From IMG/VR virus record IMGVR_UViG_3300031658_000006, positions 1 to 61,168 of that record: DNA of 61,168 nt. One strand, 5' to 3'. Position numbers and translations under genes: made by a program. This DNA is from a virus. Lineage: Duplodnaviria > Caudoviricetes. Positions 1-61,168 of this stretch are shown piece after piece. Within the stretch, counting starts at the first letter, position 1. Each line of letters starts with the position of its first letter. The notes under the pieces are model-generated. The model saw nothing but the letters and a program-made list of their open reading frames with translations. It made no database searches and was not told the DNA's origin.

Positions 1-657
1 GTCAACAAGACTAACAATCTTATTGGTTCCCATATCAAGGTTAGCCGTGGCAGCTCCAAACGAAGTTACAGGAATATTTGCTGAGTCAATTTTATGCTGA
101 TTGGTTCCCGACGTAACAGCAAAATAATCTGCATCATTAATGTTACCACTTAGGGGTAGCTCGCTAATATCTAAAGTAAATGTAGCTGTTCCAGGAGCAG
201 AGATTACCGTGTCAATACCCACACCACCCACTAACGATAATGTATCGTCGTCGTAAATAGTTTGATTGGCTCCTGTATCTCCACTTATATCAAAGGAAGT
301 CATAATTCCAGGAGCTACACCCGATACAACACCCGTAATATGACCCTGTGTATTAACAGAAATAGATACAGGATAGGCATACGTGCCTGGTGTTCCGTAA
401 TTTAAATGGTCAAAGGTGACCGTTCCAATATTAGAAGCCACGCTATCAATAGCTACTCCACCTAAAAGAAATAACGAATCATTATTGTTTATAGTCTGGG
501 CAACACCAGTGTTCCCGTATACACTAAAAGAAGCGAGCCCTACAATGTCGCCAATACTATAGTTCATAGTGGCTAAGGCATTGCCAGAATCACTGCCAAT
601 AACCTTGTCTAACGCGGTCGGTGTACCATCTATTAAGTACGAGCTAATCTTAGGCAT
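1..657 (-). CDS. Tail fibre-like protein, 5' part only (duplicate of the start of 55298..57901)
   Basis: ATG at 657 (MPKISSY...) equals 57901 minus 57244; runs off the window start. Confidence 0.85.
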   Translation of the reverse strand, partial: MPKISSYLIDGTPTALDKVIGSDSGNALATMNYSIGDIVGLASFSVYGNTGVAQTINNNDSLFLLGGVAIDSVASNIGTVTFDHLNYGTPGTYAYPVSISVNTQGHITGVVSGVAPGIMTSFDISGDTGANQTIYDDDTLSLVGGVGIDTVISAPGTATFTLDISELPLSGNINDADYFAVTSGTNQHKIDSANIPVTSFGAATANLDMGTNKIVSLVD

Positions 658-663
658 ACGTTC

Positions 664-825
664 TTACGCTTTTCGGTTCTTACCCATAACAACGGCCTGA
701 AGGATACGAGACAATACATTTACAATGCGGTCGTCCTTCTTGGTTTCTGTGAGCGCGGTCATAGTTCCTGCCGCAGTCAAAACAGCCAATGCAATCTCGG
801 CCCAGTATGATGCTAAAAAATTCAT
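664..825 (-). CDS. Small membrane protein, holin-like (53 aa, not in ORF track)
   Basis: MNFLASYWAEIALAVLTAAGTMTALTETKKDDRIVNVLSRILQAVVMGKNRKA; hydrophobic helix and basic tail; ATGA overlap with the endolysin stop. Confidence 0.65.
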   Translation of the reverse strand: MNFLASYWAEIALAVLTAAGTMTALTETKKDDRIVNVLSRILQAVVMGKNRKA

Positions 826-1241
826 GTCGTTTCGTTTAAAAATTTATACTTATCCTGAACATCGAATGAGGGGCAATCCTTTTTTGAATATTCGTTGTGT
901 CCGTGGATACTTAACTCCCCAAAAATAAGGCGTAAACTTTTAACCAGATTCAAGAACGATATATCCTGCATCTCAGTCATCGTGTCTAGGGGTTTCAAGT
1001 TGTTATCCGTACCACCTATATAGCAAACACCTATAGAGTCTAGGTTGTGTGAGTAGGTGTGAGCCCCAATCACATCTATATCTCTACCCTTATGCACTGA
1101 ACCGTCGGCGTAGATACAGAAGTGGTACCCTATATCATCCCATCCTCGAAGCATATGCCATCCACGTATATCATCAACAGTTACATCGCGTCCACCAGGT
1201 GTAGCTGAGCAGTGTAAGATGATTCGTTTTAGGTCCCTCAT
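822..1241 (-). CDS. Endolysin, N-acetylmuramoyl-L-alanine amidase (Amidase_2, T7 lysozyme-like)
   Basis: IILHCSAT, GWDDIGYHF, GAHT..HN..SIGVCYIGG, GHNE..KDCP zinc-amidase motifs. Confidence 0.93.
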   Translation of the reverse strand: MRDLKRIILHCSATPGGRDVTVDDIRGWHMLRGWDDIGYHFCIYADGSVHKGRDIDVIGAHTYSHNLDSIGVCYIGGTDNNLKPLDTMTEMQDISFLNLVKSLRLIFGELSIHGHNEYSKKDCPSFDVQDKYKFLNETT

Positions 1242-1444
1242 TCAATACCCTTCTTGGCAAGCAATAACTTAATGTCATTTACTCCATCTACTAAGAAGTC
1301 AAGGCTCTGCTGAACTTTGGTCTCTTGCTTCTCTAGCGAAAACAACCGCGCTTTAATTGTAGTTACCTCGTTTGTCATCTTAACCCATGTGGCTATAATA
1401 CCTCCCAACGCGCCGATAGCAATAGATATAATCTCGTAGTTCAT
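1238..1444 (-). CDS. Small TM plus coiled-coil lysis-cassette protein (holin/spanin-like)
   Basis: N-terminal hydrophobic helix then heptad repeat; coupled to the amidase. Confidence 0.55.
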   Translation of the reverse strand: MNYEIISIAIGALGGIIATWVKMTNEVTTIKARLFSLEKQETKVQQSLDFLVDGVNDIKLLLAKKGIE

Positions 1445-1875
1445 TACTCCTCGATAAAGTCAACGTCCTCGGTTACTCCTTCAGTTTCGATTGGAAACCA
1501 TCCGTTAGCCTCCATATATGCCTGGTCGTGGACCGTGCATTCGGTAGGGATAATCTGCTCAAAAAGAACCGTTGAAGACGTAGTGATAAGCGTAGTGAGG
1601 GCGTCCATTTCTGCTTGGGGCATTAAAGGAAACAAAGCCTGTAGCTCGGTGAAGTCCACCGCTGCGTTAACGTAGATAAGCCAGTCTAAAATAATCGACA
1701 GTGCCGCCTCTCCCGTTGTGGGGTGGATGACAGAGCCAAATAAATTGAAGTTTGCTTCGTCTGGATTTTGGATAGACTCTGGACGAGTAATACAATAAAG
1801 CTGTCGAGAAATAGCTTCTGCTCGCTCCTCAGATGTAAGTCCTCCTTCGGGAGGAACGATTAGATAGTTACTCAT
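1444..1875 (-). CDS. Hypothetical virion-associated / fibre-assembly protein
   Basis: Acidic 143 aa ORF directly downstream of the adhesin gene. Confidence 0.6.
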   Translation of the reverse strand: MSNYLIVPPEGGLTSEERAEAISRQLYCITRPESIQNPDEANFNLFGSVIHPTTGEAALSIILDWLIYVNAAVDFTELQALFPLMPQAEMDALTTLITTSSTVLFEQIIPTECTVHDQAYMEANGWFPIETEGVTEDVDFIEE

Positions 1876-1895
1876 AGTGTGTAAAGATAAGGATA

Positions 1896-4358
1896 TTAAT
1901 AGATGTCGTAGAAGTCGTTTAGGTTGGTTTCGATTCCAGTGCGGTCTGTGGATTTGTCGGAAGCGTAAACAACTACCTCCTGCGCTTTGCCATTAAAATA
2001 GCTTGAATTTCCTTTTTGACCAAGACGAATACCTGTGCTTGTTGTACCTGCGGCGCCTCCAGTTTCTGCGGTTGAGCCGTTGTAACCTATTGCAAGAGAC
2101 GTTCCGAATAAACCAAACACCAAGTTTTGGGCGGCTGTGTAGTTTGTTGACGTATTGAAACCATTGTTAAAATTCATTCGCATTGTTGCGTTTGAATTGT
2201 ACCTAAAAAATGCGATTCCTCCTGTGCCGTCCCAAGCGATAAAAGCGCCACTACTATTTGTTTGGTCAGGTTTGGCAACGTGAAAGCTGGTGAGCGTTGT
2301 TTCAGATAATCCAACACTATCTAAGAAATCGTTTGCACCATCAAAATCTAACGCGGGCTTGCCGTTCTCCGTCACCATACCCGTCGTACCATCGTAAATC
2401 TTTGGTCGGTTAGCAGACGTAACTTGAGTAACGTTGTTCCCACTACCACTCTGGTCGTACCAAGTCTCTACGAACACGTCGTTACTACCTCCGTAAGCGA
2501 CAATAGCAGAAGTGTCTAACTCTCCGTAGCTATCGAAGCCTACGTCAAGCGTAGCTCCGCCCACGTTGTCCTGTACTTTAATAGCGCTACCTGTATAAGT
2601 GTTACTCAATCTACGTAAAGAGTAACCCGCCGATGCACCAGGATATAAATTTAAAAGAAGAGGCGTAGGCGCTACGGTGTAGATATCGTAGAAGTCGTTT
2701 AGGTTGGTTTCGATGCCCGTGCGGTTGGTTGATTCGTCGGATTCGTAAAGAACAACCTCCTGAATTAATCCAATCCAACTCCCGTTGCCAGTTCCTGAAT
2801 TATAGCCTCCAACTTGTAAAGAATTAAAGCCATCATTCCCCGCGTTACCGCTTACAACTATTGTTCCATCTAGTACCGCGTTGCTGTTCACTCCGTTATG
2901 CAAAGAGCCGAATAAAGATTGAGTTGTTGGAAAGCTTGTGCTAGAAGCTAAAACACTTCCATTGTAAATCCCAAGGACTGGGCCAGGCCGAACGCTTGGC
3001 CCGCGTTTGTTGTCACTCCCTCCAAAAATACCTTGGTAAGTATCTGCTGAGTCAATGTTCGCGACTGAAAAAGACGTAATTGGTTGGCTAAGATTTACAG
3101 AGCTTGTAAAGTATTGCGTGGCGTTTTCAAAGTCAACAGCAGGCTTCCCGTTGTCCGTCACCACAAAACCCCTAGATAACCCATCGTAAATCTTTGGGCG
3201 GTTAGCAGACGTACCCTGAGTAGCGTTGTTCCCGTTGCCACTTTGGTCGTACCAGGTCTCTACGAACACGTTATTTTGGTCTCCGTAATTCGATAAGCTG
3301 GCCGTATCGAGCTCTCCAAATGAATCGAACCCAATGTCTTGCGTCGCTCCGCCCACGTTGTCCTGTACCTTAACAGCAAAGCCTGTGTAGTCGGCACGAA
3401 GTTTACGAAGCGAGTAAGCCGCAGCCGCACCTGTGTAAGTGTCTAAAAGGTAAGGGGCTGGGTTTTCGGTGTAATAGTCGCTTATGTTTTCTTCTATGGA
3501 TGTGACCACTTGAGAACCTGATTCGACGTAAAACAAAAATTCTTGCGCACTATACATCCCCCAATCGGCATAGACAGGCAGATAACCAAATCTAAAACCG
3601 CTTGTTGACACATAAGTAAAGTCGGCATCACAATACAATAAGTTCACAGAAGACCCGTTGGTATCTGAAAGGTTGTTATAGATTGAACCCCTAGTTGTTG
3701 GTATGTAGTTTCTTCCGCCTAATTTGTATTCCGCTACGGTAACATCTCTTTTTATACTGGTAGAGGAGTTGTTCAAGGTAGCGATAAGGAAGTAATCATT
3801 AGCTACTGTTTCGCTACCCAATAACAAAGAGTTAATGCCTGGTTCTGCTTTTATCATAGAGAACACGTCGTATCGCTCCACTGTAGGAATATCGAAAATC
3901 ATACCCAAAGTCGACCCACCCTTTAATAATACCCTTCCGTTTTCCTCCACCAATACGCCGCCCGCAGCGACAACTATTGGGCGATTGGCAACAGTAACCT
4001 GAGTAGCGTTATTCCCATTGGTAGATTGGTCGTACCAAATGCTCACCCGAACCTCATTGGTTCCAGCAAACGCCAATAGCGTAGCGGTATCAAGGTTGTT
4101 ATTTACGTCGAAACCAATCTCCGCCGTAGCGCCTCCAGATGTAGCCTGTACCTGCATCGCCGCGCCTGTATACGCAGTGCGCAACTTACGGACCGAGTAG
4201 GCCGCCTCAGCTCCTGAGCCGTATGACGTATCTAGAAGGAGGCTGCCAGTGACTGGCTTGCCTATAAGATTAATAGAGCCTACAGCTGAGATAAGAACTG
4301 CGTCAAACTTAGATATATTGGCGAAATCAATTCCGCTTACTTTTTGAATAGTCGCCAT
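1896..4358 (-). CDS. Modular virion adhesin, three tandem ConA/LamG-like (GH54-like N-terminal motif) modules; allele 1
   Basis: Three ~260-aa repeats with AYSLRxL..YTG..VQ..GGAT.DIGFD, WYDQSGNGNNATQ..ANRP and QE..Y.SD..RTGIETN, separated by variable cores. Confidence 0.8.
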   Translation of the reverse strand: MATIQKVSGIDFANISKFDAVLISAVGSINLIGKPVTGSLLLDTSYGSGAEAAYSVRKLRTAYTGAAMQVQATSGGATAEIGFDVNNNLDTATLLAFAGTNEVRVSIWYDQSTNGNNATQVTVANRPIVVAAGGVLVEENGRVLLKGGSTLGMIFDIPTVERYDVFSMIKAEPGINSLLLGSETVANDYFLIATLNNSSTSIKRDVTVAEYKLGGRNYIPTTRGSIYNNLSDTNGSSVNLLYCDADFTYVSTSGFRFGYLPVYADWGMYSAQEFLFYVESGSQVVTSIEENISDYYTENPAPYLLDTYTGAAAAYSLRKLRADYTGFAVKVQDNVGGATQDIGFDSFGELDTASLSNYGDQNNVFVETWYDQSGNGNNATQGTSANRPKIYDGLSRGFVVTDNGKPAVDFENATQYFTSSVNLSQPITSFSVANIDSADTYQGIFGGSDNKRGPSVRPGPVLGIYNGSVLASSTSFPTTQSLFGSLHNGVNSNAVLDGTIVVSGNAGNDGFNSLQVGGYNSGTGNGSWIGLIQEVVLYESDESTNRTGIETNLNDFYDIYTVAPTPLLLNLYPGASAGYSLRRLSNTYTGSAIKVQDNVGGATLDVGFDSYGELDTSAIVAYGGSNDVFVETWYDQSGSGNNVTQVTSANRPKIYDGTTGMVTENGKPALDFDGANDFLDSVGLSETTLTSFHVAKPDQTNSSGAFIAWDGTGGIAFFRYNSNATMRMNFNNGFNTSTNYTAAQNLVFGLFGTSLAIGYNGSTAETGGAAGTTSTGIRLGQKGNSSYFNGKAQEVVVYASDKSTDRTGIETNLNDFYDIY

Positions 4359-4370
4359 ACGAAAATGTTT

Positions 4371-4910
4371 TTAAGCTAGTGTGATAAACGAACTGTCTGG
4401 CTTAAAATAAATAATTTTATTGGTTACGTCCACAACATAACCTACAATACGAACGATAAATCCTGTGGTGCCAGTAGGCTGAACGTCCGTTAAAACACCA
4501 TCGGTTGTAGATAGGTAAACAGGAGCCCCTAACGTACTGAGAATAGCATTAGCCACTACAATATTTCCCTCACGAACCATACGCGAACCATCAGCAGAAG
4601 ACCCAATAGCAATAATACCTGTAGATTTCGTGCTGTTAGTAGCATTAGTAGCCACCCAAGCAGTTCCGTCCCAATAGAAAGAAGCTCCTCGTGTCAGACC
4701 AGAGCCAGAGCCCCAACCAGAAAAAAACGTAGAACCCGATGAATAGTTGCCGCCTAATGTACCCGAAGTATTCTTCTCTAGGTTGGCTCCTCCCAACAAA
4801 AGATTATCAGGAGTAATTTTAATATTACCCGATGACGAAAGACCGACTAGCTGAGTTACATTTCCTACACTTGCCTCAGCTGTAAACGCTGAAAATTTTA
4901 CGTTTGCCAT
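4371..4910 (-). CDS. Gly/Ser/Thr-rich virion fibre or spike component
   Basis: MANVKFSAF fibre-type start; C-terminal GAPVYLS...G.IVRIVGY beta-rich domain. Confidence 0.6.
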   Translation of the reverse strand: MANVKFSAFTAEASVGNVTQLVGLSSSGNIKITPDNLLLGGANLEKNTSGTLGGNYSSGSTFFSGWGSGSGLTRGASFYWDGTAWVATNATNSTKSTGIIAIGSSADGSRMVREGNIVVANAILSTLGAPVYLSTTDGVLTDVQPTGTTGFIVRIVGYVVDVTNKIIYFKPDSSFITLA

Positions 4911-4914
4911 AATA

Positions 4915-5076
4915 TTAAGGTGCTAATTCGCTTACTAAAAAATTCCCCGACTCATCAATAATATTGTCACCGTCAATACTCCCGTCCCCTAATATAAAAA
5001 ACGTAGGAAGGATAGCGCCACCACCGCCCGTGATGCCGCCAATCATATTGCCGATAATTATTGCGGTACCCTGCAT
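4915..5076 (-). CDS. Small Gly-rich structural peptide (53 aa, not in ORF track)
   Basis: MQGTAIIIGNMIGGITGGGGAILPTFFILGDGSIDGDNIIDESGNFLVSELAP fills the gap between its neighbours. Confidence 0.6.
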   Translation of the reverse strand: MQGTAIIIGNMIGGITGGGGAILPTFFILGDGSIDGDNIIDESGNFLVSELAP

Positions 5077-5077
5077 A

Positions 5078-5560
5078 TTACCAGAGAGCTAAAATCGATG
5101 TGGCTGTATTGCTAGTAGCAAAAACTCGCTTGACCTGAACAGGGATAAAGGACCCAGCCAAAACTCCCGTGAAAGTAATGTCGCTACCGCTAGAAGTTAG
5201 AACCCGTAGGTCACCCGCTCCGCCTACATACAAAACACAACCTGGGTTGTCGGTATTAGCGTAAATAGTATAGTTGGTCCCAAAGGCGAAACTGCCACCT
5301 GCACTACGAATAGCAATAGTTAGCTGGTCTTCAGAGACAACTGATATAACTTCAGCTATACTTGTGTTATCAGTGGTATTGTAAATAACCATACCAGCCC
5401 TGATATTATTCGTTAAGAAGGTTGCAGTGGTATCAATGAATAACGAACCTGGAACGTCTCTCGAACCATTCAGCGTATAGCCAGATGGGTTGGGGATGTC
5501 TAACGTGTCGCTTGGGATAACATTGACCCCTAAGCCAACTTGTAATTTTTGATATGCCAT
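5078..5560 (-). CDS. Head-spike base-like protein (resembles RcGTA Rcc01079 family)
   Basis: C-terminal LYVGGAGDLRV..G.DITF.GV.AGSFIPVQVKRVFAT..ATSILALW; likely start ATG 5560 (MAYQKLQ). Confidence 0.65.
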   Translation of the reverse strand: MAYQKLQVGLGVNVIPSDTLDIPNPSGYTLNGSRDVPGSLFIDTTATFLTNNIRAGMVIYNTTDNTSIAEVISVVSEDQLTIAIRSAGGSFAFGTNYTIYANTDNPGCVLYVGGAGDLRVLTSSGSDITFTGVLAGSFIPVQVKRVFATSNTATSILALW

Positions 5561-5562
5561 AG

Positions 5563-5718
5563 TTATTTCTCGTAAGGGAATGTTCTGTTTAACGTGTCGC
5601 GGCGTTCGCCGCAGCCACAATCTTTATCGACAGCTTTCGCCACCTTGTCCACGACGCGCTTGATACCCGTAGCTCTAGTGAACTGCTCTATTGTATCGCC
5701 TAATCCTTTCGCTTTCAT
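5563..5718 (-). CDS. Small conserved phage protein (GLGDTIE...DCGC motif)
   Basis: MKAKGLGDTIEQFTRATGIK...DCGCGERRDTLN; start reassigned to ATG 5718. Confidence 0.7.
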   Translation of the reverse strand: MKAKGLGDTIEQFTRATGIKRVVDKVAKAVDKDCGCGERRDTLNRTFPYEK

Positions 5719-5731
5719 GACCTCGAAGGTA

Positions 5732-6022
5732 CTAATATTTTCCCGCTCTTTTTTTCGGAGAACTCTTCGTAGAACCACCCGACCCCGCCCATAGATGTTT
5801 GCAAGCCCAATACCGAGCCGTAAACTTAGAACTAGCAGAGCTACACTTATGGCGCACTTTAAAGCTCTTACGAGCAGCGGGAGAGTAATTATGACCGTAG
5901 CCCTTAGCTCCGAAATGAATGAGCTTCTCCTGGCCTCCAGAGCAAGCCTTGACCATCTTCTTCTTCCCCGCTCGGTCCGACCGAGTAGGGCTGTTACATT
6001 TCATCTTACTCTTATCAGCCAT
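5732..6022 (-). CDS. Small basic phage protein
   Basis: KKKMVKAC..KLIHFGAKGY..RKSF..RHKC..ARYWAC..LW, a motif set common in marine phages. Confidence 0.75.
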   Translation of the reverse strand: MADKSKMKCNSPTRSDRAGKKKMVKACSGGQEKLIHFGAKGYGHNYSPAARKSFKVRHKCSSASSKFTARYWACKHLWAGSGGSTKSSPKKRAGKY

Positions 6023-6023
6023 A

Positions 6024-6266
6024 TCAACTATTGGTTACACGACCAGCAAGCGTATTCGAAACAAACTGCCTGCCTGTTCCGCCCCTACTCTTTTTCTTAC
6101 GAGCCGTAGAAGCCCGCTCAGATTTACTCATAGACTTAGCTTTAGATAATGGCAGACAACGGTCAGGGTTTTCAGTATCCTTACTCGTGCCACAAGCACC
6201 GAGTATAGAACCATCAGTTCCAATACGAACCCATTTCTGGTCACGCCATTTCTTTAGCTCGCCCAT
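6024..6266 (-). CDS. Small basic Cys-containing phage protein
   Basis: LKKW..QKWVRI...CG...PDRCLP..KA motif. Confidence 0.75.
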   Translation of the reverse strand: MGELKKWRDQKWVRIGTDGSILGACGTSKDTENPDRCLPLSKAKSMSKSERASTARKKKSRGGTGRQFVSNTLAGRVTNS

Positions 6267-6418
6267 TAGTAAGACGACGTCATCTTCTTCTCCATACCGT
6301 AATTAGGATTGTTCTTTACTTTCCCTTTTGTCATCTTGGCATAAGAATCAGCTTGAGCTTTTCCAACTGCGTTATATGGAAACACACGCTTACCAGTTTT
6401 AGTAATTACTGTAGGCAT
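6266..6418 (-). CDS. Small basic protein (50 aa, not in ORF track)
   Basis: MPTVITKTGKRVFPYNAVGKAQADSYAKMTKGKVKNNPNYGMEKKMTSSY; tiles between neighbours. Confidence 0.65.
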   Translation of the reverse strand: MPTVITKTGKRVFPYNAVGKAQADSYAKMTKGKVKNNPNYGMEKKMTSSY

Positions 6419-6420
6419 GA

Positions 6421-6543
6421 TTATTTTTTTTTAGAATGAGAATAACCCTTCTTCTTTAACGACAAGTGTTCTTTAACTGTATTAGCGACCTTCTTGACTC
6501 CCGTCTCGCTATACATATTATGAACCTTAAATTTATTAGCCAT
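6421..6543 (-). CDS. Small basic protein (40 aa)
   Basis: MANKFKVHNMY...EHLSLKKKGYSH; start reassigned to ATG 6543. Confidence 0.65.
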   Translation of the reverse strand: MANKFKVHNMYSETGVKKVANTVKEHLSLKKKGYSHSKKK

Positions 6544-6544
6544 A

Positions 6545-6700
6545 TTACTTCTTGGATTTCTTAGCGTAGTTAGGGTCCTTGCAATATTTACTTGCCGCCA
6601 TATTCGCATAAGCCGAAGGGTAGCGGTCAAAAGTCCGCTTCGCCCAAGATATACCCGATGGACATATCGTGTTCCCCTTCTTCTTAGTGCGTCCAGCCAT
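6545..6700 (-). CDS. Small basic protein (YPSAYAN motif)
   Basis: MAGRTKKKGNTICPSGISWAKRTFDRYPSAYANMAASKYCK; start reassigned to ATG 6700. Confidence 0.7.
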   Translation of the reverse strand: MAGRTKKKGNTICPSGISWAKRTFDRYPSAYANMAASKYCKDPNYAKKSKK

Positions 6701-6701
6701 A

Positions 6702-7586
6702 CTATCGAGAAGCTCGCTTGTTGATACGTGCAATCTTACGACCAGCTCTAGACTCGATACGGTCTACTTTAGAAGAAACCTTCTTGTTTTTAGCAGCAGT
6801 ACGAGCGGCAGCAACACTAGACTTCGCTGTATTACGAGCAGCCTTAGCCGTCTTGTCCATAGTGCTTACCTTGTTGTAAGCTCCTTTACCAGCCGCTTTA
6901 CTCGCGCCCTTAGACTCATCGCGACGAGACTTAAGAGACTGAGACTTCTTTCCGTTACGTGCACCCAACGACTCATCCAATCGGTCGTTGTACCCCTGTC
7001 GTGAACCCATACCTGAGCCTGTGTTACGACTGGTGTAAGACGTAGCCTTCTTAGGAGCAGGTGATTTAGGAGCTGCTTTCTTAGCCAAGGACTTAGTAGC
7101 TGGCTTTCTAGCAATCTTTGAAGCTGCTTTCTTAGCGACCATCTTAGGTGCTGCTGCTGGCTTCTTAGGAGCAGCCTTCTTAGTAGCGGCCTTCTTAGTA
7201 GCTTTCAGAGTAACAGATTGATTCTTACCGCCCTTAGCAGTTCCCTTAGTAGCGCCCATAAACTTTGCTACGGTAGAAGCTTTGTTTGACGATGCCGCTG
7301 CGCTTTTTTGACCTCGGAACTCAGACTGATTCAATACAGAACTAGCGCCTCCGCTTGAACGACCTCCTCCTGTACCAGCTGGTTTATTTTGAGAACGCTC
7401 ACGTGCACCGACTGGAGTTGGAGCTAAAGGCTGGGAAGCTCTGGCAGACCCACCTCGTGGAGCGCTTAAAGTTCCAGCGTACTTACCCTTCGGATTAGGT
7501 CCAGCGTTAGGTCCAGCTAAGAACTTACTAATTGAGCTACCCAGTCCCTTTAGCTTCGAAGAGCTGTAATTCATTTTATAAGGCAT
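6702..7586 (-). CDS. Histone H1-like Lys/Ala-rich basic protein
   Basis: Repeated KKAA/AAPK low-complexity tract; very basic. Confidence 0.7.
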   Translation of the reverse strand: MPYKMNYSSSKLKGLGSSISKFLAGPNAGPNPKGKYAGTLSAPRGGSARASQPLAPTPVGARERSQNKPAGTGGGRSSGGASSVLNQSEFRGQKSAAASSNKASTVAKFMGATKGTAKGGKNQSVTLKATKKAATKKAAPKKPAAAPKMVAKKAASKIARKPATKSLAKKAAPKSPAPKKATSYTSRNTGSGMGSRQGYNDRLDESLGARNGKKSQSLKSRRDESKGASKAAGKGAYNKVSTMDKTAKAARNTAKSSVAAARTAAKNKKVSSKVDRIESRAGRKIARINKRASR

Positions 7587-7605
7587 CGTGAAAAAATTTG
7601 ATGGT

Positions 7606-7622
7606 TACTTTTGTCAAAGATA
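7606..7622. promoter_or_regulatory. Divergent Bacteroidota-type -7 promoter elements with overlapping start regions
   Basis: TACTTTTG on + (7606-7613) and TATCTTTG on - (7615-7622); both fit TAnnTTTG. Confidence 0.6.
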
Positions 7623-7636
7623 GCAAATCAAATCTA

Positions 7637-8095
7637 ATGCCTAAAAATCCACCTGAGTACGATTACCTCAAATACTGGAGGGTAATACGATACTATATAA
7701 AAGCACGTTACGGAATTACAACGGGCGACCTCGATATGCTTCTATTCCTTCGGTCCGAAGGGAAATTTAATAGAAGTAAGTTCAATGAATTTGACGAGGT
7801 ATTCGATTGGGATAAGGGACGTTTCCAACGGCTGCTGCGTAACGAGTGGATATCAGTTTTCAGAAAGAAAAGCGGGAACTACGCCTCACAAGCAGCTTTA
7901 TACGAGGTGTCGTATAAAGGAAAACGAATGCTCACCGCTATGTACAGGAAACTTAGCGGAGAGGAAATCTCTACCAACCACCAAATCAACCCCATGTTTT
8001 TAAAGAACGTCTCCTATAGCGATAAGGTATACCGCACTATGCTTATAGAGATGAACGCTTTTATAAAACAACAACAACATCAGAAAGACTTATGA
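7637..8095 (+). CDS. Putative winged-helix (MarR-like) DNA-binding protein
   Basis: Lone plus-strand gene in the late region; LDMLLFL, RFQRLLRNEWISVFRK, YEVSYKGK pattern. Start reassigned to ATG 7637 after an AAATCAAAT leader. Confidence 0.55.
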   Translation: MPKNPPEYDYLKYWRVIRYYIKARYGITTGDLDMLLFLRSEGKFNRSKFNEFDEVFDWDKGRFQRLLRNEWISVFRKKSGNYASQAALYEVSYKGKRMLTAMYRKLSGEEISTNHQINPMFLKNVSYSDKVYRTMLIEMNAFIKQQQHQKDL

Positions 8096-8318
8096 TGGTA
8101 TACGACTCATTGTTGATGAGCATAGTGTATCCCGCCCTTTTGTCATAGTATATGTCGTCGTCCTTTGAGATTGATACCACGTCGGTGCCTGGCGCTATCA
8201 CAGTGCCCCGCTTATAACGCATCTGGTTGGCGTCGTCAGCTGACAGCAACAGCCCTGATGACGTGCGTATCTCCTCATCCACGGTCTTGATAACTATGTT
8301 ATGTCCTATAGGTTTCAT
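8061..8318 (-). CDS. groES: Co-chaperonin GroES
   Basis: MKPIG..IVIK, TSSGLLL mobile loop, GTVIAPG, terminal DVVVVL. Confidence 0.9.
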   Translation of the reverse strand: MKPIGHNIVIKTVDEEIRTSSGLLLSADDANQMRYKRGTVIAPGTDVVSISKDDDIYYDKRAGYTMLINNESYTIISLSDVVVVL

Positions 8319-8575
8319 ATGATAAAAATTGGTGTCGTCGGTCCCATACTAGCGGCCAACACATTATACTCAAAGTACTCAATCGCCTCCTCCTCGGTCA
8401 TACCGTCAGCTATTAACGCGTCATAGCAGCGCGTCACGCTATAGCATACACGGAACGAACCCGTATAGCCGTCCTGCGACACCCCGATTATAGCATCGTC
8501 AAAACCGTCAGCGAATAAAGACGACATATCACATGACTGTAACAACTCGTCAATTTCATTACGTGTATCCATCAT
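8315..8575 (-). CDS. Conserved acidic phage protein
   Basis: ADGFDDAIIG...GMTEEEAIEYFEYNV...G..TPIFI; lies between groEL and groES. Confidence 0.75.
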   Translation of the reverse strand: MMDTRNEIDELLQSCDMSSLFADGFDDAIIGVSQDGYTGSFRVCYSVTRCYDALIADGMTEEEAIEYFEYNVLAASMGPTTPIFII

Positions 8576-10197
8576 GACGCCTCGTATGAACGAGCCATCG
8601 TCACAATAGCATTGGTACTTAATATAGTCGCCGCTACAGAGACAGCATTTTGAAGCGCCACCTTAGTTACTTTCATAGGGTCTATAATCCCCATCTCTAT
8701 CATGTCACCGTACAGACGCTTCTTTACGTCGAACCCGTACCCCTCGCGCGTCACTAAAGGCATACCCTTCTCATAGATATCCTCGAAATTCACACCCGCG
8801 TTAGTAAGGATTTGTTTTAAAGGGGAGGCCAACGACTGCGAAAGTATAGCCGCCGCCGCACGCTCACTGTCAGAAGGGTACTCATCGTTAGATACCCTCA
8901 TGTCAAGTAAGTTGTGCTCGTTATATAGAGCTACACCGCCGCCAGGTAGGATACCCTCCTGTAACGCAGAACGTACCGCACAGACAGCGTCGTCAACACG
9001 GTCGAACAGCTCCTTCTGCTCCAGGTCAGTATTCCCGCCCACTTTAATCGTACCGATACCACCCGTTAGGCTGGCGATACGCGATAAGAGAAAGTCTTTG
9101 TCGCCCTTACGTGTCGCTAACTTATGTGCGTCACGTAGCTCGTCAACCCTAGCCGCTACCTGCTGCGCATTGTCAGCTTTACCCTTTACAATTACAGTCT
9201 GGTCGCGGCTCACCACCACACGCTGGGCGTGACCTAGGTCCTCAAACTGGATGATACTTAAGTCGTCACCCGTCTTCTCACTGAAATAGGTGGCCCCTAC
9301 AGATACCGATATGTCCTGCATCAGCTCATGGGTACGGTAACCAAAACTAGGAGGAGGGACAGCGCATAACTTCAAAGCGTTACGCATCACATTAGCCGAT
9401 AACGTGTTGACTACGTTAGTAGAGCACGGAGCAATTATAAGAAGTCGCTTGCCGTCAGCGATAATAGGCTTGAGGATATTCTCAATAGTGAGAAGATTTA
9501 TAATCTCAGCGTCAGATACCAAGACATAGCAGTCGTCTAAAATACACTCGTCACGCTTCTGGTTGTTTACAAATAAAGGGGACATATAACCGCGCTCTAC
9601 CTTTACCCCACGAGTGGTCTCGTACGTAGTCTCTACAGTGTCGCTGTTCTCAACCGTAACCACGCCGTTCTTACCCAAGTCCTTATACACGTCAGCAATT
9701 ATCTTGCCTATAAAACGGTCGTTATTAGAAGATACCGACGCTACCTCGATAAAGTTCTTCTTCGTAAGGGGACGTGAACGTTTCTTTAAAGACGAAACCA
9801 CGTCGTCAGTTAAACTTACTAGATGACGAAGTACCTCAGTCTTATTCAACTCAGGATATAAACTGAACATATCGTAAGCCGAACGTATCAAAGCCTCCGT
9901 TAATACAATAGATGTAGTAGTCCCGTCGCCAGCCTCTGTAGCCGTACGGTCAGCCGCCTCACGCATCATACGTACAGCTAAATTCTCTACAGGGTCCAGT
10001 AAGTCAATAGCCTTAGCTACCGTGACGCCGTCCTTAGTTACCGTAATGCCGTGGGTGTGGTTCGGTGATTCAATTAATACAGTATGACCGCTAGGCCCTA
10101 ACGTACTCTTTACCGCGTTAGACATCTTAGTGATGCCCTCAATTAATTTGGAACGACCCTCGTCGTCAAACTTTAAGTCCTTAGGTGTATAGTCCAT
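8572..10197 (-). CDS. groEL: Chaperonin GroEL
   Basis: TLGPSG, TKDGVTVAK, AGDGTTT, DRVDDAVCA, GILPGGG, GIIDP.KV..ALQNA.S. Confidence 0.97.
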   Translation of the reverse strand: MDYTPKDLKFDDEGRSKLIEGITKMSNAVKSTLGPSGHTVLIESPNHTHGITVTKDGVTVAKAIDLLDPVENLAVRMMREAADRTATEAGDGTTTSIVLTEALIRSAYDMFSLYPELNKTEVLRHLVSLTDDVVSSLKKRSRPLTKKNFIEVASVSSNNDRFIGKIIADVYKDLGKNGVVTVENSDTVETTYETTRGVKVERGYMSPLFVNNQKRDECILDDCYVLVSDAEIINLLTIENILKPIIADGKRLLIIAPCSTNVVNTLSANVMRNALKLCAVPPPSFGYRTHELMQDISVSVGATYFSEKTGDDLSIIQFEDLGHAQRVVVSRDQTVIVKGKADNAQQVAARVDELRDAHKLATRKGDKDFLLSRIASLTGGIGTIKVGGNTDLEQKELFDRVDDAVCAVRSALQEGILPGGGVALYNEHNLLDMRVSNDEYPSDSERAAAAILSQSLASPLKQILTNAGVNFEDIYEKGMPLVTREGYGFDVKKRLYGDMIEMGIIDPMKVTKVALQNAVSVAATILSTNAIVTMARSYEAS

Positions 10198-10214
10198 TTG
10201 ATTTAATTTAAATC

Positions 10215-10222
10215 CAAAGATA
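10215..10222 (-). promoter_or_regulatory. TAnnTTTG -7 promoter element for the groEL operon
   Basis: TATCTTTG on the minus strand ~18 nt upstream of the groEL ATG. Confidence 0.6.
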
Positions 10223-10228
10223 TGACGC

Positions 10229-10400
10229 TATGTCGAAAAGCAAGGCCCCACATAGAGACAGAGAGAATTATCTATATATTTTTTTTCCACGTACGGGTAG
10301 AGAAAAAAACGACATTATCGACACTACCATTAAGAATCAATTAGTTAGCTAGCATATAACGACACATAAATCGACACAGCTGTGTCGTTTTTCGACACAA
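10229..10400. repeat. CGACA-rich non-coding element, copy 1 (candidate origin/operator)
   Basis: Shares TGTCGAAAA, GTAYGGGT..AAAAAACGACATTATCGACACT and AACGACA..TAAATCGACAC with 19008-19177. Confidence 0.75.
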
Positions 10401-10403
10401 AAA

Positions 10404-10422
10404 GGGGGACCACCGTCCCCCC
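10404..10422. repeat. GGGGGAC-N4-GTCCCCC palindrome (loop CACC); probable minus-strand terminator
   Basis: Direct sequence; followed by TTTTT on the minus strand. Confidence 0.85.
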
Positions 10423-10447
10423 TTCATATCAACACACAAAATTCAAA

Positions 10448-10591
10448 TCACTTTACCTTCTTTAAGTTGGGATTCTTACGCTTAGCTTTTGCCGAAGCTC
10501 CACGTGTTGATGCCGCTAAAATAGCCCCAGCAGCTTTTTTAGATACCCCACTCTTCTTGGCAATCTTTGCCTGTACTTTCTTAAACCCCAT
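10448..10591 (-). CDS. Small basic protein (47 aa, not in ORF track)
   Basis: MGFKKVQAKIAKKSGVSKKAAGAILAASTRGASAKAKRKNPNLKKVK. Confidence 0.7.
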   Translation of the reverse strand: MGFKKVQAKIAKKSGVSKKAAGAILAASTRGASAKAKRKNPNLKKVK

Positions 10592-10592
10592 C

Positions 10593-10766
10593 TTACATTC
10601 CCATCATCTTGCCCTTCATGTCGCCCAAAGCGACACCGTCAGCAATCATACTAATCTTCTCAGCACGAACTACCATCTTGCGTAAACGTGCCATCTCAGC
10701 AATTCCTGTCTCTCCAACTGGGCGGTCATTAATTAAACGTCCGTCCTTAATGCGTAATTGGTCCAT
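10593..10766 (-). CDS. Hypothetical protein
   Basis: MDQLRIKDGRLINDRP...; start reassigned to ATG 10766. Confidence 0.6.
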   Translation of the reverse strand: MDQLRIKDGRLINDRPVGETGIAEMARLRKMVVRAEKISMIADGVALGDMKGKMMGM

Positions 10767-10799
10767 GGTTTTTTTTGCAATATACAAAATCCCGTGAGA

Positions 10800-11140
10800 T
10801 GCACAGAGTGTTTGGGTAATATAGCGTTATACGCGCGACACCCTCGATTCCAAACCGACTTTTTTTAGGCACCCCCCCTCCTGAATCCACCGTCATCGCT
10901 CCACTTTTTTGCCGTTTTTCTACAGCCCCCGCCCCCGTAGGGCTGCAGGGCCGCTGCCCCGCGCTCCGCCCGTCCTCCGCTTTCGGATGCTCAAGGGGGG
11001 ACCACCGTCCCCCTTACCCCCTCGCTAGAACTCCTACCCAGAAATAAAGGCAGAGGCACCCCCCTCTACAGGCCGCGTCTACCTAGGGCTGTAGGAGGGG
11101 CATAAGATTTCCACGATTTCTGTAGGATGCAAAAGAAAGT
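10800..11140. other. GC-rich non-coding divergence region, candidate physical genome end / packaging region
   Basis: No long ORF; strand switch from late to early genes; repeated AGGCACCCCCC(C)TC (10867, 11054) and TAGGGCTG motifs. Confidence 0.4.
10995..11013. repeat. GGGGGGAC-N4-GTCCCCC palindrome (loop CACC)
   Basis: Direct sequence. Confidence 0.85.
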
Positions 11141-11146
11141 ATACAC

Positions 11147-11154
11147 TATCTTTG
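11147..11154 (+). promoter_or_regulatory. TAnnTTTG -7 element, first early promoter
   Basis: TATCTTTG ~45 nt upstream of ATG 11199. Confidence 0.65.
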
Positions 11155-11198
11155 TCGAAACAAAACACAAACGACCAACAGGTCAAACATTAACTGCC

Positions 11199-11894
11199 AT
11201 GCAGAAATTATCTAAGAAGGTCACTACCGCCGCAAGTGTAGAGAAGGTCACATTGACAAGCATCCTAAACGAAGTAAAATTCGCAGACGGTTCCGGTGTA
11301 TCAGACGTGAGAACGACCTTGACGAAGGTCAAGCAATCCAAGGCTGAGGCGTTCAGTGCTGAGCTTGCAAACGCACGAGTCCTACTAAGCTTCCGAGAGC
11401 ATTACAACTGCCCGCTTGGAGAACTGAAGGAAGCGTTAGAGAATTCGTTTGGAGAGGTTATCAGCCTGAGTGAGTGCTACAAGAACCTTGGCTTTGGTGC
11501 TAAGGGATGCACAGCGAAGGAGGCTGCAAACCACGCAGGAAAGGTCATTGGAGTTGCGAGTGCTGAGCGTGAATACGCTGACAAGAACAACATGACGTTG
11601 TTGGCTGTCGAGAAGAAGTTCAACAAAGCAAATCCTGACGTGTTTGGAACACGTCGCTACAAGGATTGGTGTCTCGGTAAGGCAGCGAAGAAAGACGGTA
11701 GCAAGGCTGTTGCATTCGAGACCCTGACCTGTGAGGAGAGTGGAATGAAATGGGTTGAGAAGATGCTGAAGCGGGCGCAGGACCCAAGCAACGATTTGAC
11801 GCTGACTGAGCTGAACCGAGTGCTTGCGCATATGGCTAGAACGGCTGCTTTGGCTGAGACGGAGCAGGCTGTTGCTGAGGCTTTGCAAGCCTAA
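11199..11894 (+). CDS. First early gene, hypothetical helical protein
   Basis: Long ORF; start reassigned to ATG 11199 because the promoter lies inside the longer ORF call. Confidence 0.75.
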   Translation: MQKLSKKVTTAASVEKVTLTSILNEVKFADGSGVSDVRTTLTKVKQSKAEAFSAELANARVLLSFREHYNCPLGELKEALENSFGEVISLSECYKNLGFGAKGCTAKEAANHAGKVIGVASAEREYADKNNMTLLAVEKKFNKANPDVFGTRRYKDWCLGKAAKKDGSKAVAFETLTCEESGMKWVEKMLKRAQDPSNDLTLTELNRVLAHMARTAALAETEQAVAEALQA

Positions 11895-11901
11895 CGGCAA
11901 C

Positions 11902-11922
11902 GGGGGGGACAGCGGTCCCCCC
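11902..11922. repeat. Palindrome copy (loop AGCG) abutting hammerhead 1
   Basis: GGGGGGGAC AGCG GTCCCCCC. Confidence 0.9.
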
Positions 11923-11976
11923 TCCGTCCACAGCTGTGTAGCTGTGCTGATGATGACTCAAAAGAGTCGAAACGGA
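11923..11976 (+). ncRNA. Type III hammerhead ribozyme 1 (predicted cleavage after C11928)
   Basis: Stem III TCCGT/ACGGA, GTC triplet, stem I CACAGC-TGTGTA-GCTGTG, CTGATGA core plus one extra T, stem II GACTC-AAAA-GAGTC, GAAA. Confidence 0.9.
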
Positions 11977-11998
11977 AATCTAACTTAATACTTTAGCT

Positions 11999-12373
11999 AT
12001 GGACAGCAACAAGAAAAGTCTAACTGAACTCTTAGCCACATGGGACAAGCTCCATGTGGTAGGCATAACTCCTGGAGAGGTCAACTCCATCATGACCGAG
12101 ACGGTGATGGGTGACTCCATCGTCAAGGTTGCCATTGAGTTCCAACATCGGAACTCTCCCGTCTCAGGGACGCACTCCATCCATGCCCGTCTCATAACGT
12201 ACGACTTCTATGGCAACAGGGTGACCGTGAGATTCAATGGCTCATGGGGATGCCATGACGAGGAGATACCACAGTTCATCAAGTGGTTCCATCTCAAGAA
12301 GTATGAAGCAAGGGATAAGGACGAAGCGCGAGCGAACGCAACATCGGGATTGGTAGGCAACTTCCTCGCATAG
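11999..12373 (+). CDS. Hypothetical early protein flanked by two hammerhead ribozymes
   Basis: 124 aa ORF with an AT-rich leader. Confidence 0.8.
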   Translation: MDSNKKSLTELLATWDKLHVVGITPGEVNSIMTETVMGDSIVKVAIEFQHRNSPVSGTHSIHARLITYDFYGNRVTVRFNGSWGCHDEEIPQFIKWFHLKKYEARDKDEARANATSGLVGNFLA

Positions 12374-12377
12374 CATA

Positions 12378-12397
12378 GGGGGGGACAGCGGTCCCCC
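12378..12397. repeat. Palindrome copy (loop AGCG) abutting hammerhead 2
   Basis: GGGGGGGAC AGCG GTCCCCC. Confidence 0.9.
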
Positions 12398-12450
12398 TTC
12401 TGTCTCAGGCTGTGTAGCCTGACTGATGAGTCCAAAAGGACGAAACAGAA
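12398..12450 (+). ncRNA. Type III hammerhead ribozyme 2 (predicted cleavage after C12404)
   Basis: Stem III TTCTGT/ACAGAA, GTC triplet, stem I TCAGGC-TGTGTA-GCCTGA, CTGATGA, stem II GTCC-AAAA-GGAC, GAAA; fully canonical core. Confidence 0.95.
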
Positions 12451-12488
12451 TTCAAATCAAATGGGTGATGGCCTACATCAAAAGCACT

Positions 12489-12782
12489 ATGAGAGTTTCA
12501 AAAGGAATGGACGTTTTAAACGAGTTGATGGGCATGAAATCAGCGGACGAAATAATCCTCAATGACAGCGATATCATTGCGGTTGGATGGAACTACAATG
12601 CTTCGATTCACATCCACCTGAACAACACAACGGAGCGATGGTTCCGCATCATTCAGGACGAGTTGGAGGGTATATCTGAGATGCGTCGCAGACATCCCGT
12701 CAACCCTGAAAGCTTGAGTCTGACTCAGAACTTCGACTTCGTCTACAAAGGTTTTGACATCAACCTGACCTTCAGCGCATAA
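12489..12782 (+). CDS. Hypothetical early protein
   Basis: ORF-track start 12426 lies inside the ribozyme core; ATG 12489 (or 12468) is more plausible. Confidence 0.7.
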   Translation: MRVSKGMDVLNELMGMKSADEIILNDSDIIAVGWNYNASIHIHLNNTTERWFRIIQDELEGISEMRRRHPVNPESLSLTQNFDFVYKGFDINLTFSA

Positions 12783-12789
12783 TCCTCAT

Positions 12790-12809
12790 GGGGGGACAGC
12801 CGTCCCCCC
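12790..12809. repeat. Palindrome copy (loop AGCC), possible weak terminator
   Basis: Followed by TTTT on +. Confidence 0.85.
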
Positions 12810-12825
12810 TTTTAACTCCCCTATC

Positions 12826-12909
12826 ATGAAGTATTTATTTCAGTTTTTTACAACCATCGGTATGGTGGTGACCTTCCTACTCTTCATTGCAATTGCTTGC
12901 GCACTATGA
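12826..12909 (+). CDS. Small membrane peptide (27 aa)
   Basis: MKYLFQFFTTIGMVVTFLLFIAIACAL; ATGA-coupled to the next ORF. Confidence 0.5.
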   Translation: MKYLFQFFTTIGMVVTFLLFIAIACAL

Positions 12910-13052
12910 ACTGCACAATATCATTTTACACTGGCACCCGCTCATGGTGGGTGACCAAGGACTTCAAAGACCGAAGTCACGTTGACAATTTCATTGCCTA
13001 TATCGAACGAACGAAAGGCTACAACCTAGACGAACTATTCATAAACGAATAG
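12906..13052 (+). CDS. Small hypothetical protein (48 aa)
   Basis: MNCTISFYTGTRSWWVTKDFKDRSHVDNFIAYIERTKGYNLDELFINE. Confidence 0.6.
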   Translation: MNCTISFYTGTRSWWVTKDFKDRSHVDNFIAYIERTKGYNLDELFINE

Positions 13053-13056
13053 TGTA

Positions 13057-13124
13057 TTGTTAACAACTTGTTAATAACTTATTGATACATACCATTGTTA
13101 TATACAATGTTTGTCGTATCTTTG
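13057..13124 (+). promoter_or_regulatory. Early promoter with three 11-bp tandem TTGTTAAYAAC-like boxes
   Basis: Boxes at 13058, 13069 and 13080 (degenerate); TATCTTTG at 13117-13124. Confidence 0.6.
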
Positions 13125-13149
13125 TAAAAAGAATCTAATACTAGTAAAC

Positions 13150-13190
13150 AAATCACGGGGGGGACAGACGTCCCCCACACAAATCAAATC
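13150..13190 (+). repeat. AAATCAC-palindrome-AYAYAAATCAAAT leader cassette, copy 1
   Basis: Near-identical to 13599-13638 and 16762-16801; each directly precedes an ATG. Confidence 0.85.
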
Positions 13191-13193
13191 AAG

Positions 13194-13595
13194 ATGAAAG
13201 TAACAATTGAAGTGCCTGAGTCGCATATGTTGAATATGCTTTGCAACGCGATGTACAGCAATGAGTACCTCGAAATCGTTGACGGTGAAGGAGGTAAGGT
13301 CACCGAGTGGGTAAAGAAAACACCCAATGCTATGGAGGGATATGACCACGCTGAGTGTTGGGAGCCACGATTGTTTGCGTACTTAAAGTCTAACAAAGAC
13401 CACGCGTTCAAGTTCTTGGATACTTACAGCGACGATGAGGTACAGCTAACGTGGGAGAATATGTGCAGCGGTATGATGAAGATGTCCACTAACCAAGTGC
13501 AGCATATGTCTGACCTTCTAACGGGGCGTGACGATTCCATCACGGCTGACGTATGGCTCCAGTGTTCATTGTTCGATGACGTTATATACTGCTAA
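13194..13595 (+). CDS. Hypothetical early protein
   Basis: C-terminal DDSITADVWLQ..LFDDVIY motif common in phage early proteins. Confidence 0.8.
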   Translation: MKVTIEVPESHMLNMLCNAMYSNEYLEIVDGEGGKVTEWVKKTPNAMEGYDHAECWEPRLFAYLKSNKDHAFKFLDTYSDDEVQLTWENMCSGMMKMSTNQVQHMSDLLTGRDDSITADVWLQCSLFDDVIYC

Positions 13596-13598
13596 TAG

Positions 13599-13638
13599 AA
13601 ATCACGGGGGGACAGCCGTCCCCCCATATAAATCAAAT
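13599..13638 (+). repeat. Leader cassette copy 2 (palindrome 13606-13625)
   Basis: Direct sequence. Confidence 0.85.
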
Positions 13639-13642
13639 AAAA

Positions 13643-13792
13643 ATGGATAGTAGAACCTTTACTGCCGTAGCTGATTGGGCAGAGCGCATCCAAACGATGA
13701 CGCAAGAAAACAGACTTATTAACTCACAAGATATCGTACACGATGTGTTCGGTATGCTACGAGACGACGAACACTTTTTACCGCGACTATGA
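13643..13792 (+). CDS. Small hypothetical protein (49 aa; HD..G...FLPR motif)
   Basis: MDSRTFTAVADWAERIQ...IVHDVFGMLRDDEHFLPRL. Confidence 0.6.
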   Translation: MDSRTFTAVADWAERIQTMTQENRLINSQDIVHDVFGMLRDDEHFLPRL

Positions 13793-14112
13793 AGAACTAC
13801 TTCGACAACATCAAGAGATACCGCTCATTCAGCATCAAGTATCTACCCGCTACCAACTTCAGGGGTACGCGCATTTCTATTATAGACAACCGACTCGGTG
13901 AGCGAGTGACCATCCCGTACGACTATACGTATGACAAACCTTGGGAGATAGCGGTGACGTATCTGCTCAACCTACGACGACCCATACACATAGAGTCCAT
14001 TGGTATGTCCAACACAGATGAACACGTGTTGCTAACAACTGACTTCAGTACGCGCATCAAGCAAGACGAGAAGCTAGTGGCTAAGAATAAACTTAAATCA
14101 GTAGAGCAATGA
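13789..14112 (+). CDS. Hypothetical protein, paralog of 15112..15369
   Basis: KYLPATN.RGTRI.IID.R...VTIPYDY. Confidence 0.75.
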   Translation: MKNYFDNIKRYRSFSIKYLPATNFRGTRISIIDNRLGERVTIPYDYTYDKPWEIAVTYLLNLRRPIHIESIGMSNTDEHVLLTTDFSTRIKQDEKLVAKNKLKSVEQ

Positions 14113-14249
14113 GCAAGGAAATCAAAACCATCATAGACCTATACGCCAAGGAGGGGTACGTCATCAGCGTAGAGTATGCTGAGGCTATAAACAAAGCAGT
14201 CGAAGAAGCGCACATAAAGTGGGCTAAAAACAAAACACTGGAGCAATGA
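14109..14249 (+). CDS. Small hypothetical protein (46 aa)
   Basis: MSKEIKTIIDLYAKEGY...; ATGA overlaps on both sides. Confidence 0.55.
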   Translation: MSKEIKTIIDLYAKEGYVISVEYAEAINKAVEEAHIKWAKNKTLEQ

Positions 14250-14719
14250 ATCAGAATAAACTAATAGCCCAATTTATGGGGGTAGACATTGAGAAAACTT
14301 TACAATACCACAACTCGTGGGATTTGCTGATGCCCGTGGTAGAGAAATGTTTTAATGGTACTGCGGTACAAGTGGAGGACAACAAAGACAACTTCTTTGA
14401 CATCAAGAATAGCCTACCTAATATGGAAGCAACATACAAAGCGGTCGTAGAGTTTATCGAGGGATTAAGTGTCGAACCCGACACAAAAGCTATTGACGAA
14501 GCGTTCTTCGCGGGGTTCTGTCACGCGTTGGAGTATGTCAAGAGAGAGATAGAGAACGTAGATGACATCGAACACGAGGTGGATGATTACGTCGGTGACC
14601 TAAACTTGAGCGGTACAATTTCCATCCAAGCGTCTGAGTTCCTTGACGCAGATGGATTGGTGGATGAGGTGATGCGCAAGTACGAGCGTGACACCACTAA
14701 AGACGGGAGCAATGTATAA
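14246..14719 (+). CDS. Phage ABA-sandwich-like domain plus acidic C-terminal domain
   Basis: NKLIAQFMG...YHNSWDLLMPVVEK...TYKAVVEFI motif. Confidence 0.6.
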   Translation: MNQNKLIAQFMGVDIEKTLQYHNSWDLLMPVVEKCFNGTAVQVEDNKDNFFDIKNSLPNMEATYKAVVEFIEGLSVEPDTKAIDEAFFAGFCHALEYVKREIENVDDIEHEVDDYVGDLNLSGTISIQASEFLDADGLVDEVMRKYERDTTKDGSNV

Positions 14720-15110
14720 GGTACGATTCCATCTCGCACGAGGCGAGAACTTTATGAAGTGGCAAGTCACTCAACCCAATGGAGACAAGCGTTACTTAAA
14801 CCCTGAACACAATTCAATTGCTATGTTCGGATGTAAGCTACGGGTACAGCCCAGTACAGCGCAGAAGATACACGATGGAGCAAACAAAAGCGTGTGCGCA
14901 TGGATAGATTGTCACCATTTACAAGAGACCAACGACCCTATCCCGATGACTATCTTCGATACCCGTATCTCATTCAACCCTAAGAAAAGTGTTCATTGGA
15001 TGGCTGAGGAGGGGGGGACAGCCGTCCCCCTTGAGGTTCAAGCACGTGAGTTTATACCGCTCATTGTAACCAACGGCAGAGAACTATTTATAATTCCCAC
15101 ATACGACTAA
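14712..15110 (+). CDS. Conserved hypothetical phage protein
   Basis: MYKVRFHL.RG.NFMKWQV...A.KI..GANK.VCAW; start reassigned to ATG 14712. Confidence 0.75.
   Translation: MYKVRFHLARGENFMKWQVTQPNGDKRYLNPEHNSIAMFGCKLRVQPSTAQKIHDGANKSVCAWIDCHHLQETNDPIPMTIFDTRISFNPKKSVHWMAEEGGTAVPLEVQAREFIPLIVTNGRELFIIPTYD
15011..15030. repeat. Palindrome copy inside a coding sequence (reads GGTAVP)
   Basis: GGGGGGGAC AGCC GTCCCCC. Confidence 0.85.
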
Positions 15111-15111
15111 C

Positions 15112-15369
15112 ATGGAACAAGACTACCTCAACATCCCTAACAAGCGTGGCTTCAAAGTAAACATGACACGTGGTGCATCACCCAGTGTACGTATCATAGA
15201 CCTCATGCGTGATGATACAATCACCATCCCGTACAACTACGCACACAATAGCGCGATGGCTTGTGCTGTAGCATACCTCAATAGTATTCACATCATCATC
15301 GATGACGTAGTACACGCAGAGGGCTACTCAATAGCCGTGAGTTCTGACTATCAAATCCCAATCAAATGA
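15112..15369 (+). CDS. Hypothetical protein, paralog of 13789..14112
   Basis: VRIIDLMR..TITIPYNY...AVAYL. Confidence 0.7.
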   Translation: MEQDYLNIPNKRGFKVNMTRGASPSVRIIDLMRDDTITIPYNYAHNSAMACAVAYLNSIHIIIDDVVHAEGYSIAVSSDYQIPIK

Positions 15370-15454
15370 ACGACGACAAAGAGTTGGCTCAGTTTATTAT
15401 GCGTGTGATTTTCTTTGGCGCTGTCCTACTCATCGCCGCTATACAGCTATCATC

Positions 15455-15667
15455 ATGACAGACTTCGAACAAGAACACAAAGACCTAGTCAATGAGATGA
15501 CAAATAAAATAATGGATAGGGTAGTACGACCACACGTGAGTTGGGATAGCCAGACAGACAACGAAGCGTTAGAATCTATACGTCAGGGTATGCACGATAT
15601 CCTACACGAAATCTATTGTGAGGCGTTGGATGTTAATAAGGATGTTGACAAACCATTAGGATTGTAG
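15455..15667 (+). CDS. Hypothetical acidic protein
   Basis: ORF track; fits the early gene array. Confidence 0.6.
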   Translation: MTDFEQEHKDLVNEMTNKIMDRVVRPHVSWDSQTDNEALESIRQGMHDILHEIYCEALDVNKDVDKPLGL

Positions 15668-15687
15668 GAAGTTATGCACTACCTTTG
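15631..15687 (+). promoter_or_regulatory. Early/middle promoter with TGTTAATAA and TGTTGACAA boxes
   Basis: Boxes at 15631 and 15643; TACCTTTG at 15680-15687. Confidence 0.55.
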
Positions 15688-15710
15688 TTAAAATAATTAA
15701 ATCAAATCAA

Positions 15711-16682
15711 ATGAAAAATCTATGGAACGAAGAGCAGTTGTTAGAGGCTGCCAATAAGATGACGAGAGAGGTACTTGATTGGGACACCCCTTACAAGTAC
15801 TGGGAACTCTACCCTGAGGACAATGTGTATAGTCAATCAGAGAACTTAGCTGACATATTTGTACGCAAGCATACAGAGCAGACTATCGGTATGACTCTTG
15901 AAGAGTACGAAAACCTGATGTGGGTAGACAGATACCGTAAGAACAACTTAGTAATCGACGTCTTCAACTCTATATTGTTCAAGCACCTCGACTTGATACG
16001 CACCACAAGGAAGGCATTCAAGAGGTCAGACCACTACACTACCATTGAGGTAGAGATAGACGGTAAGAAAGTCAAGGCATACCAAATCAAGTCGGGGTCA
16101 GACCTTGATGAGCATCCACTAATCAAGGGTCAGGGTTTCTATCTTGTCAAGCACGAAAAGCACGGAGAGTACCAGCTCTACCGAGGTACAACCAAGTGTG
16201 GGTGGCATTGGTGGAGCACACTCTTCGAGGTGTACAAGCTACTACCATCAAAGATATGGAAGCAACGCGAGGCACTGCAAGATGTTATTGCTGTGGCGTG
16301 TGCTAAGGGTAGCGAAGACCTGCTGGATGTGGTAAACCAAGGTCTACCTATGCTATCTGATGACACCGTCATTCACTTCCTATCTACGTACAACCAACCT
16401 GAGCCATCAACGTACAGCGTAACGATGTCGGGTGATGTCAAGCTAGACTCGGAGGTAACCGAGCCATTGGTGTCAGGTCTGATGTACAAGGACGCTAAGG
16501 ATTTCATGCTAGAGTATAGCAATTACAAGCACGTTCTATTCAGGTCTACCTATGCCAAGAAGATGTTAGACGAGGCAGTGGAGAAGATGACTCAGTCACG
16601 TGATGAGTTGTCAGAATTCTCACAGCTTCACACACGGTCATGCGTTGACATCAAGGATAGATGGGGTGTCAATCTAAAGTGA
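15711..16682 (+). CDS. Hypothetical protein
   Basis: 323 aa ORF after an AAATCAAATCAA leader. Confidence 0.8.
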   Translation: MKNLWNEEQLLEAANKMTREVLDWDTPYKYWELYPEDNVYSQSENLADIFVRKHTEQTIGMTLEEYENLMWVDRYRKNNLVIDVFNSILFKHLDLIRTTRKAFKRSDHYTTIEVEIDGKKVKAYQIKSGSDLDEHPLIKGQGFYLVKHEKHGEYQLYRGTTKCGWHWWSTLFEVYKLLPSKIWKQREALQDVIAVACAKGSEDLLDVVNQGLPMLSDDTVIHFLSTYNQPEPSTYSVTMSGDVKLDSEVTEPLVSGLMYKDAKDFMLEYSNYKHVLFRSTYAKKMLDEAVEKMTQSRDELSEFSQLHTRSCVDIKDRWGVNLK

Positions 16683-16834
16683 AGCCTAAGGTCAGGTCAA
16701 CAGCCTATCCCCCTGACCCACCCAAAGACTACAACGACTGGGCTACAAGTTTATTCAAATCAAATCACGGGGGGACAGCCGTCCCCCCACATAAATCAAA
16801 TCATGTCGAAGACAAAACAACTGATGGTCGATGA
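16679..16834 (+). CDS. Small protein (VRST.YP.DPPKDYNDW motif) reading through a palindrome cassette
   Basis: GTGA overlap with the upstream stop; 51 aa. Confidence 0.45.
   Translation: MKPKVRSTAYPPDPPKDYNDWATSLFKSNHGGTAVPPHKSNHVEDKTTDGR
16762..16801 (+). repeat. Leader cassette copy 3 (palindrome 16769-16788)
   Basis: Direct sequence. Confidence 0.85.
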
Positions 16835-16946
16835 CCACAACCAAGACAAGTTCTTAGATGACGAGTACCGAGTGGTACAAGCAAGCAACCTGATGAGCAC
16901 CATCGTTGCTGACTTTAAACTAACTATTAAAACAAACAAACCATGA
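16803..16946 (+). CDS. Small hypothetical protein (47 aa)
   Basis: MSKTKQLMVDDHNQDKFLDDEY...; ATGA-coupled to the next gene. Confidence 0.55.
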   Translation: MSKTKQLMVDDHNQDKFLDDEYRVVQASNLMSTIVADFKLTIKTNKP

Positions 16947-17245
16947 AGAAAGAAATCTTCCACAATTACGCTGGGCACGTAGCCCATGTATATGGACTGA
17001 CGAGAGAGGAGTTGTTCCACTCAAGTCGAGAGGCTAAGTACTCTCAAGCTAGGCATATGCTGTACTACCTATGTCGTAAACGACCAATGACACTCGCGCA
17101 AATCCAAGAGTACATGGGCGAGAACGGACACAGCACACACCACAGCAGTATAATCCACGGGGTCAAGCGTATGCAATCCCTTATGGATTCCGACCCAGAC
17201 TACATGACCCTATATACCACCATCAACCAAAAAGTAAACGCATAA
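16943..17245 (+). CDS. DnaA C-terminal (domain IV)-like HTH protein
   Basis: ARHMLYYLC..MTLAQI..MG...HSSIIHGVK, resembling the DnaA RQIAMYL..S...IG..F..RDHTTVLHA motif. Confidence 0.75.
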   Translation: MKKEIFHNYAGHVAHVYGLTREELFHSSREAKYSQARHMLYYLCRKRPMTLAQIQEYMGENGHSTHHSSIIHGVKRMQSLMDSDPDYMTLYTTINQKVNA

Positions 17246-17826
17246 TGGAAAAGAAATCAGTATTCGAAACGCTTAGCGCAATCAACGTTAAGCCATACGT
17301 CAAGGAGAAGAACAAGCTAAGCTATCTCTCTTGGGCTACGGCATGGAAACTACTCAAGGAAGTATACCCTGACGCACAACGTATCATCTACGAGAACGAG
17401 CATACAGGATTCAACTATTGGACAGACGGTAAGTCATGTTGGGTACGTGTAGGTATCATCGTCGAGGGACATGAGCACCAGGATATGTTACCCGTGATGG
17501 ACTTCAGGAACAAGTCTATATCAGCTGACGCGGTCAACTCTATGGACATCAACAAGACCATACAACGGGCGACAGCTAAGGCTATCGCTATGCATGGGCT
17601 AGGTCTAGCCTTGTACACGGGGGAGGATTTACCCGATGAGGTTATCGCACCCGTAGAGAAGAAGCTAATGAAGCTTGACCTAGATGATGAGAACTGGGGT
17701 AAGGTGCTGGAGTTTATCGTCAACAACAAAGACAAAGGGCTTGACCATATCGTCACGCAGATTGAACGTAAGTACAAGGTGAAGGCTACCATCAAGAAAG
17801 AAATTTCTAAAATTATATCAGCATGA
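17245..17826 (+). CDS. Sak/Rad52-like single-strand annealing protein (DUF1071-like)
   Basis: SVFETLSAINV..EKNKLSYLSWA.AW, LPVMD.RNK, INKTIQR..AKAIA.HGLGL.LY.GED. Confidence 0.85.
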   Translation: MEKKSVFETLSAINVKPYVKEKNKLSYLSWATAWKLLKEVYPDAQRIIYENEHTGFNYWTDGKSCWVRVGIIVEGHEHQDMLPVMDFRNKSISADAVNSMDINKTIQRATAKAIAMHGLGLALYTGEDLPDEVIAPVEKKLMKLDLDDENWGKVLEFIVNNKDKGLDHIVTQIERKYKVKATIKKEISKIISA

Positions 17827-18554
17827 GCGATATCATAAACCAACTCAGGGATGACAACCACTACTATGGTGAGGTGGGTAAGCGTTACCTATCCAACTCG
17901 GACATAGGTAAGCTACTCACTAACCCTAAGATGTACGGGGTATCCGAACCTGACAACGTGAACTTCGCTAAGGGTAGGTACTTCCATCAGCTTATCTTAG
18001 AACCAGAGAAAGCATCGGTGGTACAAGCAGTGGACTCTTACTCACGCAACACCAAGATATATAAGGATGCAGTACTCGCAAGCGAAGAGACGTTCTTACT
18101 ACTCAATAAAGAACGCGATGAGATTGAATCGTTGGTCGCTACTATGATGGGCAACATAGATTTCTTTGATGCTATACGTGCCGAGGGTAACACATACGAA
18201 GAGCCATCGGTAGGTATGATAAAGGATAGGATGTGGAAGGGTAAGGCTGACATCATCACCAATGATATCATCATCGACCTTAAGACCACGAGCAGCATCA
18301 AGGACTTCAAGTACTCAGCTAAGAAGTATAACTACGACAGCCAGTGCTACATCTACCAGACCCTGTTCGGTAAGCCACTCGTGTTCTTTGTTATAGAGAA
18401 GTCATCAGGTATGATGGGTATGTATCAGCCGAGCGAGGAGTTCGTTCGTCAGGGTGAGTATAAAGTAGAGGATGCTATAGAGGTACACAATAAATTCTTT
18501 AGAGATGACGCGCCCCATGACATTGACAACTACTATATCAAAGAGACTCTCTAA
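17823..18554 (+). CDS. PD-(D/E)xK exonuclease (RecE/Exo VIII-like, DUF3799-type)
   Basis: LSNSDI, GRYFH.LILEP, WKGKADI..IIDLKTT, Y.YD.Q..IY. Confidence 0.85.
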   Translation: MSDIINQLRDDNHYYGEVGKRYLSNSDIGKLLTNPKMYGVSEPDNVNFAKGRYFHQLILEPEKASVVQAVDSYSRNTKIYKDAVLASEETFLLLNKERDEIESLVATMMGNIDFFDAIRAEGNTYEEPSVGMIKDRMWKGKADIITNDIIIDLKTTSSIKDFKYSAKKYNYDSQCYIYQTLFGKPLVFFVIEKSSGMMGMYQPSEEFVRQGEYKVEDAIEVHNKFFRDDAPHDIDNYYIKETL

Positions 18555-18693
18555 GGTTTACTCATTGATAACACATAAGAAAAACATACAGATTGAAGTT
18601 CCAGCAGTCTGTAGTAGCCCGCAGAGAAAACAAGATTACATCGACGCGGTCTATCATTACTTGGAGCAAAACATAATCATTAAAAACCATTAA
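18505..18693 (+). CDS. Possible small protein (start uncertain)
   Basis: Fills the gap between the exonuclease and SSB-like genes. Confidence 0.35.
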   Translation: MTRPMTLTTTISKRLSKVYSLITHKKNIQIEVPAVCSSPQRKQDYIDAVYHYLEQNIIIKNH

Positions 18694-18696
18694 ACA

Positions 18697-18963
18697 ATGG
18701 CACATGAACAAAAGATAACCGTCAAGATTGACGTGAAGAAGCTGGTTAAGTCTGGCTTCTACCAAGGAGAGAAGGGATTGTACGCAACCCTAACTATTAT
18801 TCCAACACCTGACAATAAGTACGGTGATGACTACATGGTCACGCAGTACCTAGGTAAGGAAGAGAAGGGGCCTATCATCGGCAACGCCAGAGACCTAGTC
18901 TTCGACAACGACACCAAGAAGAAAGAGGTAGTCGAGGAGGAGGAAGAGGACGTGCCGTTCTAA
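18697..18963 (+). CDS. Putative single-stranded DNA-binding protein
   Basis: IDV.K...GEKG.Y..L...DNKYG...PIIGN with an acidic EEEEEDVPF tail. Confidence 0.7.
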   Translation: MAHEQKITVKIDVKKLVKSGFYQGEKGLYATLTIIPTPDNKYGDDYMVTQYLGKEEKGPIIGNARDLVFDNDTKKKEVVEEEEEDVPF

Positions 18964-18975
18964 ACCAGAGGGAGA

Positions 18976-18995
18976 GGGGGGACAGCCGTCCCCCC
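18976..18995. repeat. Palindrome copy (loop AGCC)
   Basis: Direct sequence; adjoins CGACA element copy 2. Confidence 0.85.
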
Positions 18996-19007
18996 TTGTA
19001 CCCACCT

Positions 19008-19177
19008 ATGTCGATGTGTCGAAAAAAGTTTTCTATATACCACCATATATATTTACTCTATCTTACTCTCCCCCCGTATGGGTGAGAAGAAAAAACGACA
19101 TTATCGACACTGGTATTGGTAACCAGTTATTTAGCCCGTTAAAATCAACACACAAAACGACATTAAATCGACACCGC
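19008..19177. repeat. CGACA-rich non-coding element, copy 2 (candidate replication origin)
   Basis: Homologous to 10229-10400; immediately upstream of the primase-helicase. Confidence 0.75.
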
Positions 19178-21595
19178 ATGACACAAACCGTCACAATCTT
19201 CGCGAATATTAAGGATACGTCCACTCCTTTCTACCGAAGTGTACGCAAAGTTCTCTCACGAGTAAAGGATGGAGCGTCCAAGAATAAGGTCAACGCCATC
19301 AGGAAAGAGAAGGACAAGAGCTCACGTAACGAACTCAAGCGTGGCCTACCTGCCGTATGCTTTAGCGGTACGTTCACCAAGCGATTGGACAATGCACTCA
19401 CTCAGCATAGTGGTCTCATCTGCCTAGACTTCGATGGATACGAGAGGAGTAAAGAGATGAAGGATGAGAAGGACAAACTCAGTAAGGACAGGTATGTGTT
19501 CTCTGTGTTTGTATCGCCATCAGGCAACGGGCTCAAGGCTCTGGTTAAAATTCCTGCCGATGTAGACAACCACCTCAATTACTTCAACGCTCTAGAGAAA
19601 CACTTTAACTCTGAGCATTTCGATACCACCAGTAAGAACATAAGCCGTGTATGCTATGAGTCATACGACCCACTCATCTATATCAACGAGGAGTCACTGC
19701 TCTGGGATAAGATAGACGAGCCTGAGTATAGCGAGGTTATGGTACACCGAGACCCTAAGACCATACACATCACCGACGACAATAAGATTGTAGATATCCT
19801 ATTGAAGTGGTGGACGAAGAAGTTCGGTATGGTGGATGGCGAACGCAACATGAACCTATACAAGTTGGCTATGGCGTTCAATGACTTCGGAGTAAACAAA
19901 AGCCTAGCCTCTCATATCATGCGTGACTTTGAGCAGCCCGACTTTAAGATGGTGGAGATAACGCGCACCATCGATTCCGCGTACCGACGTACCGAGAACT
20001 TCGGTATCAAACAATACGAGGACAGGGATAAGATATCACACATCAAGGCACAGCTAAAAAGTGGTGTGTCAAAAAAGGAAGTCCGCTCTCAACTCAAGGA
20101 GTCCAGCATTGGGAGCGACGTAATTGATTCGGTATTAGAACGAGTCGAGCTGGAGAACGCAGACGTTTCCTTCTGGGAACGTAACGACCGTGGTGTCATT
20201 AAGATTATCCCGATAGACTTCAAGTCTTTCTTAGAGGACAGCGGTTTCTATAAGTACTGCCCCGAAGGAAGTAAGAACTACATCTTCGTCAAGGTCACTA
20301 ACAATCTCATAGACCACACGTCAGAGAAAGAGATTAAAGATTTCATCCTCAACTATCTCATCGACTTAGATGACAAAGGAATCTATAACTTCTTCGCTGA
20401 CTCGGTACGTTACTTTAGGGAGGAGTTCCTCACCCTGCTATCTACGATTGACATCTTCTTTATGGAGGATACCAAGGACACCTCGTACCTATACTATAAG
20501 AACGGGGCTGTCTTGATAACCAAAGACACGGTGAGTATCATAGACTACCTCGACCTAGGTGGGTACGTATGGAAAGACCACGTTATAGACAGGTCGTTTG
20601 ACGTGCGCGATGAGTACAGCTGTGACTACCAAGTTTTCATTGGGAACATATGCAACAAAGACAGCGAGCGGATAGCTACTATGCGTAGTACTATAGGGTA
20701 TATGATGCATGGGTATAAGAACATGAGCTACTGCCCAGCTATTATCCTTAACGATGAGGTCATCAGCGATAGCCCAGAGGGTGGTACGGGTAAGGGATTG
20801 TTTATGAATGCCCTCTCACAGATGAAGAAGATGGTGGTGATTGACGGTAAGGCATTCGCTTTCGAGAAGTCATTCCCCTATCAGTTGGTATCAGCAGACA
20901 CGCAGATACTATGCTTCGATGACGTGAAGAAGCACTTTGATTTCGAGCGGCTATTCTCTGTAGTGACAGAGGGCTTGACGTTAGAGAAGAAGAACAAGGA
21001 TGCTATCAAGATACCATTTAGTAAGTCACCAAAGATTGCTATCACTACGAACTATACCATCAAGGGTTCAGGGAATTCATTTGCCAGACGTAAGTGGGAG
21101 CTGGAGTTACACCAGCACTACAATAAGAACCACACCCCATCGATGGAATTCAATAAGCACTTCTTTGCAGAGTGGGATATAGATGAGTGGTATCAGTTCG
21201 ATAACTATATGGTGAGCTGTCTTCAGGGTTACCTCAGTACAGGCTTGGTAGAGTGTAAGCTTATTAACGTGGGTCTAAATCAGTTGAGAGGGAATACAGG
21301 TGATGACTTCGTTGAATGGTGCGGATTAACTAAAGGAAGCGAACACAATAAACTTCTTGAGCCAAACATCAAGGTGTATAAACAAGACCTTCTCCATGAT
21401 TTCATTCAAGACTTCCCTGACTATGCTCCTAGGGCTAAGCATTCCGTTACTCGTAACGAGTTCTATAAATGGCTGAAGGCTTACTGCAAGCACAAGCACG
21501 AAGTCGAACCTGATGATGGTCGTGATAGCGTAGGTAGATGGATGCGTATACGTAGGAAGCATGAGGCTGAGGTACAAACTAACTTAGGATTATGA
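19178..21595 (+). CDS. Primase-helicase (VirE-N/BT4734-like primase, PriCT, P-loop helicase)
   Basis: LPAVCFSGTF..R...HSGLICLDFD, SPSGNGLK, GERN..LY.LA, Walker A GGTGKG, Walker B LCFDD; start reassigned to ATG 19178. Confidence 0.88.
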   Translation: MTQTVTIFANIKDTSTPFYRSVRKVLSRVKDGASKNKVNAIRKEKDKSSRNELKRGLPAVCFSGTFTKRLDNALTQHSGLICLDFDGYERSKEMKDEKDKLSKDRYVFSVFVSPSGNGLKALVKIPADVDNHLNYFNALEKHFNSEHFDTTSKNISRVCYESYDPLIYINEESLLWDKIDEPEYSEVMVHRDPKTIHITDDNKIVDILLKWWTKKFGMVDGERNMNLYKLAMAFNDFGVNKSLASHIMRDFEQPDFKMVEITRTIDSAYRRTENFGIKQYEDRDKISHIKAQLKSGVSKKEVRSQLKESSIGSDVIDSVLERVELENADVSFWERNDRGVIKIIPIDFKSFLEDSGFYKYCPEGSKNYIFVKVTNNLIDHTSEKEIKDFILNYLIDLDDKGIYNFFADSVRYFREEFLTLLSTIDIFFMEDTKDTSYLYYKNGAVLITKDTVSIIDYLDLGGYVWKDHVIDRSFDVRDEYSCDYQVFIGNICNKDSERIATMRSTIGYMMHGYKNMSYCPAIILNDEVISDSPEGGTGKGLFMNALSQMKKMVVIDGKAFAFEKSFPYQLVSADTQILCFDDVKKHFDFERLFSVVTEGLTLEKKNKDAIKIPFSKSPKIAITTNYTIKGSGNSFARRKWELELHQHYNKNHTPSMEFNKHFFAEWDIDEWYQFDNYMVSCLQGYLSTGLVECKLINVGLNQLRGNTGDDFVEWCGLTKGSEHNKLLEPNIKVYKQDLLHDFIQDFPDYAPRAKHSVTRNEFYKWLKAYCKHKHEVEPDDGRDSVGRWMRIRRKHEAEVQTNLGL
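20071..20127 (+). promoter_or_regulatory. Candidate -1 programmed ribosomal frameshift signal
   Basis: In-frame A_AAA_AAG, stem 20081-20092/20109-20119, -1 frame TGA at 20125. Confidence 0.6.
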
Positions 21596-22830
21596 TGGAG
21601 TTCAGAGACTACCAGAAGGATATCATAGATGAGGGAATAGATATCCTATCTGATAAAGGATTCCTTTACTTAGCTATGGAAGTACGTACGGGTAAGACGC
21701 TTACGAGTTTAGGTATAGCTGATGCATTTGATTTAGATAACGTGTTGTTCTTAACGAAGAAGAAAGCTATCTCTAGTATCGAGTCAGACTATAAGATGCT
21801 GGCCCCTGAGTTTGAAATACACGTCACCAACTACGAGAGTATGCATAAAGCACCGCTAACTAAGTGGGACCTTATCGTATGCGACGAGGCTCATAGCTTA
21901 GGTGCGTTCCCTAAACCAAGTAAGAGAGCCAAGCAGGTGCGTGAGCTTATCAAGAAGAACGGCAAGCAACCATTGGTAGTGCTGTTGTCAGGTACACCTA
22001 CCCCTGAATCGTACAGTCAGATGTACCATCAGGTGTACGGCATACCCAACAACCCATTCCGTAAGTACAAGAACTTCTATAGGTTTGGCGATGACTACGT
22101 ACGTGTGAAGCAAAGGAAGATGAACGGCTTAGTGATTAACGATTACACCGAGGGGCTAGAGAGAATCATAAGAGAGATGCAACCACACACCATCAGTTAT
22201 ACGCAGGTGGAGGCTGGCTTTAAAGTGGACACACGTGAGCACGTGCTTCGGGTACAGGCTAGCGATAGGATACATCAGATATGCAATCGCCTTAAGCGTG
22301 ACCTCGTGGTAGAGGGCAAGGACAATGTCATCCTAGCTGACACGCCTGTTAAGCTTATGCAGAAACTACATCAACTGTACTCAGGTACGGTGAAGTTCGA
22401 GAGCGGAGAGTCTATGGTGATAGACTATACCAAGGCTGAGTTTATACGTGAGCGATTCAAGGATAAGAAGATTGGTATCTTCTATAAGTTTAAACAGGAG
22501 CTCAATGCTTTGAAGAAAACATATGGAGATTCCTTGACGACCGAGCTAGATGAGTTCGAGACCACCGACAAGAGCATAGCCCTTCAGATAGTCAGCGGAC
22601 GTGAGGGTATCTCGCTACGTCAGGCCGACGCCTTGGTGTACTACAACATCGACTTCAGTGCTACAAGTTACTGGCAGTCACGAGATAGGATGACTACTAA
22701 GGAGAGGTTGAAGAGCGATGTGTACTGGGTATTCACTGACGGTGGTATCGAGAAGGACATATACAAAGCGGTGACTAAGAAGAAAGACTATACGCTAAGA
22801 CACTTCAAACGCGATGTATTAAGTTTGTGA
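21592..22830 (+). CDS. SNF2-like SF2 helicase
   Basis: MEVRTGKT, DEAH, SGTP, GREGISL, QSRDR. Confidence 0.9.
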   Translation: MMEFRDYQKDIIDEGIDILSDKGFLYLAMEVRTGKTLTSLGIADAFDLDNVLFLTKKKAISSIESDYKMLAPEFEIHVTNYESMHKAPLTKWDLIVCDEAHSLGAFPKPSKRAKQVRELIKKNGKQPLVVLLSGTPTPESYSQMYHQVYGIPNNPFRKYKNFYRFGDDYVRVKQRKMNGLVINDYTEGLERIIREMQPHTISYTQVEAGFKVDTREHVLRVQASDRIHQICNRLKRDLVVEGKDNVILADTPVKLMQKLHQLYSGTVKFESGESMVIDYTKAEFIRERFKDKKIGIFYKFKQELNALKKTYGDSLTTELDEFETTDKSIALQIVSGREGISLRQADALVYYNIDFSATSYWQSRDRMTTKERLKSDVYWVFTDGGIEKDIYKAVTKKKDYTLRHFKRDVLSL

Positions 22831-22832
22831 TA

Positions 22833-23018
22833 ATGACCGAACAACAGATGCAATTAAATCGAATCAACTCAGCAAAGAGTTGTAATTGGCCGTTTGAAAA
22901 AGGAAGTTATGAATATTATTTTGATAAATTTTTTGACATTCCAGAAGGTATACCTGAAGATATGTATACTGATTTGGAAGCTGATAAGTTTGCGTTAAAA
23001 ATGATAGAAGATGACTGA
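22833..23018 (+). CDS. Small AT-rich inserted gene
   Basis: Starts MTEQQMQ, duplicating the start of the next gene. Confidence 0.55.
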   Translation: MTEQQMQLNRINSAKSCNWPFEKGSYEYYFDKFFDIPEGIPEDMYTDLEADKFALKMIEDD

Positions 23019-23250
23019 ACAACAGATACAAAGCAAGAGGATAAAGCAATTAGAAGAGCAGGGGTACTATGTGATTAAACTTGTTAAGACAAACAAGAAT
23101 GGCATACCTGATTTGATTGCTATACCTAAGGATAGCGACGTGTTATTTAGTGAAATCAAGAGACCTATAGGTAGGTTGTCTAAACTACAGGAGTACAGAA
23201 TAAAAGAACTTAGAACACATGGATTACAGGTTGAGCTATACAGAGGATGA
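23011..23250 (+). CDS. VRR-NUC nuclease (probable Holliday junction resolvase)
   Basis: EQQIQ, GIPDLI, FSEIK, GRLSKLQ. Confidence 0.88.
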   Translation: MTEQQIQSKRIKQLEEQGYYVIKLVKTNKNGIPDLIAIPKDSDVLFSEIKRPIGRLSKLQEYRIKELRTHGLQVELYRG

Positions 23251-23578
23251 GACACCATACGATACAGACCAAGAGTTTCTGGATGCTATCCTTACGCTTG
23301 ACAGAGCGAGTAGAATAAAAATCCTGGTGCAGATAGAGAAGTCATCCGCCTATTTCTATAAAGGTTTCGATGACTTTATAGAGGGGAAGTACTACGATAT
23401 GTGGGACTACTTCTTTCAGGTATGCGGTGTAGTGAACTGCCCAGACCCTTTGTTCTACATTGTCAGCTACTATAGTGATGGAGAAAGCGCCCCAGTACTT
23501 ACTTCCATAGAGGAGACGGACTCGGACACGTACTTAGACTACGTTTCTAAAGGTGAGGTATTAAAAGAATTAAATTAA
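23219..23578 (+). CDS. Hypothetical acidic protein
   Basis: ORF track; fits the gene array. Confidence 0.6.
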   Translation: MDYRLSYTEDETPYDTDQEFLDAILTLDRASRIKILVQIEKSSAYFYKGFDDFIEGKYYDMWDYFFQVCGVVNCPDPLFYIVSYYSDGESAPVLTSIEETDSDTYLDYVSKGEVLKELN

Positions 23579-23583
23579 ATCAA

Positions 23584-24108
23584 ATGAAAAGTAAAGGGTA
23601 TGATAAAAAGCACACTGAGGTGCTTGCAGAAATTGTGTCACACGTATTCGAGGCAGATGTCTTTGAGCGTAGACGACTTAGACCTAACGTAAATGCACGT
23701 ATGGTATTCTCTAAGATACTATTGGATAAGGGTCTCACCCTTACCGAGATAGGTAGGATACTTAGTAAGAACCACGCTACTATTTTCCACTACAATAACA
23801 AGCTTAGCTTTTTCTTGGAGCATGACTTTGCTTTAAGGCAGAAGTACCTGCGCTGCGTGGATGAGTATGAATCTCAATCGATACACTCAGTGACTAAGAC
23901 CAAGCTTCTGGATGAGCTTTATAAACTAAGGCAAGAACTAAACGAAGTAAAGGACTTATATAAAATGGTGACCCTTCAGAACAGAGAGGCGTCTCGGTAT
24001 GACGAGAGGCTTATGGGTATATATAACGTGGTTAGAGACCGAACGAGTATAGGTAAAGAGATGGAGATGGAGAGCAGGATAAAGCGACTATACAATACAG
24101 TGGCGTGA
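23584..24108 (+). CDS. DnaA C-terminal-like HTH plus coiled-coil protein
   Basis: NARMVF..IL...LTLTEIGRILSKNHATIFHY. Confidence 0.75.
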   Translation: MKSKGYDKKHTEVLAEIVSHVFEADVFERRRLRPNVNARMVFSKILLDKGLTLTEIGRILSKNHATIFHYNNKLSFFLEHDFALRQKYLRCVDEYESQSIHSVTKTKLLDELYKLRQELNEVKDLYKMVTLQNREASRYDERLMGIYNVVRDRTSIGKEMEMESRIKRLYNTVA

Positions 24109-24293
24109 GAGACTCCGATGCATACGATAGATTAAGATATATCAACTTCATGATGGAGCGCCTTCACGACTCCTGTAATGAGCTATACGAGCACCTCATA
24201 GACGAGGAGGTAGACTTCGTTGAGCAGGAGGTTAAAGAGATAAAGGAGGTGCTAAAGGAACTGCTAGATTATGCCTCGGAGATAAACAAGTAA
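24105..24293 (+). CDS. Small acidic helical protein
   Basis: GTGA-coupled last gene of the plus-strand arm. Confidence 0.6.
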   Translation: MRDSDAYDRLRYINFMMERLHDSCNELYEHLIDEEVDFVEQEVKEIKEVLKELLDYASEINK

Positions 24294-24329
24294 GAAGGGG
24301 GGGACCGTTGTCCCCCCCTCTTTTCTTTT
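24292..24329. terminator. Bidirectional terminator built on the palindrome family (loop CGTT)
   Basis: AAGAA-GGGGGGGAC CGTT GTCCCCCCC-TCTTTTCTTTT at the convergence of the two arms. Confidence 0.8.
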
Positions 24330-27300
24330 AGCTAGGGCGCTGGCTCTTTGGTATACCCATCACCTCATAAATCTCGTCACCGTCTATATTAGTTCCAGTT
24401 GCGAGCTCACCTAAGGCAACGACGGGCTCCATGTTAGCTCCCATCAATAAGCTAGCAAGGGGAATCAGCTTCTCATATGTATCCAGTTTAGAGTTTTCTA
24501 TATTTCTAATTGTATTTACTGTAGCGCTAGCTATAGGGTCAACAACGCCACCTCGCGAAGTACGAGGTACCTTGCCTGTCTCGATATATTCCAATGCTGT
24601 CTCAGCCGCAGTTCCTAAAATTGGAACGCTGTACAATATGTTAAGTCCTATCAAAGAGTCTCTAACTCTCTTCAACCACTCGTCTTTATCCGAGCTGTTA
24701 CCCGCTAGCTTAGCTGCATATGCCGTGCCATAGAAGACCGCGTTGACAAGACCTAGGTTTAAGTACAGCTTCCTGATGTCAGCTCGCTTAGGTGTCTCTC
24801 CTTTAGATACAGACCTACCTATGTTCTTGGTTGACTGCATCACGTTATTCATAAGTAAGAACGTAGCGCTACCGAACATCGTGAACATACGCATAAAGAC
24901 ATTGCGACTCTGTTGTAGTTGGTTACGCTCTGTTTCTCGCTGACTCTGCTGCGTAGCATTGTAGTCATCAAATTTAATAGCCGCCTTCTCTGGAGACATA
25001 CCATTCTTGATGTTCCTCTTGTACGTTACCATATATCCGAGTACACCAAGCAGGTCACCCAATGAAGTGAATCCACCAACCAAAGCCTTCAAGGTCCGTT
25101 TTGTTTTAGACATAAACGTGTACTTATTCTGGTCCATATAAGTAGGTGTCTGACCCCCAGCAAGGCTAGATATGTTACCTTCTTTATAGGTTCTCTTTAC
25201 ACGGTTTCTAAACTCAGGAGATATAGACCGAGCTAATGACACAGGACCGTTGCTCTTCTTTCCTTGCGCCATACGTACAAGGTCTATAGGTACAGCCGCG
25301 TACATGATAGCAGCGTCAAGTAAAAAGGCGGTGAGCTCCACAACCTCCTTACCTGGTTTCACCTCAAGGCTACCCACTTTAAAGCTAGGGTAATTAGGGA
25401 ACGCCTCGTATCCTTCAAAGGATGCCACGAAGGAAGAAGCCTGCTTCCACGTCTGAGCCATCTTAAGTCCGAGAATAGAGCCCACGAACTTCCGTTGGAA
25501 CCAAGCGATAGCCTTAGGTCCTACGACTTGGCCCTGTACAGACGCTGGATTGATAGCGTGGTTGATATGCTCGTTAACTAAATTTTTAATACCAAGAGAC
25601 GTCATCAATATGTCAACTGATTCGAACCCAAATATTGCATTCAGGTCGCGCGTGGTATAAGCAAACGCCTTGAACCGCTCCATAGAATCGAAGTGATTCT
25701 CTAGTAGGTCAGTGAAGTTAAAACTCTGAAGGGGTATCTCTCCCTTAACAGCCGTTCGTTCCTTCAGGGCTGTAGCGAACATAGCATTGAAGACCTTACT
25801 GAAATCTCCTGACTTTATAAGTTCAGCCATATTATCGCTTGATATCTTACGGGTAGGAAAATAGTTTTCTATCTGTGTTAGGTTAAGGTTACTGACGTCT
25901 TTGTAGACCTTATTAATTGACTCGAAGTAATCCTGAGACAGGTACGTCACCATCTTATCCGCGAAGTCTCTCAGCTGCGGCCCTAAGAACTCTTCAATCT
26001 TTTCAATAGGAACGCCCTGCTTCTCTAGCATCTCTCGCTGAACGTCGTTCTTTGAGAGCGAGTACAACCACATAAGCTGTGACTTATTGAACTGATACTT
26101 CTTCCCTTGGATAGTGAACTCAGCTATATCTTCCTTGAGTGGGCTGTAGATGACACGCTCCATCTCTTTGTATCCCTTCGTAATTCCGTTAACTGAGTTG
26201 GCTATCTCATCCATCTTAGCTCGCTGGTCATCCAGCCCCTGTAAGTAATTGCGACGTGATACATTGAGCCTATCGTATACATTCTCCTTAAACCAAGGGG
26301 CCATCTGATTCATCAACGTGCCGAGGTGCTTAACGATATCAAAGTTTGACCTTGCAGATTTCATAAGCTCCGAGTATTGCATCGTGCTCACGTACTGCTT
26401 AACGGCTTCGAACTTCTCCTTGAAGTTTCCTTCCTTATACTGCTTGAGGATGTTGGTACGCTGACGCATAACCTCCTCCTTAGAAAGCGGGTTGCCTTCC
26501 TTATCAAAGAGTATAGGGGCTATACTCTTCACCACGCTATCTGCCTCAACCTTTAAGTCTTCAACCTCCCCTGACCTATTGAGACGCCTTTCACTTAGCA
26601 TAGCCCGTGAAGCGGTGGCCTCTGACTTTATGATAGCTACTGAAGCGCGTACCTCTTCGAGTGTCATGTCGGCTATACTTCCCCACGCATCAAGAGCAAT
26701 AGACTGGTCAAGGGCTTTCTCTTCGGGCAGCGTTAATTCCTGCTTTTCGTTTGCCTCATTCCTATTGTTCTTTACTTTAACCATAGCGCTCTGAAGCACA
26801 TCGCTTTCATTGAGCTTCTGCTGCAAGCTAGTGATTGCGCTCATGCGCATCTGCTTGTTAGGTGAGGCGGCAATAGTAAGTACCCTAGTAAGCGTCTCAA
26901 AGTACAGCTGACCTACCGCATCAAGACCACGCGTGCGCGTCCTTCCGCTGGATGTCTTCGCTTTCTTCGCTTGCTTTTTAGTGTATTTTATCAGGTCATT
27001 TATCACCATCTTCTTCTCAGCCTCTCGCTGCTCGTCAATAGTATTCAATACCTTCTGTGCCTGCGAATAGAAGTTCTTCTCCGTGGTATTGGCTACGATA
27101 GCCAGTAGTCTATTGACCATGCTTCGGTTGATGAGGCCCGTCTGCTTCATCTCCTGCCTGATAAGACGACGCAGCCTAGTCTTGTACTCCTTCAGGTTCT
27201 TGATAGCTGCCTTGCCTTGACGTATGTCATTACGCAGCTGCTTCATCTCACGCGATACATCCTTGTTCGTGGCTACGGATAGCGAGTCGTTCATAGCTAC

Positions 27301-30300
27301 CAACAACTCACGCTGTGTGCTAGGTGACTGCTCGTTGAACGCTTCGTTCTCACGCAGTATCTCCATCGCTTTCTGACGAATCTCCTTGGCTGTCTTCTTC
27401 GTCTTGTTCTCCTCCGTCACCTCAGCGAACTCATTGAGCTGCTGTACTACGCTCTGATAGATAGCCTTACCTGTATCCATACCGCCCTTGACATTACCAA
27501 AGACAGCGGGAACTATGATACTTGGCTGGGTGTACTCTGTTATGCCATCCTTAATAACCTTAGCGTCGTACCCTTGTCGCTTCAGTAGCTCACGGATGGA
27601 TGCGTCTGAGTAGCCTTTAGAGCGCCCGTATTGAATGATATCACTCATCGGTATAGACGCGTCATTAGGTATCATCCTAAGGGACTCAGCTAGCTCCTTC
27701 GACTCCGTGTCTACTCCCTTACTAAAGGAAGCTTCTGGATTCCTAAGTTGATTCAGCTGCTTCTCCGTTAGCTTGATAGCTTTACCACCCATTATGTCAG
27801 CAAGCGCAGTACCTAGGAATGTGTCAAGTGTAAGGTTCTGAATCTCAGTAGAGGATAAATCCTTAGACATCTTGAACGTATCCTTAATGTATGTCCACGC
27901 AGCATTAAGCCACGCTTGGAACTTCTGTTTAAGGGATGCGTTAATGATAGTCTCTCCCTTATTTCCTATAAGGATAGCCATCGTTTCATTTATAGCATTA
28001 GTCCTGGCTTCACTATTGTTTAATCCTTCAGCCTTAAATTTCTCAAACTGACTCTTGTACTCCTCTGTTTGAATAACAAGAGAGGCGCCTTTCTTATAAA
28101 CCTTTTTACCCTTAGGTGTGAGCTGTAAGTAATCGGTCCATACGTGACCGAACTCGTGAACAGCCGTATTGTAAAGAGCCGACTCACTATTATGTACCTC
28201 AGGATTGATGTATATATCTCCTCCTTTAGTTAATCCGTATACCACTTCTCCACCCTTCAGGTACTCTCGAACCCCGTCAGACTTTAATACATTAGAGAAT
28301 GTCTCAGTGTCTGTAGATAAATTTACGCTAGGAAAAGAACGATTTAAAAAATCAAGTACACCTGCTCGTTGGTCAGGCGTTGCGATAACCCCTACGAACT
28401 CTGCGTTAGGTAGACCAGCCTGTACTGGAACCACTTGAGTTAATCTAGAACGTTCACTTCTTTGAGCCCTACCCTTTGTTTCTTGAGCGATACCGATAGA
28501 TACATTATTAGCTACCGTAGGAAACAATTCTACTACAGACTGCGGTTGTTCTAAAACTCCTATTGTTTTACCTCTTGGGCCAACAGGATAGTTAGGGTGG
28601 TTTGTATTTAAAACACCAGGGTTAAGCACGTCAATCCCCTGAACAACAAATACAGAACGCTGAGGAACGCCTTCTAGTTGAGGCTCGGTAATCAAATCTG
28701 TTACCACGCCAGCGTTTAGTAGGCTTACTTGTTCCTTCGTAGGGCTATCACCGAGCAATACTTTAGGTACAGCCTTAGCTTGAGACGGGGTATAGGAGGG
28801 CCTTCTTTTTTTAGCGCCAACCTCATTAGGTTGACCCGTCATAATTAAACCTGTTATAACATTTACTGAGGTAATACCTTTTAAATTAGATAGAGATTCA
28901 GGAGTTAGTAGCTGCTCGATGGTTGTAGGTTTTACTACATCAATCATAGCAAGAACGTCATTAGCATCATTGATATAAGACTTGTACTGCTTGGCGGTTT
29001 CCAAAGCAATACCAGAGTCAATAGCATCCTGCTTAATTTTAATAGATTGTTTGACCGCCTGCTTGAGTTGAGACACCGCTTTCTTACGGCGAGATATAGG
29101 TAGCGACGATATGTTATCGCCAAGAACTCTCACTACTGCTTCGTTACTAAGTATAGAAGCTTGCCCCATCTTAACGATGAACATAGGAACTAATCCATTA
29201 TACTTAGGGTTAGCCTTCCACCAACGAGTAAAGAACTCTTTGTTTTCGTTATATACTTTTGTCGCGCTATCAATCTGACCTTGAGCTTTGTCCTTAGTGA
29301 CGCTAGCCCACGCCATATTTTGGTGACCCTCTACTCCTGTAAACCCAAGACCTCCCTTTAGGTTAGTAATAGTATTTCCTGTTGCGGGGTTTACTACATC
29401 GCCAGTTCTAAGCTGGTCAGAAATATTAAATATACCAGGGACGTCTTGCACCTCACTCACATCTATGGTTGGTAGTGGGTTGTCAAGTCGAGAATTCAAC
29501 TCATCTATATCCACCTTAGTGGCTTTAGCTTCGGTGTCCCTCGGCCTTCCTCTTTGTCTAAGCTCCTCAGCTCTTTGATTAAGAGTATTTCGTTTAGCAA
29601 CAGTAAGGGTTTTACCCTTGTCGTCTTTGTTTAATTCTATTGTCGCTTCTATATCTGCTATCTCCTGAGATTGTTGTGACTCAATTTGAGCCCCCGTCTC
29701 ATTCATAGCGTCAAGTATAGCTAGGGTCTCTGCGTCTTTCTCATCTAAAGAAATTCCCAGTGAATTCTCTTTCAACCTAAACCTAGCTGGGTTGTTCTGC
29801 GCGTCTTTCTTAAACTTATCTAGTGACTTAGTTAGCTCAGAAACCTTACCCTCCTTCTTCGCTTCAGACAACTTCGTGTCCTTCCTCACCTTAGCTATCT
29901 CCTCCTTTACCTTCTTCGTCTCCTTATCTATCGCTGCCTTTATCCTCTCGTCAGCCTGAGCTTTCGCTACCGCAGCTGGTGACACACCTATTTCCTTTCT
30001 ATTACCTAACGCCTTCTGACTTTCCCTTTCCGCAGCTTCTCTCTTCTCCTTTTTTAATCTAATAACTTTAGCTTTAGATGCTGCGCTTACCCGTCCGTAG
30101 TAAGACTCGTCGCTCTCTCCTTTCTTTCTATTGACCTCGCCCTCTACCTTTACAGCCGCAGCCTTCTTCTTAACCTTAGATTCTGCCGTCGGCTTCGACA
30201 CAGTTTCTTCTACCGCGACTTCTTCTACTACAGGGGCGGCCTTCTTCTTAGGAGCGGCCTTCACAGGGGCGGCCTCTTCTACTACTGCTTCAGGCGCAGC

Positions 30301-33300
30301 CTTCTTCTTAGGCGCAGCCTTCTTCTTAGGCGCAGCCTTCTTCTTAGGCGCAGCCTCTTCTACCGCGACTTCTTCTACTACAGGGGCAGCCTCCTCAACA
30401 GGCGCAGCCTCCTCAACTACGTCAACGTCAGGGGCTAAACCAATACCTAACTCAGACTCAAGGTCAGAGACCTCACCCTCTAGGGTTTCGACTTCTTCTG
30501 GGGTAGGTTCTTGTTGTCGGGATACTTCTTCTTCCACCTCTTGTATATCTGAGGGTGATTGATTTTCAGAAATGTCTCCTGGGCTTTGCTCTTGAACGGC
30601 ATCTGGCTCTAGGGTTTGTTTAATTAACTCAACTACCTCAACGTCGTTACGCACAGCATAGCCCTGCTTCTCTAGCTTAGCTTTCTGCGGTGGTGTCATG
30701 TCCGTGATGTGCTCTATGAATTGAGCACGGGTCATGAATTTCTTTCCGACCTTGTACAAAGGGACATCAGGCTTACGAAGCAACTCAGGAATCAAGGCGT
30801 CAATTTTAACACCGTCCTTAGGTATCTTCTTCGTTAATCCTATCTGACCAATCTCTTTATTTATCTCAGATATCTCACTAGAGAAGGCTTCTTTATTCGC
30901 CTCAGACAACTGCTTCTTAGCTTCATCTAAAGCCATCAGACGTGACACCACCTCAGGAGAGGACGTGCGAGAACGCTTGGGCCCCACACCCAATGTCTTC
31001 AACGCATTACGGCGAGCACCCACGTTCTCTAGGATACGTTGCTCTGTCTCTGCATCTATCTTACCGAGCTTACTCATATTGGTAGCCCAGTCGTTGATAC
31101 GCTGGTCAGATGCCTTCTCTGAGGCGATATAATTTATGTCCGTCAACTGATGCGCTACCGATAGGTCTGAACTGTTACGTGTATCTACGTACATATTTAT
31201 GGCAGCGTTAGGCATTGACATACCCAAGTGACCAAAAACTTCATCGACTACCTCCTTCCAATTTACCTCCTGACCTGAGAGAACCTGAGCTGACAACTCA
31301 CCCGTTCCTTCTATTAAAGGACCTACTGTAACTGATTCTACTAACATAGCAGCTGAAGTCGCTGCGGCAGAGGACAGCCGTGGAACAAGTTTCGTTAGGA
31401 CCCTGCCCGCTGCTACTCCACCGAGTATATTAAATCCACCGATAACTGCCCCACGTATCTTACCGACACGCCTTCCTTCCTCCATCACCTGCTCATTATT
31501 AAGAGCCTCCATTACCTGAGAGGGGTCGGATATGTTGTAACCAGACTCACGCATAGAGTCTAGAATAGCATTGGTGTACTCAAGGGCAGCTCCTGCCAAT
31601 CCTTGTCCAGCAATAAGACCTCTACCAGCACCTGTAGTAGCACCAAGTAATGCACCTGGAACAGCGCCCACGCCACCAGCAACTGAGCCAGAAGCGGCGC
31701 CAATACCAGCACCTGTAGCAGCACCTGTAGCTATAGCAGCAGGAACAATCTTCATCCCCAGTGGCATTAGCATAGTAAGTGACGACGCCACGAGACCAGA
31801 TATATATTCTACTGGGTCATCAGTAAAAGCAGAACCCCACTCCTTAGCTCCAACAGCGTTATGCAGACGAGACATGACACGCGTTTGACCTGGCTTCATC
31901 TGAGACATACGCTCAGAGATAATAGCTGCCGCCTCCTCCTGATTCTCTGGCATCATACCTGACATCTCGTATGCCATTATAGCTTCGGCTGCCCACCCCG
32001 TGTTCCATGCGTTAGACACGCCCTCGGTAAAACCCTGCCAGTTCTCAGTGAACTCAGCGTATACATTCTTGTCGTGCTTAGCGTCTAAGTAAGTCTTCGC
32101 TTGGTCATACTTTAGAGCAGATAACTGCTGTATATCTTTAACAGTATTAAATTCAGCGATTAGATTATTAGCATACTCACGCTCCTGCTCATTCTTAGGC
32201 TCGTATTTTACTAGCTCCTCCACGGGTATACCGAACGAAGCCATAGAATTCTTCTGAATAGCTGCCTCTTTAGCGAGTGATGATTGATTAATACTAGCCG
32301 CCTGACCAGCTATTTTATTCTGACGCTGGTTGAGGTATACATCGAAGTCCTCACGTGCTGTCATAGCCTCGTCATCCATAACCGCATCGAAGAGGGTGTC
32401 CTCTCGCTGCTCGATAGAATCCACATAGCTCTCTACGTCTTTACGTAGTACGCCGTTAGTGTAGTGCTGGCTATACAAAGCCTTCTCTTCTTCATCAAGA
32501 GATTCTAACTCAACGTTGTCACTGTCCTCTAAGAAGATACGCTCGTCACGTAAAGCCTCGTACTCCTGTAGTGCTGCTTGGTCAGAGCCATAATCTCTAT
32601 TCTTTTCACGAAAGAAATGCTGAGCTTCAATCTCTACAGGGGCCACGTCCTTCCAGCTGCCCTCAGCAAAAGCATTAGCCTCCTCCTCAGTGTCAAAACT
32701 AAATACCTCACCACGCGATTCAGCTGTTTGGATAGCTTCGTCCGTACCCAACCTCATCCACGTTCTACCGTCTGAGTTGTAGTTGTCAGGGTTGATAGGG
32801 AATAGAGTAGGCGCCACCTTGTACTGCCCGTCTTGCTCGTACGACATAAACTCCACCGTGGATTCGGTGCCGTCGTTATTACGCATAGCTTCCCCCCTCA
32901 TATTCTGAGCACGGTAAGCTTTGTCCAGTACGTTGTCGGTCTCTAACTCTACAGGTGCGGTAGCGTTAGCATTCATAAACTGACGTAGACGCTGCGATTC
33001 TACCTCAGCCCCTGCATCAGTAAAAGTGTCAAGGTCCACATCGATAGAGGCGCTACCGTCGGTAGTGGTGACGGACATTGCATCGCCGATACCTGATTCG
33101 TTGAAAGTAAATCCATACTTACCAAACTCTTTACGCATATCAGGAACCACCTGCTCCTCCTCCTGAGCTATAAGGCCAGGGGTTACTACGTCGATAGACT
33201 CAGATAGGCTAGGCGCCTGGTCAACGAGTTGAACGGACGGCTCCAAAGAACCATCGTCCAATGACGAATCCATAGGCTCGTCTTTTTTTTTTAAGCCCAT

Positions 33301-33474
33301 CAAGGCTTGGTAGTCATCTATACTCTTGGAATAACCACCCCCTTGAAACAAGTCGTAAGAATCTTGAAGAGCTTGAGGGTTTGTATTGATAAGCTCTACA
33401 AACTCATCGAAAGATTTGGCGTAGCCCCCTGTCTTAAACAACTCGTACGAGTCCTTAACTGCTTGTTCGTTCAT
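24328..33474 (-). CDS. Giant ejection / polyvalent virion protein with a zincin (HEFGH) metallopeptidase motif
   Basis: 3048 aa; last gene of the virion operon; Gly/Ala-rich membrane-like segment, AAPKKK/EEAAP repeats, HEFGH at 28144-28158. Confidence 0.75.
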   Translation of the reverse strand: MNEQAVKDSYELFKTGGYAKSFDEFVELINTNPQALQDSYDLFQGGGYSKSIDDYQALMGLKKKDEPMDSSLDDGSLEPSVQLVDQAPSLSESIDVVTPGLIAQEEEQVVPDMRKEFGKYGFTFNESGIGDAMSVTTTDGSASIDVDLDTFTDAGAEVESQRLRQFMNANATAPVELETDNVLDKAYRAQNMRGEAMRNNDGTESTVEFMSYEQDGQYKVAPTLFPINPDNYNSDGRTWMRLGTDEAIQTAESRGEVFSFDTEEEANAFAEGSWKDVAPVEIEAQHFFREKNRDYGSDQAALQEYEALRDERIFLEDSDNVELESLDEEEKALYSQHYTNGVLRKDVESYVDSIEQREDTLFDAVMDDEAMTAREDFDVYLNQRQNKIAGQAASINQSSLAKEAAIQKNSMASFGIPVEELVKYEPKNEQEREYANNLIAEFNTVKDIQQLSALKYDQAKTYLDAKHDKNVYAEFTENWQGFTEGVSNAWNTGWAAEAIMAYEMSGMMPENQEEAAAIISERMSQMKPGQTRVMSRLHNAVGAKEWGSAFTDDPVEYISGLVASSLTMLMPLGMKIVPAAIATGAATGAGIGAASGSVAGGVGAVPGALLGATTGAGRGLIAGQGLAGAALEYTNAILDSMRESGYNISDPSQVMEALNNEQVMEEGRRVGKIRGAVIGGFNILGGVAAGRVLTKLVPRLSSAAATSAAMLVESVTVGPLIEGTGELSAQVLSGQEVNWKEVVDEVFGHLGMSMPNAAINMYVDTRNSSDLSVAHQLTDINYIASEKASDQRINDWATNMSKLGKIDAETEQRILENVGARRNALKTLGVGPKRSRTSSPEVVSRLMALDEAKKQLSEANKEAFSSEISEINKEIGQIGLTKKIPKDGVKIDALIPELLRKPDVPLYKVGKKFMTRAQFIEHITDMTPPQKAKLEKQGYAVRNDVEVVELIKQTLEPDAVQEQSPGDISENQSPSDIQEVEEEVSRQQEPTPEEVETLEGEVSDLESELGIGLAPDVDVVEEAAPVEEAAPVVEEVAVEEAAPKKKAAPKKKAAPKKKAAPEAVVEEAAPVKAAPKKKAAPVVEEVAVEETVSKPTAESKVKKKAAAVKVEGEVNRKKGESDESYYGRVSAASKAKVIRLKKEKREAAERESQKALGNRKEIGVSPAAVAKAQADERIKAAIDKETKKVKEEIAKVRKDTKLSEAKKEGKVSELTKSLDKFKKDAQNNPARFRLKENSLGISLDEKDAETLAILDAMNETGAQIESQQSQEIADIEATIELNKDDKGKTLTVAKRNTLNQRAEELRQRGRPRDTEAKATKVDIDELNSRLDNPLPTIDVSEVQDVPGIFNISDQLRTGDVVNPATGNTITNLKGGLGFTGVEGHQNMAWASVTKDKAQGQIDSATKVYNENKEFFTRWWKANPKYNGLVPMFIVKMGQASILSNEAVVRVLGDNISSLPISRRKKAVSQLKQAVKQSIKIKQDAIDSGIALETAKQYKSYINDANDVLAMIDVVKPTTIEQLLTPESLSNLKGITSVNVITGLIMTGQPNEVGAKKRRPSYTPSQAKAVPKVLLGDSPTKEQVSLLNAGVVTDLITEPQLEGVPQRSVFVVQGIDVLNPGVLNTNHPNYPVGPRGKTIGVLEQPQSVVELFPTVANNVSIGIAQETKGRAQRSERSRLTQVVPVQAGLPNAEFVGVIATPDQRAGVLDFLNRSFPSVNLSTDTETFSNVLKSDGVREYLKGGEVVYGLTKGGDIYINPEVHNSESALYNTAVHEFGHVWTDYLQLTPKGKKVYKKGASLVIQTEEYKSQFEKFKAEGLNNSEARTNAINETMAILIGNKGETIINASLKQKFQAWLNAAWTYIKDTFKMSKDLSSTEIQNLTLDTFLGTALADIMGGKAIKLTEKQLNQLRNPEASFSKGVDTESKELAESLRMIPNDASIPMSDIIQYGRSKGYSDASIRELLKRQGYDAKVIKDGITEYTQPSIIVPAVFGNVKGGMDTGKAIYQSVVQQLNEFAEVTEENKTKKTAKEIRQKAMEILRENEAFNEQSPSTQRELLVAMNDSLSVATNKDVSREMKQLRNDIRQGKAAIKNLKEYKTRLRRLIRQEMKQTGLINRSMVNRLLAIVANTTEKNFYSQAQKVLNTIDEQREAEKKMVINDLIKYTKKQAKKAKTSSGRTRTRGLDAVGQLYFETLTRVLTIAASPNKQMRMSAITSLQQKLNESDVLQSAMVKVKNNRNEANEKQELTLPEEKALDQSIALDAWGSIADMTLEEVRASVAIIKSEATASRAMLSERRLNRSGEVEDLKVEADSVVKSIAPILFDKEGNPLSKEEVMRQRTNILKQYKEGNFKEKFEAVKQYVSTMQYSELMKSARSNFDIVKHLGTLMNQMAPWFKENVYDRLNVSRRNYLQGLDDQRAKMDEIANSVNGITKGYKEMERVIYSPLKEDIAEFTIQGKKYQFNKSQLMWLYSLSKNDVQREMLEKQGVPIEKIEEFLGPQLRDFADKMVTYLSQDYFESINKVYKDVSNLNLTQIENYFPTRKISSDNMAELIKSGDFSKVFNAMFATALKERTAVKGEIPLQSFNFTDLLENHFDSMERFKAFAYTTRDLNAIFGFESVDILMTSLGIKNLVNEHINHAINPASVQGQVVGPKAIAWFQRKFVGSILGLKMAQTWKQASSFVASFEGYEAFPNYPSFKVGSLEVKPGKEVVELTAFLLDAAIMYAAVPIDLVRMAQGKKSNGPVSLARSISPEFRNRVKRTYKEGNISSLAGGQTPTYMDQNKYTFMSKTKRTLKALVGGFTSLGDLLGVLGYMVTYKRNIKNGMSPEKAAIKFDDYNATQQSQRETERNQLQQSRNVFMRMFTMFGSATFLLMNNVMQSTKNIGRSVSKGETPKRADIRKLYLNLGLVNAVFYGTAYAAKLAGNSSDKDEWLKRVRDSLIGLNILYSVPILGTAAETALEYIETGKVPRTSRGGVVDPIASATVNTIRNIENSKLDTYEKLIPLASLLMGANMEPVVALGELATGTNIDGDEIYEVMGIPKSQRPS

Positions 33475-33483
33475 GACTATTGA

Positions 33484-35496
33484 TTAATATCCACTTGTAT
33501 CCCTAGTACCGTTTGGGTTGGTCGTAGCTGGTGCTCCAGACGCGCCAGGCGCTCCGAACTTTCCTCGTCTAGCCTCTCTAACTTTTTCGTTATTGTAGGC
33601 ATCGAACGTGCCTCCATCAAAGATAGAACGAAAGTCCTCCGTGGTACGAGACACACCAGATTTAGCGGCGTCAAGAACCATCTTGTTTACCTCTTCCATT
33701 GTTGACTTAGGAACATCTCCATCATCAGGGATATATATAGGCTCCGTCATTACGCTAGGCACAAAGTATTCGATAGCGTCATTGTCGTTTCCTAACAGCC
33801 CTTCACTACTAGGGATGTCGTTTTCATTTACAAACCTAACAGTGGACTGAAGGCCCGCTGTAGCTAGAGCTGACTGAGCAGCCGTAGCCATGACTGAGAA
33901 CTCAGGGTCCTCAGGGTTCTCCCCTAGTGCCTCATTGTATGCATTACGTGGAGACTTCTTGGACTTACCAACCACCTCATCGTAGCCTGTTATCTGAGTG
34001 GGTGCGTCAGTAATTCCAGCCCTCGTACCAGCGAAATCCTTATTAACCATAGTAGATGAGGGGTCGCCACCACCTGAACGCTCCATCACCTCGGTCACAT
34101 TGCTCACCCCATGAACAGTGTTACCCAACTCAGCCCACTGCTGAAGAGTTACATCCTCTGGTAGATTGATTGTACGAGAGGTGCCGTTACTATAGGTAAC
34201 GGTATACTGTCCGTCGGTTGTAAAGTCAAGGTCTCTTATATCCCTACTTACCGCGCCTGGTTCGCTCAACGCTTTATCAGCTGCCATCTGCCGCTCTTCA
34301 GCGCTGGTCGCGTTAAAGATTTGATTCCATGAACCCACCGCCTGGTCCTCAATCTTTTCTGAGCCTGACCGAGCTTCAGCTTGAGAGCTTTTCTCCCACC
34401 ACTTCTCAGGGCGGGCTGTCTCTTTCTCGTCGAGCATACCACGTAAGCGATTGGTCACCGTCTCCTTAGCCATATCCATCTGGCTCACTCGGTTGGCGTT
34501 AATCTTATCGGCCATCTCCTGTGTGACAGGAGGGACGGCGTCAAGGTTGGCTTTAATCTCTACGTCGAACCCTGGCATGGGCGGCCCCGCACTTGGTTGA
34601 GATGGGTTATCTATCAATAATATTTTAGAGGGGTCGTTAGCTGCTTCCTCAAAATCAGAAGTAAATCCAAACGGAGTGCCCTCATCATTAACCTTACGGT
34701 TCATCGTTAAGATTGAGCTTACGTTAGTAGGGATAGATAGCTGTTCATTGACTAGGTCACGCTCCATATTCAGGTACTCAGGGCTGTTCATAGCAGACTC
34801 AAGGGTCTTTACATTACCCTTCATCATTACCTTAACCTTAGACCCTAGGTTATCCACGCTAGAAGATAAAGCTCCCTCCATATCGAAGGCATCGTAGTTA
34901 GCTTTCATACGCATCTTAAGGGCGTTAACCCTTAACCTATCGTTAGGGCTAGTAGACATCTCCTGTACTCCCGTATCAGGATTGGTTATCATTTTAGCTG
35001 CGCTTACCTGCCCATTAGCGGGGTCAATAAAAAGGCTTGTGCTACTAAAGTTACCGAAGCCCTCTGATGTAGCCATTAGGTATTGCTCAAGAGGTTGAGA
35101 CTCACCGTTCTTAGCTCGCTCCATCTTCTCCCCGTATACCGTTTGGTATTCCTTCGCCATACTAAACGCATCCTTAGTTCCCTGCTCTAGGTTGGCTCTG
35201 ATATTGGTGTAGTCACTGACATTCATCTGCCCCGACTTCAGGAGATTTTCCGTGATAAGGGCGTACTCAGACAGGTCATTAGAGTACTTAGTTACATAGC
35301 GGTTGGCGTCCTGGTTCTCTCCTAGCGGAGGGCTAGCAAACATCTCGGCCTGCTCTCTAGCTTTCTGGTCCAGGTCGGCCTTCATACCATCGCGAATACC
35401 ACGCTCAGTGGCAATCATCTTGGACATATCCTCCCCTACTTTACCCCAGTCTACCTGAGTAGCAGCACTCCTCTGAGCTCTGTTATAGTAAGTCAT
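33484..35496 (-). CDS. Internal virion / ejection protein
   Basis: Position between the small and giant ejection genes; VDWG..G N-terminal motif. Confidence 0.65.
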   Translation of the reverse strand: MTYYNRAQRSAATQVDWGKVGEDMSKMIATERGIRDGMKADLDQKAREQAEMFASPPLGENQDANRYVTKYSNDLSEYALITENLLKSGQMNVSDYTNIRANLEQGTKDAFSMAKEYQTVYGEKMERAKNGESQPLEQYLMATSEGFGNFSSTSLFIDPANGQVSAAKMITNPDTGVQEMSTSPNDRLRVNALKMRMKANYDAFDMEGALSSSVDNLGSKVKVMMKGNVKTLESAMNSPEYLNMERDLVNEQLSIPTNVSSILTMNRKVNDEGTPFGFTSDFEEAANDPSKILLIDNPSQPSAGPPMPGFDVEIKANLDAVPPVTQEMADKINANRVSQMDMAKETVTNRLRGMLDEKETARPEKWWEKSSQAEARSGSEKIEDQAVGSWNQIFNATSAEERQMAADKALSEPGAVSRDIRDLDFTTDGQYTVTYSNGTSRTINLPEDVTLQQWAELGNTVHGVSNVTEVMERSGGGDPSSTMVNKDFAGTRAGITDAPTQITGYDEVVGKSKKSPRNAYNEALGENPEDPEFSVMATAAQSALATAGLQSTVRFVNENDIPSSEGLLGNDNDAIEYFVPSVMTEPIYIPDDGDVPKSTMEEVNKMVLDAAKSGVSRTTEDFRSIFDGGTFDAYNNEKVREARRGKFGAPGASGAPATTNPNGTRDTSGY

Positions 35497-36398
35497 TATC
35501 CGAAAGGGTTCATGTTGTAAAAGTTATTCTGAGGCATACCGACCACTTGATTTCCAAGATTCGTTTGCTGTCCCTGTACGCCAGGCATAGTCACCACCCC
35601 TGGTACAGCCTGCTGAACCTGAGGCATAGCGTAGTTGAAGGCGTTAGACCGAGCCATACCCTTCATTGCGTTATTGCCCAGGCCGCCGATAAATGAGCCA
35701 TATTTCTTGTCATTCATACCCCCTACAGAAGAGAAGTCAACACCATTTATGGTACCAGCTTGAGCAAGAGAATTCCTGTAATCAGCAGACGTTGCACCTT
35801 TATTTTGTTGCATGAATAACTTCTGCATCTTAGCGTCGTTCCTTACGTTGGCTGTCTTCGCGTATAGCGGAGCCATCTCCATACCTTGCTGGCCCATGCT
35901 AGCTACTCCAGCAACCCCAGCCTGTATGTTGGCTGCTCTAGCTGCCTGAGCATCTCGCGCTGCCTCTTGAGCTCCAGCCACCTCACCTAAGTCAAGCTCA
36001 GCATTTATATCACGAAGCCTACTCTGTTCAGCTATAATATCATCCTCTATCTGCGTGAGCTCGTTACCCATCTCAGTACGGATGCCAGCCTGCTGTTGAC
36101 CAGCGACCATAGCTACACGCCCAGCGGTAGCAGCGCTACCACGAGGGTCGGCTTCACGAGCCGCCTGCATAGCGTCAGCCGCAACGACCAAGTTCGCCTC
36201 GTTCATAAGCTCGTATGGTTCTTTCTTAATAGACTTCGCCTCAGCGTAGTTTACATCCAAACGCTTTCTCGCCTCAGACATAGCTTTAGCTGCGTCAGCC
36301 TCGGCTTTAACCTGTAGCTTCCGTTGTTTACCCGCCTGCACAAATGACGCTGTAGTGGTGACGCCTGTTATGGCTAGCGATGCGATTACTCCTGACAT
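35496..36398 (-). CDS. Internal virion / ejection protein (Ala/Gln-rich)
   Basis: Hydrophobic N-terminus followed by an A/Q-rich coiled coil. Confidence 0.65.
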   Translation of the reverse strand: MSGVIASLAITGVTTTASFVQAGKQRKLQVKAEADAAKAMSEARKRLDVNYAEAKSIKKEPYELMNEANLVVAADAMQAAREADPRGSAATAGRVAMVAGQQQAGIRTEMGNELTQIEDDIIAEQSRLRDINAELDLGEVAGAQEAARDAQAARAANIQAGVAGVASMGQQGMEMAPLYAKTANVRNDAKMQKLFMQQNKGATSADYRNSLAQAGTINGVDFSSVGGMNDKKYGSFIGGLGNNAMKGMARSNAFNYAMPQVQQAVPGVVTMPGVQGQQTNLGNQVVGMPQNNFYNMNPFG

Positions 36399-36901
36399 AA
36401 TGTTTTCTTGTTTAGTATGATATGCTCAGGAAGCGTACGATAATCCGTAGTGTACACGTCCTGCTCAGCTTCCTCAATAGTTTGTTTATCGGTCCTATAT
36501 ACGCAGGTCCACGTGCAGTCCTCGTGCATATAAGCCACGCGCTGAGTACCCGTCTCAGTCATCACCGTCATCGGCGCTTGGATTCTCTTTACCTCACCCG
36601 TGTCCATAAGCACTGACATATCGCCAGATAAGAAGAACGAGGGGTGGTCCTGCTTGTGGATGTAACTAACGACCAACGAGCCCTTAGGCATAAAGATTTC
36701 CCTAGTATATAACCCGTCCTTTAGGTGGTGCTTTAAAGGCATAGTCTCCTCCATCTCTTTAGTATGGTGAACAACAGCCCCCTCCTGAGCCATTATCTGC
36801 TGGGTAAACTCCTCTATATTCTCCCACAACAAACCCCTATCCTCATGGATGTGAGATAGTACAGACTCTGGCCCGTTCTTTAATGTTTGTGGTATACCCA
36901 T
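36386..36901 (-). CDS. Cupin-like protein
   Basis: HH..DGLYTREIFMPKG..VVS.IHK.DH...LSG...APM..TETGTQRVAY.HED..W. Confidence 0.7.
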   Translation of the reverse strand: MGIPQTLKNGPESVLSHIHEDRGLLWENIEEFTQQIMAQEGAVVHHTKEMEETMPLKHHLKDGLYTREIFMPKGSLVVSYIHKQDHPSFFLSGDMSVLMDTGEVKRIQAPMTVMTETGTQRVAYMHEDCTWTCVYRTDKQTIEEAEQDVYTTDYRTLPEHIILNKKTLCQE

Positions 36902-36922
36902 ACTAATTCAAAGGTAAGAATT

Positions 36923-37750
36923 TCACGGGAAGGATTTCATCACCTCTGACTTAACGGCAAATAGCTCTACCGCCTCTGTATCGTCATTGGTTAAAGTGAA
37001 TACGCAATAGTGACCGAGCACCCCATGGGACTCAGCTACCTGGTTCTTTACATACAGGATAAAACTTACGTCAGGTACTACTACTGTACCGCTAACCACA
37101 AGGTTATTGATTCCGTTAGGGAGGTCCACGTTGATAGACTGTACCGTACCCACAAACACGGGAGTTATAGTAGTGCCTGGAGCTGCGTAATAGATAGCGT
37201 CACCTCCAGCACCAGAGGTGATGTCACTTCCAGTAATCATAGTACCTATACTGGTGGTTAAAGGGAAGTTAATGGTCGTCGTAGTCGCTCCAGTTACAGT
37301 AGTTAAGCTATTACCTATACCATTGACAGAGCGTAGGTCATAGTTAGCGAAGTCATCTCCCACTGTACCAGGGTCCGCGCTGTTACGGATAAAGGCAAAC
37401 CAGTCTGACTCCTTCTGCTTAAAGAAAGCCGCCTCAATAACACCTGGTGTCTGTAACTCAGCAACCAACTCAGCCTTCCACGCGTGGTCTCCTTCGTAAG
37501 CTATTGTCTTGAATAGTTTATTCATCATAGGCTCTGCGTTAAAGACGCTCTCCATTTTAGAGGAGTCCTGACTACCGTAGAAATTATTACGTAACTCGTT
37601 GGTGTTGTGCTGCCATAGGTTACCCCCACTAAAAGTGTACAGGTACTGGTTCATACCTTGAATCCACTCAGGGATATAGGAATAAAATGAAGGCCAACCT
37701 TGGGCGGGCGGGCTAAAGGTCAGGGTGTAGTTTCCTTCAGGTACAGGCAT
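36923..37750 (-). CDS. Tail stabilisation / muzzle-like protein, C-terminal part encoded separately
   Basis: TLTFS..GWPSFYSYIPE..MN..YTF..GNLW.H...RNNFYG...FN.EP..KLFKTI.YEG ... GHY....LTND....ELFAV. Confidence 0.65.
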   Translation of the reverse strand: MPVPEGNYTLTFSPPAQGWPSFYSYIPEWIQGMNQYLYTFSGGNLWQHNTNELRNNFYGSQDSSKMESVFNAEPMMNKLFKTIAYEGDHAWKAELVAELQTPGVIEAAFFKQKESDWFAFIRNSADPGTVGDDFANYDLRSVNGIGNSLTTVTGATTTTINFPLTTSIGTMITGSDITSGAGGDAIYYAAPGTTITPVFVGTVQSINVDLPNGINNLVVSGTVVVPDVSFILYVKNQVAESHGVLGHYCVFTLTNDDTEAVELFAVKSEVMKSFP

Positions 37751-37760
37751 AGCTTATTTT

Positions 37761-38681
37761 TTAGCAAGAAACAAGATTCGTAATAACACCGTTAGCCACG
37801 GTCATAACAGAAGTAGTAGGTGCACTGTCTGTTACTTTATAATTACCTGTAGCTAATACATTTGTCCCTAAAGAGTCGTTAAAGACCCAGTCATTTATAG
37901 CTAATATACCAGGGGTATTTTTCACCGTAGCTTGATAGAACGTCTGGTCTTCAACAGAGCCACAGCTCCCTCCTACTAAAGAGGAAGAGAACGAAGGAAG
38001 AGCAGTCGCACAAGCTACCTTCACCCCCCATGAGGCAGACTTACAATAGCTAACTACTGTAATCTGAAGGGTAGAGGGCGTGGCAGCCGACTTAGGGATT
38101 ACCATATAGCAGCTCTTAGGGTCTTGAGTACTAAAGCTCACATCACCCCCTGCTATAGTGACCGACGAGGAAGACCCTGTAGCAGCGAAAGCCCCGCCTG
38201 AGTATACATAATCAGGTAATGTGTAAGGGCTTTCTGTTGTAATATTGTTAGCACAAATACCTGAGGTAGAATCACCTAGGTATGTAACGCCATTAAGTGT
38301 AGATGTCTTATGGTAGCCGTCTACCTCTGAGCTAAAAGCGTTATACGTAACCCCGTTATACACCGCGTACATACCGTCAGGGACATCTCCAGGGAGGTAC
38401 TTAATAACAATAGCCCCCGTGTCTGCGCCTAAGTTAGTAGTAATATCGTAGACACCCTCGGCTCCTCGATGTGTTATCTCGACACCATCACAGTCAGAAG
38501 CACACGAGGGGCACGATGTAGCAGGGCCCAGCGTGCAGGTAGCGTTGTCTAAATATCTAACGATAACACCGTCGGAGTAGTTTCCTGAAACAGCACAAGT
38601 GGTTAGCCCTACGTTAGTGAATACACCTGTTGATGTAGCGAGTGTCGTTCCGTTTAGAAAGTAGTTGCTTATTACGCCCAT
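37761..38681 (-). CDS. Cys/Thr-rich tail-associated structural protein
   Basis: Beta-rich; CPSC..C and VPDG....YNG motifs. Confidence 0.65.
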   Translation of the reverse strand: MGVISNYFLNGTTLATSTGVFTNVGLTTCAVSGNYSDGVIVRYLDNATCTLGPATSCPSCASDCDGVEITHRGAEGVYDITTNLGADTGAIVIKYLPGDVPDGMYAVYNGVTYNAFSSEVDGYHKTSTLNGVTYLGDSTSGICANNITTESPYTLPDYVYSGGAFAATGSSSSVTIAGGDVSFSTQDPKSCYMVIPKSAATPSTLQITVVSYCKSASWGVKVACATALPSFSSSLVGGSCGSVEDQTFYQATVKNTPGILAINDWVFNDSLGTNVLATGNYKVTDSAPTTSVMTVANGVITNLVSC

Positions 38682-38690
38682 GATTTAAAT

Positions 38691-41600
38691 TTAAGTGCAG
38701 TCACATTTAGTTACACTAATACTTACCGTAGCTACAGTACCCGTAGTTACAACAGGAAGGGTTCGACTACATACAGAGCCACTGCTTCTAGCTGTTATAG
38801 TTTGGTAGCTAGTGGTGCCTCCAGCGCATTCGTTATAGCTAACCACTACACTAGCTGACCCAGAGTTGGTAATGAGATACTCAGTACAAGTACCTGAGCC
38901 ACATACGCAATCGCAGCATGCATCCTGTGGTTTAGTACCGAAGCACAACGCAACTGACGTCACCTTCCTGTAGTCCCAAATTAAATAGAGGTAGCTATCG
39001 TTAGAGTCAACCATATCAAACGATGCCGAGTACTGGTTAGGGGCAAGTGTACTGTCAATAGGTGTAGCAGAGGAAGCTGCACTAAGAAGGGACGAGATGT
39101 CAGCCTCGCTATTCTGGTATAACGTATTACTTCTCAAGTACTTAAACCCATCAGAAGTGGTATCAAAATCGTAGTCGTCAGGCTGTATCTTATTGGAGAT
39201 AAGTTTTACAGAAGCTGTGTCCGATGGGATGATATTAGCCCCTTGAGAACCTGTGATAACATTGTACTGAGAGACTAGCGGGAACTCAGCAGCCGAAGAG
39301 AACTCCATTTGTTCAGAGTGAAGGGCCGATGTAAATCCTCCGCTGTCCGTCCAGCGATATTGATTATGGATAAACTTATCGGCGTCACTAAGGGAGGTCA
39401 CGCCCACCTGTATGATAGTAAGGGGCACCTCGGTAGGGCACTTCACTGTTATACCTAAGACAATTGGACTTGACCCGTTATTAACGAAGTCTAAATCAAG
39501 TTGAGTAGCCGCGACGGAGTTTTTGTTTATCGTAAAACTTCCGTTGGCACTAGCATTACTCACTGGTGTTGTGACGGTTGAGTTGTACGTAGCTGTAATA
39601 TCAAAAGTATCACCAGAACTAATCTGGAATACGGTATACGAAACAATGACGTCACCCACCAGCTCACCGAGGTCGTAGCATAAACTAAGGCCAGCGCTAG
39701 GTAAAGTAATTCGTTCGGTAATACCACACTCAGCGCACTTAACGGTTAACGGCAGCGCTTGGGTATTGCTACTAAGAACGTACTCGTTCATATAAGGGTC
39801 AAATCCCCCAATCTTTTGCGTATTAAAGCTGGAGATAAACAAGTCCCTAAACCAGCTGCGCATACCCGCCTCAGAGATAACCTGTAGGCTTTCGTTTTGT
39901 GCTGCCGAGCCCGTTAAATGGATGACGGCCCCTCGCTTGGCGTCAGTGAAATACTTATGCGGTCCCCACTCAGCGAAGCTCTCTGGGTTATTGCTGATAC
40001 CGAACTTCTCGATACGTGATATCTGAGTACCCAGCACCTCAGGTACGGAAGCGATAGCGCCACCACCCGTGCTGTCGGAGAGTAAGTTCTTACCCGCTAA
40101 CACATAAGATATCTTGTCCTCCTGAAGGGTAAGTATATCAGTTTCTCTAGCAAACAACTTCTCTACAGGGCCAAAGGATTCCTCCAGTGGTTTAAAGTTC
40201 AGTAGACCTAAGTTAAACTCGTTGAGTTTATTTACGTTAGACTCGTTATTAAAGACACCGCTATAGGTAAGGTCAGCAAAACGGTCAGCCTCCTTATAAT
40301 CCTGTGCGCTTACCGAAGTAACACGGTTACCTAGGTTGATAGCCTTACCGATAATCGAGTCACGTATCTTATAGCTTTCTACACCGTTGCCAAAAGAGAT
40401 GCAGTTAAAAAACTTAAGGTCTATAAGTGCTGGATTTGTATTGCTCTGGTTTTGGGTAATACCCCCCCCCGCGTGGAATCCTCCTGTAATAGGGTAAGAC
40501 ACACTCGACTCATACCACACGTCAGATAAAGCGTCAGAGGGAAGCGTCTCAAATACAATGGTATCCTCGGCCGTGAATATCTGCCACCTAGTACGAATCT
40601 GAGACTGTTTTCTATCACTACTTCCACACGCCTCCGTTCCACGAGTAACCCATTTAATAACACTTCCGCCCACAGGTTTATACCACGTGCACTTTAGGTC
40701 GTATACATTTTGGATGTTTGTTGTCTGTCCTAGACCGTAGTTGTTCGCGGTAGTAGTGGTGACTCCCTCATAATCAAAAGTCAACTCCTCTGTAGTGTCG
40801 CCGCCCACCTCCTGTACTCCGTCATTTAAAGTGGCGGAGATATTATCTCCCGTAAACCAATCCACAATATCAGTGTAATCCTGTGAGGCTACCCATACTT
40901 TATTTAACGTGTATATCCTGCGGTTGCAGCCGTTAGCTTGACCATCATTTCGGCCCCTTCGCTCAAATGTTTGATTTAAGTTAAGTATAGTTCCAGCAGT
41001 TATAGCCATGCTACTACTAAGACCTTCATACACCTGAAGTGGAGCGTCGTTATTAGCGTTTGCTGTTGTAGTTTGTAGAGAAGGGGTGCCTGTAAAAAAG
41101 GCGTTTTCTGTAGTAACCACATTAACAGCTGCTGAGCCTACCTTCATATAGACTCCACTAGGTACAGTATCTACACCTGTGACAGTAATGAAATCTTCCT
41201 GCTGTGCTTTCTTCTCTAGTACAGTAATGTACTCACACGAGGAGACGGCGCTGTCAACGTCACGCTTTACTATAAGTCTATCACCCGTCTCTACTTTTTG
41301 TGAGTTTTCTCCCTCCAGTAAGAAGTAGGTGTTGTTAGTAAGGGCCTCGTTAAAGAATATACTAGAGTATACCGTCTCGTAGTTCTCTCGGTCAGGCTTG
41401 ATAACAAACTTATATCGTGTAGCAAAAGCAGGAGGCAATTGCTGCACAGGTATAGTCGCCTTGATATAGTTCTGGTCAACAGAGTTAGCACACGGAACGT
41501 GGATGGTATTGTTTTCGCTAACCAAAGCCGTAGTAGCCCTGTTGTAATCGTCCATATACACAATCCCTACCTCGTAATCACGGTTACTATGAAGGCTCGT

Positions 41601-43436
41601 AGGGTTGCTTACCGACCTGTACTGTAACTCGTTAATACTAATGTTGTAGTACTCAAATACATTTAAGCTGCTATTGGGCGCATTTTGATTATTTACAAAA
41701 CGCATAGCAGGGAACTGAAAACTAATTATATTCCCGTTAATAGAAGTAACTATAGCCTGCTCTAACGCGTTGATACCACTGGAGTATTTATACGAAGGGT
41801 CAGGGTTGCCTCCTCCTATCGTAGGTGGTATTACACAATTAAACTTATCGGTAAACGTAACTCCGTCGCATGAAGTTTCAGCAGGGTCTGCGGCGTAAAC
41901 AGGCAGGATATTAGTGTTGGTCCCTATCTTCTCCTGGAAGTCAGCGCTGTTAAACAAAGCGTCTAAACTAGCGAAGTTCTGCTGTAGTGTATAAGAAAAG
42001 TTTACGTTCACCCCCGAAGTCTCGGCCTTACCTCCAACGTTAGCTGGAGAGGCAAAGCTCCATTGAGCGTGGTTAAGAGTAATCCCAAAATCTATTACCG
42101 CACCAGAAACAAACTCCGAGTTAAGTATTACGGAGGTAAAATCTACATTGAGAACCCCGTTCGGTGCACTCTGCTGAGATTGGTCAGGGTCAATGGTGTA
42201 TACACCCGCACTTGTGGTAGAGGCACTCACTAGGTCAAAGACACCGCCCTCCCTAGATATACGCTCCACATCGTACTCAAGTTTAATAGGGTATCCATCC
42301 TGTTGAAGTAAATTATAACCGTCTATATAGTTACCATAGACCAAGCGATTACCCATAACGGTTTGCGCCTTAGCAAATCGAGGTACGTTATCATATAGAC
42401 GTAATATCTCCGACGACGGAAGCAATGTAAATATCTTACTATTAGAAAAATTAAAGGTGGCATCAGGGTTATTATCAACGTACCCAAGGTCAGCTTTATT
42501 AATCTTCTCGATAACCTTAATGGTACTGCTGTTCATCTCCTTGAACAATAGGTCAATACCCACCACTAAAGGACCGCCTGAGTTAAAGGTAATAGTACAG
42601 GAATTAGTAGAGTTAACCATACCCTCATTGAGGTACGACTCTATACTTAAGTTATACCCGTTAGGAATAAAAGAGGGAGCGCTAAACTGAGAGGTAGCCG
42701 AGTACTCATTGTCCTCGTACTTATAACGGTAAGCGAAACAGATAAACCGCTCCTCCATAAAGTTCTCCTCGGCGATTCCAGGTGCCTGGAATGGAAGTAT
42801 AGAAGGTGAGTCTACAGGGGGTTTCTTAATGACAAGGATAGACTCATCTGAGAACTGGTCTATATACACACCGCCCACCAGGTCAGGGTTAGTGTAGTCC
42901 TTATCCACGTTGATACGTCGAGGCGCGTTGAAGTCGTCAGTAAAGAACAGTAGGTTGTCTACCAGGTCAACACCCGTGATGAGGTGCTTATCGTCAAAGT
43001 TCAGCGTGGTCTTTGTTCCTGAACCATCATTGATGCTTATGACATGATACACAAGGGACTCGGTGATGGCGTTGTACGAGACAATAAGGTCTAGCTTATT
43101 GGTGGGGTTATCTATAGTTCCGCCTTCACCTGACTCCGTGTAATTAGAATCATGGATAAACCAGTAGATAGTCTCGTTAGCGCCGTCAGCATACGAGCCT
43201 ATACAACGCGCTGCTGCGCTTAATGACGTGCCGTTATACGTGGCTGATACATCAATAAATTTAAGTGTTGTAAGCCGAGTATTGCCCTTGGTGTTTTCTA
43301 CTGAACCTACCTCGGAAGCCTCAGTAGAGCCCAACCGAATATTCAACGCGTCTATATACTCACCATTGGGGACGAGTCGCTCGTCCAATGATTTGTTCAT
43401 ACGACCCTGAACAAAGTTTCTTACAATATTTGCCAT
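38691..43436 (-). CDS. Tail stabilisation / muzzle-like protein, N-terminal part
   Basis: RNF..GRMNK.LDERLVP.GEY.DALN, FAYRYKY.DNEYS..S.FS, RLVYGNY..GY, GNGVES..IRD, GISNNPESFA. Confidence 0.8.
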   Translation of the reverse strand: MANIVRNFVQGRMNKSLDERLVPNGEYIDALNIRLGSTEASEVGSVENTKGNTRLTTLKFIDVSATYNGTSLSAAARCIGSYADGANETIYWFIHDSNYTESGEGGTIDNPTNKLDLIVSYNAITESLVYHVISINDGSGTKTTLNFDDKHLITGVDLVDNLLFFTDDFNAPRRINVDKDYTNPDLVGGVYIDQFSDESILVIKKPPVDSPSILPFQAPGIAEENFMEERFICFAYRYKYEDNEYSATSQFSAPSFIPNGYNLSIESYLNEGMVNSTNSCTITFNSGGPLVVGIDLLFKEMNSSTIKVIEKINKADLGYVDNNPDATFNFSNSKIFTLLPSSEILRLYDNVPRFAKAQTVMGNRLVYGNYIDGYNLLQQDGYPIKLEYDVERISREGGVFDLVSASTTSAGVYTIDPDQSQQSAPNGVLNVDFTSVILNSEFVSGAVIDFGITLNHAQWSFASPANVGGKAETSGVNVNFSYTLQQNFASLDALFNSADFQEKIGTNTNILPVYAADPAETSCDGVTFTDKFNCVIPPTIGGGNPDPSYKYSSGINALEQAIVTSINGNIISFQFPAMRFVNNQNAPNSSLNVFEYYNISINELQYRSVSNPTSLHSNRDYEVGIVYMDDYNRATTALVSENNTIHVPCANSVDQNYIKATIPVQQLPPAFATRYKFVIKPDRENYETVYSSIFFNEALTNNTYFLLEGENSQKVETGDRLIVKRDVDSAVSSCEYITVLEKKAQQEDFITVTGVDTVPSGVYMKVGSAAVNVVTTENAFFTGTPSLQTTTANANNDAPLQVYEGLSSSMAITAGTILNLNQTFERRGRNDGQANGCNRRIYTLNKVWVASQDYTDIVDWFTGDNISATLNDGVQEVGGDTTEELTFDYEGVTTTTANNYGLGQTTNIQNVYDLKCTWYKPVGGSVIKWVTRGTEACGSSDRKQSQIRTRWQIFTAEDTIVFETLPSDALSDVWYESSVSYPITGGFHAGGGITQNQSNTNPALIDLKFFNCISFGNGVESYKIRDSIIGKAINLGNRVTSVSAQDYKEADRFADLTYSGVFNNESNVNKLNEFNLGLLNFKPLEESFGPVEKLFARETDILTLQEDKISYVLAGKNLLSDSTGGGAIASVPEVLGTQISRIEKFGISNNPESFAEWGPHKYFTDAKRGAVIHLTGSAAQNESLQVISEAGMRSWFRDLFISSFNTQKIGGFDPYMNEYVLSSNTQALPLTVKCAECGITERITLPSAGLSLCYDLGELVGDVIVSYTVFQISSGDTFDITATYNSTVTTPVSNASANGSFTINKNSVAATQLDLDFVNNGSSPIVLGITVKCPTEVPLTIIQVGVTSLSDADKFIHNQYRWTDSGGFTSALHSEQMEFSSAAEFPLVSQYNVITGSQGANIIPSDTASVKLISNKIQPDDYDFDTTSDGFKYLRSNTLYQNSEADISSLLSAASSATPIDSTLAPNQYSASFDMVDSNDSYLYLIWDYRKVTSVALCFGTKPQDACCDCVCGSGTCTEYLITNSGSASVVVSYNECAGGTTSYQTITARSSGSVCSRTLPVVTTGTVATVSISVTKCDCT

Positions 43437-43437
43437 G

Positions 43438-44361
43438 TTACTTCAGCCACTTGTCCCGTCCCCTAAGATTCATAAGCAACCTACCTGGGTGGATATTACT
43501 AATTCTAATCTTAGCATTACGAAGCAATGCTGACTTGTTCTTCTTAGCGCGGCTAACCACGTACTCCTGAACGCCCAACTTAGAGTTGAGGATAGCGTAC
43601 TGGATATAAGCGTACACGTACTCCTCAAATAATTTATTGACCATAACCTGGCTGTCATCACCACCCATCATACCGTCAGAAACATACTCTAATACCACGG
43701 ACTCACCCGATACACCAGAGCTGAAGTTGATAACGCCTGACTGCTTGTCTATAGCAAAGGTGGGGTTAGCGTTAGCCGTCTCTGTATTAAGTCCGTAGCG
43801 ACCGCCAATACCGTAGTCAAAGTACCATAGTCCGTCAACACACCAGCCCTCTGAGTTATTGTAGGCGCTGTTATCGTTGAGATAGATACTCCGCTTAGAA
43901 CCGCTAATCCTATCCATATCGATAGGGGAGTTCTCAGGCTTTAACACATTGCCCTGCTCATCAAATAAAATTCGTAGGTTGTTATCCTGTAGGTAAGCCC
44001 CACTCCAGTTAGTTTGGATGTTCTCGCTCAGAGGATACAGCAATCCATTTCGGTATGTAGAGATACGAACCCAGTTGACGTAGTCCTGCGGCAATACAAA
44101 ACGCAGCTGGTCAGAAACAGTAAGCTGTAATATCTTAATCTCCTTAAAAGCGTCGTAGTTCAACTCCTGTACCGCACGCTTAGCGTGGAATATAATCTTA
44201 TAGCGCTCCTCGTTATTAATCAACGAGTGATTGCCGTTATACATCAACAAGAAGTTCGTTACAATATCGAACAAAGAGACGTACTGATAGCTACCCCAGT
44301 TAGCATCCTCTGGATTGGCAACGCCATTCTCATAGTACTGATAGTCAGATATATAACCCAT
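43438..44361 (-). CDS. Tail tubular / ring protein
   Basis: GSYQY.SL.DIV.NF, FHAKRA.QELNYD, LPQDYVNWVRIS, LEY.SDG, LRNAKIR.SN. Confidence 0.75.
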   Translation of the reverse strand: MGYISDYQYYENGVANPEDANWGSYQYVSLFDIVTNFLLMYNGNHSLINNEERYKIIFHAKRAVQELNYDAFKEIKILQLTVSDQLRFVLPQDYVNWVRISTYRNGLLYPLSENIQTNWSGAYLQDNNLRILFDEQGNVLKPENSPIDMDRISGSKRSIYLNDNSAYNNSEGWCVDGLWYFDYGIGGRYGLNTETANANPTFAIDKQSGVINFSSGVSGESVVLEYVSDGMMGGDDSQVMVNKLFEEYVYAYIQYAILNSKLGVQEYVVSRAKKNKSALLRNAKIRISNIHPGRLLMNLRGRDKWLK

Positions 44362-45104
44362 TATCCTTGTTGTTGGTCGTTCTGTATCTCCTCACTATTG
44401 GCGTACTGATACACATCACCCTCACGAATAGAGATACCACACTGCTGTAATATACGATTGACCAGTCGGTACTCATCGTCTATAGCCAGCTCAAAGTCTT
44501 GGTATCCCGAAACGTTAGGATTGAATATAGGCTCGCCTGCACCAACCGATGAAAACGTCCACTGCGGAGCTTTAGGATAACGGATATACTGACACTGTAT
44601 AGAACTGGCTGTATTAAAAGACGCAGGAAATACAGTTAGAAGGCTACCCTCCGTGGTATACGCAGGGTAATTTATAGAAGGGGCCGTTAACTGCGATGTA
44701 TTTAGCAATGTGATATTGCTATGTGTAACGTACTCAGCCTCACCGCGTAACGTCCGTGGTGTAGTGGCAGTGTCATAACACAAAACCTTATTTAAAAGGT
44801 AGTAGTCATCGCCTGTAGTGAGCTCCGAGGGTAACGAGAAGGTATTGTCCGCTACGTTAGCTAAGTCATTAGTGACAGAGAAGAAATCAATTACCTCGAT
44901 AAGGCTTTTTGCAATATCAGCGTACCCCGTACCTGACTTACGAGCGTTCTCTTTATTGAGCTGTTTGTTATAATCCGAGAAGTACTCATCGAATATCTCT
45001 AGCTGTGCTTGTTTAGAGAATAAGTTAAAATCTGCTGGTGATATATACCCGTAGTTGTTCTTATTCAGTATCGACAGGACAGTGTTTCTGACTGAGTTTA
45101 TCAT
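44361..45104 (-). CDS. Tail adaptor / ring protein
   Basis: INSV..TVL.ILNK.N.GY.SP..FN....AQ.EIF, YIRYP..P.W, DFEL. Confidence 0.75.
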   Translation of the reverse strand: MINSVRNTVLSILNKNNYGYISPADFNLFSKQAQLEIFDEYFSDYNKQLNKENARKSGTGYADIAKSLIEVIDFFSVTNDLANVADNTFSLPSELTTGDDYYLLNKVLCYDTATTPRTLRGEAEYVTHSNITLLNTSQLTAPSINYPAYTTEGSLLTVFPASFNTASSIQCQYIRYPKAPQWTFSSVGAGEPIFNPNVSGYQDFELAIDDEYRLVNRILQQCGISIREGDVYQYANSEEIQNDQQQG

Positions 45105-45119
45105 AGGTCAACCTTTGCT

Positions 45120-45127
45120 CAAAGATA
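45120..45127 (-). promoter_or_regulatory. TAnnTTTG -7 element for the tail operon
   Basis: TATCTTTG on the minus strand 16 nt upstream of ATG 45104. Confidence 0.55.
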
Positions 45128-45175
45128 GCCAAAAAAAAGGGGCCGATATTTTTGCTTGCAATGAAGCACAATAAG

Positions 45176-45203
45176 AAAAAAAAAAGAGGGACCTAAGCCC
45201 CTC
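45176..45203 (-). terminator. Intrinsic terminator
   Basis: GAGGG/CCCTC stem followed by T10 on the minus strand. Confidence 0.65.
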
Positions 45204-45226
45204 CTTTATTTCTATTTTCTTAAATA

Positions 45227-45517
45227 TCAAGGACTAACAGCAATGGCACTAATCGCAGTGGGAGGTGTAGGTTTACTCTCTACGTTTCTCCAGTTACTAG
45301 CTAATGCCATTTCAACTTGCTGTGTCATAAACAGTTTCCACTGATTATCGGTTACATCCGCATCGTGATTAATTAAAATAATAATAGGATTTGAAGTCGC
45401 ATTTAGATATCTAAGAGTTAACTGAGTAGCGGTTGTGGTATCTATATGAGCAAGACCCTGCAAAGCGATAGGAACCTCCTGACCTGAGGGCAGTGTAAAA
45501 GTGATGTACTTTACCAT
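45227..45517 (-). CDS. Small structural protein
   Basis: MVKYI start; weakly similar to its neighbour 45529..45855. Confidence 0.65.
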   Translation of the reverse strand: MVKYITFTLPSGQEVPIALQGLAHIDTTTATQLTLRYLNATSNPIIILINHDADVTDNQWKLFMTQQVEMALASNWRNVESKPTPPTAISAIAVSP

Positions 45518-45528
45518 AATATATTTAT

Positions 45529-45855
45529 TTAACCAGCCGCAGGGCCAGCAATATTAGTAACTGTTTGAGGAAAAGCTGAAGCGTCAATCGTAAGCATAGG
45601 CTTAGTATAGCTGTCTTGTTGAACGCTAACAAGTAAGTCTTTTACGAAATTTCCCATAGCAACATTCTGAGCAGTATCAGTTGTTGAAGTAAAGGTAATT
45701 GTCATAACGTCCTGGCTTGCGTCAGCATTCAGATACTGAACCTTAACAGTTGTAAAAGGAGACGCTGTACCAATCTCGACATTGTACACGTCAAACGCGG
45801 GGAGAATCATTGTGTCGTGGGTCGCAATGCCTGTGACTTTGATATACTTTTGCAT
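45529..45855 (-). CDS. Small structural protein
   Basis: MQKYI start; own TATATTTG element at 45891-45898. Confidence 0.65.
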   Translation of the reverse strand: MQKYIKVTGIATHDTMILPAFDVYNVEIGTASPFTTVKVQYLNADASQDVMTITFTSTTDTAQNVAMGNFVKDLLVSVQQDSYTKPMLTIDASAFPQTVTNIAGPAAG

Positions 45856-45902
45856 TGTAAAAAATTATGCGTTAGAAAAAATTATCGACACAAATATACA
45901 AT

Positions 45903-45930
45903 AAAAAAAGAGGGGCTATTAACCCCTCTT
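45903..45930 (-). terminator. Intrinsic terminator
   Basis: GAGGGG/CCCCTC stem followed by T7 on the minus strand. Confidence 0.7.
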
Positions 45931-45954
45931 CTCTCGTATATAAACCGTGTGTAT

Positions 45955-46698
45955 CTATACAGCAGACTCAAGCATATTCAAGTGGTCCAGACCGTTGTCA
46001 CCCATAAGGTAAGCGCCAGCCGCTGTCATAGGGTCGTCACCAAATGGAACGGTAAGCATCTTCTTCTTATTGGTAGATGTATTAAACCAAATCTCCTGCT
46101 TGTTCTTACGGAATGTAAGAAGTCCTTTATCAAAGAACCCCTGTACAGAAGCGTTAAAGTTAAGCTCAGGGTCATTAACAGCCTGTAGAAAAGACTCAGC
46201 GTTATGACGGGCGAAGATGAGCATATCTCTACGTAGCTCAGATGTAGTTTGAGATGAAGGGTCCATACCAAATACCACACGAGCTACATTCTCAATCTGC
46301 TCGATAGACATTTCACGACATTGGATAAGGGCGTCTACCTCTAGGTTGACCGCCTCTAACTCTTTATGAGCATCGCGCTCATTATTAATTTCCTCAAATT
46401 TAATACCATTTAAAGGGTGGTACTGAAGGAACTCTTGTAGGACTGGATTCTGTCTAGGGACCGAAAGGAATCCATCCTCAAATACGATAGGTTCTAAAAC
46501 CACGTTGCCGTCCTGCTCATCCGCGAAGGGTGACTTCTGGTTACGGGCGTAGCGTAGAGTTTTATTAACTCCAGCGTCGTCATCCCAATATAGCAGCGGT
46601 GTACGGGAGTTACCTTGTGCAGGAATCATATACGCCAATGGCGCTTCTTCCTTAGTGAGTCGGTAGATTCTATCTACCAGGGGGGCTTTGCTTTTCAT
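45955..46698 (-). CDS. Conserved protein downstream of the major capsid gene
   Basis: LRYA.NQKSPF.DEQ...IVFEDG.L.V....LQ.FL..HP motif. Confidence 0.7.
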   Translation of the reverse strand: MKSKAPLVDRIYRLTKEEAPLAYMIPAQGNSRTPLLYWDDDAGVNKTLRYARNQKSPFADEQDGNVVLEPIVFEDGFLSVPRQNPVLQEFLQYHPLNGIKFEEINNERDAHKELEAVNLEVDALIQCREMSIEQIENVARVVFGMDPSSQTTSELRRDMLIFARHNAESFLQAVNDPELNFNASVQGFFDKGLLTFRKNKQEIWFNTSTNKKKMLTVPFGDDPMTAAGAYLMGDNGLDHLNMLESAV

Positions 46699-46729
46699 TA
46701 GATAAGATTTAAAGTTTAAAATAGAAGAA

Positions 46730-46749
46730 GGGGGGACCGTAGTCCCCCC
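46730..46749 (-). terminator. Palindrome-family hairpin after the major capsid gene (cUACGg loop on the transcribed strand)
   Basis: GGGGGGAC TACG GTCCCCCC then TTCTTCTATTTT on the minus strand. Confidence 0.75.
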
Positions 46750-46764
46750 TCATTCCTCAGTTTA

Positions 46765-48216
46765 TTATGCTTCGAACAAGAAGAAGTTATTCGCTCCCAA
46801 GGTGCAAACAGCACGCTCAGAGAGGAAGTTCACTTCCATTGCGTCGAGAGAGCTAGTAGCGGCGCCACCAGCAGAACCAGTAATCCAAGTCTTGTAACGA
46901 CGGTCTTCAGTTTCTGAAGCGCGGTACCGAACGTGAAGGAAAGGTCGCTTAGCGTTCTTACCTAGGATTTGGTCATATACAGATGTAGAGCCAGCAGGAA
47001 CCAACAAGCCGTTGATACGTCCTGAACCAGTTGCAGTAGGCAATCCACCACGCATAGTTGGGTCGTTCAAATACTTCCAGTCAGACTTGTAGAAGTCATA
47101 ACCACGACGGAATCCAGTGAATCCGAGGTTGAGGGCCATGTCCTTATCGTTGTCGAAGAGACCGTAAGAAGTACCACCTGCTCCGTAAGAGTTCTGAGCA
47201 GCCAACATATCGTCGATATCAAAGCTAAACTGACGGTCAACGAAGATTACATTTTCTTCGATAGCGCCTTGCTTATCCAATCGTGAGATGATAGTGTCAA
47301 AGTCCGCCAACGTAGTTGGGTTGCCTCCTCCGTATACATTACCTCGGTTGTTAACTACATAGAAGATACCTTCTGAACCAGCGCCAGTTGCAGCACCAGC
47401 ACCACCATTGCCCAACAAGGCATCAGCACCTCCGCCTTGTACAGCAGGTACAGCTTCAATCATAGCAGTCTCCAAGTAGTCGTCGAAACGAAGACGTGTC
47501 TCATGCTCTGACTTCATATACCATAGGTATCCGTTAGCTCCGTTCTCGGTTTGAATCTCAACCCACCCGATTTGAGCCATGTCAGAACCAGAGACAGCGT
47601 ACTTGTCCTTGATGATGATTGGCTTATTCTCGAAGAAGATATCGTCAGATTCTAAAGAACCCTCCATCCCATTGGTTCCTTTCTGAAACTCAGAGCCATA
47701 GATGAATACAGTAAACTTATCAGTCGCAGCAGTTACAACTGGCCCAACCGCCGTGTAATAGTTAGCTTTGAATGACTGAGCAGCTGTATCTACCTCGCTT
47801 ACAACGGCTTTAAATAAACCAGGTGCTCCAGTAGTACGAGAAATAATTACGGTCTGTCCATTACGGAGAGCCATAGCATTATTCGCGGTAAAAGGTGCTG
47901 GGTTAGCATTCGATGCAGGAATTGTGTACACGTTAGTAGTAGTCGCAGTGGTGCCTACTGCTGTTACTTCAGTATACTTTACGTGGAGACGCCCTTGTTC
48001 TGCCCACTTGATAAGGTCAGAGTTAGAAGGCATCTCGGCTCCTACCATACGTAAGAAGCCAGAGATTGTACGATTACCATATCGCTCGAATTCCTTCTCG
48101 TAAGTATCAGGGAGATACTGATTCAAGAAATCAAAGTTGGTAATGTAATTTGTTGCTGTGGGTACTTGCTGAGCGCTTGGCTGCAAGTTAAATCCTGGGT
48201 CTGTTTTAACTGCCAT
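46765..48216 (-). CDS. Major capsid protein
   Basis: Follows portal and scaffold; QYLPD.YEKE.ERYGNR, W.EQGRLH, N.PII.KD.Y.VSGSD, LGF.GFRR.YDFYK, SER..C.LGANNF. Confidence 0.88.
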   Translation of the reverse strand: MAVKTDPGFNLQPSAQQVPTATNYITNFDFLNQYLPDTYEKEFERYGNRTISGFLRMVGAEMPSNSDLIKWAEQGRLHVKYTEVTAVGTTATTTNVYTIPASNANPAPFTANNAMALRNGQTVIISRTTGAPGLFKAVVSEVDTAAQSFKANYYTAVGPVVTAATDKFTVFIYGSEFQKGTNGMEGSLESDDIFFENKPIIIKDKYAVSGSDMAQIGWVEIQTENGANGYLWYMKSEHETRLRFDDYLETAMIEAVPAVQGGGADALLGNGGAGAATGAGSEGIFYVVNNRGNVYGGGNPTTLADFDTIISRLDKQGAIEENVIFVDRQFSFDIDDMLAAQNSYGAGGTSYGLFDNDKDMALNLGFTGFRRGYDFYKSDWKYLNDPTMRGGLPTATGSGRINGLLVPAGSTSVYDQILGKNAKRPFLHVRYRASETEDRRYKTWITGSAGGAATSSLDAMEVNFLSERAVCTLGANNFFLFEA

Positions 48217-48233
48217 TTTTTCTTTTTAAATAA

Positions 48234-49301
48234 TTAAGAAGTGCGTTTTACACTTCGAACTTTCAAGCCTCGCCCCGAATCTGGGTTGATGGCTTTAACT
48301 TTGAATTCCCCGTTTGATACCGATTGAGGTGCGCTACGCTCAGACATATTGATATTCTTAGTCTTACGCATCACATCATCCACGGCTTCTGATTTGCCTT
48401 GCTCATAAAAGAACTTGGCAAACTTTTCTGGGTTCATCGCGACGGCCAAAGATTTGTGGTAACCCACAGCGTCATTAACGAGTCCCTTGTCATCCACGAA
48501 CTTGTTAATCCAAGCTTGCGGAGTGTCTTGCAACTTCCTTAACTCTGCCTTATCTCCAGGAGAAAATACATACGACTTGTCGTCTATAGCGAACTCAAAA
48601 CCTTTGAACTCGTTGCCGAAAACCTCATCGGATTTCTGACCAAACCACTCTGCCTTACGCGTCTGCTCCTCTTGAAAAGTCTTTGACTGTTCAACATAAT
48701 GCTTATAGCTCTGATACTCTTCGTTGTCTTCTAGAGAAAGACTCCCGCTTGACTCAAGGGGAATCTTGTATGCCTCCTTCTGTTCATTGAAGTGCTTCTT
48801 TGCCTTAGCAATAATTTTTTTCTTTGCGACCTTAGTCTTTTTGATAAAGGCTTCATCGTCTAACTCCTCGTCGTAATCATACTCCTGCATTACAGACTCG
48901 ATGTCCTCTTCATCTAACCCCTCCTCTGTAGCCATAAGGTATTCCTTTAGCATAGTGTTAGGGTCAACTGTATCTACGTCTCTGTTAAGCTTAACAAAGT
49001 CTTCGATACCACGACCTGTTTCTTTCTTGTACTTAAAGTACGCGGCTACATCCTCAGGTAACTCTTCCGATTGAGCACGCTCCTGGTTGAGCTCATCTAA
49101 CGAAGAGATATCTCGGCCATATCGCTTACCGATATAACTAAGGACATCCTCCTCTTTAAGTTCCTGCTCTACCACCGCTTCAGCCACTGGCTCATCAGGT
49201 GTTTCATTCAAACTTTCCTCGTGCTTTTCGAGAAGTGCTGACTCTACCTCCTGTATTGATTTAGGCTCTACGTCGTCTAACGCCCGTACTTTAATTTCCA
49301 T
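48234..49301 (-). CDS. Scaffolding protein
   Basis: Highly acidic; KKETGR..EDF..LN, FFYEQGK..A; between portal and MCP. Confidence 0.75.
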   Translation of the reverse strand: MEIKVRALDDVEPKSIQEVESALLEKHEESLNETPDEPVAEAVVEQELKEEDVLSYIGKRYGRDISSLDELNQERAQSEELPEDVAAYFKYKKETGRGIEDFVKLNRDVDTVDPNTMLKEYLMATEEGLDEEDIESVMQEYDYDEELDDEAFIKKTKVAKKKIIAKAKKHFNEQKEAYKIPLESSGSLSLEDNEEYQSYKHYVEQSKTFQEEQTRKAEWFGQKSDEVFGNEFKGFEFAIDDKSYVFSPGDKAELRKLQDTPQAWINKFVDDKGLVNDAVGYHKSLAVAMNPEKFAKFFYEQGKSEAVDDVMRKTKNINMSERSAPQSVSNGEFKVKAINPDSGRGLKVRSVKRTS

Positions 49302-49319
49302 TTGATTGAATTTAATTTT

Positions 49320-51755
49320 TTATCTCGGCTCGAATTCAGCTAGGTCAAACCCATCCAAGCTATCCTCGTTAGACTCAAAAGTCTGGGGAGGTAAGTTATT
49401 CTTGCGCTGGTTAATTAACCGTGACTGCTCTGTGTTCTGTTGACTGATACGGTCGGACTTCGCTTGCTCCTTGTCGTTCTCACGTGTCTGCATACCGTCT
49501 TCTACAATACCTTTCAGCTGCATCTGATAGTTGAACTCGGTCTCCATAAGCTGAGCTTTAAGCTGAGCTTCGTTATTCATCTTCTCAATATCAAACGCTA
49601 CCTCAGCCTGCTTAAGCTGCATCTTCCCTTGAATCTCTTGCTGGTTTTTCTGCATAGCCATCTGGCCTGCCATTTCCTGGGACTTGAGTTGCTGCTGCGC
49701 TTGCATAGCTTGTTGCTGCATCTTCATCTTCTCTTCTCGTTCCTGCTTAGCGACACGCTTCATCTTAAGAAGCTGGTTGGCCATCTTCAAGTTACGGAGC
49801 TCCCGTATATCAATAGCATCCTCTAAATTGATATCACTTTTAGACAGGGCCATCTGGATATTTTGCTCCAGCATAGCTTTCTGCTCTTCATCAGGAGCTA
49901 CTTCAATAAATATACCAAAGTCATATATGTATAGCTCCTTAATATCCTCTAGGATACTGACGTTATACTTACCAATCTGATTGACAAACTGCTCCTTAAA
50001 ATCTGCGTACTCTAATATATCAGATATACGATACGTCAACCCCTCCGCTAAAGACCTATAGATATAAAGGCCCGCGTCTAGGATATGTCGCGTAGCTGTA
50101 TTAGAGTTTAAAGCGGCTAACTTCTGCACGCCCACTAAAGAGTAGGGGTCAGGAGTGGAGCCGTCACGCGCTTCGTTAAGTCCCGTGACATCACGAATCA
50201 TCTGCATATAGTGATTCATATTCTGAATCAACATCTGAGCTTTGTTGGCGCCAGAGCTAGAGTTCAACTGGGTGATAGGAACCTTACCTTGGTTGTAATC
50301 TCCGTCCTGAGTATAGCTACGTCCTACAACACTACCCGTCTGGAAGTAAAGACGCAAAGCGTCCTCTGGGTTATAGGCGTTACCTGTACCTAGGTCTACT
50401 TCATTAAGTCCGTCGGCATCTATATACACGCCATCAGGAACGGTACGTGAGATAACCTGCTGCAACTTCAGGTGTGTAATCTGTATGAGGTCCGCAAAAG
50501 GAATCATACGACGAGTAAGAGACTCGATAACACCCTTATACATACGTGGTGCAACAGCTACATAGTTAGGAAGAGCGTGCTGACTAGCTGATTTAGGGCG
50601 TACCATATTCTCAGCTACCTCCCACTTAAGTAGGATGTTAGTGCCCATAACCATAACGCCATCATACCACACGTCAATAGTCTTCTCTATCTTCTCGAAG
50701 TTCCCTTCCTCCATCATATCGGTAGGGGGATTGAATTCATCGGTCTTCTCAATCATACGAGAGCCGTCATTCTCTAACAACTTCTTCTTATAGACAATCT
50801 TCTTAGTTGTCTTATAATTGAAGTACATCAAGGTTGTGCTATCTCGATAGAAAATATCGTTGTCATAGTACTGAGCTACGTTATAGTAATCGTACCAGCT
50901 CTGTCCGTGCTTAGATATCTCCTCTAAATCTTCGTTGGTAAGGGTGGGGTCAATCTTCAGTAGCTCTATAATAGGAACTGTTTTAATCTCACCCCAGTAA
51001 AAACAATCTTTAAAGTGAGGGTCCTCTGTATAGCTATATACAACATTGGCGGGGTCTACATAAGAGACCTTTACTCCAGACCCCTTTAGGAACTCATGCT
51101 TAGCCACGCTAAGACCCAGTACCATCTGGTCATAGTCGAACTGCTTACGTAAATCTCCGTAGTGGTTCTCGTCGAATATGGTGTTAATAGCTTCCTCCTC
51201 TGCAATCTCAATAGCTGGCTTAAACTTAAGCTGCATATACAGCTGTAACTCCTCATCAGTCTCAGGAAGTTCATCGGGGTCCATTGTAAATGGATTGACA
51301 CCTGTCTCCTGCTGGATAGTTTGAAGCATAGGCTTCGCGGCCATCTGCCCCTGTATCATATTCTGATACTTACTGCGTCGGGAAAGTGATAACGCGTCCT
51401 GAGCATAAGCGTTTATCTTAAATAGACGCTCAGACATACCATTAACTACGATATCAATAAACTTAGGCAGGATAGGGACGGGTGTCCAGTCAAGATTTAA
51501 ATATGACAGGTCGCCGTCAACGGCTAACTCGTTCTTATACTTAGCTACGGATTGCTCACCGCGTGCGTACAATCTTAGACGGTTGAAGTCCCGCCACTGG
51601 TTATAGAACCTACACTGATTACCGTCCTTCTTGAACCACTCATACTGAATGGCTTGACCGATTTGCAACCCAAATTCCTCTGTCGCTTTCTCAGCATCAG
51701 TAACGAATTGACTAGGGAAACCTGCCGCTGAAATATTTACTTTGACGTTCTTCAT
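49320..51755 (-). CDS. Portal protein
   Basis: RLYARGEQ...YK, SYLNLDW.PVPILPKF.DIVVNG, IRDVTGLNEARDG, Q-rich C-terminal barrel. Confidence 0.9.
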   Translation of the reverse strand: MKNVKVNISAAGFPSQFVTDAEKATEEFGLQIGQAIQYEWFKKDGNQCRFYNQWRDFNRLRLYARGEQSVAKYKNELAVDGDLSYLNLDWTPVPILPKFIDIVVNGMSERLFKINAYAQDALSLSRRSKYQNMIQGQMAAKPMLQTIQQETGVNPFTMDPDELPETDEELQLYMQLKFKPAIEIAEEEAINTIFDENHYGDLRKQFDYDQMVLGLSVAKHEFLKGSGVKVSYVDPANVVYSYTEDPHFKDCFYWGEIKTVPIIELLKIDPTLTNEDLEEISKHGQSWYDYYNVAQYYDNDIFYRDSTTLMYFNYKTTKKIVYKKKLLENDGSRMIEKTDEFNPPTDMMEEGNFEKIEKTIDVWYDGVMVMGTNILLKWEVAENMVRPKSASQHALPNYVAVAPRMYKGVIESLTRRMIPFADLIQITHLKLQQVISRTVPDGVYIDADGLNEVDLGTGNAYNPEDALRLYFQTGSVVGRSYTQDGDYNQGKVPITQLNSSSGANKAQMLIQNMNHYMQMIRDVTGLNEARDGSTPDPYSLVGVQKLAALNSNTATRHILDAGLYIYRSLAEGLTYRISDILEYADFKEQFVNQIGKYNVSILEDIKELYIYDFGIFIEVAPDEEQKAMLEQNIQMALSKSDINLEDAIDIRELRNLKMANQLLKMKRVAKQEREEKMKMQQQAMQAQQQLKSQEMAGQMAMQKNQQEIQGKMQLKQAEVAFDIEKMNNEAQLKAQLMETEFNYQMQLKGIVEDGMQTRENDKEQAKSDRISQQNTEQSRLINQRKNNLPPQTFESNEDSLDGFDLAEFEPR

Positions 51756-54034
51756 GTAATAAGCTCACTCGTATTCCCAGAGTTACGATACCTCGCGAAG
51801 TTAAGACTAATTTTTTTTTCTTTCTGCTCTGGCGTATATAGGTGTTTTTGATTAGCCATGATAGCCAAACCTGAACTTATAGTAGCGTCAAAAGCAGTAC
51901 GATTACTAATGTCAAACTTAGCCCAGTCTTCTAGCGTCCTTATGAACGGCATAGAACCCATATCATCAGGGTCCCTAAAGGTTCCCTCCATATCCAGCCC
52001 TATATGCTTCTCGATATATGACTCTATAGCAGCGGCGTGAGCCTGCTTTACATCCTCCGAGGAGTTCGGTATGCCACCTAGCTCGCGCTCTGTCTTAGAG
52101 AGTTTAGTATAGTGCTTGTCAGGGCGGTTCATACAGAACCCACGGTAACCCCTGTTCTTAAAGTGGTATAGCAGCCTAGGTTTATTGTTCTCTACAAGGA
52201 TAGGCATACCATAGAAAACACAAGCCATAAGGACCTCCTCGAAAAATATCTCAGCCGTTTGAGGACGCGCCACATACTCTAAGAAAAACTCATTAGTAGG
52301 CGCCTCATCCATATGAAACTTAGTCATACCGTGCAGCGCCCCGTTAGAACCGCCCCCACCCACAACGCCTGATATATCATACGAGTCACAACCAAAGGAA
52401 CCTAGGTGCTCGTTGCCCGCATACTTAACGCCGTGTTTCTCAATTACCCTATTCTGCATACCCTTCTGAGGTGTCCAACTTACGTTGAAGCGCCCACGTT
52501 TATCAGGGTAGAATACCACCTTACTGTCCTTTACCCCGTCCTTCCACCTAAAAGAACCTCTAGTTGTGTAGTGCTCCTTAACTAAAGAGTCCGAGTAGTC
52601 TAGCTGCTGGTATATTTTAGTCAGGTTGAACAGCGAAGATTTACTTTCGTCACGGAAAGCGTGAGACTCCGTCCTAGGGAACTGCCTATAGAATTCGTTA
52701 AGAGCATCGGGGTCATTCTTTAAAGAACTTACCTCAGCCTCCCAATAATCAATAGCTCCGTTCTTAATCTTCTGGTTGTCAACCCCTAATACAGGTTCCG
52801 ATGGCTTATGAAATACAGGGTGACCGAACCTATCGATGAATCCCTCCATGTTATACTCCATAGGAATAAACAAAGAGTACATACCGCTAAGGGTTTGGCC
52901 GTTAGCGTTACGTTTTTCTACGCTAGAGTCCTCGTATAACTTCTTAAAGTTAGAACCACCCTTGTTAAGAGCGTTAGAAGTGGACCCCATCATACACTTA
53001 CCTATAATTCGACTACCCAATCGAAGGCAGGTCTTCGTTACCCTCCAGTTATTGAGGATGTTATTGGGTTTAATCCATTTCCCGCTCTCGTCATGTACTA
53101 ACAGCAGCAATTTCTCCCCGTCATAGCTGTTATCATCTGTATTCTTCCAGTCGATGGTGGTATCGAGGCCGACTATATCGTCGGTTCCCACCTCGTGCAT
53201 ATTCTTCTTAGTAATCTTAGACGCAGGAACCCGAAAAGCTAGCTCCGTCTTCGGTTTATCCATACCATCCTGGATAGGCTTGAAGAAAAAGGGTAGGCGG
53301 TTAGCGATAGGAACCACCTTATCTGTGAACATCTTCTTAGCGTCACTACCAGTCTTAGAGAGCACCCCTACACGGGCGTCTTTTGCTAGCGTACCTGTAT
53401 TTACGCACTCCGAGGAGCCCATAAAGGAGAATCCAGAACGTCTAATCTTAAGGTACGAGATACCGAAGCAGCGGTCATCAGCTTTACAGGCTTCCCAGAA
53501 AATAAAGAAGATACGGTTGGCCTCTCTAAAATCAGGATATCCTATATCGATAGTCGTCCACTGGAGATACATATAGTGCGCCCCCGTGAGATAAGTAGAC
53601 ACTCCGTTATTTACAAACCAGTATCCCGCCTCACGCTTATCGAACTCAGACTCTATATAGTCCACCCAGGTATCTTTAAACACAGCGGTCATATCATTCC
53701 ACTGGAAGATAGACTGGATTTTAGATAGCGGCTTAGGTAGCGGCTCCCTTACCCAATACTCTTCGCTACGTTTAGCCTTATGCTTTACGTCTTCTGTATT
53801 TAAAGGCAGCGCGATATTTAACCCTGATATATTAATTACCTGGCCGACCTTACCCGTCTTGGATATGACCACCATATCATACTTCTCGTTGTACCCATAG
53901 ACCCATGTGCTCGCTTGGTTCTTTCGAGCCAACGCGTTTTTAGGTACATGGTCGTGAAGGACGCGATGTAATTTATTTGGACCGTCGTTCTGCAAATCCT
54001 TGCTTGGTGTCTTCTCGTCCTGATGTGGATGCAC
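51752..54034 (-). CDS. terL: Terminase large subunit (start uncertain, GTG or TTG)
   Basis: KIRRSGFS Walker A, LLVHDESGK Walker B, GSTSN, FGCDSYD nuclease, DATISSGLA. Confidence 0.92.
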   Translation of the reverse strand: MHPHQDEKTPSKDLQNDGPNKLHRVLHDHVPKNALARKNQASTWVYGYNEKYDMVVISKTGKVGQVINISGLNIALPLNTEDVKHKAKRSEEYWVREPLPKPLSKIQSIFQWNDMTAVFKDTWVDYIESEFDKREAGYWFVNNGVSTYLTGAHYMYLQWTTIDIGYPDFREANRIFFIFWEACKADDRCFGISYLKIRRSGFSFMGSSECVNTGTLAKDARVGVLSKTGSDAKKMFTDKVVPIANRLPFFFKPIQDGMDKPKTELAFRVPASKITKKNMHEVGTDDIVGLDTTIDWKNTDDNSYDGEKLLLLVHDESGKWIKPNNILNNWRVTKTCLRLGSRIIGKCMMGSTSNALNKGGSNFKKLYEDSSVEKRNANGQTLSGMYSLFIPMEYNMEGFIDRFGHPVFHKPSEPVLGVDNQKIKNGAIDYWEAEVSSLKNDPDALNEFYRQFPRTESHAFRDESKSSLFNLTKIYQQLDYSDSLVKEHYTTRGSFRWKDGVKDSKVVFYPDKRGRFNVSWTPQKGMQNRVIEKHGVKYAGNEHLGSFGCDSYDISGVVGGGGSNGALHGMTKFHMDEAPTNEFFLEYVARPQTAEIFFEEVLMACVFYGMPILVENNKPRLLYHFKNRGYRGFCMNRPDKHYTKLSKTERELGGIPNSSEDVKQAHAAAIESYIEKHIGLDMEGTFRDPDDMGSMPFIRTLEDWAKFDISNRTAFDATISSGLAIMANQKHLYTPEQKEKKISLNFARYRNSGNTSELIT

Positions 54035-54254
54035 CTAGGTCTAGCTGCTCCTGCTCAGAATCAATTTTATTTAATATCTCGAACGCATCGAAGATAGCTA
54101 GCTTCTTGGTAGCCGCCGCATTCTTTAACCTATCAGCTGCCAACTCGTCTTCCTCGTTAGGCTTTATAATATCCTCCTGGGCCACCTTGATGAGCTGCTC
54201 TACAGCTCGTCGTCCAGCGGCTATGATACGAACCTTTAGTTCTTTAGACTCCAT
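53973..54254 (-). CDS. Putative terminase small subunit
   Basis: Helical; ADRLKNAAATKKLAIFDAFEIL...GFAERRSK; directly upstream of terL. Confidence 0.55.
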   Translation of the reverse strand: MESKELKVRIIAAGRRAVEQLIKVAQEDIIKPNEEDELAADRLKNAAATKKLAIFDAFEILNKIDSEQEQLDLGASTSGREDTKQGFAERRSK

Positions 54255-54816
54255 CTAGTATGGTAGTTATCTGGTGGTCGTACATACGGTACATCTTCTC
54301 CCCGTCCACAGAGAACTCGTACTCACTGTCTGGTTTAAAGGTGACCTTGTCTCCCACCTTCACACCCATACTCGTTAGCGCTTCGTTAGGGTATCGCATA
54401 ATACCTGTTAGCGGCTCTTCCTTAAGTGGCTTCATAAGAATCCAATCCTCAGGAGCTACAGGCTGAACGAAGCAATACCTATCGTAGGCGTGCCACTCAC
54501 CGTCGTGACGGTACATATAGAACTGCTCAGTATCCACGAAGAAGAGGTCGTCACGGAAAAAACTCTTCCCGCTTTGCTGCCTACCCTTCATATCATTATA
54601 GAACTTGAATACGTTGTGGTGCACTAGGAGCGTGTCACCCACTTCTATAGGCCCTTCGTACCCTAAGGGTAGGGCAATAACCTCCGCCTCCCTTGTCGAG
54701 GACGTATGGTCCTCCTCAGAGGTGCTAGTTATAATATCCATACCCTCAATCTCTTTCGAGTTAGTGTATCGTTTCCCGTTAACGGGACGAGCAATAAAAG
54801 AAAATGGTGACCTCAC
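54244..54816 (-). CDS. Divergent tandem GroES-like co-chaperonin
   Basis: Two GroES-like halves: AEVIALP...IEVGDTLLVHHNVF and GVKVGDKVTF...EYEF.VDGEKMYRM. Confidence 0.6.
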   Translation of the reverse strand: MRSPFSFIARPVNGKRYTNSKEIEGMDIITSTSEEDHTSSTREAEVIALPLGYEGPIEVGDTLLVHHNVFKFYNDMKGRQQSGKSFFRDDLFFVDTEQFYMYRHDGEWHAYDRYCFVQPVAPEDWILMKPLKEEPLTGIMRYPNEALTSMGVKVGDKVTFKPDSEYEFSVDGEKMYRMYDHQITTILDGV

Positions 54817-55043
54817 TAGCTAAAATTGATGTCGTATTCAATCGATAAAGGCATAGTGCTTTTGAACTCCTTCCACAGATAAACTCGATTAGACTTCTGT
54901 ATCCATATCATAATGGACTCAGTGTCTTTATTGTACGAGATAAGATGAATGGTATATGCTCCACCTAATATCTCTTGACCTAACAGATAGTGCATAGCAC
55001 CTCCTTTATAGTCAGGGCCAACAGATATCTTTCGAATAATCAT
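54816..55043 (-). CDS. Conserved hypothetical phage protein
   Basis: IRKISVG.DYK..AMHY..GQ...WK.F...MP.SIEY.INF. Confidence 0.75.
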   Translation of the reverse strand: MIIRKISVGPDYKGGAMHYLLGQEILGGAYTIHLISYNKDTESIMIWIQKSNRVYLWKEFKSTMPLSIEYDINFS

Positions 55044-55045
55044 TA

Positions 55046-55282
55046 TTACTCAGCAACCTCCTTTTCGGTCACCTCGCCTGTTTCGATATTGATATTAGCG
55101 CTGGCTCCATATGTTTCTATAAGGGATTTCTCCATATCATAGTAACGCGCTTTAATCATCTGGATATTAGAAAGGATATCCTGTTGCTGCATTAGACATT
55201 CACCCAATGCAACTTTGTTTTGGTTAAGCTCGGTTAGCGCATCGCGCAATTCCTTCAACTCCTCGTCAGTTAACTTCTTCAT
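55046..55282 (-). CDS. Small coiled-coil protein (possible fibre chaperone)
   Basis: L..EEL..L...LG...L.E.YG..NIN.ETGE. Confidence 0.7.
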   Translation of the reverse strand: MKKLTDEELKELRDALTELNQNKVALGECLMQQQDILSNIQMIKARYYDMEKSLIETYGASANINIETGEVTEKEVAE

Positions 55283-55297
55283 TTAATTTAATTTAAT

Positions 55298-57901
55298 TTA
55301 AGGCCACGTAGCAATAGCTACTCTTTTCCAAATGTTAGTCGCAGTACAAACATAGATAAAAGTGTCCGTCCATACAACATCACCCGCCGCTCCAGTAGAA
55401 CTAGAGGTAGCAGGAGGTGTACCAAAGTTTACTTTAGAGGCAGGGTCAGTCCAAGCTAGCTCTCCATTTAGAAGATTAGACAGCTGCTGATTGACAGTAG
55501 GGATGTTACCTGGAAGAGTTATCGTATAGCTAGTCGCTCCAGCAAGAGAAACTGGTACTTTAATTGTTAAGTATCTAGTATCGGCTGGGATACCAGTATC
55601 TATCCTAAGCTTTATTGAAGAATTAAACTCAACAGTATTGTCTACGTTCAATTTTAACATAGGGGTTAAATCACCATTCGGAACAACAAAGCTTAAACTT
55701 TGGCCTGCTGTACCAAGTAGATAACTCCTATTACCAGTTCCTGTCTGAACAAGGTCAGAGGTAGCAAGGTTAGTGCTATCGTTCTGAGAAACCCAGCTTA
55801 AAATTCCACTGCCATCGGTTTGTAAAACCTCGTTGGCATTGCCATCGTTCTCAGGAAGAGTAAGTGTATAAGAGCTAAGTAAAGTTGAAGGGGCTTTAAT
55901 ACCCGCATACAAACCATTTAATACAGAAAGCTCAAACCGTAACGTAGCTTGGTTACTTATACTAATAGCATTTTCAGCAGAGCTATTGAGCGAAAACAAT
56001 GGTGTAGTACCTCCATCATTTCCAAAAATTAAAACACCTTCATCAATATCATAAGCTCTAACCCCACCTGTCTGAACAAGGTCAGATGTGGCAAGGTTAT
56101 CTGTGCTGGATTGATTAACAAAAGCTAACTGTCCTGAACCATTAGTTTTAAGAACCTGCCCAGCTGTACCATCCGAAGCTGGTAATGTTAGAGTATAAGA
56201 AGCAGATACAATTGCTGGTGATTTAACCCCTACATAGTTTGAGATTCCGTCGTTAAATCGAATAGGAACTCCAAGACCTGTATTGATTGAGTTATTACCA
56301 GAGGTACCATTAAGAGAAAAAACAGTAGCTCCCGTATTGCCCGTAAAACGTATAGTTTGGTTGCCTAAACTATATGTTCGGTTTTCTCCACTTTGAGTAA
56401 GGTTGCTGTTAGATAGATTAACAGATGTGCTAGTTGCCCACGAAAGAACACCTGTAGCACTAGTCTGTAAAAATTGACCTGCTGTACCTACAGCCGCAGG
56501 AAGGATAAGTGTATATGAAGATGTAACAGCAGTCGGAGCTTTAAACCCTACATACTCGCTACCTGCCGCATCCAGCAATTGCAAAGGAACAGTATGTCCA
56601 ATAGAAACTTTTGCTGAAGAAATACCCAATAAAGGAGTAACACCATCTTGGAATTGTATAGCCCCTGTGTTTATATCATACGTCCTAGTAGAATCGCTTT
56701 GAGTAAGGTTAGCATTGCCTAGGTTAATAGAAGTAGCGCAAAGTGTAACAGCACTACAGAAGTCAGTAACCTGAGACGCTGTGATAGCGATAGGGTTCTG
56801 AGATGCCCCTATAACAACTCCTTTACCGTTAACAGCTAACGTAGCCGAATTAGCAGCGTCTCCAAATGTTCCATTGCTAGTTTGATTGCTTAAAGAAACA
56901 GCACCAGATAAAACAGATAACCCTCCTGCGGACGGGAAAGATGCGATACCCGCTACTGTGGAAGTAGCTAACGAGACGTTATTGTTAACAGCTGTCCAGT
57001 CTCCTTGGTCAACAGGATTATCTTGATTGGAAATAATAACATCCCCTACAGCCAATGCGGTGCTCCAAAATCCCAGACCATTACCCGCTCCTGTTACTGA
57101 ATAAGTAAACCCTGTTAATACTCCAGGACCTATAGGAGGAAGTGCAATATCAGCATCATAACCGCCTTGGAAGGTTAATACTCCAGAACCAGCGAATGTA
57201 GTATCCACATAGGCTTTAGTCGCGGCGTCGGTTGCAACGGTGGGGTCAACAAGACTAACAATCTTATTGGTTCCCATATCAAGGTTAGCCGTGGCAGCTC
57301 CAAACGAAGTTACAGGAATATTTGCTGAGTCAATTTTATGCTGATTGGTTCCCGACGTAACAGCAAAATAATCTGCATCATTAATGTTACCACTTAGGGG
57401 TAGCTCGCTAATATCTAAAGTAAATGTAGCTGTTCCAGGAGCAGAGATTACCGTGTCAATACCCACACCACCCACTAACGATAATGTATCGTCGTCGTAA
57501 ATAGTTTGATTGGCTCCTGTATCTCCACTTATATCAAAGGAAGTCATAATTCCAGGAGCTACACCCGATACAACACCCGTAATATGACCCTGTGTATTAA
57601 CAGAAATAGATACAGGATAGGCATACGTGCCTGGTGTTCCGTAATTTAAATGGTCAAAGGTGACCGTTCCAATATTAGAAGCCACGCTATCAATAGCTAC
57701 TCCACCTAAAAGAAATAACGAATCATTATTGTTTATAGTCTGGGCAACACCAGTGTTCCCGTATACACTAAAAGAAGCGAGCCCTACAATGTCGCCAATA
57801 CTATAGTTCATAGTGGCTAAGGCATTGCCAGAATCACTGCCAATAACCTTGTCTAACGCGGTCGGTGTACCATCTATTAAGTACGAGCTAATCTTAGGCA
57901 T
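55298..57901 (-). CDS. Tail fibre-like protein with internal repeats
   Basis: DAATKAYVD motif; four NL..S.L.Q...R.Y / KAP...SYTL.LP...G.A.Q.L.T.G.G.LSW repeats; P.TSSSTG.AG...YVC.ATN.WKR C-terminus. Confidence 0.8.
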   Translation of the reverse strand: MPKISSYLIDGTPTALDKVIGSDSGNALATMNYSIGDIVGLASFSVYGNTGVAQTINNNDSLFLLGGVAIDSVASNIGTVTFDHLNYGTPGTYAYPVSISVNTQGHITGVVSGVAPGIMTSFDISGDTGANQTIYDDDTLSLVGGVGIDTVISAPGTATFTLDISELPLSGNINDADYFAVTSGTNQHKIDSANIPVTSFGAATANLDMGTNKIVSLVDPTVATDAATKAYVDTTFAGSGVLTFQGGYDADIALPPIGPGVLTGFTYSVTGAGNGLGFWSTALAVGDVIISNQDNPVDQGDWTAVNNNVSLATSTVAGIASFPSAGGLSVLSGAVSLSNQTSNGTFGDAANSATLAVNGKGVVIGASQNPIAITASQVTDFCSAVTLCATSINLGNANLTQSDSTRTYDINTGAIQFQDGVTPLLGISSAKVSIGHTVPLQLLDAAGSEYVGFKAPTAVTSSYTLILPAAVGTAGQFLQTSATGVLSWATSTSVNLSNSNLTQSGENRTYSLGNQTIRFTGNTGATVFSLNGTSGNNSINTGLGVPIRFNDGISNYVGVKSPAIVSASYTLTLPASDGTAGQVLKTNGSGQLAFVNQSSTDNLATSDLVQTGGVRAYDIDEGVLIFGNDGGTTPLFSLNSSAENAISISNQATLRFELSVLNGLYAGIKAPSTLLSSYTLTLPENDGNANEVLQTDGSGILSWVSQNDSTNLATSDLVQTGTGNRSYLLGTAGQSLSFVVPNGDLTPMLKLNVDNTVEFNSSIKLRIDTGIPADTRYLTIKVPVSLAGATSYTITLPGNIPTVNQQLSNLLNGELAWTDPASKVNFGTPPATSSSTGAAGDVVWTDTFIYVCTATNIWKRVAIATWP

Positions 57902-57907
57902 ACGTTC

Positions 57908-58069
57908 TTACGCTTTTCGGTTCTTACCCATAACAACGGCCTGAAGGATACGAGACAATACATTTACAATGCGGTCGTCCTTCTTGGTTTCTGTGAGCGC
58001 GGTCATAGTTCCTGCCGCAGTCAAAACAGCCAATGCAATCTCGGCCCAGTATGATGCTAAAAAATTCAT
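57908..58069 (-). CDS. Holin-like membrane protein (duplicate of 664..825)
   Basis: Within the terminal repeat. Confidence 0.65.
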   Translation of the reverse strand: MNFLASYWAEIALAVLTAAGTMTALTETKKDDRIVNVLSRILQAVVMGKNRKA

Positions 58070-58485
58070 GTCGTTTCGTTTAAAAATTTATACTTATCCT
58101 GAACATCGAATGAGGGGCAATCCTTTTTTGAATATTCGTTGTGTCCGTGGATACTTAACTCCCCAAAAATAAGGCGTAAACTTTTAACCAGATTCAAGAA
58201 CGATATATCCTGCATCTCAGTCATCGTGTCTAGGGGTTTCAAGTTGTTATCCGTACCACCTATATAGCAAACACCTATAGAGTCTAGGTTGTGTGAGTAG
58301 GTGTGAGCCCCAATCACATCTATATCTCTACCCTTATGCACTGAACCGTCGGCGTAGATACAGAAGTGGTACCCTATATCATCCCATCCTCGAAGCATAT
58401 GCCATCCACGTATATCATCAACAGTTACATCGCGTCCACCAGGTGTAGCTGAGCAGTGTAAGATGATTCGTTTTAGGTCCCTCAT
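58066..58485 (-). CDS. Endolysin amidase (duplicate of 822..1241)
   Basis: Identical protein. Confidence 0.93.
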   Translation of the reverse strand: MRDLKRIILHCSATPGGRDVTVDDIRGWHMLRGWDDIGYHFCIYADGSVHKGRDIDVIGAHTYSHNLDSIGVCYIGGTDNNLKPLDTMTEMQDISFLNLVKSLRLIFGELSIHGHNEYSKKDCPSFDVQDKYKFLNETT

Positions 58486-58688
58486 TCAATACCCTTCTTG
58501 GCAAGCAATAACTTAATGTCATTTACTCCATCTACTAAGAAGTCAAGGCTCTGCTGAACTTTGGTCTCTTGCTTCTCTAGCGAAAACAACCGCGCTTTAA
58601 TTGTAGTTACCTCGTTTGTCATCTTAACCCATGTGGCTATAATACCTCCCAACGCGCCGATAGCAATAGATATAATCTCGTAGTTCAT
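58482..58688 (-). CDS. TM plus coiled-coil lysis protein (duplicate of 1238..1444)
   Basis: Identical protein. Confidence 0.55.
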   Translation of the reverse strand: MNYEIISIAIGALGGIIATWVKMTNEVTTIKARLFSLEKQETKVQQSLDFLVDGVNDIKLLLAKKGIE

Positions 58689-59119
58689 TACTCCTCGATA
58701 AAGTCAACGTCCTCGGTTACTCCTTCAGTTTCGATTGGAAACCATCCGTTAGCCTCCATATATGCCTGGTCGTGGACCGTGCATTCGGTAGGGATAATCT
58801 GCTCAAAAAGAACCGTTGAAGACGTAGTGATAAGCGTAGTGAGGGCGTCCATTTCTGCTTGGGGCATTAAAGGAAACAAAGCCTGTAGCTCGGTGAAGTC
58901 CACCGCTGCGTTAACGTAGATAAGCCAGTCTAAAATAATCGACAGTGCCGCCTCTCCCGTTGTGGGGTGGATGACAGAGCCAAATAAATTGAAGTTTGCT
59001 TCGTCTGGATTTTGGATAGACTCTGGACGAGTAATACAATAAAGCTGTCGAGAAATAGCTTCTGCTCGCTCCTCAGATGTAAGTCCTCCTTCGGGAGGAA
59101 CGATTAGATAGTTACTCAT
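58688..59119 (-). CDS. Hypothetical protein (duplicate of 1444..1875)
   Basis: Identical protein. Confidence 0.6.
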   Translation of the reverse strand: MSNYLIVPPEGGLTSEERAEAISRQLYCITRPESIQNPDEANFNLFGSVIHPTTGEAALSIILDWLIYVNAAVDFTELQALFPLMPQAEMDALTTLITTSSTVLFEQIIPTECTVHDQAYMEANGWFPIETEGVTEDVDFIEE

Positions 59120-59139
59120 AGTGTGTAAAGATAAGGATA

Positions 59140-61168
59140 TTAATAGATGTCGTAGAAGTCGTTTAGGTTGGTTTCGATTCCAGTGCGGTCTGTGGATTTG
59201 TCGGAAGCGTAAACAACTACCTCCTGCGCTTTGCCATTAAAATAGCTTGAATTTCCTTTTTGACCAAGACGAATACCTGTGCTTGTTGTACCTGCGGCGC
59301 CTCCAGTTTCTGCGGTTGAGCCGTTGTAACCTATTGCAAGAGACGTTCCGAATAAACCAAACACCAAGTTTTGGGCGGCTGTGTAGTTTGTTGACGTATT
59401 GAAACCATTGTTAAAATTCATTCGCATTGTTGCGTTTGAATTGTACCTAAAAAATGCGATTCCTCCTGTGCCGTCCCAAGCGATAAAAGCGCCACTACTA
59501 TTTGTTTGGTCAGGTTTGGCAACGTGAAAGCTGGTGAGCGTTGTTTCAGATAATCCAACACTATCTAAGAAATCGTTTGCACCATCAAAATCTAACGCGG
59601 GCTTGCCGTTCTCCGTCACCATACCCGTCGTACCATCGTAAATCTTTGGTCGGTTAGCAGACGTAACTTGAGTAACGTTGTTCCCACTACCACTCTGGTC
59701 GTACCAAGTCTCTACGAACACGTCGTTACTACCTCCGTAAGCGACAATAGCAGAAGTGTCTAACTCTCCGTAGCTATCGAAGCCTACGTCAAGCGTAGCT
59801 CCGCCCACGTTGTCCTGTACTTTAATAGCGCTACCTGTATAAGTGTTACTCAATCTACGTAAAGAGTAACCCGCCGATGCACCTGAGTACTCGTCAAGTA
59901 AGCCAGCCAAAGCGACATCGTAGTAGCCACCGATGTTGGTTTCGATTCCTGTTGTATCGGCTGCAGATTTTACCGATGGATACAAAACCATTTCTTGATA
60001 ATATCCTTTGAAATCATAGTAACCTTTAAGCTGAATGCTTGTTGCGTTTGTGAAAGTTCCTGCTTGATTGTATACCTCTATGGCGTTCACCCTATACACC
60101 ATCGTTCCGTTGTGGCTCATCGACATTAAAGCGGGTGTGTTAGCGGAAATCGTTCCGTCGCCAGCTATTAGCGGTCTAGAATTATTGTAAAACCCGTCAT
60201 ATATTTTACCTGATGTGTACCCCCAATGGCCTGTAATTTGGCTCGTTCCTAACGCGCCATAAGGACCGAGAGCAGTCTTTTCAAATAGAACGAACCCGTG
60301 AACCTCAGTTAAATTCAAGTTTCCAACGGTCATACTTTTTGTCCCTTCTACCGATATTCGAGGTTTTCCGTTTGCGTCCACTATAACCGCACCTGTTGTA
60401 CCATCGTAAATCTTTGGTCGGTTAGCAGACGTGGCCTGAGTAGCGTTGTTCCCGTTGCCACTTTGGTCGTACCAAGTCGCCACAAAAACGTCATTAGAGC
60501 CTCCGTAAGAGATTAACTCAGCAGTGTTAAGGTTACCGTTAATATCAAAATCAATAGCCTTTGTAGCCCCTCCTACATTGTCCTGAACGAGGATAGCGGG
60601 ACCTGTGTAGCTAGAGTCAATATTGCGTAAAGAGTAACCCGCAGCAGCACCTGGGTAGTTATTCAATAACAAAGGCGCTACAGGCTCAGTATAGATTGAA
60701 TAGAAGGTGTTGATGTTCGTCTCAATTCCTGTGCGGTTGGCGGATTGGTCTGACGGGTACGTTATAAATTCCTGAAAATTACCGTTGAACTGTTCCGAGC
60801 CTCCTGCGTTCGCTCCAATGATAAGAGGCACGCTTGTGGGATATGTAACCAACGCGCCTGTTGTGTTCAGCGCTTGCGTTCCGTTTAAATAGGAAGTGCC
60901 TGCAAAGGTGTTAAAACTAAACGCGCTTTGAATTGTTGGGTAAGCGAATCCGCTGGCTTTGGGCGAGCCGTTAATGTAATAATCAATGTCTCCTGCTGGG
61001 TTATTATCGATTGCTTGATTTACCCTAAAATAAGGTGATGAATGTGTTGTGGCGTTAGCAGGAAGGCAAAATGTAACGTTGTACCCGTTCGTTCTGTCTT
61101 GTTTATGTACTCCAAAAAACGTCAGTTTTTCGTCATTCGCTACTCCATTAGACGTTCTCAAAAAATCA
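59140..61168 (-). CDS. Modular adhesin, allele 2 (5'-truncated by the window end)
   Basis: Last module identical to allele 1; the two upstream modules differ; frame stays open to the window edge. Confidence 0.8.
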   Translation of the reverse strand, partial: DFLRTSNGVANDEKLTFFGVHKQDRTNGYNVTFCLPANATTHSSPYFRVNQAIDNNPAGDIDYYINGSPKASGFAYPTIQSAFSFNTFAGTSYLNGTQALNTTGALVTYPTSVPLIIGANAGGSEQFNGNFQEFITYPSDQSANRTGIETNINTFYSIYTEPVAPLLLNNYPGAAAGYSLRNIDSSYTGPAILVQDNVGGATKAIDFDINGNLNTAELISYGGSNDVFVATWYDQSGNGNNATQATSANRPKIYDGTTGAVIVDANGKPRISVEGTKSMTVGNLNLTEVHGFVLFEKTALGPYGALGTSQITGHWGYTSGKIYDGFYNNSRPLIAGDGTISANTPALMSMSHNGTMVYRVNAIEVYNQAGTFTNATSIQLKGYYDFKGYYQEMVLYPSVKSAADTTGIETNIGGYYDVALAGLLDEYSGASAGYSLRRLSNTYTGSAIKVQDNVGGATLDVGFDSYGELDTSAIVAYGGSNDVFVETWYDQSGSGNNVTQVTSANRPKIYDGTTGMVTENGKPALDFDGANDFLDSVGLSETTLTSFHVAKPDQTNSSGAFIAWDGTGGIAFFRYNSNATMRMNFNNGFNTSTNYTAAQNLVFGLFGTSLAIGYNGSTAETGGAAGTTSTGIRLGQKGNSSYFNGKAQEVVVYASDKSTDRTGIETNLNDFYDIY

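What the first reader, a model, noticed from the sequence alone, without database searches (positions are those of the whole stretch)
11895..12460. Two hammerhead ribozymes punctuate the first early operon: a self-processing phage mRNA
Seen: both intergenic gaps after early genes 1 and 2 have the same layout: stop codon, G/C hairpin, type III hammerhead on the sense strand, next gene. The copies keep GTC, CTGATGA, GAAA and both loops (TGTGTA, AAAA), while all three stems differ with pairing preserved (CACAGC/GCTGTG vs TCAGGC/GCCTGA; GACTC/GAGTC vs GTCC/GGAC; TCCG/CGGA vs TTCTG/CAGAA). That is strong evidence of selection on the fold. Known: hammerheads leave 2',3'-cyclic phosphate and 5'-OH ends; 5'-OH RNA is a poor substrate for 5'-monophosphate-dependent decay; hammerheads have been reported in phage sequences but their role is largely unknown. 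Inference: protein-free conversion of the first transcript into monocistronic mRNAs with a 3' hairpin and a 5'-OH stem-loop, analogous to T7 RNase III processing.
Basis: partly seen in the sequence, partly recalled or inferred. Interest (0 to 1): 0.92.

Follow-up and report, generated by a model that had tools for sequence, protein, structure and literature searches.

The report
Hammerhead ribozymes between early phage genes
Two small self-cutting RNA motifs (hammerhead ribozymes) sit between the first genes of a marine phage's early gene cluster; the motifs are real, but this arrangement and the idea that it chops the transcript into single-gene messages were already published in 2011.

Summary
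Two type III hammerhead ribozymes lie on the + strand at 11921-11978 and 12397-12451. Predicted cuts are at 11928/11929 and 12404/12405. Each abuts a G/C hairpin that follows a stop codon and precedes the next gene.

- **Rfam:** Hammerhead_3 scores 31.1 and 47.2 bits. Both are below the 48.5-bit gathering score.
- **Core and stems:** every core nucleotide is present. All three stems differ between the copies with pairing kept.
- **Wider subclass:** a scan of viral contigs found over 100 relatives with the same loops. Of 115 matches, 110 have a perfect 6-bp stem I, with heavy covariation.
- **Related phages:** related GroEL-encoding phage contigs carry 1-4 such ribozymes at the first early-gene junctions. 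All 37 examined are sense and intergenic, and 33 of 37 abut a strong hairpin.
- **Cultured relative:** Flavobacterium phage elemoF has one, 13 nt before its first early gene.

Self-processing of the early transcript is the best reading, but it is untested here. It is not new: Perreault et al. 2011 described clustered hammerheads flanking prophage genes and drew the same inference.

New member of a known kind. The recurring hairpin-plus-hammerhead cassette is a modest addition.

The parts
11127..11894 (+). g1, a 255-aa ORFan. It is the first + strand gene after the divergent region.
   Evidence: ORF list. No PHROG or Pfam family. Of 25 listed strain differences inside it, 20 fall on codon position 3, so it is under selection as a coding sequence.
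11902..11922 (+). G/C hairpin 1: an 8-9 bp stem with a 4-nt loop, 8 nt after the g1 stop, directly abutting stem III of hammerhead 1.
   Evidence: Fold energy -19.1 kcal/mol. Not flagged as terminator-like because it has no T tract.
11921..11978 (+). Hammerhead ribozyme 1 (type III). Predicted cut after C11928. It has an extra U between A9 and stem II.
   Evidence: Rfam RF00008 31.1 bits. Own model R1 66.6 bits, although this copy was in the training set. The minimum-energy fold is a three-way junction.
11999..12373 (+). g2, a 124-aa ORFan bracketed by the two ribozymes.
   Evidence: No family or relatives found. An RNA-library contig covers 12173-12349.
12378..12397 (+). G/C hairpin 2, 5 nt after the g2 stop, abutting hammerhead 2.
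   Evidence: Fold energy -16.4 kcal/mol. Not flagged as terminator-like.
12397..12451 (+). Hammerhead ribozyme 2 (type III, canonical core). Predicted cut after C12404.
   Evidence: Rfam RF00008 47.2 bits, E 3e-7 over the window. R1 74.7 bits. Fold.
12468..12782 (+). g3, about 104 aa. Likely start is ATG 12468; the longer ORF from 12426 begins inside the ribozyme.
   Evidence: The start context resembles that of ORFs following hammerheads in L064, L093 and L039.
12790..12809 (+). Next copy of the same hairpin, after the g3 stop. It has a T tract and no ribozyme.
   Evidence: Flagged as terminator-like.

Best explanation
Both elements are genuine, functional type III hammerhead ribozymes, transcribed as part of the phage's first rightward (early) transcript.

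As RNA polymerase passes each gene end it first makes the G/C hairpin and then the ribozyme. The ribozyme folds and cuts itself 6-7 nt downstream of the hairpin.
- The upstream mRNA then ends in hairpin + UCCGUC (or UUCUGUC) with a 2',3'-cyclic phosphate.
- The downstream mRNA starts with a 5'-OH directly at the stem I hairpin. The rest of the ribozyme follows, then a short A/U-rich leader and the start codon.

The result is separate g1, g2 and g3 messages. Their ends are set by RNA alone, and their stability and translation are uncoupled.

What is shown:
- the motif and its complete core;
- covariation in the stems;
- sense intergenic placement;
- the conserved position in relatives.

What is inferred:
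- transcription across the junctions;
- cleavage in vivo;
- the effect on mRNA fate.
For: 1. **Motif.** Rfam Hammerhead_3 hits of 47.2 and 31.1 bits. All core positions are present, with a GUC triplet and an A15.1-U16.1 pair. The minimum-energy folds give the junction.

2. **Selection on the fold.** The pattern GTC-N6-TGTGTA-N6-CTGATGA hit 105 viral contigs. Of 115 matches, the window's own two included, 110 have 6/6 paired stem I against a chance rate of about 0.3%. On 62 distinct sequences, 94% of cells pair against 64% in shuffles. There are 248 double-change cells against 71, with 0/500 shuffles reaching that. Stem III was not used to select the sequences, and 4 of its 6 pairs show double changes.

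3. **Family trait.**
 - A model built from these sequences found 39 strong hits in 20 related loci, 19 of them beyond the pattern matches. It found only the two in the window, where the next best score is 12.3 bits.
 - In three whole related records, hammerheads occur only as clusters of 4, 4 and 2.
 - All 37 examined lie between same-strand ORFs. The upstream gap is 18-55 nt and the next start is usually 8-52 nt downstream.
 - Triplets are GUC 32, GUA 3 and GUU 2. 33 of 37 have a hairpin of -8 kcal/mol or stronger ending within 5 nt of G16.2.

4. **Conserved position.** In L064, L039, L041, L013, L035 and L066 the order is ORF-A, hammerhead, ORF-B. The A proteins are only 27-57% identical. 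In the window, L064, L039, L013 and L035, the first ribozyme follows the first ORF after the divergent p64 gene.

5. **Precedent.** Perreault 2011 showed in vitro cleavage at all sites of three prophage hammerhead clusters. They also noted a halovirus early transcript whose mapped 5' end lies within 3 nt of a hammerhead cut site (passages).
Against: - No cleavage or transcript-end data exist for this phage.
- Neither copy reaches Rfam's gathering score.
- Copy 1 has an extra U after A9. Perreault 2011 reports low activity for a different core insertion, after A6, so an inserted nucleotide can slow catalysis. However, 22 of 62 relatives carry an extra U or A at the same place as copy 1 (my count).
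- With the upstream hairpin included, the minimum-energy folds pair part of the core differently and omit stem III (third and fourth folds).
- Ten other copies of the same hairpin mark gene ends or leaders without any ribozyme. The ribozyme is therefore not needed for ordinary punctuation.
- The closest GenBank relative, MW202828 (64% primase identity), has no hammerhead in its whole record.
- The cultured relative elemoF has its single hammerhead upstream of the first early gene, with no same-strand gene before it. This fits 5'-end trimming as well as cistron separation.
- The promoter that would drive a g1-g2-g3 transcript was not identified. The sigma-70 scan found 21 sites against 24 expected.
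Confidence: 0.6

Rival explanations
1. Leader trimming rather than cistron separation. Each gene or small gene block has its own transcript start near the hairpin. The hammerhead only removes a short 5' piece, giving the mRNA a 5'-OH and a structured 5' end.
For: - In Flavobacterium phage elemoF the single hammerhead lies in the divergent region, 13 nt before the first + strand early gene, with no same-strand gene upstream.
- The halovirus HF1/HF2 hammerhead sits 13 nt before an early gene.
- In the window the same hairpin sits 14-17 nt before start codons at 13157, 13606 and 16769 within conserved flanks. The hairpin could therefore be part of a start-of-transcript cassette.
Against: - Hairpins 11902 and 12378 lie 8 and 5 nt after stop codons. 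Copies at 24297 and 46730 sit after gene ends with T tracts, which is terminator-like behaviour.
- No promoter motif and no phage RNA polymerase were found. The 3048-aa ORF has no family or solved relative.
- There is no room for a promoter between the g1 stop and the ribozyme.
Confidence: 0.15
2. Conditional cleavage. The hairpin that stacks on stem III is bound by a phage or host protein, or competes with stem III. Cutting would then be switched on or off during infection, timing the expression of the first early genes.
For: - The hairpin sequence is identical within a genome but differs between related phages. This is what sequence-specific recognition would produce.
- Its 3' arm ends 0-4 nt from G16.2 in the 33 cases that have a hairpin.
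- Alternative folds that omit stem III are close in energy.
- Perreault 2011 raise regulated cleavage for phage hammerheads.
Against: - No binding protein has been identified.
- Identical repeats can also arise by gene conversion.
- 4 of 37 ribozymes lack the abutting hairpin.
- Only 32% of the wider subclass has an upstream hairpin of -10 kcal/mol or stronger.
Confidence: 0.1
3. Selfish or cassette-boundary element. Hairpin plus hammerhead marks recombination joints of shuffled accessory genes, and cleavage gives the phage little benefit.
For: - The window's g1-g3 are unrelated to the ORF-A and ORF-B families of relatives, yet the cassettes sit at the same junctions.
- L039 has an extra small ORF flanked by an extra ribozyme.
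- Related strains show 3-nt indels in stem II and a join between the two copies.
- MW202828 has no hammerhead at all.
Against: - All 37 cores are intact with permitted triplets.
- The stems covary.
- All 37 are on the sense strand. Recombination joints would not require that.
Confidence: 0.06
4. Circular or spliced RNA. The 476-nt piece between the two cuts (11929-12404, carrying g2) is joined end to end into a circular mRNA. The join would come from the reverse hammerhead reaction or from an RtcB-type ligase.
For: - The excised piece would carry exactly the 5'-OH and 2',3'-cyclic-phosphate ends that such ligation needs.
- In the window the 5' strand of ribozyme 2 pairs 6/6 with the 3' strand of ribozyme 1, while the opposite combination pairs only 2 contiguous positions.
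- Perreault 2011 name this possibility.
Against: - Across 18 adjacent ribozyme pairs the circle direction pairs better in 7, worse in 6 and equally in 5. Cross-compatibility therefore just reflects the shared stem III consensus.
- Perreault 2011 looked for circles and spliced products and detected none.
- The equilibrium of the hammerhead reaction favours cleavage over ligation (established chemistry).
Confidence: 0.04

Closest known systems
Clustered hammerhead ribozymes flanking genes in prophages (Perreault et al. 2011, PMC3088659; Agrobacterium tumefaciens ardA cluster, Clostridium scindens, Azorhizobium caulinodans)
   Same: Several hammerheads lie on the sense strand in the gaps around single genes of changing identity in phage DNA. 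The inference is the same: a long transcript cut into single-gene mRNAs. Cleavage was shown in vitro, and for A. tumefaciens also in E. coli (passages).
   Different: This is a lytic-type marine phage family, apparently infecting Flavobacteria, rather than a prophage. All its ribozymes are type III with one loop signature (UGUGUA / NAAA). They are restricted to the first early junctions, and each is fused to a phage-specific hairpin. I could not see that paper's figures or Dataset S1, so some of these sequences may already be listed there.
HHphage of haloviruses HF1/HF2 (Perreault et al. 2011)
   Same: A hammerhead sits 13 nt before the start codon of an early gene. The mapped 5' end of that transcript lies within 3 nt of the cut site. 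The spacing is the same as in elemoF (13 nt) and similar to the window (about 16-20 nt).
   Different: It is an archaeal virus with a variant core that needs high Mg2+. It is a single ribozyme at the head of an operon, not a series between genes.
RNase III processing sites of phage T7 early mRNA (recalled textbook knowledge)
   Same: The outcome is the same: a polycistronic early transcript is cut in intergenic hairpin regions into stable mRNAs that end in a 3' hairpin.
   Different: T7 uses a host protein enzyme and produces 5'-phosphate and 3'-OH ends. Here the RNA cuts itself and would produce 5'-OH and 2',3'-cyclic phosphate. This is a functional analogy only.
Type III hammerheads of viroids and plant satellite RNAs (Rfam RF00008)
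   Same: Same topology (stem III open), same core, and loop 1-loop 2 design.
   Different: Those process multimeric circular RNA replicons. Here the ribozymes are DNA-encoded inside phage mRNA. A 2026 paper states that DNA-encoded bacterial and phage hammerheads are usually type I (passage), so a type III-only phage family is a little unusual.

Membership tests
Hammerhead ribozyme, type III (Rfam RF00008) | Conserved core C3-U4-G5-A6-N7-G8-A9 and G12-A13-A14 | tested here: met
   Both copies have CUGAUGA and GAAA in register. Copy 1 has one extra U between A9 and stem II, as do 22 of 62 relatives (U or A; my count).
Hammerhead ribozyme, type III (Rfam RF00008) | Cleavage triplet N-U-H with an A15.1-U16.1 pair | tested here: met
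   GUC at 11926-11928 and 12402-12404. The U pairs with the last A of GAAA. Relatives have GUC 32, GUA 3 and GUU 2.
Hammerhead ribozyme, type III (Rfam RF00008) | Three helices around the core, stems I and II closed by loops and stem III open, supported by covariation | tested here: met
   Minimum-energy folds. Covariation: 94% of cells paired against 64% shuffled; sliding the 3' partners of the pairs by 1-3 columns gives 39-49%. Stem I was used to select the rows; stem III was not.
Hammerhead ribozyme, type III (Rfam RF00008) | Loop 1-loop 2 tertiary contact needed for activity at cellular Mg2+ | tested here: inconclusive
   Loop 2 is AAAA, GAAA, CAAA or UAAA in most of the 62 rows, although it was not selected for. 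Loop 1 UGUGUA was part of the search pattern. No structural test was possible.
Hammerhead ribozyme, type III (Rfam RF00008) | Score at or above Rfam's curated gathering threshold (48.5 bits) | tested here: not met
   47.2 and 31.1 bits. Nothing is listed at the gathering threshold. This is a scoring cut-off rather than a biological feature; E-values are 3e-7 and 1.8e-5.
Hammerhead ribozyme, type III (Rfam RF00008) | Mg2+-dependent self-cleavage giving 2',3'-cyclic phosphate and 5'-OH ends | not testable with these tools
   The only RNA data are contigs. None bridges 12404/12405, but depth is 1-3 and both runs come from one study.
Intrinsic (rho-independent) terminator, considered for the upstream hairpins | G/C-rich hairpin followed directly by a U tract | tested here: not met
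   Hairpins 11902 and 12378 are followed by UCCGUCC and UUCUGUCU and are not flagged. Copies at 12790, 24296 and 10422(-) are flagged.

The most novel reading that the evidence does not exclude
The g2 message is cut out by the two ribozymes as a 476-nt RNA (11929-12404) with 5'-OH and 2',3'-cyclic-phosphate ends. It is then closed into a circular, exonuclease-proof mRNA, by the reverse hammerhead reaction across a rebuilt hybrid stem III or by a host RtcB-type ligase. This would make hammerhead-bracketed early genes of these phages the first natural circular mRNAs of a DNA phage.
Probability: 0.04. Interest if true: 0.85.

Novelty: new member of a known kind. Interest (0 to 1): 0.4.

Why it matters
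The biological role of the thousands of hammerheads encoded in bacterial and phage DNA is still open. A 2019 review states that more work is needed to define their purpose (passages).

This window adds no new principle. It does contribute three things:
- It defines a coherent phage family in which hairpin-plus-hammerhead cassettes are fixed at the first early-gene junctions.
- It shows that the cassette survives replacement of the flanking genes.
- It points to a cultured relative, Flavobacterium phage elemoF on Flavobacterium sp. BAL314, that carries one such ribozyme.

That cultured phage gives a tractable system for asking what 5'-OH and cyclic-phosphate mRNA ends do for a phage.

Tried and rejected
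**Searches that led nowhere**
- DNA search of 10900-13200 against 50,697 phage records found no match.
- Relatives of g2 in viral contigs: none confirmed.
- PHROGs and Pfam for g1-g3: no family.
- ESM Atlas: g2 had no usable hit; g1 hit only unnamed clusters at 0.92.
- The 3048-aa ORF was tested as a possible virion RNA polymerase, which would have favoured a 'hairpin = promoter' idea recalled from phage N4. Results: no PHROG, one weak Pfam DUF below its cut-off, no PDB relative. The idea was left unsupported.
- The sigma-70 promoter scan was uninformative: 21 sites against 24 expected, and the host is probably Bacteroidota.
- The whole-window Rfam E-value scan found no other ribozyme class at the ten ribozyme-free hairpins.

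**Circle versus splice test**
There is no directional preference in stem III cross-pairing.

**Sequencing runs**
- RNA-library contigs of X19 and X20 (one study, depth 1-3) cover 12173-12349 and 12424-12635.
- None spans 12350-12423.
- Contigs cannot show ends or strand, and DNA may be present in the library. This gives no verdict on cleavage or transcription.
- DNA contigs of X2 and X3 show 3-nt indels at 11948 and 12423, and a join 11946>12423. These may mean the two stem II forms are exchanged between copies in related strains. I could not read the letters, so this stays an observation.

**Scripts that partly failed**
- The script returned no matches for the hairpin class I had read as GTGTC...GACAC. 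I judged my regular expression too strict and did not re-run it.
- The perfect-stem count found recurrent stems in the window and L039. For L013 and L061 it returned only an AT-only stem (ATATATA). For the other loci it found none.
- Only the counts for the window (12), L039 (9) and L064 (7) are used.

**Literature**
- Searches found no later paper that tests the function of phage hammerheads.
- One search found no paper in the listing linking Elemovirus with hammerheads.
- Supplements are closed. Dataset S1 and Figure 3 of Perreault 2011 may already contain members of this subclass.

**Recalled, not from any call**
- the extra nucleotide after A9 in a chrysanthemum viroid hammerhead;
- T7 RNase III processing;
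- N4 hairpin promoters;
- T4 PeSL cassettes;
- the twister 3'-UTR study cited in the 2019 review.

Full report
**What is in the sequence**

The window is a complete or nearly complete virus record of 61,168 bp. On the + strand, the gene order is as follows:
- g1 (11127-11894) ends.
- A G/C hairpin follows after 8 nt (11902-11922).
- A hammerhead follows directly (11921-11978).
- g2 starts 20 nt later (11999-12373).
- The same order repeats: hairpin 12378-12397, hammerhead 12397-12451, then g3.

The longest g3 ORF starts at an ATG inside the ribozyme (12426). The in-frame ATG at 12468 is the likely start.

**Is it a hammerhead, and more than chance?**

- Rfam's default scan lists nothing, because both copies fall below the 48.5-bit gathering score.
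- With E-value reporting, copy 2 scores 47.2 bits (E 3e-7 for the whole window). Copy 1 scores 31.1 bits (E 1.8e-5 in a 101-nt search).
- Copy 1 loses score mainly through one extra U between A9 and stem II.
- Each copy folded alone gives the three-way junction as its minimum-energy structure.
- With the upstream hairpin included, the minimum-energy folds pair part of the core differently. This is a caution, but energy models ignore the tertiary contacts that stabilise the active fold.

**Comparative evidence**

A scan of IMG/VR for GTC-N6-TGTGTA-N6-CTGATGA returned 105 contigs.
- Of 115 matches, the window's own two included, 110 have a perfectly paired 6-bp stem I. Chance would give about 0.3%.
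- 62 distinct full-length sequences were aligned.
- Stems I and III pair in 94% of cells, against 64% in shuffles and 39-49% when the 3' partner of each pair is slid by 1-3 columns.
- There are 248 cells with changes on both sides, against 71 in shuffles.
- Stem I was a selection criterion. Stem III was not, and 4 of its 6 pairs show double changes.
- 22 of the 62 carry an extra U or A at the position of copy 1's extra U (my count). That form is therefore a recurrent natural variant.

**A phage family with punctuated early genes**

tblastn with the window's proteins showed that a subset of these contigs shares several genes with the window:
- the GroEL-like chaperonin;
- a small divergent gene (p64);
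- g11-g13;
- the primase and the helicase.

I built a covariance model (R1) and searched 20 of the 105 loci. I chose those 20 because or their flanks tied them to this family.
- The search gave 39 strong hits, 19 of them not found by the pattern.
- In the window, with filters off, only the two known copies score. The next best is 12.3 bits.
- Whole related records carry 4, 4 and 2 hits, all clustered.

I examined 37 ribozymes: 2 in the window and 35 in 18 loci. L079 and L090 were dropped as duplicates of L013 and L035.
- All 37 lie between ORFs on their own strand.
- In 4 of the 37, a short sense ORF overlaps the ribozyme.
- 33 of 37 have a hairpin of -8 kcal/mol or stronger ending within 5 nt of G16.2.
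- All have a permitted triplet.

In six relatives the order is ORF-A, hammerhead, ORF-B, with the A proteins down to 27% identical. The window's g1-g3 belong to neither family, yet the cassettes occupy the same first two junctions. In the window, L064, L039, L013 and L035, the first ribozyme follows the first ORF after the divergent gene.

**The hairpin**

- It is a genome-wide repeat: 12 copies in the window against 0.06 expected. Only two copies carry a ribozyme.
- Some copies have T tracts and sit after gene ends, so they look like terminators: 12790, 24297, 46730 and 10404 on the - strand.
- Three copies sit 14-17 nt before start codons, within conserved flanks.
- Related phages use a different hairpin sequence, again repeated: 9 copies in L039 with 4 carrying ribozymes, and 7 in L064 with 2.
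- Across the wider subclass, 23 of 73 contexts have an upstream hairpin of -10 kcal/mol or stronger, against 2.5% of 1459 control windows.
- The hairpin-ribozyme fusion is therefore enriched but not universal.

**How it most likely works**

The ribozyme cuts 6-7 nt after the hairpin.
- The upstream mRNA keeps a 3' hairpin and gains a cyclic phosphate.
- The downstream mRNA begins with a 5'-OH at the stem I hairpin, followed by a short A/U-rich leader. That leader is typical of the starts in this genome, which lack a Shine-Dalgarno sequence.
- From established RNA-decay biology, such ends resist 3' exonucleases and 5'-monophosphate-stimulated decay.
- All of this is inference; nothing here measures it.

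**Results against this reading, or complicating it**

- MW202828, the closest GenBank relative, has no hammerhead.
- Flavobacterium phage elemoF has a single one: R1 36.1 bits and Rfam 36.3 bits. It lies 13 nt before its first early gene, with no same-strand gene upstream. That fits trimming of a leader as well as separation of cistrons.
- The RNA-library contigs give no verdict.

**Comparison with what is known**

- Perreault et al. 2011 (passages) reported clustered hammerheads flanking single genes in prophages. They inferred processing into single-gene mRNAs and showed cleavage in vitro for three clusters, and in E. coli for one.
- A 2019 review repeats the hypothesis and calls the function unresolved.
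- My later-literature searches found no functional test in phages.

**Verdict**

The finding is real, well supported and neatly conserved. The additions are:
- the hairpin-hammerhead cassette;
- its restriction to the first early junctions of a family apparently infecting Flavobacteria;
- a cultured relative in which the question can be tested.

Noticed in passing
window 10404, 10996, 11902, 12378, 12790, 13157, 13606, 15011, 16769, 18976, 24297, 46730: Twelve copies of one 8-bp-stem, 4-nt-loop G/C hairpin. Some have T tracts after gene ends, three sit in leaders 14-17 nt before an ATG, and one (15011) lies inside an ORF. Related phages each use their own repeated hairpin sequence, which suggests sequence-specific recognition or concerted evolution.
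   Followed up: partly
window 13150-13194, 13599-13643, 16762-16803: Near-identical leader cassettes (AAATCAC, hairpin, ACAYAAATCAAAT, ATG) sit in front of unrelated early genes. The motif AAATCAAAT also precedes the g3 start after hammerhead 2.
   Followed up: partly
L108 10137-10193 (NC_055853.1, about 17865-17921, minus strand): Cultured Flavobacterium phage vB_FspP_elemoF_6-3D carries an unannotated type III hammerhead (GUA triplet, CUGAAGA core). It lies 13 nt upstream of gp59, the first gene of its rightward early cluster.
   Followed up: yes
window 11946-11950 and 12423 (runs X2, X3): Related strains in DNA metagenomes show 3-nt indels in the stem II region of both ribozymes, and a contig joining 11946 to 12423. 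The two stem II forms may be exchanged between the copies by recombination.
   Followed up: partly
L042, L047, L071, L084, L091, L069, L095, L106: Other viral contigs carry the same hammerhead 5' half, followed by a much longer insert where stem II should be. The insert contains a hairpin and about 25 more nt before a GAGUC-like arm. These are possible extended or regulated stem II variants.
   Followed up: no
window 24328-33474 (-): A 3048-aa ORF with no PHROG, no significant Pfam family and no sequence relative in the PDB. It lies next to virion genes, so it may be an ejected internal protein.
   Followed up: partly
window 8572-10197 (-): A phage-encoded GroEL-like chaperonin, 58-66% identical in the related contigs and also present in Elemovirus. 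It is a useful marker for this phage family.
   Followed up: partly
window 1-30 and 57245-57274: The first 30 nt recur at 57245. The ungapped overlap of 3924 nt has 930 mismatches, so the record's ends overlap only in part. This could be a terminal repeat or two population variants assembled together.
   Followed up: partly
window 10890-11100: An unusually C/G-rich non-coding stretch with runs of C lies between the divergent p64 gene and g1. It contains one hairpin copy (10996). The early promoter was not identified.
   Followed up: no

Follow-up and report, generated by a model that had tools for sequence, protein, structure and literature searches.

A putative dnaX-style -1 frameshift cassette in the primase-helicase gene of a marine phage family

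Gene, protein modules and cassette elements

The window, i.e., the whole stretch of 61,168 nucleotides analysed here (virus record IMGVR_UViG_3300031658_000006), contains a primase-helicase gene that carries a slippery heptamer followed by a stem-loop (Table 1). The listed open reading frame extends from 19016 to 21595 (+), yet its likely start is the ATG at 19178, and the aligned start column holds an ATG in 91 of 118 homologues. Pfam assigns BT4734-like_N to residues 107-222 of the listed frame (E 1.5e-20, 74.1 bits, cut-off 22.4), PriCT_1 to residues 273-328 (25.6 bits, cut-off 21.1) and DUF5906 to residues 587-680 (28.5 bits, cut-off 27.6), while a match to PHROG 28855 spans residues 55-857. 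The GGTGKG motif, the P-loop of an SF3/D5-like helicase, is invariant in the homologue alignment.

Structure comparison yields the same domain order. Residues 1-182 of the model match the archaeo-eukaryotic primase (AEP) domain of S-2L PrimPol (Z 8.5), and two complete stand-alone primases align with nearly the same part, RepB' with residues 1-277 (Z 7.4; 216 residues at an rmsd of 14.8) and NrS-1 N300 with residues 2-279. Residues 426-696, where the model pLDDT is low, match the helicases mpox E5 and vaccinia D5 (Z 7.0-7.6). Further matches are to AsfvPrimPol and to the P4 origin-binding domain (Z 5.7), and the gene product has a C-terminal winged-helix-like domain; the solved structures share only 10-16% sequence identity with the protein. 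The protein is an AEP primase (BT4734-like_N) joined to a PriCT_1 helix bundle, a D5-like SF3 helicase (DUF5906) and a winged-helix-like C-terminus. Membership in the dnaX gene family was rejected, as the Pfam scan gives these three families only; the gene is not homologous to dnaX, and the resemblance is confined to the recoding mechanism.

Table 1. Features of the primase-helicase gene and its cassette in the window
Feature	Position	Strand	Remarks
Primase-helicase gene (zero frame, 805 aa)	19178..21595	+	ORF list, Pfam, PHROG, structure matches
Slippery heptamer A_AAA_AAG	20071..20077	+	zero frame, codons TCA AAA AAG = S298 K299 K300 of the 805-aa protein
Spacer GAAGTC (6 nt) between heptamer and core stem	20078..20083	+	
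5' stem arm CGCTCTCAA	20084..20092	+	codons R-S-Q
Loop with small inner hairpin	20093..20108	+	window MFE fold
3' stem arm TTGGGAGCG	20109..20117	+	
-1 frame tail GSPLSTQGVQHWERRN	20077..20127	+	16 codons, then TGA 20125-20127

The three codons at the site (TCA 20069-20071, AAA 20072-20074 and AAG 20075-20077) correspond to residues 352-354 of the listed frame. The core stem comprises nine base pairs, including one G-U, and starts 6 nt past the heptamer. The minimum free energy (MFE) fold (-13.9 kcal/mol) also includes a GUC/GAC extension with one bulged C and an inner CUC-AAG-GAG hairpin, which pairs 20092-20095 with 20099-20102 around the loop AAG and draws in A20092. A preliminary description, made from the sequence of the window, had listed the in-frame A_AAA_AAG, the stem 6 nt further on, its GTC/GAC extension, the inner hairpin and the end of the -1 frame at TGA 20125, and all of these are found in the sequence, the MFE fold or the reading frame. 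Its estimate of about 316 amino acids for a short product also holds: 300 zero-frame codons from the likely ATG at 19178 and 16 tail codons add up to a predicted protein of 316 aa. The -1 frame reads KKGSPLSTQGVQHWERRN up to the stop, which predicts a trans-frame peptide ...SKKGSPLSTQGVQHWER with the tryptic peptide GSPLSTQGVQHWER.

The site (residues 298-300 of the 805-aa protein) lies just past the stand-alone-primase alignments and before the D5/E5 match. An AlphaFold model (mean pLDDT 65) places it in the gap that separates helix 283-294 from helix 299-307, just within a stretch of three predicted helices that follows PriCT. The description of the site as a primase/helicase linker thus stands as far as its order is concerned, since Pfam and structure matches put it after the primase and PriCT and before the helicase, but the model has no clear disordered linker there. 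In all 135 unique homologous genes the longest open frame (>1,800 nt, aligned across the site) is intact, and therefore the long form needs no shift.

Conservation of the heptamer and of the stem

Taken alone, the window is not striking. The heptamer AAAAAAG occurs 16 times where 10.49 copies are expected, a count reached by 5 of 100 shuffles and thus not unusual, and 56 of 200 dinucleotide shuffles fold as well as the stem-loop (z = -0.51). Against synonymous-codon shuffles the stem-loop does stand out (z = -2.70; 2 of 100 as stable). By heptamer count and dinucleotide shuffles in the window neither element is exceptional, and their significance comes from the comparison with homologues.

At least 532 relatives are present in IMG/VR. 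The comparisons rest on a first set of 81 sequences, a non-redundant set of 60 rows, 135 unique genes and 118 non-redundant genes. The Flavobacterium "elemo" phages were rejected as informative relatives, because their similarity is confined to the primase module (41% identity), to which another helicase is joined; they have no in-frame slippery heptamer at the matching place and were excluded from all counts. A contig about 96% identical to the window crosses the site in a metatranscriptome run (X20), with no indel among the differences listed (40 of 128); rare variants are invisible in such a contig.

An in-frame A_AAA_AAN is found in 60 of the 81 sequences of the first set, 106 of the 135 unique genes and 92 of the 118 non-redundant genes. 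Its last codon is AAA in 79 unique genes, AAG in 24, AAC in two and AAT in one, while across the whole gene 59-61% of lysine codons are AAG. Where two lysines occupy the site they form the heptamer in 83% of cases, compared to 0-10% for the five further K-K sites that are conserved. Among 50 conserved lysine columns the strongest bias towards AAA is found at K353 and K354 (numbering of the listed frame), and among 30 conserved serine columns the strongest preference for a single codon is at S352 (TCA 91%). In the 60-row set, TCA accounts for 42 of 47 serine codons at position 352 (30% gene-wide) and AAA for 52 of 58 lysine codons at position 353 (41% gene-wide). Neighbouring synonymous sites are well mixed, with four codons each at Gly350 and Val351 and two at Glu355, while TCA AAA AAR is kept. 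Among the 135 unique genes there are also amino-acid changes that preserve the heptamer, namely CCA AAA AAG, TCA AAA AAC and CCA AAA AAT.

In a pairwise synonymous scan, codons 352-354 rank third of 754 three-codon windows. Other peaks of synonymous conservation (TTT-TGG at codons 385-387, GAT-TGG in 716-727 and ACA after ATG) reflect ordinary codon preferences at the start codon and beside tryptophan.

The synonymous-site comparison proposed in the preliminary description hence reveals a constraint that is synonymous and specific to this K-K site, with AAG AAA and AAG AAG not freely used. These patterns show that selection at synonymous sites maintains the heptamer. The signal is nevertheless dispensable, as 26 of the 118 relatives manage without it. 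Most relatives carry A_AAA_AAA (the 79 unique genes ending in AAA), not A_AAA_AAG; in E. coli the former is much less shift-prone than the latter, as stated in the review by Atkins et al. 2016 (PMC5009743). The hosts are probably not enterobacteria.

The stem was assessed on two codon-anchored alignments with column-fixed pair counts, using 500 shuffles and slid partners as controls. Paired cells amount to 73.6% and 69.2%, compared to 64.3% and 60.9% in shuffles, none of which reaches the observed values. The covariation scores (0.276 and 0.256) likewise exceed those of all 500 shuffles (0.152-0.168) and those obtained with partners slid (at most 0.122 and 0.151). The alignment pairs 24-56, 25-55 and 26-54 each occur as five or six different standard pair types. 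Column 24, the synonymous third position of an arginine codon, covaries with a second codon position 32 columns away (29 nt in most rows), the pair being CG in 44 rows, UG in 14, GC in 13, UA in six and AU in four. Because column 24 is synonymous, protein coevolution cannot account for this covariation. Among heptamer-bearing rows, an A as second base of codon 358 goes along with GAT at codon 366 in 21 of 23 cases, and a C with a codon 366 ending in G in 12 of 14. Arg357 is encoded by CGC or CGT in 40 of the 55 arginine codons of its column, compared to a gene-wide share of 28%. Loop sequence and length vary among homologues.

As a group, only the rows with the heptamer have a stem more stable than the protein sequence demands. 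Compared to synonymous-codon shuffles, they average z = -1.77, with 52 of 92 beaten by at most 5% of shuffles, while the mean is +0.09 for rows without heptamer (18 rows) and +0.62 for T_AAA_AAA rows (8 rows). For the whole family RNAalifold returned no consensus pairs, whether it was given 118 rows or the 92 that bear the heptamer; we attribute this to a stem that pairs in three registers with respect to the codon alignment. On two clades, chosen by tree and not by structure, it found the same lower stem, whose first pair involves the 7th nucleotide after the heptamer. Covariation in the stem 6 nt downstream, likewise proposed as a check at the outset, is thus borne out, and the substitutions show that compensatory change maintains the stem.

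Heptamer and stem also tend to disappear together. An MFE of -8 kcal/mol or lower over 48 nt is found in 84 of 92 heptamer rows but in only 5 of 26 other rows; the exceptions are the eight heptamer rows without a stable stem and the five heptamer-free rows with some stable fold. A tree gives 14-15 independent contrasts, of which 8-10 have stem and heptamer changing in the same direction and 0-1 in opposite directions (sign test, median p 0.0078, range 0.002-0.039). An earlier version of the test, limited to 60 sequences, had too little power and gave no significant result (median p 0.25); significance was reached only when more sequences were included. The contrasts show that heptamer and stem are coupled in evolution and disappeared jointly in independent lineages.

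Probable programmed frameshifting and its alternatives

The elements at the site, their selection and coupling, and the module boundaries make it probable that the gene of this marine tailed phage employs a -1 programmed frameshift of the bacterial dnaX/IS3 type, which would give, in addition to the 805-aa fusion, a protein of 316 aa with the primase alone. We infer from them the frameshifting itself, its frequency and the role of the short protein. Most ribosomes would read through and produce the full fusion protein (AEP primase, PriCT, D5-like helicase). Some would pause with two tRNA-Lys on AAA AAG and the hairpin, 6 nt downstream, at the mRNA entrance, and slip back by one base onto A AAA AA. 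The shifted ribosomes would then read 16 out-of-frame codons and terminate at the TGA. Their product would comprise the complete primase module (AEP catalytic domain and PriCT helix bundle) and no helicase, and free primase and primase-helicase would thus come from one gene at a set ratio. The preliminary description had proposed just such a pair of products; heptamer, stem and co-loss lend this proposal comparative support, with the shift itself a prediction.

It appears improbable that the conserved A-rich tract and the hairpin serve some other purpose at the RNA level, with negligible productive frameshifting; such purposes would include slowing translation while the protein folds or assembles, binding a protein or an RNase, and control of mRNA stability. 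The comparative data do reveal selection on sequence and stem rather than what these do, and the element is missing from about a fifth of the relatives. Moreover, the -1 tail is conserved neither in sequence nor in length (median 11 codons, range 0-52, in the window and 80 homologues); yet if truncation is the purpose, as in dnaX, a non-conserved tail is expected. Against another role, the conserved unit is exactly a zero-frame X_XXY_YYZ, including the wobble A of the preceding codon, its stem is placed at the canonical 6-nt spacing, and variants change the amino acid yet keep the heptamer.

Transcriptional slippage, where the polymerase adds or drops an A within the run and normal translation of the edited mRNA gives the primase-only protein, is a shade less probable still. 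A run of seven A is indeed present in the homologues ending in AAA, and a conserved A before the lysine codons also lengthens the run. However, selection retains a hairpin 6 nt past the run, which is lost along with the heptamer. A hairpin that folds in the RNA only once the polymerase has moved past the run is unable to promote slippage there, but is the standard ribosomal stimulator. Thermus dnaX uses transcriptional slippage, and bacterial slippage takes place on runs of 9 A or T, according to the review by Atkins et al. 2016 (PMC5009743); in contrast to these known runs of about 9, no homologue has a run longer than seven, and in the window and 26 others (AAG, AAC or AAT) it is only six. 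Contigs from four runs are without a length variant at the A-run, which says little, contigs being blind to rare variants.

A chance occurrence, i.e., K-K written as AAA AAG beside a fortuitous hairpin and retained in homologues by shared ancestry, is very improbable and already disfavoured, for although the heptamer count and dinucleotide fold score of the window are ordinary and kinship among many homologues inflates raw counts, TCA AAA AAR is kept amid well-mixed synonymous sites, heptamers are rare to absent at the other conserved K-K sites of the same genes, and the stem exhibits compensatory changes at both partners and, after correction for the tree, is lost along with the heptamer.

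On the reading as a -1 frameshift, it seems fairly likely that a large, globally distributed marine phage family, probably infecting Bacteroidota, has long used a dnaX-style shift in its AEP-primase/SF3-helicase gene to set the ratio of free primase to primase-helicase, and that heptamer and hairpin were jointly discarded in a dozen or more lineages. In the openly accessible literature searched, no frameshift in a primase-helicase or PrimPol gene was found; two announcements that came up concern an endolysin or virion protein and a tail chaperone instead. If true, the shift would be the first recoding event described in the AEP-primase/SF3-helicase class of replication proteins, and the family would be a natural model of -1 shifting on A_AAA_AAA/G in hosts that translate without dependence on Shine-Dalgarno pairing. 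If confirmed, a replication gene would join the few bacterial and phage examples of truncating -1 frameshifts, of which dnaX is the classic case, and AEP primase/D5-like helicase fusions would be expressible as two isoforms. Two such isoforms would bear on priming, by a free primase in trans or by a primase tethered to the hexameric helicase. Truncating shifts leave no second long open reading frame and are therefore missed by annotation pipelines and by finders based on fusions of open reading frames. The signature described here (a heptamer constrained at synonymous sites, a covarying stem and the joint loss of both) may serve as a template for finding more of them, and the repeated natural loss of the cassette provides ready-made experimental controls.

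Comparison with known systems

Nested replication proteins from one gene have precedents. Phage T7 gene 4 encodes a 63-kDa primase-helicase and a 56-kDa helicase, and MobA/RepB' of RSF1010 are likewise nested proteins. As predicted here, the two products of one gene differ by a primase or helicase part, but in these systems an internal translation start gives N-terminally shortened forms, whereas here a predicted shift would leave the N-terminal primase as the short form. Furthermore, the T7 primase is of the DnaG/TOPRIM type and not an AEP.

The order of AEP primase, helical bundle and SF3 helicase is shared with vaccinia D5 and mpox E5, ASFV PrimPol, the SaPI5 primase-helicase and pRN1 ORF904; for these, no frameshift-derived primase-only isoform was found in the literature searched. 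Shifts in tail-assembly chaperone (G/GT) genes of tailed phages and in IS3-family transposases also use X_XXY_YYZ heptamers, including AAAAAAG, often with a downstream structure, and PMC3483164 gives AAAAAAG as a tail-chaperone shift site in several phages. These shifts extend into a long overlapping frame and produce a fusion, in contrast to the predicted truncation in a replication gene.

The closest mechanistic parallel is E. coli dnaX, which, according to PMC5009743 and general knowledge, combines A_AAA_AAG with a simple stem-loop about 6 nt downstream; a mid-gene shift in this replication gene gives a C-terminally truncated form with the N-terminal modules, and standard decoding gives the full-length protein. 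Unlike the AEP primase/D5-like helicase, the dnaX product is a clamp-loader subunit, the -1 tail of dnaX is one codon long compared to 16 codons here, and most relatives of the present gene have A_AAA_AAA in place of the dnaX heptamer. The dnaX site also has a Shine-Dalgarno-like stimulator about 10-14 nt upstream, which is not universal. Inspection by eye of the 21 nt upstream of the heptamer found no GGAGG-like motif in the window, while many relatives, including rows without the heptamer, have a GAGG about 6 nt upstream that stems from the codons AGA AGA GGT.

The primase-helicase gene and its putative frameshift cassette

The putative frameshift site lies in a primase-helicase gene of a virus record that is complete at 61,168 bp, the length of the window. 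The GTG at which the ORF was listed (19016) is almost certainly an artefact of the ORF rule, and the sequence comparisons point to ATG 19178 as the true start. Since the match to PHROG 28855 spans residues 55-857 of the listed ORF, and 91 of 118 homologues carry an ATG at the alignment column of this codon, the gene is taken to encode 805 residues. A second plus-strand AAAAAAG at 19022-19028 falls within the non-coding extension (19016-19177) and is irrelevant. Synonymous conservation is strongest at the first codons of the gene (ratio 0.25), where 73 of 118 relatives use ACA directly after the start (19181-19183), probably owing to a constraint on the initiation of translation. Nearby genes code for a Sak-like annealing protein, an exonuclease and a DNA helicase, and the neighbourhood is a replication and recombination module.

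Features of the primase-helicase gene and its cassette (listed, residue numbers of the ORF from 19016; model, residue numbers of the 805-aa protein)
Feature	Window position	Residues	Details
Primase-helicase gene	19178..21595 (+)		805 aa; ORF as listed 19016..21595
TCA AAA AAG	20069-20077		zero frame
Stem, 5' arm	20084-20092		CGCTCTCAA
Stem, 3' arm	20109-20117		TTGGGAGCG
-1 frame stop	20125-20127		TGA
BT4734-like_N		107-222 (listed)	Pfam
PriCT_1		273-328 (listed)	Pfam
DUF5906		587-680 (listed)	Pfam
AEP domain of cyanophage S-2L PrimPol		1-182 (model)	structure alignment, Z 8.5
RepB' stand-alone primase		1-277 (model)	structure alignment, Z 7.4
NrS-1 N300		2-279 (model)	structure alignment, Z 6.5
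Vaccinia D5 and mpox E5 helicase		426-696 (model)	Z 7.0-7.6
P4 origin-binding (winged-helix) domain	21290-21550	705-791 (model)	Z 5.7, 73 residues

The preliminary description proposed a dnaX-like -1 frameshift at the primase/helicase linker, and its observations are confirmed throughout. The slippery codons lie in the zero frame, the two arms pair, and the stem starts 6 nt past the heptamer; the minimum free energy (MFE) fold (-13.9 kcal/mol) includes the inner CUC-AAG-GAG hairpin as well as the claimed GUC/GAC extension, in which one C is bulged. The -1 frame reads KKGSPLSTQGVQHWERRN before its stop, which yields the expected short product of 316 aa (300 + 16), and the position between primase/PriCT and helicase matches the Pfam order and the structure alignments. 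A zero-frame X_XXY_YYZ heptamer with a hairpin 6 nt downstream is the textbook arrangement of a bacterial -1 frameshift cassette, and we consider it quite probable from the comparative evidence that a functional programmed ribosomal frameshift operates in this gene.

Within the window alone, the heptamer is not unusual (AAAAAAG occurs 16 times versus 10.49 expected, a count attained by 5 of 100 shuffles), nor is the hairpin when compared with dinucleotide shuffles (z = -0.51; 56 of 200 fold equally well). Against synonymous-codon shuffles of the 48 nt after the heptamer, the hairpin scores z -2.70, with 2 of 100 equally stable.

Conservation and coupling of heptamer and stem

Homologues were collected from IMG/VR with the window protein (268 of 281 candidate stretches confirmed, best 80 of the 268 used) and with an alignment led by a divergent member (at least 532 of at least 597 confirmed, best 80 used), and 7 more came from binned genome contigs. 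Leaving out a truncated locus (L087) and a phage with an unrelated helicase (L081), and collapsing identical copies, gave 135 unique genes, 118 of which share less than 95% nucleotide identity with each other (the non-redundant set). The homologues are 63-78% identical to the query proteins, and all 135 genes have a longest open frame above 1,800 nt and align across the shift site.

At this site, the 135 genes carry A_AAA_AAA (79), A_AAA_AAG (24), A_AAA_AAC (2), A_AAA_AAT (1), T_AAA_AAA (8) or other codons (21), while AAG accounts for 59-61% of lysine codons gene-wide. In the first non-redundant set (n=60), S352 is encoded by TCA in 42 of 47 serine codons versus 30% gene-wide and K353 by AAA in 52 of 58 lysine codons versus 41%; codons of the flanking Gly, Val and Glu vary freely. 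As an internal control, every conserved K-K dipeptide of the 118-row alignment was compared: A_AAA_AAN makes up 83% of cases at the shift site and 0, 2, 6, 8 and 10% at the five other sites. Among 50 conserved lysine columns, K353 and K354 show the strongest bias to AAA, and among 30 conserved serine columns S352 leans most heavily on a single codon. In a pairwise synonymous-difference scan the heptamer codons come third among 754 three-codon windows (ratio 0.47); only the region of the start codon and a TTT-TGG site are more conserved. Variants such as CCA AAA AAG or TCA AAA AAC alter the protein yet retain the heptamer. These sequence patterns indicate that the heptamer is maintained by selection.

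The stem is likewise maintained by selection, as judged from covariation. In codon-anchored DNA alignments of 81 and 118 sequences, the nine proposed pairs are formed in 73.6% and 69.2% of cells (shuffles: 64.3% and 60.9%), and cells altered on both sides number 48 and 87 (shuffles: 20.6 and 38.5); none of 500 shuffles reaches either observation. The covariation score is 0.276 and 0.256, and drops to at most 0.122 and 0.151 when the partners are slid by 1-3 columns. Each of three consecutive pairs occurs as five or six standard pair types, and alignment columns 25 and 55, for example, combine as UA 29, CG 22, UG 11, AU 10 and GU 1. The synonymous third base of an arginine codon, column 24, covaries with a base in second codon position that lies 32 columns downstream (29 nt in most rows), which excludes protein coevolution as the cause. 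At Arg357, CGC/CGT make up 40 of 55 arginine codons, versus a gene-wide share of 28%.

RNAalifold returned zero pairs for the whole family, on 118 rows and on the 92 heptamer-bearing rows. Set against the codon alignment, pairing on inspection follows three registers: i+j constant, i+j constant with one bulged base, or a shift by one throughout. These registers would account for the absence of family-wide pairs, and they also explain why the slide -1 control scores high. For two clades delimited on the tree and not by structure (one of 11 rows with the window, one of 17 rows with two that lack a stem), RNAalifold recovers the lower stem, its first pair at the 7th nt past the heptamer. Row by row, the 48 nt after the heptamer were compared with 100 protein-preserving synonymous-codon shuffles: heptamer rows fold at a mean MFE of -11.38 versus -6.52 (mean z -1.77), and in 52 of 92 at most 5% of shuffles are equally stable. 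The corresponding z is +0.62 for eight T_AAA_AAA rows and +0.09 for 18 rows without heptamer.

The two elements are coupled: 84 of 92 heptamer rows reach an MFE of -8 kcal/mol or below, versus 5 of 26 others. The heptamer state changes 15 times on the tree of 118 proteins, which offers 14-15 phylogenetically independent contrasts. The stem follows the heptamer in 8-10 of these, moves against it in 0-1 and stays unchanged in 4-6 (sign test, median p 0.0078, range 0.002-0.039); with the first 60 sequences the test was underpowered (median p 0.25). Because heptamer-bearing genes occur in every major clade and on both sides of the midpoint root, the simplest reading of this unrooted tree would be an ancestral cassette with repeated loss. 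Eight relatives (L030, L034, L039, L041, L042, L044, L046, L133) read ACT or TCT AAA AAA, having lost the A before the lysine codons, and all eight lack a stable stem, as expected of decayed cassettes, which they resemble. L049 is nested in this group and reads ACA AAA AAA, likewise without stem, and L085, a Saprospiraceae locus, has the heptamer and no stable stem (MFE -4.8).

Contigs of four sequencing runs compared with the gene list no insertion or deletion, and none of the 40 differences listed (of 128) falls within 20057-20118, which lends weak support to a maintained cassette. The synonymous 20119 C>T (GAC to GAT) turns a G-C into a G-U pair in the outer extension of the window's helix.

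Predicted products, slippage and known systems

The -1 tail is not conserved (median 11 codons, range 0-52), and in many relatives its stop is a TGA within the 3' arm of the stem, which fits a truncating shift. An AlphaFold2 model built from 45 sequences (mean pLDDT 65.4) is confident over residues 1-328 of the 805-aa protein, and the Z values of its structure alignments are middling, yet consistent with the Pfam domains. Because the predicted short product ends about 20 residues past the region aligned with complete stand-alone primases, it should be a self-sufficient AEP primase plus PriCT. In the model the shift site follows helix 283-294 and precedes helices 299-307 and 313-328; truncation would therefore remove two short helices rather than cut a plainly disordered linker. 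The P4-like C-terminal domain suggests that origin recognition belongs to the full-length protein and is absent from the short form. Possible uses of a free primase are priming in trans, initiation at the origin and adjustment of stoichiometry relative to a hexameric helicase.

Transcriptional slippage on the A-run is a weaker candidate. An RNA hairpin 3' of such a run has no power over a polymerase still passing it. The run does not exceed seven in any of the 135 genes (six in the window), whereas bacterial slippage cases in excerpts of a 2016 recoding review use about nine (PMC5009743). Under ribosomal frameshifting, the preference of the relatives for A_AAA_AAA over A_AAA_AAG (79 versus 24) differs from E. 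coli, where the latter is more shift-prone according to the same excerpts (PMC5009743); it would make sense if the hosts have a separate tRNA-Lys(CUU).

The sequence comparisons support the dnaX-like interpretation. Heptamer, stem-loop spacing and a truncated replication protein are shared with dnaX tau/gamma, but the gene is unrelated according to its Pfam domains, and no upstream Shine-Dalgarno stimulator is established. The outcome also resembles T7 gene 4 and RSF1010 MobA/RepB', whose nested replication proteins arise from internal starts and not from a frameshift as proposed here. Phage tail-chaperone and IS3 shifts produce fusions, in contrast to a truncation. A full-text search of the open literature (main texts) found no frameshift in a primase-helicase, PrimPol or D5-like gene; the excerpts of the recoding review (PMC5009743) and of a 2025 preprint on frameshifting contain no such case, and "primase" and "helicase" occur 0 times in the available portion of the PRFect paper.

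Hosts and distribution

Relatives of the gene occur in contigs binned as Flavobacteriaceae, Saprospiraceae, Aureispira and others, and cultured phages with the same primase module infect Flavobacterium, Polaribacter, Cellulophaga, Maribacter and Tenacibaculum. L081 (Flavobacterium phage vB_FspP_elemoE_10-3D, 2480-4339) shares the AEP + PriCT module at 41% identity, and its different C-terminal part is annotated as primase/helicase with TOPRIM; the join lies about 50 residues past the equivalent of the shift site. Since L081 fuses AEP + PriCT to a different C-terminal part, the primase module is regarded as a mobile unit.

The phage lineage is widespread: DNA near-identical to 19178-21595 (56-100% of sampled words) is present in the public sequencing runs X1-X17, which are marine, marine-sediment, sponge and glacier metagenomes of 12 studies. 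L085 (CBDICY010000032.1, 11954-15344 of 3,001,278 bp) lies in a Saprospiraceae MAG, on a 3.0-Mb contig whose end is 12 kb away; it may be integrated there or stem from an assembly join, and may provide a host lead.
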